A stretch of 24,000 bases of DNA from Nitrososphaerota archaeon. Its GTDB lineage: Archaea > Thermoproteota > Nitrososphaeria > Nitrososphaerales > Gagatemarchaeaceae. Positions 1 to 24,000 of the stretch are shown piece after piece. The stretch spans positions 5,791 through 29,790 of the forward strand of contig JACPTA010000048.1 in NCBI GenBank assembly GCA_016193005.1. Reading direction: 5' to 3'. Position numbers and translations under genes: made by a program. Position 1 is the stretch's first letter. Every line of letters starts with the position of its first letter. The notes beneath the pieces are model-generated. The model was given only the letters and a program-made list of their open reading frames with translations, ran no database searches and was not told the DNA's origin.

Positions 1-221
1 CTCTCGAGGTCAGTCTTGAGCGGCAACATTCCGAGCCTGTGCGCGAGTATCTCGTCGTAGAGGACGGAGGAGTTCTCGAGAATCACGACGTCGTCAATCG
101 CCATCGAGGGCACCTCCGAGAGGCAGAATCGCCTGACCGCGTTTGCGTAGCTGCGGTCCACCCCATCAAGTTGCAACGAGACTCTGTCTTCTGCATCTTC
201 CAAAACTTTGACCTTGAGCAT
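1..221 (-). CDS. rpoD: DNA-directed RNA polymerase subunit D (Rpo3), N-terminal part; the gene runs off the left window edge
   Basis: Absent from the ORF track because it is truncated by the edge. My minus-strand translation from ATG 221..219 reads MLKVKVLEDAEDRVSLQLDGVDRSYANAVRRFCLSEVPSMAIDDVVILENSSVLYDEILAHRLGMLPLKTDLE. This matches the conserved N-terminus of archaeal RpoD / Rpb3 (ANAxRR, SEVPxMAID, ENxSVLxDExLAHRLG). The + ORF 39..230 is its shadow. Confidence 0.8.
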   Translation of the reverse strand, partial: MLKVKVLEDAEDRVSLQLDGVDRSYANAVRRFCLSEVPSMAIDDVVILENSSVLYDEILAHRLGMLPLKTDLE

Positions 222-361
222 ATCAAATAATTCTCCAGTTAGTGAACCCGAAAAGTTCGAAATCGAGGTAGGTCTGGGGTTTAAAAACATTCGTCAGAAA
301 AGAGCAGGGAAACACCACAAGAATCTTATCTGACGGCCGCAATTGCCATCCAAGACCAGAA

Positions 362-829
362 ATGAGATGGGTGACAAGAGAGAGGGCGAAGGTTGACAGA
401 ATTGCTTGCCCTTGGCTGATAAAGAAGTTCGTAGACAGGGAGGCTGAGTTTCTCTTCGTTCCTAAAGAGGAGGTGTTGGAGGTTGCGAAGGGGAAGAATG
501 CCATTGCCTTTGACGCTCCGGGGGCTGACCTCACGCATTACAAGGAGGATGGCCAGGATTACGTGAGCTTTGATGCCATCGTCCGCAGGTACGGTCTGAA
601 GGATAAGGCCCTGCTCGAACTGGCTAAGATTGTCCGTGGCGCTGACACAACAATACCAGGTCCGCCCCCTGAGTCGGCAGGGCTGGAAGCGGCTGCGACC
701 GGCTTCAGGGCAGTCGCAAAGGACGACTTCGAGAACATGCAGCTGCAATTCCCTCTCTACGACGCTCTCTACAATTACTGCCAGCTGAAGGTTCAGGGGT
801 CGGCGAGGCTCGAACACGCCGTTAGGTGA
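362..829 (+). CDS. ChrB C-terminal-domain-like protein (chromate resistance family), 155 aa
   Basis: ATG start. The N-terminal WVTRERAKVDRIACPWLIKKFVDREAEFLFVP resembles the hallmark DRxACPWLIxRFID block of the ChrB C-terminal (Chrome_Resist) domain. Recognised from memory, not searched. Confidence 0.55.
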   Translation: MRWVTRERAKVDRIACPWLIKKFVDREAEFLFVPKEEVLEVAKGKNAIAFDAPGADLTHYKEDGQDYVSFDAIVRRYGLKDKALLELAKIVRGADTTIPGPPPESAGLEAAATGFRAVAKDDFENMQLQFPLYDALYNYCQLKVQGSARLEHAVR

Positions 830-887
830 ATTGCGGACGGCAATTCTTATAATCTCAGGCTTACGGGCGGAGTAAAGAATTCAAGGC

Positions 888-1388
888 TTGTCGACCGAAT
901 TCAGACACCTCGTGAGGATAAGAGGGAAGGACCTCGAAGGTTCGAAGAAGCTAGTCGCAGCCTTGGCCGATTTGAAGGGCATCGGTGACAATTTCTCACA
1001 CATGCTGATTACTAACCTGGGGCTCGACCCGAAGATGAGGACCGGGTTTCTGTCGGAGGCACAGGTGAAGGAGATTGAGAGGTCCCTGCAGGACACCTCA
1101 TCGTTGAAGATTCCACAGTGGGCGTTCAACAGGAAGAAGGATCCAGAGACGGGGGAGACGAAGCACTTGATCGGGTCCGACCTGGACTTTACGGCGAAGA
1201 ACGACATCGAGGGAGAGAAGAACATCCAGAGCTGGAGGGGGATAAGACACTCGCTGGGGCTCAAGGTTAGAGGGCAGAGGACGAGGACGACGGGGAGGAA
1301 GGGACGCACGGTGGGTGTTCGGAAGACTGCCCTCGCTGCTGCTGCGGCGGCAGCGGCTGCCGCGGCCAAGGGCGAAGAGAAGAAGTGA
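888..1388 (+). CDS. rps13: 30S ribosomal protein S13 (uS13), with an unusual poly-Ala C-terminal tail
   Basis: STEFRHLVRIRGKDLEGSKKLVAALADLKGIG and GIRHSLGLKVRGQRTRTTGRKG are typical uS13 blocks. The start codon is TTG at 888. Confidence 0.92.
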   Translation: MSTEFRHLVRIRGKDLEGSKKLVAALADLKGIGDNFSHMLITNLGLDPKMRTGFLSEAQVKEIERSLQDTSSLKIPQWAFNRKKDPETGETKHLIGSDLDFTAKNDIEGEKNIQSWRGIRHSLGLKVRGQRTRTTGRKGRTVGVRKTALAAAAAAAAAAAKGEEKK

Positions 1389-1394
1389 GACTCG

Positions 1395-1910
1395 TTGGGA
1401 GATCCAAAGAGGCCGAGGAAGAAGTTCACAAAGCCGAAAAATCCTTGGCAGAGCGACCAGCTCGTTCAGGAGCTGTACCTCGTCGGCAACTATGGTCTGA
1501 GGAACAAGAGAGAGCTCTGGAAGGCGCAGACACAGTTGAGCGCGATAAGGAAGCAGGCGAGGAGGCTGCTCGCCGCTTCGGAGGAGGTGAGGCTGAGGGA
1601 GGAGAAGAAGCTCCTCGACAGTCTGAAGCGGAAGGGGCTAGTTGGCGAGGGCGTTACCCTCGATGACATCCTGAGCCTCAGTGTCGAGGACATGCTGGGA
1701 AGAAGACTTCAGAGCGTGGTATTCAGGAAGGGGCTGGCCGTCTCGCCTCTCCAGGCTAGGCAGCGCATCGTTCATGGTCACGTGAAGATCGGTGAACGGG
1801 TGATAGACAGGCCGGGATATTTGGTCACAAAGACAGACGAGGGACAGGTACAAGTTGTAGGTGGGATGCCCACGGAGCCTCCGAAGGAAGAGGCACCCAT
1901 AGCGAAGTGA
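1395..1910 (+). CDS. rps4: 30S ribosomal protein S4 (uS4)
   Basis: The canonical archaeal uS4 N-terminus (M)GDPKRPRKKFTKPKNPW begins exactly at TTG 1395. An S4 RNA-binding domain follows (RLQSVVFRKGLAVSPLQARQRIVHGHVKI). Confidence 0.92.
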   Translation: MGDPKRPRKKFTKPKNPWQSDQLVQELYLVGNYGLRNKRELWKAQTQLSAIRKQARRLLAASEEVRLREEKKLLDSLKRKGLVGEGVTLDDILSLSVEDMLGRRLQSVVFRKGLAVSPLQARQRIVHGHVKIGERVIDRPGYLVTKTDEGQVQVVGGMPTEPPKEEAPIAK

Positions 1911-1916
1911 TTCCAG

Positions 1917-1955
1917 ATGTCCGAAGAAGATGCCCTAAAGGATCGGTGGGGAATC
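1917..1955 (+). pseudogene. rps11: Orphaned original 5' end of rps11 (13 codons, MSEEDALKDRWGI), separated from the rest of the gene by the cassette
   Basis: The ATG lies 6 nt after the rps4 stop, which is operon-style spacing. The 13 codons parallel the N-terminus of the intact S11 ORF at 2926 ([13 protein letters not shown]). After 1955 the frame reads unrelated sequence and stops at 2028-2030. Confidence 0.7.
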
Positions 1956-2132
1956 CTACCTCATTCCCAAGATCCGCTCGATGACCGATGTTCCGTAGCC
2001 GTAGAGCTCGGAAAGCTTGCCAATCGATAGACCAGAATGATAGTACGACTTCCTGATCCTCCCTGCCACCTCGTCTGGAACGTCTACCCTCGTCGTGGCA
2101 TGAGCCCTGTCGAGCGAGAATTTATATTTCAA
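1956..2132 (-). CDS. Small helix-turn-helix protein (58 codons, TTG start), coupled to the LAGLIDADG ORF; could alternatively be a frameshifted C-terminal domain
   Basis: Below the track's length cut-off. My translation reads (M)KYKFSLDRAHATTRVDVPDEVAGRIRKSYYHSGLSIGKLSELYGYGTSVIERILGMR*. The segment SIGKLSELYGYGTSVIERIL looks like a classic HTH. TTG 2132..2130 lies 1 nt after the upstream stop codon (2136..2134). Confidence 0.4.
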   Translation of the reverse strand: MKYKFSLDRAHATTRVDVPDEVAGRIRKSYYHSGLSIGKLSELYGYGTSVIERILGMR

Positions 2133-2133
2133 C

Positions 2134-2673
2134 TTAATTCCTTCCGAGCGTGTAGGGCAGGCTGGAAGTTTTCAGCTTTCCCATCTTGTTGCCGATTTCA
2201 ACTTCATGATTAACTCTCGCTATTAACTCGTCTCCTGTGATTCTATTCTCAAGATACTCGACGACCCCTTTCAGTTCTGCTTTCTTCTTGAATGCGTGGG
2301 GTAGCATCTCCCTCGATGCCTTCAATACCCCCTGAACGTTACAAACCCTCAACTGCCATGCGGAGATCCCTCGTTTGCTCTTTCTCGCGGTGAGGTATCC
2401 AGCTCTCACACCATGACTCTCGAGAAAGTCCTTCACTGCTAACAATTGTTTATCCCAATTGTCGGTGAATCCAAGAGTGATTGTTACGACGAATTGTCTA
2501 ACCAGCTCATCGAGATTCCCGTCGCCATCCAGGTAACCAGCTAAGACAGACCAATTCTTGTAGCCGCTGTCTTGATCCCCTTGGGGATGTATGCATAGGT
2601 GGCCAATTTCCGAGGTTTGTATCTCGTCAGCTTGTTTCTCATGAACAGCTTCGTTCTGCGTGTCGACTGTCAA
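2134..2673 (-). CDS. LAGLIDADG-family homing endonuclease, single-motif (homodimer-type), 179 aa
   Basis: The motif WSVLAGYLDGDGN matches the LAGLIDADG consensus. Its size is similar to single-domain enzymes such as I-CreI. TTG is the only available start, and an in-frame stop lies at 2728-2730 upstream. The ORF is A/T-richer than its surroundings. Confidence 0.75.
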   Translation of the reverse strand: MTVDTQNEAVHEKQADEIQTSEIGHLCIHPQGDQDSGYKNWSVLAGYLDGDGNLDELVRQFVVTITLGFTDNWDKQLLAVKDFLESHGVRAGYLTARKSKRGISAWQLRVCNVQGVLKASREMLPHAFKKKAELKGVVEYLENRITGDELIARVNHEVEIGNKMGKLKTSSLPYTLGRN

Positions 2674-2883
2674 CGGAACAATACCCTCGTCCCCTATTTC
2701 TCCACCACTCTTTTCGAAGGAACATCCTCAGAACATGCCTCCTTCCTCTCCGTCTTGCAAGTCCAATAGGATGAAAGTCATGATTGTTTCGACCGTGATA
2801 CCTTTGGTCGCCTCACGAGTACAATGTTACTGAAAGGGGGTTGCCTGACGAAAGAGGTTTACCAACAATGAATTCGCAGAAGA

Positions 2884-2896
2884 TTTCATAAAGGAG
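2884..2896 (+). promoter_or_regulatory. TATA-like element (TTTCATAAAGGAG) upstream of the relocated rps11 start
   Basis: An A/T-rich TATA-like box lies about 35-40 nt upstream of TTG 2926, inside the cassette. This geometry is compatible with an archaeal promoter giving a short leader. Based on sequence pattern only. Confidence 0.25.
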
Positions 2897-2925
2897 CACT
2901 CTGACGGGTTCGCAGCTGTGATAGC

Positions 2926-3333
2926 TTGAGTGCCGATGAAGATTCTTTAAGAGATCGTTGGGGTATCGTCCACATCTACAGCAGCTATAACAACACGATA
3001 GTCCACATAACCGACCTGACTGGCGCTGAGACAATATCATTCTCGTCCGGGGGAAGACACGTCAAGGCCGACCGTTTTGAATCGTCTCCCTACGCAGCAA
3101 TGCGATCCGCTTCCGCTGCGGGTGAAGTTGCCAAGGCCAAGGGAATAACGGCGGTGCACATCAAGGTCAGGGCTGTGGGAGGTACGGGTCCTCGCACTCC
3201 CGGTCCTGGGGCCCAGGCGGCGATCAGGGCCATCGCTAGGTCCGGTTTCAGGATTGGAAGGATAGAGGACGTTACTCCGATACCGCACGACACCACCAGG
3301 AAGAAGGGCGGCAGAAGGGGAAGGAGAGCTTAA
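2926..3333 (+). CDS. rps11: 30S ribosomal protein S11 (uS11); the first ~14 codons are supplied by the cassette
   Basis: [33 protein letters not shown] and [30 protein letters not shown] are typical uS11 blocks. The start is TTG at 2926, with an in-frame stop at 2902-2904 upstream. Confidence 0.9.
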
Positions 3334-4331
3334 AGGCGCGCTCTGTGGAGAACTTCCACACTATCGACCTTTCCGTCTCCATCGAGATCAACTCCGCGCA
3401 GGACGATGGCGAAATCCTTGCCACCGTACGGTTCGAGAACCTGCTCCGCCAGGTTCGTCACGCCAATTATTGCGGCCTTCGTGGCCGCTCCCGTCAGCCC
3501 GGCAGCTATCGTGCAAACGTTCGAGCTGCTCCACGGATTTCGAACCTTCGCAACTAGCGCATCGAGCTCGGAGAAGTACCTCTTCCCGGTGTCGTCGACG
3601 ATCGCTCCCCAAAAATTCTCTTCGGAGAACCGTACGGGGAGGTGCGGGTTCAGCTCCGCCGAGATGGTGTTCGTTCGTGGCCCGCCGACGATCACCAGAT
3701 TGGATCCTTCGAGCTTCTCGCTCTTTATGTCGACCTCGAGCTTGACCGGAAAGACCCTCGGAAGGTTAACGAACTGGCCGAGTGCGAATCCGAGCTGGAC
3801 CGCATAATGGCCATCCCTGCTCTGCGTTCTGTTGGGTCCGTGGGGCTCGGGCGATCCGACAACGATCCATCCGTTGAACTGCCCTCCTTGAAGAAACTCC
3901 TTGAAGAACGCCCGGAGGGACTCGGAACGCGTCCCCGTGAAGAGTGAGGGCAGCGCCTCTCCGCCTACGCCGAACTCGACCGCGTAGCCATCAGTGGTAA
4001 GAGCGTACTTGTTCGCCCTTCCCCCACGGATCTCCTCGTGCCCGACTTTCTTGATGAGACCAGCCCTTTCAAGCCTGTGCATGTGGTAGTAGACTGTCTG
4101 GTGATACCTGTGAAGCTTCCGGGCAACGTTCGACGGGTGATCGGGTCCGTTCGAAAGCGCAGAGAGGATCGCGTGACCAAGCGCGCTGAACGCAGCGCTA
4201 AATGATTCAGGACTGTCCGAAGCAATAACCTTCTTCGCACGCAGCTCCTTCGAGGACGGGTCTACCAGAAGCCTCCTTCTGACCACAACGAGACCGCTGC
4301 CGACCATTATTAAATTGTTTTGCATGGTCAT
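3330..4331 (-). CDS. Winged-HTH (ArsR/TrmB-like) transcriptional regulator with an uncharacterised ~200-aa C-terminal domain, 333 aa
   Basis: [32 protein letters not shown] is an ArsR-type wHTH. I do not recognise the C-terminal two thirds. ATG start. Confidence 0.6.
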
Positions 4332-4371
4332 TCCTGTCGAACTCGTCTCGAGAGTCCCAGCCGTGTGTCAC

Positions 4372-4389
4372 TGCAAACTCGAGTTTGCA
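4372..4389. promoter_or_regulatory. Perfect 18-bp palindrome TGCAAACTCGAGTTTGCA in the divergent regulator/glmS intergenic region (candidate operator)
   Basis: The sequence equals its own reverse complement. It lies 41 nt from the regulator start codon and 60 nt from the glmS ATG. Confidence 0.45.
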
Positions 4390-4448
4390 TTGTTTTCATT
4401 CGTTAGTAACGGAGATTATTAGCACGACGACCTTGCGGGAATGCGTTA

Positions 4449-6215
4449 ATGTGCGGAATAATCGCCTGCATCGCTGACGACAGAGCAGCTCCCATTCTCC
4501 TGGAGGGATTGAAGAGAGTAGAGTACAGGGGCTACGACTCAGCGGGGGTAGCCACCATCGGGAGAGATGGGATACTAGTCAAGAAGGACGTGGGCAAGAT
4601 CGCGCAGATCGAGGCACGGCAGAAACTATCTTTGCTGGATGGGAGAATCGGAGTGGCTCACACGAGATGGGCGACTCACGGAGGAGTGACGAAGCGCAAC
4701 GCCCACCCCCACACATCATGCAATGAACTGGTAGCGATTGCGCACAATGGAATCATCAAGAATTACCTCAAACTCAAGAAAGAGCTCGAGCTAAAGGGGC
4801 ACAAGTTCAAGAGCGAGACGGATAGCGAAGTCATTGCACACCTTCTCGAAGAAGAGTACAAAAGATTGAGAAACCCGACGCGGGCCACGGCGTCGGCGGC
4901 AAGGAAGCTGGAGGGGCAATATGCCTTCGTAGCGCTCTTCCAGGGCAGAGGAGACCTTCTGACGGGGGCGAGGAACGATGCCCCACTCTTGGTCGGGTTG
5001 TCGGAGAGGAAGAGATTCCTGGCGAGTGATGTCCTCGCGTTCATCGAGCACACAGACAGGGTGATCTTCATGGACAATCTGGAGGTCGTCACGGTGACCG
5101 ACAAGGATGTGAGAATCAGCGACCTGAGCGGTAAGGAGGTCAGGAAGGAGGTGACTCAGATCGCATGGGAGCTGGCTGACGTTAGCAAGCTCGATTACGC
5201 GCACTACACCCTGAAGGAGATTGAAGAGCAACCATCCACCCTCCACAGAGCGCTGATTCAGGAGGAGGAGAAGCTCGCCTCGTTCGTCGAGGTCCTGAAG
5301 AGCTCAGATTCCGTCTTCTTGACGGGCGCAGGCTCGAGCTTTCACGCCGCGCTGGTCCTCAAGCACAGGTTGAACATCGAAGCGAGAATTCGGGCCGATG
5401 CCGTGGTTGCGGGGGAGTTCGCGAGCCAGAGCCATTTCATGAATAGGAACTCGACAGTCGTAGCCATCAGTCAGAGCGGCGAGACTGCAGATGTGCTCGA
5501 AGCGGTGAAGGTTGCACGCTCGAAAGGCGCGAGAGTGCTCTCGATCGTGAACGCGGTGGGTTCATCACTCGTCTCGGCGGGAGATCACGCGCTCCATCTC
5601 AACTGCGGGCCTGAGGTCGGGGTTGCAGCCACAAAGAGCTTCACGGCACAGCTCGCGATTATCGGATTGGTACTCGACAGTCTGACTGGCAAGGAGACAT
5701 CGCTCAATGGTGAGAGTCTGGCGCGCCGCGTGAAGGAGACCTTGGCCGTGAGGGAGAGGGCCCGCGCCCTTGCAAAGAGATACAGGCATAGGCCTGACTT
5801 TTACTTCATCGGGAGGAGCGTCCACTATCCGATAGCCCTAGAGGGGGCACTCAAGTTGAAGGAGCTCTCGTACATTCATGCAGAGGGGATGCCCGCGAGC
5901 GAACTAAAGCACGGGACGCTGGCTCTGATAGAGGAGGGGACACCGGTTGTGGTACTCAACCCTGGCGACGAGACATACGACGACACGCTCTCCAACGCGC
6001 ACGAGCTCAAGGCAAGAGGTGCGGAGGTGATCGGGATAACAGACCGGGCGAACAAGCTCTACACCCACACAATCTCTGTCCCCCATGTGGCGGAGAGCGT
6101 GATGCCCATCCTGGAAGTGATTCCTCTCCAATTTCTCGCGTATTACACCGCTTTGGAGCGGAAGAACAATCCGGACTACCCGAGGAACCTGGCGAAATCG
6201 GTAACCGTAAAATAA
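4449..6215 (+). CDS. glmS: Glutamine--fructose-6-phosphate aminotransferase (isomerising)
   Basis: The N-terminal MCGI carries the nucleophilic Cys. A GATase class II domain is present (RGYDSAGVA, HTRWATHG). Two SIS domains follow (ISQSGETADV). The C-terminal end is KSVTVK. Confidence 0.95.
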   Translation: MCGIIACIADDRAAPILLEGLKRVEYRGYDSAGVATIGRDGILVKKDVGKIAQIEARQKLSLLDGRIGVAHTRWATHGGVTKRNAHPHTSCNELVAIAHNGIIKNYLKLKKELELKGHKFKSETDSEVIAHLLEEEYKRLRNPTRATASAARKLEGQYAFVALFQGRGDLLTGARNDAPLLVGLSERKRFLASDVLAFIEHTDRVIFMDNLEVVTVTDKDVRISDLSGKEVRKEVTQIAWELADVSKLDYAHYTLKEIEEQPSTLHRALIQEEEKLASFVEVLKSSDSVFLTGAGSSFHAALVLKHRLNIEARIRADAVVAGEFASQSHFMNRNSTVVAISQSGETADVLEAVKVARSKGARVLSIVNAVGSSLVSAGDHALHLNCGPEVGVAATKSFTAQLAIIGLVLDSLTGKETSLNGESLARRVKETLAVRERARALAKRYRHRPDFYFIGRSVHYPIALEGALKLKELSYIHAEGMPASELKHGTLALIEEGTPVVVLNPGDETYDDTLSNAHELKARGAEVIGITDRANKLYTHTISVPHVAESVMPILEVIPLQFLAYYTALERKNNPDYPRNLAKSVTVK

Positions 6216-6249
6216 ATAGTAAATAATACACCTCGTTCAGCCTCAATCC

Positions 6250-7266
6250 GTGCAAGAAAGGAAGAGGTACCTTAGCAGAGCGGTAAAGAGCATCGAGGTC
6301 GGAGGCAAGACTGTCTCCAAACTTCTCGAGGAGATGTCGGACACGGGATTCCAAGGCAAGAGGCTTGGCGAAGTTGCGAGAATTTGGGTCGAGATGCTGC
6401 ACCAGAAAGGACTGACCATCTTCCTAGGCTACTCGGGCTCGATGAGCACGACGGGGCAGTGGAAGCTCGTGAAGTGGTTGATCGAGAACAGGTTCATCGA
6501 CGTCCTCGTCAGTACGGGCGCGAACATATCCGAGGATATCCTGGATGCGATGGGCTACGGCTTCTATCAAGGCAGTTGGCTGGCGGACGACAAGAAGCTG
6601 CTCGACCTCAAGATAGACAGATTCTACGACGTCTATTCGGACGAGCACGAGTACAGGAAGATGGAGAACCTCATCCAGAGCTTCGGTTCAACGCTCGACG
6701 CTTCCAGAGCGTACTCGACGAGGGAGTTCCTCTACGAGTTTGGCAAGTTCCAGTCAAAGGAGGGAATCATGAGCATCACCGCCGCGGCATACGAGCAGAA
6801 GGTTCCAGTCTACTCTCCGGGGCTGATTGACAGCGGTTACGGAGTGGCCCTCAGCCTCCTCATGAGGGAGGGAAAACACATCCGGCTCGATCAGACTCAG
6901 GACATGGAGGAGCTCGTCCAGATAGCGGACAAGAGCAGGAGGACAGGTGTCGTCTACATCGGAGGAGGCGTACCGAAGGATACGATCCAGCTCTCGACTG
7001 TCATCAAGTCCCTCACCAATGGGGGAGACGAGGAGACCCCGCACGAGTACGCGATCCAGATCACAACCGACAGCCCCCAGTGGGGAGGACTCTCAGGGTG
7101 TACACTCGAAGAGGCCATAAGCTGGGGAAAGATAACGACGAACTCGAAGAAGAGATCGACGGTGTACTGCGATGCAACGATAGCCCTCCCGCTGGTCACA
7201 CAGGCAATTCACGAGACGGTGAAGAAGCGGACGTACAAGCCCGACCTTAGCTGGGTCTTCGCGTAA
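6250..7266 (+). CDS. dys: Deoxyhypusine synthase
   Basis: GYSGSMSTTGQWKLVKWLIENRFIDVLVSTGANISEDI, IGGGVPKD and SPQWGGLSG are characteristic DHS blocks. The start is GTG at 6250, preceded by an A/T-rich stretch at 6211-6230. Confidence 0.88.
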   Translation: MQERKRYLSRAVKSIEVGGKTVSKLLEEMSDTGFQGKRLGEVARIWVEMLHQKGLTIFLGYSGSMSTTGQWKLVKWLIENRFIDVLVSTGANISEDILDAMGYGFYQGSWLADDKKLLDLKIDRFYDVYSDEHEYRKMENLIQSFGSTLDASRAYSTREFLYEFGKFQSKEGIMSITAAAYEQKVPVYSPGLIDSGYGVALSLLMREGKHIRLDQTQDMEELVQIADKSRRTGVVYIGGGVPKDTIQLSTVIKSLTNGGDEETPHEYAIQITTDSPQWGGLSGCTLEEAISWGKITTNSKKRSTVYCDATIALPLVTQAIHETVKKRTYKPDLSWVFA

Positions 7267-7306
7267 AGGATTTATCAATGCGGCGTCATTCTTCCATCCG
7301 AACGTA

Positions 7307-8056
7307 ATGGAGCAGACAAGGTCGAGAGTGCACATAATCGAGGAGGCAGCCTCAGGGCTATCGAGACCCAACATAATCGTTGGAGTGCCCGAGGTGGGGC
7401 TTGTCGGAACGATATCCGCATCTTATCTCATCCAACAGCTGAATCTTCCTGAGATTGCCTTCGTGGACTCGGACCTGATGCCTCAGGTGATCGTTGTACA
7501 CGAATCAGTGCCGAAGCATCCCGTGCGCATCTACGGGAAGGGAGACCTGGCAATCGTGATAGCTGAAACCCCGTTGACTCCGAGGCTCTCTTCAGAGTTT
7601 ACGGCGGAATTGACAAGGTGGGCGAGGGGGAAGGAAGCGAAGATCATAATCGGTGTCACCGGTATTCCATCCAGAAAAAGAGAGATGTCGGCGGAGGACA
7701 AGTCGAACGTATTTGTGGTGACCAATGACGTCAGGCTTAATGAGCGACTGAAACAGCATGGGACTCGGGTCTTCGAAGAAGGGCTAATGGTGGGTGCATA
7801 CGCGGCCCTGCTGGCAAATTGCATGACGGCGGGTGTGACGAGCCTCACGCTGCTCGCCGAGTCGCTTCAGCAGTTCCCTGACCCTGGGGCTGCGGCCTCG
7901 GTGATCGAGGTCTTGGAGAAGCTCCTCGAGCTGAAGGTGAACCTCAAGCCCCTGCTTGACGAATCTGAAGAGATCCGGGTCAAGAGCAGGGAACTGATGA
8001 GCACCACCCAGGCGGTCCAGCAGGGGACCCAGAAGCCGGCCGGGGTATACACCTAG
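7307..8056 (+). CDS. PAC2-family proteasome assembly chaperone (PbaA/PbaB-like)
   Basis: IIVGVPEVGLVGTISASYLI is the PAC2-type N-terminal glycine-rich block. The C-terminus ends in VYT, which fits a hydrophobic-Tyr-X (HbYX) proteasome-docking motif. Confidence 0.7.
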   Translation: MEQTRSRVHIIEEAASGLSRPNIIVGVPEVGLVGTISASYLIQQLNLPEIAFVDSDLMPQVIVVHESVPKHPVRIYGKGDLAIVIAETPLTPRLSSEFTAELTRWARGKEAKIIIGVTGIPSRKREMSAEDKSNVFVVTNDVRLNERLKQHGTRVFEEGLMVGAYAALLANCMTAGVTSLTLLAESLQQFPDPGAAASVIEVLEKLLELKVNLKPLLDESEEIRVKSRELMSTTQAVQQGTQKPAGVYT

Positions 8057-8066
8057 GTGAGATGGC

Positions 8067-8495
8067 TTGTGGGAAGACGAGTCTGATCTGTTCGATGAGA
8101 TGGAGAGGAGGGTTCATGCCCTTCTCCATCAGACCATGGCCGGGATGCATGACAGCCTCTTTGACATTGACTCAAAGTCCCTGAAGCCGCTCTACAGGAT
8201 TGAGGTCAGCGATGAGCAGCTGATTGTCACGTTCGACCTCCCCTACGTGAGGAAGGAGGATATCTCGCTGACATCGACTGAAGAAACTCTCAGCATCGAG
8301 GCAAAGATGAAGAGACCGGTCACGATGAGGCTCGGTGGGTCGATTCAGAGACACTTTCAATTTGAAAAATACTCAAAGAAGATTAGGTTGCCTCTTCGGG
8401 TGAATCCGGATGATGCCAGGGCCATGTTCCGGAACGGACTCCTCGCCGTCAGCTACAGTACGGCGCACAAGGGGAACGCGGTCAAGGTAGTATAG
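8067..8495 (+). CDS. hsp20: Small heat-shock protein, Hsp20/alpha-crystallin family
   Basis: The alpha-crystallin domain pattern is present: YRIEVSDEQLIVTFDLPYVRKEDISLTSTEETLSIEAK...FEKYSKKIRLPLRVNPDDARAMFRNGLLAVSY. The start is uncertain, either TTG 8067 or the in-frame ATG 8100. Confidence 0.8.
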   Translation: MWEDESDLFDEMERRVHALLHQTMAGMHDSLFDIDSKSLKPLYRIEVSDEQLIVTFDLPYVRKEDISLTSTEETLSIEAKMKRPVTMRLGGSIQRHFQFEKYSKKIRLPLRVNPDDARAMFRNGLLAVSYSTAHKGNAVKVV

Positions 8496-8539
8496 GCGTG
8501 CTCGCTAACTTTTAGAACCGCTCCGGGGCGCAGCCATTG

Positions 8540-9526
8540 ATGAAAGATTTCAGAGTCTATGTTTCGACTAACGAGGTCCCGGCTCAGGCCTTGGAAATCG
8601 TGGGGTCAATCGCAAAGGTGAAAGTCTACGAAGGGAAAGCGGCTCCTCCGAGGGGGACACTCCTCAAGGAGGTGCAAGAGGTGGATGGGCTGTTCTGCAT
8701 ACTCACGGAGAAGGTCGACGGAGAGCTGTTAGACCGGGCGAAGAAGCTCAAGATTGTTGCGAACATGGCAGTCGGATACGACAACATAGACCTGGCCGAG
8801 GCAACGAAGAGGAAGGTGATGGTTACCAACACACCTGGAGTTCTGACGGAGACCGTGGCCGACGCTACGATGGCGCTCATGCTCGCGGTCGCGAGGAGGG
8901 TGGTGGAGGCAGACAGGTACGTCAGGGAGGGGGGATGGAAGCTCAGGTGGAGTCCGATGATGATGGTCGGGAGCGACGTCTATGGGAAGACTCTCGGGAT
9001 CTATGGCCTGGGGAGGATAGGCGCGGCGGTGGCGAAGAGAGCAACGGGTTTTGGGATGAAGCTTCTCTACTATGACGCCGTCAGAAACGAGGGCCTCGAG
9101 AGGGGGTATGGCATCGAGTACGTCACCTTCGACCGCCTTCTCAGAGAGAGCGATTTTCTCAGCGTTCACGTTCCGCTTCTCCCTGAGACAAAGAAGAGCG
9201 TCGGCGCGAGAGAGTTCGCCCTGATGAAGAGGAGCGCCTACTTAATCAACACGGCGAGGGGCAGCGTTGTGGACGAAGCGGCGTTGATCGTGGCATTGAA
9301 GGACGGAAGGATAGCGGGAGCGGGACTGGACGTATTCGAGGATGAGCCCGTCAACCCGAAGAACGGACTGCTCAAGATGGAGAACGTCGTTCTCGCCCCT
9401 CACATGGCGAGCGGAAGCATAGAGACTAGGACCGCGATGGCAGTAATGGCTGCCAGGAACATCGTGGCTGCATTGAAAGGCGAAGCCCCTCCCGACCTGC
9501 TGAACAAGGAGGTCCTGAACAGGTGA
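8540..9526 (+). CDS. gyaR: D-isomer-specific 2-hydroxyacid dehydrogenase (glyoxylate/hydroxypyruvate reductase-like)
   Basis: GIYGLGRIGAAVAKRATGFGM is an NAD-binding Rossmann motif. NTARGSVVDEAAL and the catalytic HMASGS region are also present. The track ORF starts at TTG 8537, immediately followed by ATG 8540, which I prefer. Confidence 0.85.
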   Translation: MKDFRVYVSTNEVPAQALEIVGSIAKVKVYEGKAAPPRGTLLKEVQEVDGLFCILTEKVDGELLDRAKKLKIVANMAVGYDNIDLAEATKRKVMVTNTPGVLTETVADATMALMLAVARRVVEADRYVREGGWKLRWSPMMMVGSDVYGKTLGIYGLGRIGAAVAKRATGFGMKLLYYDAVRNEGLERGYGIEYVTFDRLLRESDFLSVHVPLLPETKKSVGAREFALMKRSAYLINTARGSVVDEAALIVALKDGRIAGAGLDVFEDEPVNPKNGLLKMENVVLAPHMASGSIETRTAMAVMAARNIVAALKGEAPPDLLNKEVLNR

Positions 9527-9604
9527 CGGAACGAGTTCGCAACATCTCTTGGTTGACCAACCGATAGAAACTTTCTTAAGATTAGACGTGAGGGTAGGAC
9601 AGGT

Positions 9605-11929
9605 ATGTCCGCAGTCCAGGTCGCGGTTACAAGGAAGCAGCTTGTTGGAACTTCTCAGAAAAGGATGGAGGACCCGAAATTTGTCAGCGGGTCAGGAAGG
9701 TACATCGACGACATCAAACTTCCGGGCATGCTGTACGCAGCCTTCGTGAGGAGCCCGCACGCCCACGCAAGGGTACTGAAGATTGATGCGTCGAAGGCGC
9801 TCAAGCAGCCCGGTGTGAAGGCGGTGCTCACCAATGACGAGCTGAAGGGAATCAAGAACATGCCGACGGTCGAAGACGAGCCCGAGACAGTAGCCACCCC
9901 CCGGCCCGTTCTTGCTTCGAAGGAAGTTAACTACGCGGGGGAGGCAGTCGCACTCCTCCTCGCCGAGAGCAAGTATGCGGCCGAGGATGCCTTGGAACTC
10001 GTCGAGGTGGAATACGAGCCGCTTGACCCCGTTCACGACCTTGAGGCTGCGATGAAGGCCGAGTCGGCGAAGGTTCATGATTATGCGCCGAGCAACCTCT
10101 CTTATCACTTTGTGTATGAGAACGGGGATGTCGAGGGCGCGTTTCGGCAGGCTGATGAGGTGGTCAAGGTCGACCTCGTCAACCAGAGAATCCATCCGCT
10201 GCCCCTCGAACCGAGGGGAGTGATTGCGAGTTATGACTCGGGGAACGATCTTCTGACGATCTGGCTCTCGACTCAAGACCCGCACGGGATGAGGAACTCG
10301 ATCGCGGATGTCCTCAACGTCCCGGCTGCCAAGGTGAGGCTCATCGCGCCGGACGTGGGAGGAGGGTTCGGCTGCAAGGGAAGCATGTACCCTGAAGACG
10401 TCGCGGTCTCGTACGCTTCCATGCACGTCGGGAGACCCGTGAAGTGGGTGGAGAGCCGAAGGGAGAACCTCCTGACCACGATCCACGGCAGAGGACAGAA
10501 GCAGCACGCGGAGCTCGCCGTGAGGAGAGACGGACGAATCCTCGGTCTGAAGATAAAGATTGTCTCAGACGCCGGCGCCTACACGACCGGACTGAACGTG
10601 GAGATACCGAAACTTACCTACAAGATGGGGACGGGTGTCTACGATATTGGCGCCTATATGGCCGAGATTTTCTCGATCTTCACGAACGAGGTGCCTCAGG
10701 AGGCGTACAGGGGAGCAGGCAGACCTGAAGCCGCCTACCTTATCGAGAGGTCGATGAACATTGTCGCCAGGAAGCTCAGGCTGGATCCTGTGAAGATCAG
10801 GCAGGTCAACTTCATCGCCAAGGACAAATTCCCGTTCAGGACTCCTTCGGGGTACACCTACGACAGCGGAGACTATCACGGTAATCTCCAGAAGGCGCTT
10901 GAGGTGTCAAGCTACGAGAGGCTCAAGGCCGAACAGAGGGAGGCCAGGGAACTCGGAAGGCTCGTCGGGATAGGGCTTGTAACCTGGGTCGAGGTCTGCG
11001 GGTTCGCGCCCGGCTTCGGGCAGACGGCGGCGATCACTGTAACGAAGACCGGCGACGTAATCATAACGGCCGGCGGCCATCCGCACGGCCAGGGCCACGC
11101 GACTCCGCTTGCGCAGATAGTGGCGGACGAGCTCGGGGTCGACCTATCAAAGATAACCGTGGTACACGGCGACACGAGCATGCTACCATGGAGCTCGGTT
11201 ACCGCGGGCAGCAGGTCAGCGCCGCTCACTGGGAGCGCCGTCCTGCTCTCTGCAAGAAAGGTTAGGGACAAGATGAGCAAGATAGCGGCCCACAAGCTCG
11301 GATTGAAGGACGCGAAGCTTGCCTTCGAGGGTGGAAAGATCTTCCCGAATGGTGACGGGGGCAAGGGTCTGACTTTCGAGAAGGTCGCCGACTTGGCCTA
11401 CGACGGGGAGAAGATCCCGCCGGGGATGGAGCCTACCCTCTTTGAATACACGGCCTTCTCACCTGCCAACTACACCTTCCCGTTCGGGACGCACATCGCC
11501 ATGGTCGAGGTGGAGAAAGAGACAGGGGTAGTGAAGATCTTGAAGTACTTCGCGACCGACGACTGTGGGAAGTTGATCAACCCGATGGTGGTCGAGGGGC
11601 AGGTGCACGGAGGAGTGGTGCAGGGGATCGGCCAGGCCATGATTGAAGAGATTGTCTACGATGATAACGGGCAGCTTCTCACGTCGACCCTCGCCGATTA
11701 CGTGATACCGTCCGCGGAATCGCTTGTCGAAATCGTATGGAACAGGACCGAGACACCGACTTATGCAAACCCGCTTGGGGTAAAGGGGATAGGTGAAGCG
11801 GGGACCATAGCGGCCACGCCGGTGATAGTCAACGCTGTCGAGGACGCGCTCTCCCCGTACGACGTGACTGTGGAACGAATGCCTCTCAGGTCAGACTACG
11901 TGCGATCACTGATCAAGGGGTCGGGCTAG
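9605..11929 (+). CDS. Molybdopterin-dependent hydroxylase large subunit, xanthine dehydrogenase/CoxL family (form II CoxL-like)
   Basis: 774 aa. It has the typical N-terminal RxEDxxFVxGxGxYxDD, and the active-site loop reads AYRGAGR (form II/other type, not the VAYRCSFR of bona fide CO dehydrogenases). GVKGIGEAG lies near the C-terminus. Confidence 0.85.
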   Translation: MSAVQVAVTRKQLVGTSQKRMEDPKFVSGSGRYIDDIKLPGMLYAAFVRSPHAHARVLKIDASKALKQPGVKAVLTNDELKGIKNMPTVEDEPETVATPRPVLASKEVNYAGEAVALLLAESKYAAEDALELVEVEYEPLDPVHDLEAAMKAESAKVHDYAPSNLSYHFVYENGDVEGAFRQADEVVKVDLVNQRIHPLPLEPRGVIASYDSGNDLLTIWLSTQDPHGMRNSIADVLNVPAAKVRLIAPDVGGGFGCKGSMYPEDVAVSYASMHVGRPVKWVESRRENLLTTIHGRGQKQHAELAVRRDGRILGLKIKIVSDAGAYTTGLNVEIPKLTYKMGTGVYDIGAYMAEIFSIFTNEVPQEAYRGAGRPEAAYLIERSMNIVARKLRLDPVKIRQVNFIAKDKFPFRTPSGYTYDSGDYHGNLQKALEVSSYERLKAEQREARELGRLVGIGLVTWVEVCGFAPGFGQTAAITVTKTGDVIITAGGHPHGQGHATPLAQIVADELGVDLSKITVVHGDTSMLPWSSVTAGSRSAPLTGSAVLLSARKVRDKMSKIAAHKLGLKDAKLAFEGGKIFPNGDGGKGLTFEKVADLAYDGEKIPPGMEPTLFEYTAFSPANYTFPFGTHIAMVEVEKETGVVKILKYFATDDCGKLINPMVVEGQVHGGVVQGIGQAMIEEIVYDDNGQLLTSTLADYVIPSAESLVEIVWNRTETPTYANPLGVKGIGEAGTIAATPVIVNAVEDALSPYDVTVERMPLRSDYVRSLIKGSG

Positions 11930-13152
11930 CCCCTCTCCACTGTTGCCGTCCTCTCCTCGCCGATGGAGACCAGGCTCACCTTCACCTTCAGTTCCCTCTC
12001 AAGGTATTCGACAAAAGCGTCGACCGCGCGCGGGAGCTTGGCCCTGGTCAACTCGAGGCCGAGGAATGACTGCAGGTCCTCGTAGACGGGAAGTACCTTG
12101 TCTATGAATGGGAGGGCGCTGGAGAACTCCGTGATCTCACGCCCGTTCTGCCTGTAGGCAACGCAGACCTTCATCTCGCCCACCTTGGTCAGTATGTCGA
12201 GTTTGGTGAGGGCGATCTCGTCCACACCGTTCAGCCTGACAGCGTACTTCATCGCGACGAGGTCGAACCAGCCGATTCTCCTGGGCCTTCCCGTCGTGGC
12301 CCCGTACTCTTTGCCGATCTCCCGCATTGAGTCGGCAACCCTCCCGCTTATCTCCGTCGGGAAGGGACCGCTTCCGACCCGGGTCGTGTACGCCTTCGCC
12401 ACGCCCAGCACCTTTCCCTCAGACTTGGCTGGAATTCCCAAGCTCGCGGGTACGTAGCTCGCGAGGGTGTGCCCCCCTGTCACATAGGGATAGGTCCCAT
12501 GGATGAGGTCAAGAAGAACACCCTGCGCCCCCTCGAATATGACTGACTTTCCGGATGCGTTCAGCTCGAGGATTGCTGCCCCGACATCGCCGATTCTCCC
12601 ACGCAGAACCTCGCGGGCGCTTTCAGTCCAGCGCGTGAGGTCCGGAATGTCCTTTGCGAAGAGACTGTAGAGGGCTTTCGCCGATGCGAGGTCGAAGGTT
12701 CCCAATCCTAGGTCCATCGCACGAGGGATCACCCTCAGGGCGCGCATGGCGTAGGCAGGCCCGATTCCCCTCTTGGTGGTCCCCAGCGCCTTCGGGCCCC
12801 TGGCCTTCTCGATAATCGCGTCCATCTCCTTCTCAAGCGGGGAGACAAGCGTACACCTACCGTCAATCGTCAGGTCGATCTTGATTCCTTCTTTCTTTGC
12901 GAGGTCGAGTTCTTCCTTGAGGGTGATTGGGTCGAGGACGACCCCCGGACCTATGAAGAGCCTCTTTCTCTTCAGCAGCCCTGACGGGAGCAGATGGAAG
13001 ACGTAGGTCCTGTTGCCAAAGACTATCGTGTGGCCGGCGTTACTGCCTCCGTTGTACCTGGCGACGCCGTCGAACCTCCCCGCGTGGTAGTCGACGATCT
13101 TCCCTTTTCCCTCGTCCCCCCACTGGAGCCCGATAATGGAGAGGTTCTCCAA
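11926..13152 (-). CDS. purA: Adenylosuccinate synthetase
   Basis: GLQWGDEGKGKIVDY P-loop, GTTKRGIGPAY and GATTGRPRR are present. TTG 13152 is the only plausible start, since no ATG or GTG lies in frame nearby. Confidence 0.93.
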   Translation of the reverse strand: MENLSIIGLQWGDEGKGKIVDYHAGRFDGVARYNGGSNAGHTIVFGNRTYVFHLLPSGLLKRKRLFIGPGVVLDPITLKEELDLAKKEGIKIDLTIDGRCTLVSPLEKEMDAIIEKARGPKALGTTKRGIGPAYAMRALRVIPRAMDLGLGTFDLASAKALYSLFAKDIPDLTRWTESAREVLRGRIGDVGAAILELNASGKSVIFEGAQGVLLDLIHGTYPYVTGGHTLASYVPASLGIPAKSEGKVLGVAKAYTTRVGSGPFPTEISGRVADSMREIGKEYGATTGRPRRIGWFDLVAMKYAVRLNGVDEIALTKLDILTKVGEMKVCVAYRQNGREITEFSSALPFIDKVLPVYEDLQSFLGLELTRAKLPRAVDAFVEYLERELKVKVSLVSIGEERTATVERG

Positions 13153-13159
13153 GCCCCCC

Positions 13160-13179
13160 TCACGAAAAATCGTTCGTGA
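13160..13179. promoter_or_regulatory. Inverted repeat TCACGAA-N6-TTCGTGA between a TATA-like element and the purA start
   Basis: The 7-bp arms (13160-13166 and 13173-13179) lie 8-27 nt upstream of the purA TTG. They abut a G-run (AGGGGGGC on the coding strand) that could serve as a Shine-Dalgarno sequence. Confidence 0.3.
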
Positions 13180-13207
13180 TTTAACCTTAATTCGGGCAAC
13201 AGAATTG

Positions 13208-13226
13208 TCTTCATCAGTGATGAAGA
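13208..13226. repeat. Perfect 9+1+9 palindrome TCTTCATCA-G-TGATGAAGA
   Basis: Read directly from the sequence. It lies between the purA upstream region and the tRNA-like fragment. Confidence 0.5.
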
Positions 13227-13228
13227 AG

Positions 13229-13253
13229 CGCTGGTCGTGGGATTCGAACCCAG
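13229..13253 (-). pseudogene. tRNA 3'-end fragment (T-arm plus 3' acceptor strand) with no matching 5' half
   Basis: The minus strand reads CTGGG-TTCGAAT-CCCAC-GACCAGC-G. That is a canonical T-loop (TTCGAAT), a T-stem with one C:C mismatch, a 7-nt acceptor strand and a discriminator. The complementary 5' acceptor GCTGGTC is absent from the neighbourhood. Confidence 0.4.
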
Positions 13254-13258
13254 CAAGT

Positions 13259-13268
13259 CATATATGAT
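13259..13268 (+). promoter_or_regulatory. Palindromic TATA box TCATATATGA, probable tRNA-Ser promoter
   Basis: It is centred about 28 nt upstream of the first tRNA-Ser nucleotide (13292), which is the expected archaeal TATA-to-start spacing. Confidence 0.5.
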
Positions 13269-13291
13269 GTGAATCTCAAGGCATCATTCTC

Positions 13292-13376
13292 GCCGGCGTA
13301 TGGGTAACCTGGTAACCCAGCAGCCTGGAAAGCTGCCGTCCGAAAGGGCTTGCAAGTTCAAATCTTGCCGCCGGCG
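13292..13376 (+). tRNA. tRNA-Ser (anticodon GGA), class II with long variable arm, no encoded CCA
   Basis: Folded by hand as follows. Acceptor GCCGGCG/CGCCGGC. D-arm TGGG-TAACCTGGTAA-CCCA. Anticodon arm GCAGC-CTGGAAA-GCTGC. Variable arm 15 nt, CGTCCGAAAGGGCTT, with a GTCC/GGGC stem. T-arm GCAAG-TTCAAAT-CTTGC. Discriminator G. Total length 85 nt. Confidence 0.8.
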
Positions 13377-13664
13377 CCTTGTCAACATTGCAGAGTGCAA
13401 CATGTTGGCTCTCTTGGATGAATCAACGACTCCTCTCCAGGAGACAGGCTCGCGAGAGTTTCCCAATCTGCGAAGAGACGGGTTATCATGCAGTCGGGCG
13501 CGGAGTTTAGAGAACGCGCAAACCCCGGCCATATTTTCACTGCCAATTCTCGGGAGGATTCACTTTCGACCATGATTTATTACTGCGAGCGTGTTAATTC
13601 TTCTCTCGCTCTAGTTCTTGCTCCTCGGTCGGTGTCCGTCGGATGAAGTTTTTTTCACAGCGAC

Positions 13665-13991
13665 ATGTTCGATGCGCGCGTGCTGGTAGGTACATCTTTA
13701 ATAGAATCCTACGAAAAAATTTTCCATTTGGCGTTCGAACTCATCTGTTCACGGTGCGGCCATACAATCTATTCGGGCTTCGACCTGAGGGCTCCCGCCG
13801 ATGTCCTGAAGCAGTTCGGAGATAGGTGCCAGTCATGCAACACCAAGCTCGTGACGGACGGTTTCAAGGTCGAGGTTCAAAAGTTCGACGGAGCGTTCAC
13901 GCGTCCCCACCAAACATCCACTATAGCAATCCCGACGCGCGTGCGGCATCTGGCTCCGCTCCCCTTGACGGACTCTCAAACGGCCGTCTGA
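13665..13991 (+). CDS. Hypothetical small zinc-ribbon protein (CxxC...CxxC); extent uncertain
   Basis: FELICSRCGHTIYSGFDLRAPADVLKQFGDRCQSCNTKL contains two CxxC pairs about 24 residues apart. The C-terminal ~40 residues look non-protein-like, so the true product may be shorter or the ORF spurious. Confidence 0.35.
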   Translation: MFDARVLVGTSLIESYEKIFHLAFELICSRCGHTIYSGFDLRAPADVLKQFGDRCQSCNTKLVTDGFKVEVQKFDGAFTRPHQTSTIAIPTRVRHLAPLPLTDSQTAV

Positions 13992-14046
13992 CAATCCAGA
14001 AGACGCCATGCGGAGCGCGGCCACTTCTGGCGACCGAATCGCTCTC

Positions 14047-15048
14047 TCAGCCTGACTGCTCGGCCTGCACCGGGGACGCCTGCTTCTTCCAGAGCCTCGG
14101 GTAGGTCCCCTGCTCCATGATCACCCTCTGTGTGGCGAATGCTATACCTTTCTTCGCCTCCACAATCTCCTCGCTCTTCAGCTTGGCCTCGCCTATGGCC
14201 ACAAGCTCGCCCTTTCCCGTCAGGAAGACCACTGTCTCGCCGGGGACGATTCCACTAGAGAGAGCAAGAATCCCAGGCACGGCAAGCATCGCCCCGTGGC
14301 AGACGGCCTCCACAGCTGAGTCCCGAATTATCACGCGCCTGACATCGCTCACAGAGCCCTCAACGGGCCTGATAGCGGCCCTCAGGAACGAGTCGTCGCC
14401 ATTCTTGTATTTGAAGAGCGCATCGTTCAGCGCATGGAGGGTAACGAAGCTTCCCTCTTCCTTGAGCGAACCGACCTTGGTCCTCCGCAACTCAACCATC
14501 GTGGCGCCGACCTCCAGCACCTCCCCCATATCGTAGACCAACTTCCGGATATACGTACCGGCCTGGCAGAGGCAACGGATGAGGAATAGGTTTCCTTCCT
14601 GCTCGAGGACCTCCATCTCGTAAATCCTTCTTGTCCTCACCTCCCTCCTGACGGAGGAGCGTTGGGGCGGCCTTTGGTAAATCTCGTCCGTGAACTCCCT
14701 AATCACGCCGTCGACTTTCTCCCTGGGGACCGACGAGTGTATCCTCATCACTGCTATGTACTCCTTGGGGAACATCAGCAAGAGCGTCAGCGCCTTCGTC
14801 GCGTGCCCGAGCCCGATGGGGAGCAACCCGGACACGAGCGGATCGAGAGTTCCACTGTGCCCAGCCTTCTCTATCCCGAGCATCCTTCTGACCCATGAGA
14901 CGACTTCGTGGCTCGTCGGCCCCCTCGGCTTGTCGAGGGGGATTAGCCCGTATTTCATCAGCTGCGCAACAGTCCGGTTCGCTGGCTCGACACCGTGGGC
15001 GGGGTCGCTTGACTCTTCGTCTATCTGAATTAGGTCCTGCGTGCTCAT
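14047..15048 (-). CDS. cbf5: tRNA/rRNA pseudouridine synthase Cbf5 (archaeal TruB, H/ACA RNP catalytic subunit) with C-terminal PUA domain
   Basis: The GHSGTLDPLVSGLLPIGLGHATK catalytic motif is present. The length and C-terminal PUA-like region (VIIRDSAVEAVCHGAMLAVPGI) also fit. Confidence 0.93.
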   Translation of the reverse strand: MSTQDLIQIDEESSDPAHGVEPANRTVAQLMKYGLIPLDKPRGPTSHEVVSWVRRMLGIEKAGHSGTLDPLVSGLLPIGLGHATKALTLLLMFPKEYIAVMRIHSSVPREKVDGVIREFTDEIYQRPPQRSSVRREVRTRRIYEMEVLEQEGNLFLIRCLCQAGTYIRKLVYDMGEVLEVGATMVELRRTKVGSLKEEGSFVTLHALNDALFKYKNGDDSFLRAAIRPVEGSVSDVRRVIIRDSAVEAVCHGAMLAVPGILALSSGIVPGETVVFLTGKGELVAIGEAKLKSEEIVEAKKGIAFATQRVIMEQGTYPRLWKKQASPVQAEQSG

Positions 15049-15614
15049 CTCTTCCTTGTCTTCACGTACCTTAGGACCTCTTTTCCCACTTCCTCAACGC
15101 TCATGCCGTCGGTTCCAACAACCAGGTCGAAGGGAGTGAGGTCCTTCCCGAATTCGATCTTGTATATCTTCTTGTAGATCTTGTAGTTTTCAGCATCTCT
15201 TACCGCGATGACTCTCTTGCACTCTTCGATTCCCTTCTTGTCCCTCTTCGCCATCCGCTTGGCCCTGCTCTCGGCTGAGCCGGAGAGCCACACCTTGATC
15301 CCCTTCTTCGAGAGCCAAGGCAAGGGATAGCTCGTTATCACGACGTTGCCGCCCGCCGCCTTCTTGAGCAGCCGTCTGTCGACATCCTGGTCGAACTTCG
15401 GCGACTTCTTCCTCTCTTCCAAGAACCTTATCCCCTCTTTCGTATCCCACCAGTCCTCTCCGCTTGTCGTCACTCCGCGCTCCTCAGCCATCTCCTTCAG
15501 GATGTCGCCTCCCCCGAACACGCGCAGATGCAGCTTCTCGGCTATTATTCTGGCTATCGTCGTCTTCCCGACAGCTGGAAGACCCGATACGATGACGGCT
15601 TCCAACCTGCGCAC
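15045..15614 (-). CDS. cmk: Cytidylate kinase, archaeal type
   Basis: It has the P-loop VSGLPAVGKTT. Its size is 189 aa. It occupies the conserved position between DUF106 and cbf5. The start is GTG, and there is a 4-nt overlap with cbf5. Confidence 0.75.
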   Translation of the reverse strand: MRRLEAVIVSGLPAVGKTTIARIIAEKLHLRVFGGGDILKEMAEERGVTTSGEDWWDTKEGIRFLEERKKSPKFDQDVDRRLLKKAAGGNVVITSYPLPWLSKKGIKVWLSGSAESRAKRMAKRDKKGIEECKRVIAVRDAENYKIYKKIYKIEFGKDLTPFDLVVGTDGMSVEEVGKEVLRYVKTRKR

Positions 15615-15617
15615 CGA

Positions 15618-16049
15618 CTACGGGACGGTTCCAAGCACTTTGCCGAACATCGTGTTGAAGGAGAGGGATGAGATGAAGTACCACCAGAGGAGAGCCAGAG
15701 ATCCGTCGTCGGAGACGATGTAGGGAATCGGAAGCGGAGAGAACGCCACCGGCGCGTAGTAGCCTCCAACCAGCTCGGCCATGAGGTAATAGAGGACGAT
15801 GAATGGAACCCAAGTCACCATGAAGACCTTGAACCTCCCGGAGGAAGCCTTGAGCCTCATCTTGTCCATCTGAGGCTTTCGCTTCCTGAGCTTCTCTTCC
15901 CGCTGCTTGTCTTTCTTTAGGACGGCGTCCTTGAGTTCCTTGTCGAATTCGGCTATCTCCTGCTTGATCCTCTTCTCCCTCTTCAGGTCCACCAAGAGAC
16001 GAGTAGCGGTGTGAGAAGCAAGTCCGAGTCCTATCGCTGTCAGCGACAC
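15618..16049 (-). CDS. DUF106 membrane protein (archaeal YidC/Oxa1/EMC3-like insertase homologue)
   Basis: A lysine-rich coiled-coil segment (KREKRIKQEIAEFDKELKDAVLKKDKQREEKLRKRK) is followed by hydrophobic helices. It sits in the conserved position after adk. The GTG start is inferred, and the frame stays open upstream into the adk 3' end. Confidence 0.65.
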   Translation of the reverse strand: MSLTAIGLGLASHTATRLLVDLKREKRIKQEIAEFDKELKDAVLKKDKQREEKLRKRKPQMDKMRLKASSGRFKVFMVTWVPFIVLYYLMAELVGGYYAPVAFSPLPIPYIVSDDGSLALLWWYFISSLSFNTMFGKVLGTVP

Positions 16050-16078
16050 AATCAGCGTCGACTCGGGGATCGGGTAGC

Positions 16079-16651
16079 CTAAGATGCGCCACCTCCCATT
16101 GCGGTCATGATGGCCTCGGCTGCCTCCTCTGCCCTTCCCTCCACGTTCCTTACGATGAGCATAGGGGCCCCGCTGACGAGCGAGGCAGAGGCGAGAAGGG
16201 TCTTGGCCAAGTCGAGCTCGTAGTCTATCTCCTCCCTGGTAATAACATCTCTGTAGCGCGTCGTATCTTTCATTCTTCTTGAGAGTATCTCGTCGGGCGT
16301 CGCCTCCACCAGCACCAGATGGGTGGGCTTTAGCGCCTTTATCACCTCTAGCGGTAGCCCCGGCCAGAATCCCTCGTTGGTGCGGATGAACAGATGCGTG
16401 TCGACGAGGGTGTATCTCCCCTTGCTCTTAGAGAGCTTCTGAGCTGCAATCTTCTGCAGCCTCCTCTGCTTCTCGACCGGCATCTTCCTCATCTCGTCCC
16501 TGTGCTTCGCCCACCTCAGCCTCTTTGCCTCCTCGAACATGACCGTGCCGAAGACTCGGACGGAGGTGCCATCGAGTCTCTTCAAGACGTGGTCAATCAC
16601 GGTGCTCTTTCCTACGCCGGCTATCCCCACCACGACGACCCTGACGCCCAT
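16079..16651 (-). CDS. adkA: Adenylate kinase, archaeal type
   Basis: It has the VVGIAGVGKST P-loop and is 190 aa. It occupies the conserved position downstream of secY. Confidence 0.88.
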   Translation of the reverse strand: MGVRVVVVGIAGVGKSTVIDHVLKRLDGTSVRVFGTVMFEEAKRLRWAKHRDEMRKMPVEKQRRLQKIAAQKLSKSKGRYTLVDTHLFIRTNEGFWPGLPLEVIKALKPTHLVLVEATPDEILSRRMKDTTRYRDVITREEIDYELDLAKTLLASASLVSGAPMLIVRNVEGRAEEAAEAIMTAMGGGAS

Positions 16652-16657
16652 GTCAAT

Positions 16658-18070
16658 TCAGCTCCTCCCGAGCACTCCGGCGAGCCTCGGGTAGAGGTCC
16701 TCAATCTGTTCCTTGACGAGCAGCTGGTAGAACTGGAGGATGATGTCGACCATGAGCAGTATTCCTATCCCTGTCCCGAAGACGCCGAACAGGTCCGAGA
16801 CGGATGCAATCAGCCCGATGAGTATGCCGCCTATGACCGTGATAGGAGGTATGTACCGGTTCAGAACCTGTTCCAGGGAGAGGCCCGCTCTCCTGAAACC
16901 TGGAACCTGAACGTTGGCACTGATAAGGTTCTTCGCGACAGCCCTCGGCGAGAGCCCTCCTATCTCAACCCATATTCTCGCGAAGAGGACAGCGAAGAGA
17001 ACGATGAACCCGACGTAGACCACCGCGTGGAGGGGATCGGCAAGAGTTTGTATTACTCCCTGCGGGGGTGAGATGTAGTAGACGAGTCCTCCGGTTGGGT
17101 TGTTCTCACTGTCGTAGGTGGCAATGTATTTCATCCACGCGCTGCTCCCGCCACCGAAGTTATTGTGGAAGAGCCGGGAGAAGAAGGCTATGTTGGCAGT
17201 CAGCGCCGATACGAGGATAACGGGAATGTTCGAGACGTAGAGTAGCTTTATCGGGTAGACACCCTGGAAACCCCTGTACTTCACCGAAGTGATGGGCACC
17301 TCCACCCTGAAACCCTCTATGTAGATGATGAAGAGAATCACAGCGACCGTCATGATGAAGGTGAAGATGCTTGGGAATCCGAACTCGCGAAGGGCCATGC
17401 TGGGAACCGTTCCCGCGAAGAAGGAACTTATCATCGCCGGAACGAAACCGAATATCTCCGCAGGGGCACCCTCGCTTGCGGTGACCGGGAACGGTGAGAA
17501 GGTGAACCATGTCACGGTTTGAGCCACGCCGGCAAGGATGAACAGGCTAATCCCGCTACCTACCCCCCACCCCTTTTGGATCATCTCGTCCAGCAAGAGG
17601 ACAACGGCGCTGGCGAAGAAGAGCTGGACGAAGATGACGAACGATTGGCTTCCTTGGAGAACCCCGAGCGCACCTCCAAGTATGTAGGCACCGGACTCGA
17701 CGCCGATTACGATCAAGGTCAGCAGCTTGGTCGCAGAGCCGAAGAGAGCTCTGTCCTTGGGGTTGGTGAAGTCGAGCTTGATTATCTCGCTGCCCTTGAG
17801 GAGCTGTAGAATCAGGCCTGCAGTCACTATCGGACCGATGCCGAGCTCCATGAGGGTCCCCTGCGTCGACGCGAAGATTATTCTGAGAAAGGCGAACTGA
17901 TCTTTCTGGCCCCCGTATTGGTAGAGTGGAGTAATCGACATCACGAGGTAGCAGACAAGGGCGAGAGTCGTCCAGATGAACTTCTCACTCAGGCCCGGCT
18001 TCCTCTGAGGCTTCGGAACCTCTGGTAGAACGGTTGCAACGGTCTTGACGAAATTTCGGAGTGAGGCCAT
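16658..18070 (-). CDS. secY: Preprotein translocase subunit SecY
   Basis: 470 aa and multi-TM. Characteristic blocks are FASTQGTLMELGIGPIVTAGLILQLL and the C-terminal GILLMVDIILQ. Confidence 0.95.
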   Translation of the reverse strand: MASLRNFVKTVATVLPEVPKPQRKPGLSEKFIWTTLALVCYLVMSITPLYQYGGQKDQFAFLRIIFASTQGTLMELGIGPIVTAGLILQLLKGSEIIKLDFTNPKDRALFGSATKLLTLIVIGVESGAYILGGALGVLQGSQSFVIFVQLFFASAVVLLLDEMIQKGWGVGSGISLFILAGVAQTVTWFTFSPFPVTASEGAPAEIFGFVPAMISSFFAGTVPSMALREFGFPSIFTFIMTVAVILFIIYIEGFRVEVPITSVKYRGFQGVYPIKLLYVSNIPVILVSALTANIAFFSRLFHNNFGGGSSAWMKYIATYDSENNPTGGLVYYISPPQGVIQTLADPLHAVVYVGFIVLFAVLFARIWVEIGGLSPRAVAKNLISANVQVPGFRRAGLSLEQVLNRYIPPITVIGGILIGLIASVSDLFGVFGTGIGILLMVDIILQFYQLLVKEQIEDLYPRLAGVLGRS

Positions 18071-18087
18071 GTCCTGAACTCGCGCGG

Positions 18088-18498
18088 CTAGCTCTCTATC
18101 CTTCCGCCTGCCTTCTCTATCTTGGACTGTGCCCTCTTGGTGAAGGAGTCTACCTTGACGACGTAAGCTCCACCAACGCTTCCGGAGCCGAGAAGCTTCT
18201 CCACGCCCATCGCCGTGAGGTCAAGGGTCACAGGCCCTTTGGATTTCGGTGTGGAGAGTCCATCGAGGTCACCGACGTTGACCCACTTGTCTATCTTGTC
18301 GTAATACCGTGGCGGTCTGAAGGGGTCCCTCCCGAAGTGGTCGGGGTCGAATTTGACAAGCCATGACCACTTGTGCTTGTGGAGGCCCGCGTTGCCGTGC
18401 CCTCCCTGCTTCCCGGAATGTCTGTGCTGCCCGACCTGCCCGTAGCCGTGCGTCCTTGACCCTCTCAGCCGTCTCACCTTCCTTAGTCGCGTCGGCAT
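18088..18498 (-). CDS. rpl15: 50S ribosomal protein L15 (uL15)
   Basis: MPTRLRKVRRLRGSRTHGYGQVGQHRHSGKQGGHGNAG is the typical N-terminus. Confidence 0.93.
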   Translation of the reverse strand: MPTRLRKVRRLRGSRTHGYGQVGQHRHSGKQGGHGNAGLHKHKWSWLVKFDPDHFGRDPFRPPRYYDKIDKWVNVGDLDGLSTPKSKGPVTLDLTAMGVEKLLGSGSVGGAYVVKVDSFTKRAQSKIEKAGGRIES

Positions 18499-18963
18499 CT
18501 AGATCATCCTCTTTATGATGCCAGGAAGTTCTGGGTTCTCCCCAAGTATCCCGCCCTGCCCGTACTGCCTCCTTGACGAGCGTTTGAACCCACCCCGCGG
18601 CGGCGAGAGAGCAAAGTACGGCCTCAACCTCTTGAGTGACGAGTATCTCACGCCCTCCTTGATTATCTTTGAGGCGAGATCCTCATAACTCTTGTATCCG
18701 AGGCTCTTCAGCCCAGCGCTGTCAAGCTTCTTCCTCATGCTGACCCTTGCCCGTTGCTTCAGGAGCGAGGCGAGCAGCTCATGGTCAACGGGTGCCCATG
18801 CGACGTAGTCCTTACAGAGCTTGAGCGTGCCAACGGTCGTCGCGTCGTCAGGTACAACCGTAGCGGAGAACCTCTTGCCGATGCAGAGCTCTTCGATAGC
18901 ACGTCTCGTCCCCATTGGAACGTTTATCAGACCGTGGAGGTTCACGACCAAGAGGTTGGGCAT
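18499..18963 (-). CDS. rpl30: 50S ribosomal protein L30 (uL30)
   Basis: LLVVNLHGLINVPMGTRRAIEELCIGKRFSATVV is present. It occupies the conserved position between S5 and L15. Confidence 0.9.
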   Translation of the reverse strand: MPNLLVVNLHGLINVPMGTRRAIEELCIGKRFSATVVPDDATTVGTLKLCKDYVAWAPVDHELLASLLKQRARVSMRKKLDSAGLKSLGYKSYEDLASKIIKEGVRYSSLKRLRPYFALSPPRGGFKRSSRRQYGQGGILGENPELPGIIKRMI

Positions 18964-18972
18964 GGGCGATAC

Positions 18973-19593
18973 CTACACGTTCAACCCGTGGGCCTTCTTG
19001 AATGCATCGTAGACTGCGTTCGCAAGCGACGACATGGTGTTGGTGGAACCGAATGTTCTCACCCAAACGTCCTTCACTCCTGCAAGCGCAAGGAGGTTCT
19101 TCAAAGCTGGACCTGCAACGATTCCTAGTGCACGAGGGCCTGGAATCAGTTCGACGAGCACGCTACCGGCCTTCCCCTTGATCCTGTAGGGGACCGAGTG
19201 CCTCCTTCCGCACCTGCACTCCCAGCTCCCGCAGCCAAGCTTGACTGGGATGATGTTGAGGAGCGCATCGTAGGTCGCCTTGTCTATGGAGGACTTCATC
19301 TGAGGGGCCTTCCCCTTGCCGACACCGAACCAACCGTCGCCATTGCCCACCGCGACGACTGAACCGAACCTCGTCAGCTCTCCCGCGTCGGTCTGCTTCT
19401 GTACTATTCCGACGCCGACGACCTCCGATTTCAGGTCGGGGAGGAGTGTCTTTACAATCTCAGGCTCCCTGACCTTGTGCCCGAGCTGGAAGATCTCCTC
19501 TAGGGAGGTTATCTTCCCCTCCGCGACCATCTTGCCGAGCTTCGTCTTCGGAACCCACGGCTCCTGCCTCTCTTCTCTTGCTTGTTGAGCCAA
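18973..19593 (-). CDS. rps5: 30S ribosomal protein S5 (uS5)
   Basis: EPWVPKTKLGKMVAEGKITSLEEI and VVAVGNGDGWFGVGKGKA are present. The TTG start lies immediately after the rpl18 stop. Confidence 0.93.
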   Translation of the reverse strand: MAQQAREERQEPWVPKTKLGKMVAEGKITSLEEIFQLGHKVREPEIVKTLLPDLKSEVVGVGIVQKQTDAGELTRFGSVVAVGNGDGWFGVGKGKAPQMKSSIDKATYDALLNIIPVKLGCGSWECRCGRRHSVPYRIKGKAGSVLVELIPGPRALGIVAGPALKNLLALAGVKDVWVRTFGSTNTMSSLANAVYDAFKKAHGLNV

Positions 19594-20172
19594 CTATCTC
19601 CCTCCTACGATTGACGCCCTCACCTTCTCGTAGTGGGCGGGGTAGTCCTCGGGCTTGAGCCCAAGCTTCAGGAGGGCCGAGAATCGCCTCGTGTACTCCT
19701 CCTTGTTCTCCTTCAGAAGAGAGGAGGCGTACGTCGATATCGCTTCACCCTTCAGCCTCTTTTCACTGGGAAAGGCGCTCTCGGAGATTGGCACCTTCAA
19801 ACCGGCATCGCCGACACCCTTCACGAAGGCGGCGAGGCGAGAACCCTTCACGAAGGGGAGCACCCCGGTGTAAAGGAAAGCCTCCTTCACTCCTTTCTCG
19901 ACTGCCTTCTTTCCAGCAAGGAGCCCCAGCAGGTAACAGGCAGGAGTATTCTTGAGAGAACCCTTCCACCCAAGTTTCCTGAGCGCTCTCGAGTGAACGG
20001 CCGATATCACTGAATCGCCAGTCACGTTCGGCTTGATGAACTGGGCCGAGACGTTCTTGTCTGCAAGCCTCACGGTTAGGAGAATGCCGCGTGAGGCGAC
20101 CTCCTTCTTCCTCGCCCTGTAGTTCGTCAGCCCCATCCTCCTTCGCCGGGGGACCGGCACGAATTTTGTCAA
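19594..20172 (-). CDS. rpl18: 50S ribosomal protein L18 (uL18)
   Basis: PVPRRRRMGLTNYRARKK is the typical N-terminus. TTG start. Confidence 0.9.
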   Translation of the reverse strand: MTKFVPVPRRRRMGLTNYRARKKEVASRGILLTVRLADKNVSAQFIKPNVTGDSVISAVHSRALRKLGWKGSLKNTPACYLLGLLAGKKAVEKGVKEAFLYTGVLPFVKGSRLAAFVKGVGDAGLKVPISESAFPSEKRLKGEAISTYASSLLKENKEEYTRRFSALLKLGLKPEDYPAHYEKVRASIVGGR

Positions 20173-20173
20173 A

Positions 20174-20605
20174 CTACCTTCGACCCTCCTTCATCATCGC
20201 AAAGAGCTGCTTGATGTCCCTGACCTGCCCGCCCTTGACCTGTCTGTAGAGCTTCCAGTAGAGCTCCTTGCTCACCTGACCTCTGTCTCTCGCCACCTTC
20301 AGCCTCCACCTTAGCGCCCTGACCTTGTGGACCCACGCCTGCTTCCTCGGCGTCCTCGACTTTAGTCCACCCTTTAATGACCCGTGTCCTCTGGCTCTCC
20401 TGGCTCTTGCTCTGGTTCTCGCGCGTCCTCTCGAAACTCCTCTCACTGGTGCAATCTTGATGGCACCCGTCCCGATCAGGCCCCTTATCGTGCTCCTGGT
20501 GATCGCGTCTTGGATGAGGTCCTCGGCCTCTGGGTCGAAGATGATTCTCTCCTCGCCTACTCCGAGGATGGCCGCCGCAAGTCTTCTCTTACTTCTTAGG
20601 TTCAA
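20174..20605 (-). CDS. rpl19e: 50S ribosomal protein L19e (eL19)
   Basis: NLRSKRRLAAAILGVGEERIIFDPE is present. TTG start. Confidence 0.9.
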   Translation of the reverse strand: MNLRSKRRLAAAILGVGEERIIFDPEAEDLIQDAITRSTIRGLIGTGAIKIAPVRGVSRGRARTRARARRARGHGSLKGGLKSRTPRKQAWVHKVRALRWRLKVARDRGQVSKELYWKLYRQVKGGQVRDIKQLFAMMKEGRR

Positions 20606-21029
20606 CCACTCTCAAGCCTCTCGGGTTCACGATTACGAGCCCCAATTCCTTCGCCCTCTTCAGAATCTCAGCCCTCTTCCTCGCTCCGACTGTTCGCCCA
20701 ATCCTCGCGACATCCTTGCCGGGAACGAGGTCAGCCAGCTCGTGCTGGTTGTGGACGAGAAATTCAGCGCGTCCGCTCGGATGAAAGAACCTTGCTCCCA
20801 CCGGCCCCCTGTAACCTACCTTGACCCTTCTGGGCCAGCCCTTCTTGGACTTTCTGACCTTGTTGTCCAGCCCTTTGGGCTTTCTCCAATTTGGTCTCAA
20901 CCTGGAATACCTCCAGCTCTCAGGACGGACAAACTCGGGTCGCCGCTCCGCGATGGCCTTCCTCAACTGGAGGAGTCTCTTTAGCTCTGAGCTCGTATCC
21001 TTTTCACTCCGGACCTGTTTCTTTGGCAA
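20589..21029 (-). CDS. rpl32e: 50S ribosomal protein L32e (eL32)
   Basis: RPEFVRPESWRYSRLRPNWRKPKGLDNKVR is present. TTG start, with a 17-nt overlap with rpl19e. Confidence 0.9.
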   Translation of the reverse strand: MPKKQVRSEKDTSSELKRLLQLRKAIAERRPEFVRPESWRYSRLRPNWRKPKGLDNKVRKSKKGWPRRVKVGYRGPVGARFFHPSGRAEFLVHNQHELADLVPGKDVARIGRTVGARKRAEILKRAKELGLVIVNPRGLRVVEPKK

Positions 21030-21036
21030 TCTTAGC

Positions 21037-21582
21037 TCACGCTCTTATCTTCTCGTAGACGTAGATCCCATCGAGAAAGATGCGCTGGTCCTTGCGCTTT
21101 ACCTTCGTGGCCTGCTCCAAGTTGGCGGCTGTCTGACCAACGTCCTCGCCCGAAACTCCTTTGATGATGATGTCATCCCCTTCGATGGCAACCTTGCAAT
21201 CTCCGAGGATCTTCGACGTCCTCGAACTCCGCTCACCCATGAAGTTCTCTATGACTATGGTGTCTCCCTTCACTCTCACCGTGACGGGGAAGTGCGCGAA
21301 TACCACCTTGAGCTTGTAAGTGAACCCCTTCGTTACTCCGTGAATCATGTTCCTGATCAGCGATGTGGCTGTGTTGGCCGTCACGACGTCCCTCTTCTTC
21401 TTTGTGTACGGGGTTATCTGGACTTTGCTCTTCTCGACCTTCACGTTCACAGGGATCCTCCAGAGGTTCTTTGCGACTGACCCTAGCGGACCAGTAATCT
21501 TGAGAGTCCTACCTTCCAACGTGCCCTTCACTCCCTCGGGCAGGTCTAGCTCGTGGAGATGTTCGTCAGTAGATGAAACCAA
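21037..21582 (-). CDS. rpl6: 50S ribosomal protein L6 (uL6)
   Basis: It shows the two-repeat L6 pattern (LKITGPLGSVAKNL, GFTYKLKVVFAHFPVTVRVKGD). The TTG start is preceded by GGGAGGGAGG. Confidence 0.9.
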   Translation of the reverse strand: MVSSTDEHLHELDLPEGVKGTLEGRTLKITGPLGSVAKNLWRIPVNVKVEKSKVQITPYTKKKRDVVTANTATSLIRNMIHGVTKGFTYKLKVVFAHFPVTVRVKGDTIVIENFMGERSSRTSKILGDCKVAIEGDDIIIKGVSGEDVGQTAANLEQATKVKRKDQRIFLDGIYVYEKIRA

Positions 21583-21958
21583 GCAACCTCCCTCCCATGT
21601 TCTTCTCCTGAGCTTCCGTGTGCGAGACTACGCCCGCCGGTGTTGAGACGATGAGTATTCCGACTCCGACCGCAGGGAGATACCTGCTCTCCCACTTGGG
21701 GAAGTCCTTGGCCTTGACCGGGAATCTGGGGGTGATGGACCTGCATCTGTTTATCCTCCCAAGTAGCTGGACGCGGAGCTTCCCTGCGACTCCGTCGTCT
21801 ATGAACTCGAACTCTCCGATATACCTCCTCTTCTGTAGGACCCGCATGACCTCGCTGGAGAGCTTCGAGGCGGGGATGATCGTGCACTCCTTCTTGTGCC
21901 GCATCTCTGAGTTCTGAAGAGAAGCGAAGAGGTTTCCAAGGATGTTTATCGCTGCCAT
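21566..21958 (-). CDS. rps8: 30S ribosomal protein S8 (uS8)
   Basis: The track ORF 21566..22015 is trimmed to the internal ATG 21958, giving MAAINILGNLFASLQNSEMRHKKECTIIPASK, the usual uS8 N-terminus. The upstream 19 codons overlap rps14. Confidence 0.9.
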   Translation of the reverse strand: MAAINILGNLFASLQNSEMRHKKECTIIPASKLSSEVMRVLQKRRYIGEFEFIDDGVAGKLRVQLLGRINRCRSITPRFPVKAKDFPKWESRYLPAVGVGILIVSTPAGVVSHTEAQEKNMGGRLLGFIY

Positions 21959-21966
21959 CTTCTCAC

Positions 21967-22128
21967 CTAGTCGTACTTCCTGAAGCCGAGCTTGCCGGCT
22001 ACCTCTCTGAAGCACTGTCTACAGAGGAGGAGGTCGTAACTCCTGATGACGGCTCCGTACTGCCCGCATCTTCTGCAGAACCTCGTTGACTTGCCGTATT
22101 TTCTCGCCTTTGGGTGCCTCTCCTTCAC
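21967..22128 (-). CDS. rps14: 30S ribosomal protein S14 (uS14, zinc-binding type), 53 aa
   Basis: Below the track's length cut-off. My translation reads (M)[52 protein letters not shown]. It has the CxxC...CxxC pattern. The GTG start overlaps the rpl5 stop (GTGA). Confidence 0.88.
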
Positions 22129-22646
22129 TCGACTTTCACCCCGAACTCTTTTTTGAAGAACTCTATCGATTCCGCCTTCTTCACTCGCTGCCCCTTCCCC
22201 ACCCTCGAGCGCCTGCGTACTCGGGCCGCTACTCTGTACCCTGGTCGTGTCAGCAGGACGGACACGTTCATCCCGAAGATTCCGATGTCAGGGTCGTACT
22301 TTACCCCTGGAATCTCAATGTGCTCTTTGATTCCGAAGGAGATGCTCCCCATGTCGTCGAAGCACGACTGCGCGAGCTTGTTGTCTCTCGCAACGAGTAG
22401 CTTGCTTATCAGCTCTTTCGTCTTCTCTCCCCTGACGGTGACCACCAGGCCGATCGGTTCTCCTCTGTGAATGCCAAAGTCCCTGATGCTCTTCTTGGCT
22501 CTTCTCTGGCTTGGACTCTGGCCGGTGAGCTGCTCCAGAACCTTCTTCGCCCGCTCTATCGCTTCTCCCGACTTGCCCACGCCCATGTTGAGTACGACCT
22601 TTGCGGTCGTTATCCTCCTCATTGGATTCTCGAGGACCTGGCTCAT
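22125..22646 (-). CDS. rpl5: 50S ribosomal protein L5 (uL5)
   Basis: [18 protein letters not shown] and [25 protein letters not shown] are present. The ATG overlaps the rps4e stop (ATGA). Confidence 0.93.
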
Positions 22647-23368
22647 CTGTTCGGCGTCACTCCAATAATCGGCTTGTCGGTCCCAACCGGTAGAATCAGT
22701 CGGGAAGGAAGCTCCGTCTCTCCCCCGGGCAGGGAAATCTCGACCATCCTCTCCCTAGTTATAGAACCCTTCTTGACTTCGATGATCTTGCCGAGTTGAC
22801 CTGCTCTCTCCCCAGAGATCACGAGCCCTAGCGACCCTTTTGCCAGCTTGAAGCTGACCACGACGCTCTGCTCCGGTACTCTGAGAACGACGGTGTCGCC
22901 TGGCGAGAGATTGAGTGAATCACTCAGCAGAGACCTGCCGTCGTGAAGACCGTACTGGATCACTCCGCCTTTAACTTTCAACTTCCGCCTGATACTGCAG
23001 AGCTTCAGCTTCGCCTCCTCTCCGCTTACCTTCGTGACCTTCAGTCCGTCTGGTGATGGGATGAATCTGTAGGCCTGTTTCTCCTTAGGTACCTCGACGA
23101 CGTTGAACAGACCCACGGGGAAGGAGGGTGAGTGCCTGACCCTCCCGTCGACCAGCACTTCGCCGAGAGTGAGCACGTGTCTGACCTCGCGGGCATCTTT
23201 CACCATCCCGAGGATATCTCTGATCACGAGCCCGAGAGGGTAGGAGTACGCGGTCGCGTAGGGACCCGGCGAGGGCTTCCACGCGAACCTTGCCCCCTTT
23301 CTTCCGATGTCCCACTGCCTCGGCGCCGAGAGCCTCTTCATCCTGTTGCTGCCGCCCTTCTTCGCCAT
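22643..23368 (-). CDS. rps4e: 30S ribosomal protein S4e (eS4)
   Basis: GGSNRMKRLSAPRQWDIGRKGARFAWKPSPGPY is the typical N-terminus. 241 aa. Confidence 0.93.
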   Translation of the reverse strand: MAKKGGSNRMKRLSAPRQWDIGRKGARFAWKPSPGPYATAYSYPLGLVIRDILGMVKDAREVRHVLTLGEVLVDGRVRHSPSFPVGLFNVVEVPKEKQAYRFIPSPDGLKVTKVSGEEAKLKLCSIRRKLKVKGGVIQYGLHDGRSLLSDSLNLSPGDTVVLRVPEQSVVVSFKLAKGSLGLVISGERAGQLGKIIEVKKGSITRERMVEISLPGGETELPSRLILPVGTDKPIIGVTPNR

Positions 23369-23374
23369 CTGCTC

Positions 23375-23674
23375 TCACTCGGCCTCCAACTTCTTCTTCC
23401 TCAGCTTGTCGTCAACAATTGTGATTGTGAGAACGACCTTCGAAGAATCGATTGGAACGTTGGCTGTCTTACCTCCCTTGATCTTCTCTCTCGTGACCCC
23501 CTCAACGTTGAGTTTTCCGTTCTCTCCGTCGACCTTTGTAACTTTCCCTTCGATTCCCTTGTACTCGCCTCGTACGATCTTCACCGAATCACCAACTCTC
23601 GGGCGCAGCGAGCGCCTCTTGTACTTCTGGCGAAGGTCCTCTGAAAGGGTTGAGCCGAACTTCATTGCGATCAT
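23375..23674 (-). CDS. rpl24: 50S ribosomal protein L24 (uL24)
   Basis: It has the KOW motif region RPRVGDSVKIVRGEYKGIEGKVTKVD. It occupies the conserved position between L14 and S4e. Confidence 0.9.
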   Translation of the reverse strand: MIAMKFGSTLSEDLRQKYKRRSLRPRVGDSVKIVRGEYKGIEGKVTKVDGENGKLNVEGVTREKIKGGKTANVPIDSSKVVLTITIVDDKLRKKKLEAE

Positions 23675-24000
23675 CTAGACTATTATCGACGCGAGGTTGG
23701 CTATCCTCGGCCAACGCTCTGCCGCCTCGCCCGCTACTGGCCCCTTGATATCGGTACCCTTCAGCTCTCCCTCAGGAGTAACTAGCACAGCCGCATTGTC
23801 CTCGAAGGAGATGCGCAGTCCGCTCAGTCTCCTGACGGGGTACTTTTGACGAATGATCACTGCTCCGAAGGTCTGCTTCCTGAGGTCTGGGGGCCCCCTC
23901 TTGACCACGCACACCACATGGTCGCCGACGGACGCGGCGGGGACCCTCTTCAGCCTGCTCTTGGCCCTTGTGACCTGAATTACCCTGAGAGTCTTGGCTC
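23675..24000 (-). CDS. rpl14: 50S ribosomal protein L14 (uL14), C-terminal part; the gene continues beyond the right window edge
   Basis: The frame is open to the window end. GDHVVCVVKRGPPDLRKQTFGAVIIRQK and DNAAVLVTPEGELKGTDIKGPVAGEAAERWPRIANLASIIV are uL14-like. Confidence 0.88.
   Translation of the reverse strand, partial: AKTLRVIQVTRAKSRLKRVPAASVGDHVVCVVKRGPPDLRKQTFGAVIIRQKYPVRRLSGLRISFEDNAAVLVTPEGELKGTDIKGPVAGEAAERWPRIANLASIIV

Follow-up and report, generated by a model that had tools for sequence, protein, structure and literature searches.

A probable free-standing LAGLIDADG homing-endonuclease cassette with a replacement rps11 head at the rps4-rps11 junction of a Nitrososphaeria chromosome

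The junction between the ribosomal-protein genes rps4 and rps11 of a non-marine Nitrososphaeria (Thaumarchaeota) chromosome is in all likelihood occupied by a free-standing homing-endonuclease cassette, which spans positions 1956-2967 of the window (the whole stretch of 24,000 nucleotides that was analysed). With equally good confidence, its contents can be described as an antisense gene for an I-CreI-like LAGLIDADG-HTH protein, a TATA-like motif and a replacement rps11 head made of a TTG start and 13 codons. Homing endonucleases have their textbook homes either in introns and inteins, where insertion is harmless, or as free-standing genes between phage genes. The present arrangement would represent a third solution, this time in a cellular chromosome, whereby the element interrupts an essential and translationally coupled gene and mends the damage with a new head and, probably, a new promoter.

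At the rps13-rps4-rps11 junction, the rps4 ORF ends on a TGA stop codon and is followed by a 13-codon stub of an rps11 head (ATG TCC GAA GAA GAT GCC CTA AAG GAT CGG TGG GGA ATC), a block of lower G+C content, a second rps11 head (TTG AGT GCC GAT GAA GAT TCT TTA AGA GAT CGT TGG GGT ATC) and the S11 core, to which the second head is fused (Table 1). An ORF of 37 aa results from the reading frame of the stub, which runs through antisense endonuclease-gene sequence until the stop at 2028-2030, and the stop codon of the HTH ORF (CTA on the plus strand, 1956-1958) immediately adjoins the stub. The endonuclease gene is antisense to rps11 and the two are 252 nt apart; the rps11 product itself counts 135 aa and matches PF00411 (Ribosomal_S11) at 4e-44. 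Ten out of 14 codons end in A or T in the downstream head versus six out of 13 in the stub, and G+C amounts to 43.3% over 2161-2280 against 56.7% over 1501-1560, or 48.6% for the whole insert (1956-2925) against 57.7-58.2% for the flanking genes. Every statement on the sequence made in a preliminary description of this DNA (both copies, codon counts, G+C, ORFs) was rechecked and found correct. The structure of the window, including a 2-nt deletion in the endonuclease gene, recurs in two assemblies obtained independently for this species (L172 and L173, 99.4-99.7% identical), and the locus is therefore not an assembly artefact.

Table 1. Features of the rps13-rps4-rps11 region of the window
Feature	Position	Strand	Basis or remark
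rps13 (S13), first gene of the rps13-rps4-rps11 block	888..1388	+	PF00416 at 6e-39
rps4 (S4), left flank and left homology region	1395..1910	+	PF01479, PF00163
Stub, native 13-codon rps11 head MSEEDALKDRWGI	1917..1955	+	6 nt past the rps4 stop
C-terminal HTH domain of the endonuclease, 58-aa ORF	1956..2132	-	residues 188-245 of the intact 245-aa P0002
LAGLIDADG nuclease-domain ORF, 179 aa	2134..2673	-	family profile, AlphaFold, Foldseek
2-nt deletion splitting the endonuclease gene	2148..2149 (about)	-	frame comparison with intact homologues
Divergent intergenic region, endonuclease-gene start to new rps11 start	2674..2925	.	~45% identity, window vs L001
Conserved motif CGCAGAAGATTTCATAAAGGA	2875..2895	+	conserved in five occupied loci
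TATA-like TTTCATAAA within the conserved motif	2884-2892	+	33 nt 5' of TTG
Replacement rps11 head, TTG start and 13 codons	2926..2967	+	head type confined to occupied loci
Native rps11 core to stop, right flank and right homology region	2968..3333	+	PF00411

The preliminary description had distinguished, on the minus strand, a 179-aa ORF with the motif LAGYLDGDG and a separate, coupled HTH ORF. The coordinates and the motif hold; the separate HTH gene does not, for comparison with intact homologues, which are single ORFs of about 235-246 aa, reveals one gene frameshifted by a 2-nt deletion (TAC ACG C/TCG GAA in the window, the slash marking the deletion, where the intact homologues encode P-[YF]-T-R-S-E-G). 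As its gene is frameshifted, the enzyme of the window may be inactive, and it is highly probable that this copy of the cassette is past its prime, the deletion having left nuclease and HTH domains on separate ORFs. The 179-aa ORF, which also displays a Lys-rich FKKKAELK helix, has by itself no Pfam match even at E<=1, the intact homologue P0002 has none at E<=0.01, and scans of the 179-aa and 58-aa ORFs against Pfam, NCBIfam and PHROGs returned nothing beyond a PHROGs "endonuclease" at E=0.33. The LAGLIDADG assignment proposed from the motif was nevertheless upheld by the family profile, by the conserved Asp and Lys residues and by structure prediction. Among 77 homologues, 37 match PF14528 (best 1.8e-9) and five match PF00961, while family members also match HTH_23, HTH_7 and HTH_38. 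The profile of this 77-member family matches I-CreI-derived, I-CvuI and I-MsoI chains (E 8e-7 to 1e-2), with the near-invariant D58 of the family aligned to D20 of I-CreI and the invariant K137 to K98; in the alignment, D56 never varies, and conservation is at least 90% at G57, D58 and G59. The AlphaFold model of P0002 (pLDDT 88.2 when computed from the 77-sequence alignment; 41.7, unusable, from a six-sequence alignment) has an alpha-beta-beta-alpha-beta-beta-alpha core (H48-58, E59-65, E70-78, H81-93, E102-106, E109-117, H120-130), whose best Foldseek matches are I-CreI, I-CvuI, I-MsoI and I-Vdi141I, each at probability 1.0. The top 50 matches are LAGLIDADG enzymes without exception, with E values of about 1e-6 and a target-normalised TM of about 0.6. 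Judged from alignment and model together, the predicted protein is a LAGLIDADG nuclease of the I-CreI-like kind, which has one copy of the motif and bears an HTH at its C-terminus.

The question arises as to where the two rps11 heads come from. A nucleotide profile of the native head, built from 79 uninterrupted rps11 5' ends, finds the stub of the window at E=8e-6, up to profile position 35 of 36, and equivalent stubs in two further occupied loci (4e-6 and 1e-5); the resemblance of the stub to an rps11 start is therefore not due to chance, and the duplicated start noted in the preliminary description is genuine. Native S11 orthologues start M-S-E-E-E-x-L-x-D-K/R-W-G-V, in agreement with the stub, whose form and spacing also agree with those of 74 or more uninterrupted loci. 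In the occupied locus L014, spacer and stub are identical to the native head of an empty relative, L115, at 34 out of 40 positions (85%), which equals the identity of their rps11 cores (298/360); the functional head of L014 is 50% identical to that of L115 over the final 24 nt. On these comparisons, the stub is host-derived. As for the functional head, a TTG start and 14 codons are found in all six occupied or decayed loci, and the codon pair CGT TGG occurs in five of these six versus 6/80 empty loci. By the same kind of comparison, the replacement head, earlier called recoded, is better regarded as a foreign head type that accompanies the endonuclease gene than as the product of deliberate synonymous recoding. 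Since the sole functional start of an essential gene is now that of the cassette, its head and motif must stay.

Two other origins of the doubled head have to be weighed. Imperfect direct repeats of about 40 nt (family D1) on either side of an insert of about 1 kb are what one would expect from a transposon or integrase target-site duplication, or from a local tandem duplication into which an unrelated ORF was taken up at a later stage, but the copies are unequal (13 vs 14 codons), their start codons are unlike and about 30% of positions differ (15/21 identical). Furthermore, the stub tracks host phylogeny whereas the functional head shares features with other occupied loci, and ORF, domain and repeat scans found no transposase, integrase or terminal inverted repeat. 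Three other lineages carry the cassette straight after the rps4 stop and have no stub at all, which argues against a duplication and makes of the stub a variable by-product. Altogether, we regard such a duplication as very improbable. Archaeal LAGLIDADG genes lie mostly in introns or inteins, and it could be argued that rps11 harbours an element that splices itself out (an intein or a group I or II intron), the second start being an annotation illusion. The cited account does place on record group I introns with LAGLIDADG genes from Thaumarchaeota (PMC6125680). This reading is barely credible for the present locus: an Rfam search yielded no family at E<=1 across 1700-3200 (no intron, no ncRNA), rps11 and the endonuclease gene lie on opposite strands, the frame of the stub stops at 2028 and the downstream head repeats the stub instead of continuing from it. 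A foreign head brought in with the endonuclease gene remains the reading that we retain.

Within the intergenic region 2674-2925, one motif alone can be aligned between lineages; it is kept as AGAAGATTTCTTAAAGGAG in five occupied loci whose remaining non-coding sequence is unconserved and is probably a cassette-borne rps11 promoter. This motif also resembles rps11 codons 3-9, with 17/21 identity to the rps11 head and translations that look suggestive of a decayed third head copy, but it goes unrecognised by the native-head profile (best E=2.6).

The close homologues of the endonuclease gene are all antisense and situated between rps4 and rps11. Besides the window, six lineages carry the cassette at the identical site, in copies that are intact (L001, L014, L092), fragmented (L002, L003) or nearly deleted (L090), to which the frameshifted copy of the window species is to be added; occupancy thus reaches about 7 of some 90 lineages, across three host clades. 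The intact copies correspond to P0002 in L001, to an ORF at 3096-3833 (minus strand) in L014 and to one at 4594-5298 (minus strand) in L092. The preliminary description had predicted an empty form of the site, and such loci proved abundant: of 76 metagenomic loci from related Nitrososphaeria, 74 are empty and pass from the rps4 stop to rps11 within 3-27 nt, the remaining two being L092, which is occupied, and L090, which retains a fragment of the endonuclease gene and the TTG head. In GTDB genomes, L014 is occupied, tight empty sites are found in L018, L025, L030, L036 and L040, and the endonuclease gene is likewise absent from L024 and L065, whose gaps are longer. The empty site consists of the rps4 stop, about 5 nt, ATG TCN GAA GAA GAR ... 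TGG GGN GTN and then TGC or GTC followed by CAC ATC TAC; for the window, the reconstructed empty junction would read ...GATCGGTGGGGAATC/GTCCACATCTAC... (the slash marking the junction). Occupied L014 and empty L115 stand at 89% S4 identity. There is, accordingly, a presence/absence polymorphism at one homologous site, in which a cycle of invasion, decay and loss is seen. These empty loci and the co-occurring features of the head lend support to the earlier proposal that a cassette was inserted with its own start codon and 5' coding end. No empty allele was found in the narrow clade made of the window and L001, for which the nearest empty loci have only ~70% S4 identity. An S11 protein search aimed at the clade of the window brought up mainly heads of other types, among them those of a large clade whose N-terminus is extended by ~45 aa.

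The history of the element can be compared with that of its hosts in two pairs of loci. Between the window and L001, rps4 is 91% identical in nucleotides (24% of four-fold sites different) and the rps11 core 93% (100% over 2967-3006), with identity changing in sharp steps around 1915-1930 and around 2950-2967. Among four-fold sites, 26 of 117 are different in the flanks (22%) and 50 of 72 in the endonuclease gene (69%; Fisher p=1.5e-10). This excess indicates horizontal exchange of the endonuclease gene, and an element history incongruent with that of the host. In the control pair L092-L003, synonymous divergence is 0.35-0.38 for ribosomal-protein genes, 0.41 for glmS and 0.36 for the HTH gene, and the four-fold divergence of the endonuclease gene (0.47) does not differ significantly from that of its flanks (0.38). 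By these figures, the pair is congruent and compatible with simple vertical descent, which implies that transfer is not frequent. The same pair, in which ribosomal-protein genes and glmS diverge alike, excludes selection on codon usage as the reason why the flanks diverge so little at synonymous sites. The rps13-rps4-rps11 block is inverted with respect to glmS/HTH/rpoD; an effect of the endonuclease gene had also been considered here, and was excluded since this arrangement is common to more than 46 empty loci. Viral contigs scanned with the family alignment yielded one weak relative at 20% identity and no viral vector.

WhiA combines a LAGLIDADG domain with a C-terminal HTH, a layout that the present protein recalls. 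One may therefore picture an ancient, fixed and domesticated gene, that is, a WhiA-like DNA-binding regulator of the ribosomal-protein/RNA-polymerase cluster, inherited vertically, repeatedly lost and immobile; the vertical descent of the L092-L003 pair and the divergent promoter region that adjoins rps11 would both fit. Yet the catalytic Asp and Lys are kept across the family, the sparse occupancy is spread over three host clades, copies are found frameshifted, truncated or nearly deleted, the endonuclease gene is synonymously saturated between two hosts whose S4 proteins are 94% identical, and relatives of the nuclease also occur at unrelated loci. We hold a domesticated regulator to be unlikely and favour a mobile homing cassette.

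How such a cassette would move can be outlined as follows. The enzyme, presumably a homodimer, would cut uninterrupted rps11 near codons 11-14 (...GAY AAG TGG GGN GTN / GTC or TGC CAC ATC TAC..., the slash marking the presumed junction), and the broken essential gene would be repaired off an occupied allele. The right-hand exchange would fall within the strongly conserved S11 core, so that the endonuclease gene, the motif and the head of the donor would be copied together. On the left side, either rps4 would serve as homology, with a clean replacement as the outcome (L092, L003), or the head of the recipient would be kept up to the break as a stub (window, L001, L014). Thereafter, rps11 would be expressed from the start, and probably from the promoter, of the cassette, its translational coupling to rps4 being lost. 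The intact target would be gone, the stub being fused to the 3' end of the endonuclease gene and the new head differing in the presumed left half-site. The three stubs end at positions 30, 31 and 35 of the 36 of the native-head profile, hence within 6 nt of one another, and at most 5 nt from the strongest pseudo-palindrome centre among 95 centres scanned for a homodimer target, a maximum that coincides with the junction and has a low score (5.1 of 11 vs about 2.7 for the background). Stub ends and palindrome are suggestive only of a candidate target and cut position near the junction.

It is also conceivable that a real element owes its spread to DNA uptake and ordinary homologous recombination of a linked segment, in which the nuclease would take no part, being a dead passenger or having another target. 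The frameshift of the window copy could be taken in this sense, and so could the flanks, which belong to the most conserved genes and make recombination easier. Likewise, the new head of L001 departs from the stub of the window at 2 of 21 nt beside the junction, a closeness that renders immunity through head divergence doubtful. Against this stand the catalytic residues retained in the three intact copies, the clustering of the three stub ends, which points to a defined break position, and the poor prospects of spread without drive for an insertion that uncouples an essential gene. We thus consider passive recombination improbable and keep to homing driven by the nuclease.

The nuclease family counts about 250 cluster representatives at 50% identity; members of it lie next to rps2 in L002 and next to rpS26e in L164. 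It is tempting, although we advance it with some reserve, to see in the cassettes a family of LAGLIDADG-HTH homing endonucleases, as yet undescribed, that are free-standing in the chromosomes of soil and peat Nitrososphaeria and invade the starts of essential housekeeping genes with a portable head (promoter, start codon and first codons). If true, this would be the first cellular (non-organelle, non-phage) case of intronless homing with gene-end replacement, and a route by which ribosomal-protein N-termini and their regulation are swapped between archaeal lineages, head and promoter being locked in after decay of the nuclease by their essentiality; the stub may then act as a left homology arm in further homing. 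More generally, parts of core informational genes would have a path for horizontal exchange, the uncoupling of rps11 from rps13-rps4 would offer a concrete route for the rewiring of an operon, and, as compact I-CreI-like nucleases to which an HTH domain is added and for which a definite candidate target can be named, the enzymes may be of interest for meganuclease engineering.

Several known systems share parts of this design. The closest precedent is that of fungal mitochondrial mORFs, mobile endonuclease ORFs which bring with them a 3' end of foreign origin for the host gene (Allomyces macrogynus atp6; Glomus sp. atp6, atp9, cox2 and nad3; PMC3630166, citing Paquin et al. 1994). The preliminary description knew of no account of this architecture for an archaeal ribosomal-protein gene; the fungal case is its mirror image, and gene-end replacement would accordingly extend from fungal mitochondria to archaea and to 5' ends. 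In both cases, a LAGLIDADG ORF (also GIY-YIG in fungi) sits inside a protein-coding gene without intron or intein, the displaced end of the gene is supplied anew as a diverged copy, which becomes the functional one, the native end persists as a remnant nearest to the sequence of relatives (here the stub of L014), and hybrid genes are evidence for horizontal transfer. Unlike the mORFs, the cassette replaces the 5' end and has to provide a start codon and, probably, a promoter as well, its endonuclease gene is antisense and separately expressed whereas mORFs are usually in phase, its host is an archaeal chromosome and not an organelle, and its target is a ribosomal-protein gene in a translationally coupled operon. 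Fungal mitochondrial rps3 has also received LAGLIDADG genes, as rps3/LAGLIDADG fusions (PMC10448965 and references therein); there too, a ribosomal-protein coding region is invaded yet still expressible, but these are in-frame fusions in an intron-encoded rps3, with no separate promoter/start module. Phage intronless homing by free-standing endonucleases, as described for T4 SegA-G, MobE and F-CphI (PMC2988022, PMC2790892, PMC6083498), likewise involves an endonuclease gene between conserved genes and a spread inferred to proceed by double-strand-break repair with co-conversion of flanking markers. As far as these accounts go, the stub-free loci L092 and L003 match the phage arrangement exactly, whereas the phage enzymes are of GIY-YIG, HNH or EndoVII type, never replace a gene start and act in mixed phage infection rather than in a cellular chromosome. 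The enzyme itself resembles the homodimeric I-CreI, I-CvuI, I-MsoI and I-Vdi141I by its single LAGLIDADG motif and by the conserved catalytic Asp and Lys98 equivalent, but these are products of rRNA introns, either group I or archaeal, have no C-terminal HTH and share just 15-21% identity with it. Finally, tRNA-targeting integrative elements, to which the cassette had been likened, also carry a replacement for the displaced part of their target gene; they do so through a tyrosine integrase and att-site recombination, whereas the cassette has neither an integrase nor an att-like identical repeat.

Two heads of rps11 are present in the window, as the preliminary description held. The first, a 13-codon stub (ATG TCC GAA GAA GAT GCC CTA AAG GAT CGG TGG GGA ATC), passes in frame into unrelated sequence, where a stop lies at 2028-2030; the second (TTG AGT GCC GAT GAA GAT TCT TTA AGA GAT CGT TGG GGT ATC) reads on into a complete S11 protein (PF00411, 4e-44). 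The stub is detected with E=8e-6 by a nucleotide profile made of native heads from 79 uninterrupted rps11 genes, so its similarity to rps11 is not a matter of chance. The same structure appears in L172 and L173, independent assemblies of the window's species (99.4-99.7% identical), which rules out an assembly artefact. Our recount of G+C gave 43.3% at 2161-2280 and 56.7% at 1501-1560, exactly the approximate 43% and 57% first reported, and the whole insert stands at 48.6% against 57.7-58.2% in the flanking genes. The stop codon ending the stub frame, the location of the endonuclease gene on the opposite strand and the lack of any Rfam match exclude that the insert is an intron or an intein. 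At 14047-23368 (minus strand) the window carries an ordinary archaeal r-protein cluster, S4e ... L19e-L18-S5-L30-L15-SecY-adenylate kinase-cmk-truB/Cbf5, and no second member of the endonuclease family was found within the entire 24 kb.

Features of the rps11 locus in the window and members of the endonuclease family found at other loci
Feature	Locus	Position	Strand	Remark
rps13	window	888-1388
rps4	window	1395-1910
rps11 stub, 13 codons	window	1917-1955		begins 6 nt past rps4 stop
ORF, 58 aa	window	1956-2132	-	between both heads
ORF, 179 aa	window	2134-2673	-	LAGYLDGDG; between both heads
Conserved upstream motif	window	2875-2895
TATA-like TTTCATAAA	window	2884-2892		inside conserved motif
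Replacement rps11 head	window	2926-2967		TTG start
Paralogue, 220 aa	L002	4616-5278	-	full length; between enolase and rps2
P0010	L164			180 nt upstream of rpS26e
P0015	L165			adjoins JAB and proteasome cluster
P0016	L168			between RNase-like gene and methylase; PRPP synthetase also listed as neighbour
P0009	L170			adjoins CTP-transferase-like gene

Scanned directly against Pfam, NCBIfam and PHROGs, the 179-aa and 58-aa ORFs gave no match, and a word-indexed protein search returned only four relatives, one of which, P0002 (245 aa), covers both ORFs in one frame. Frame comparison indicates that 2 nt were lost from the window gene at about 2148-2149 (TAC ACG C/TCG GAA, against P-[YF]-T-R-S-E-G in the product of intact copies), a deletion seen in three assemblies and probably real. 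Therefore, the coupled ORF of the preliminary description does hold an HTH, yet it is the detached C-terminal domain of the nuclease protein and not a separate gene. Exhaustive HMMER search (E<=1e-3) collected 248 cluster representatives (50% clustering), 77 of which were used for the alignment, the Pfam scan and the family profile. D56 and K137 are invariant in this alignment, while Y45, W48, F55, G57, D58 and G59 are conserved in at least 90%. PF14528 is found in 37 of the 77 and PF00961 in 5; the C-termini of family members match assorted HTH models. The family profile matches I-CreI-derived (8e-7), I-CvuI (2e-4), I-CreI and I-MsoI chains across the whole core, D58 aligning with I-CreI D20 and K137 with I-CreI K98. 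AlphaFold with the 77-member alignment predicted an alpha-beta-beta-alpha-beta-beta-alpha topology (pLDDT 88.2, pTM 0.77), for which the top Foldseek matches in the PDB (E about 1e-6, probability 1.0) are all LAGLIDADG homing endonucleases: I-CreI, I-CvuI, I-MsoI and the archaeal I-Vdi141I. The window gene thus encodes a divergent single-motif member of the LAGLIDADG nucleases, presumably homodimeric, with an added C-terminal HTH.

The close homologues of this gene (loci L001, L002, L003, L014 and L092 of related archaea) all lie antisense between rps4 and rps11. In the nearest clade (S11 88-91% identical), scanned by S11 search followed by tblastn mapping, L014 is occupied; rps11 starts 6-8 nt past the rps4 stop in L018, L025, L030, L036 and L040; and L024 and L065 have longer gaps without the endonuclease gene, the L024 gap coding for an N-terminal extension of S11. 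A metagenome scan with S4 provided 76 loci having both rps4 and rps11: 74 are empty with a gap of 3-27 nt, L092 is occupied, and L090 possesses a 251-nt gap containing only a fragment, ...GKYFDGDGK..., before a TTG-started rps11. The empty site reads TGA, about 5 nt, ATG TCN GAA GAA GAR GTN CTN GCN GAC AAG TGG GGN GTN, TGC/GTC, CAC ATC TAC, which is the predicted form, with the rps11 head running straight into the core. The endonuclease gene is intact in L001, L014 and L092, frameshifted in the window species, fragmented in L002 and L003, and almost deleted in L090, the pattern expected for the cycle of invasion, decay and loss of a homing endonuclease gene. Occupied loci are present in all three host clades as defined by S4 identity. 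Codon 15 of rps11, right of the junction, is Cys (TGC or TGT) in 53/80 empty loci and Val (GTN) in 5/6 occupied loci, a contrast that may stem from a preference for certain targets or from a co-conversion tract.

The replacement head is associated with the endonuclease gene: in 6/6 occupied or decayed loci it begins with TTG and spans 14 codons, codon 2 being AGT or AGC in four of these six, and CGT TGG is found in 5/6 of them versus 6/80 empty loci. In a large clade of relatives (L024 3862-4000; proteins P0155-P0221), S11 measures 170-194 aa and carries an acidic stretch of about 45 aa at its N-terminus (...TTGQITPSLEEDESLKEKWAV/VHIY). The sequence directly behind this stretch is similar to the L002 replacement head (ALDEDSLKERWAV), a hint at the possible source of the head type. 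Five loci have AGAAGATTTCTTAAAGGAG in common 33-36 nt upstream of TTG, the rest of the non-coding DNA being unalignable, and we regard this motif as a putative cassette-borne archaeal promoter. In the window it is also identical at 17/21 positions to rps11 codons 3-9 (compared with 1922-1942 and 2934-2954), and in several loci the in-frame translations upstream of TTG resemble a decayed third S11 head (e.g., IGDFLKGYFAACG in L002 and TEDFLRRLNWACK in L092, each ending at a stop). The native-head profile detected no third rps11 head at the motif (E=2.6); the likeness is either chance or the trace of an earlier head that came to serve as a TATA box.

The same profile finds stubs in L001 (1e-5) and L014 (4e-6) and none in L002, L092 and L090; in L003 and L092 the endonuclease gene stops 5 nt past the rps4 stop. 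The spacer and stub of L014 are identical at 34/40 positions to the native head of the empty locus L115 (S4 89% identical), the same level as between the two rps11 cores (298/360), whereas in the functional head of L014 only 12 of the last 24 nt agree with L115. The stub is therefore host DNA. Beside the junction, the L001 head and the window stub differ at only 2/21 nt, so that protection of an occupied allele from cutting is not readily explained by head divergence. That the two heads arose as a transposon target duplication is contradicted by repeats that are unequal and diverged, by the existence of stub-free loci and by our finding no transposase.

Between the window and L001, the S4 and S11 proteins are 94% identical and the flanking DNA 91-93%, while in the insert the endonuclease gene is about 70% identical and the non-coding part about 45%, with sharp identity steps at about 1915-1930 and 2950-2967. 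Four-fold sites differ at 26/117 (22%) in the flanks versus 50/72 (69%) in the endonuclease gene (Fisher p=1.5e-10). The L092-L003 pair served as a control for codon-bias constraint on r-protein genes: four-fold divergence is 0.41 in glmS, 0.36 in the HTH gene, 0.38 in rps13 and 0.35 in rps4, so that r-protein synonymous rates are ordinary in this group and such constraint was ruled out as the source of the low flank divergence. In that pair the difference between the endonuclease gene (0.47) and the flanks is not significant (p=0.16), which is compatible with vertical descent. The window and L001 cassettes, in turn, share a common ancestor much deeper than that of their hosts, which implies independent invasion or replacement. 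The idea of a domesticated, vertically inherited WhiA-like regulator is contradicted by this saturated divergence, by the conserved catalytic residues, by the sporadic distribution and by the decayed copies. A less likely alternative, for the window copy, is passive spread by recombination, with a nuclease that would then be dead.

Altogether, the window insert is probably a selfish element, a homing-endonuclease cassette that brings along a replacement head for rps11, in keeping with the preliminary description apart from refinements such as the single frameshifted gene. It is tempting to propose that the enzyme's target is uninterrupted rps11, which it would cut near codons 11-14, and that repair from an occupied allele copies in the endonuclease gene, motif and head. 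The three stubs end at positions 30, 31 and 35 of the 36 in the native-head profile, and dyad symmetry has a weak maximum at -1 relative to codon 15 (5.1/11, background about 2.7; 95 centres, 76 empty loci), both faintly suggestive of a break in this region. The right-hand exchange would fall within the conserved rps11 core; the left one would either use rps4, giving a clean replacement, or keep the recipient's own head up to the break, and a donor's stub could then provide left homology right up to the break. The insertion would uncouple rps11 from rps4, translation of the native head would continue but yield a chimeric peptide of 37 codons, and head and promoter could not be lost after nuclease decay, as L090 illustrates.

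At other loci too, family members stand free amid the housekeeping genes of archaea. The L002 paralogue shares 37-42% identity with the copies at the rps11 site. It sits immediately before the start of rps2, with 3 nt between its stop and the TTG of that gene, and rps2 may be a second gene-start target of the family. Among longer proteins, P0051 (882 aa) contains one family core (residues 675-813) and has no Pfam match, and 16 short stretches of P0139 (1689 aa) match the family motif region. Comparison of the window (362-6215) with L002, L003, L014, L092 and more than 46 empty loci revealed that, in the main empty clade as in that of the window, the ChrB_C-rps13-rps4-rps11 block is inverted with respect to HTH regulator, glmS and rpoD; clade B and outgroups have glmS (leftward), then HTH, rps13, rps4, rps11 (all rightward) and rpoD. 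The inversion characterizes whole clades and has no connection with the endonuclease gene. L092 has a 1.29-kb insertion, missing from the 96%-related L003, that encodes a 398-aa TnpB/Cas12f-like protein (2190-3386, minus strand; PF07282, 3.8e-13) and represents an IS element, with the HTH regulator gene on one side and rps13 on the other. In L002, a 146-aa ORF (8982-9422, plus strand) without Pfam match lies antisense between rps11 and rpoD, normally a tight junction.

Our literature search found no description of a LAGLIDADG gene standing free within a ribosomal-protein operon of an archaeon. The closest precedent is the mobile endonuclease ORFs known from fungal mitochondria, which insert into atp6, atp9, cox2 or nad3 and bring a foreign C-terminal gene end, the native C-terminus staying downstream as a remnant close to that of relatives (PMC3630166); the Allomyces atp6 case is cited there as an example of such gene-end replacement. 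The archaeal cassette is the mirror image, replacing the 5' end and start of its host gene. Unlike the fungal ORFs, it probably supplies a promoter, its endonuclease gene is antisense to the host gene, and it sits in an archaeal chromosome. The stub-free loci resemble the intronless homing of phages.
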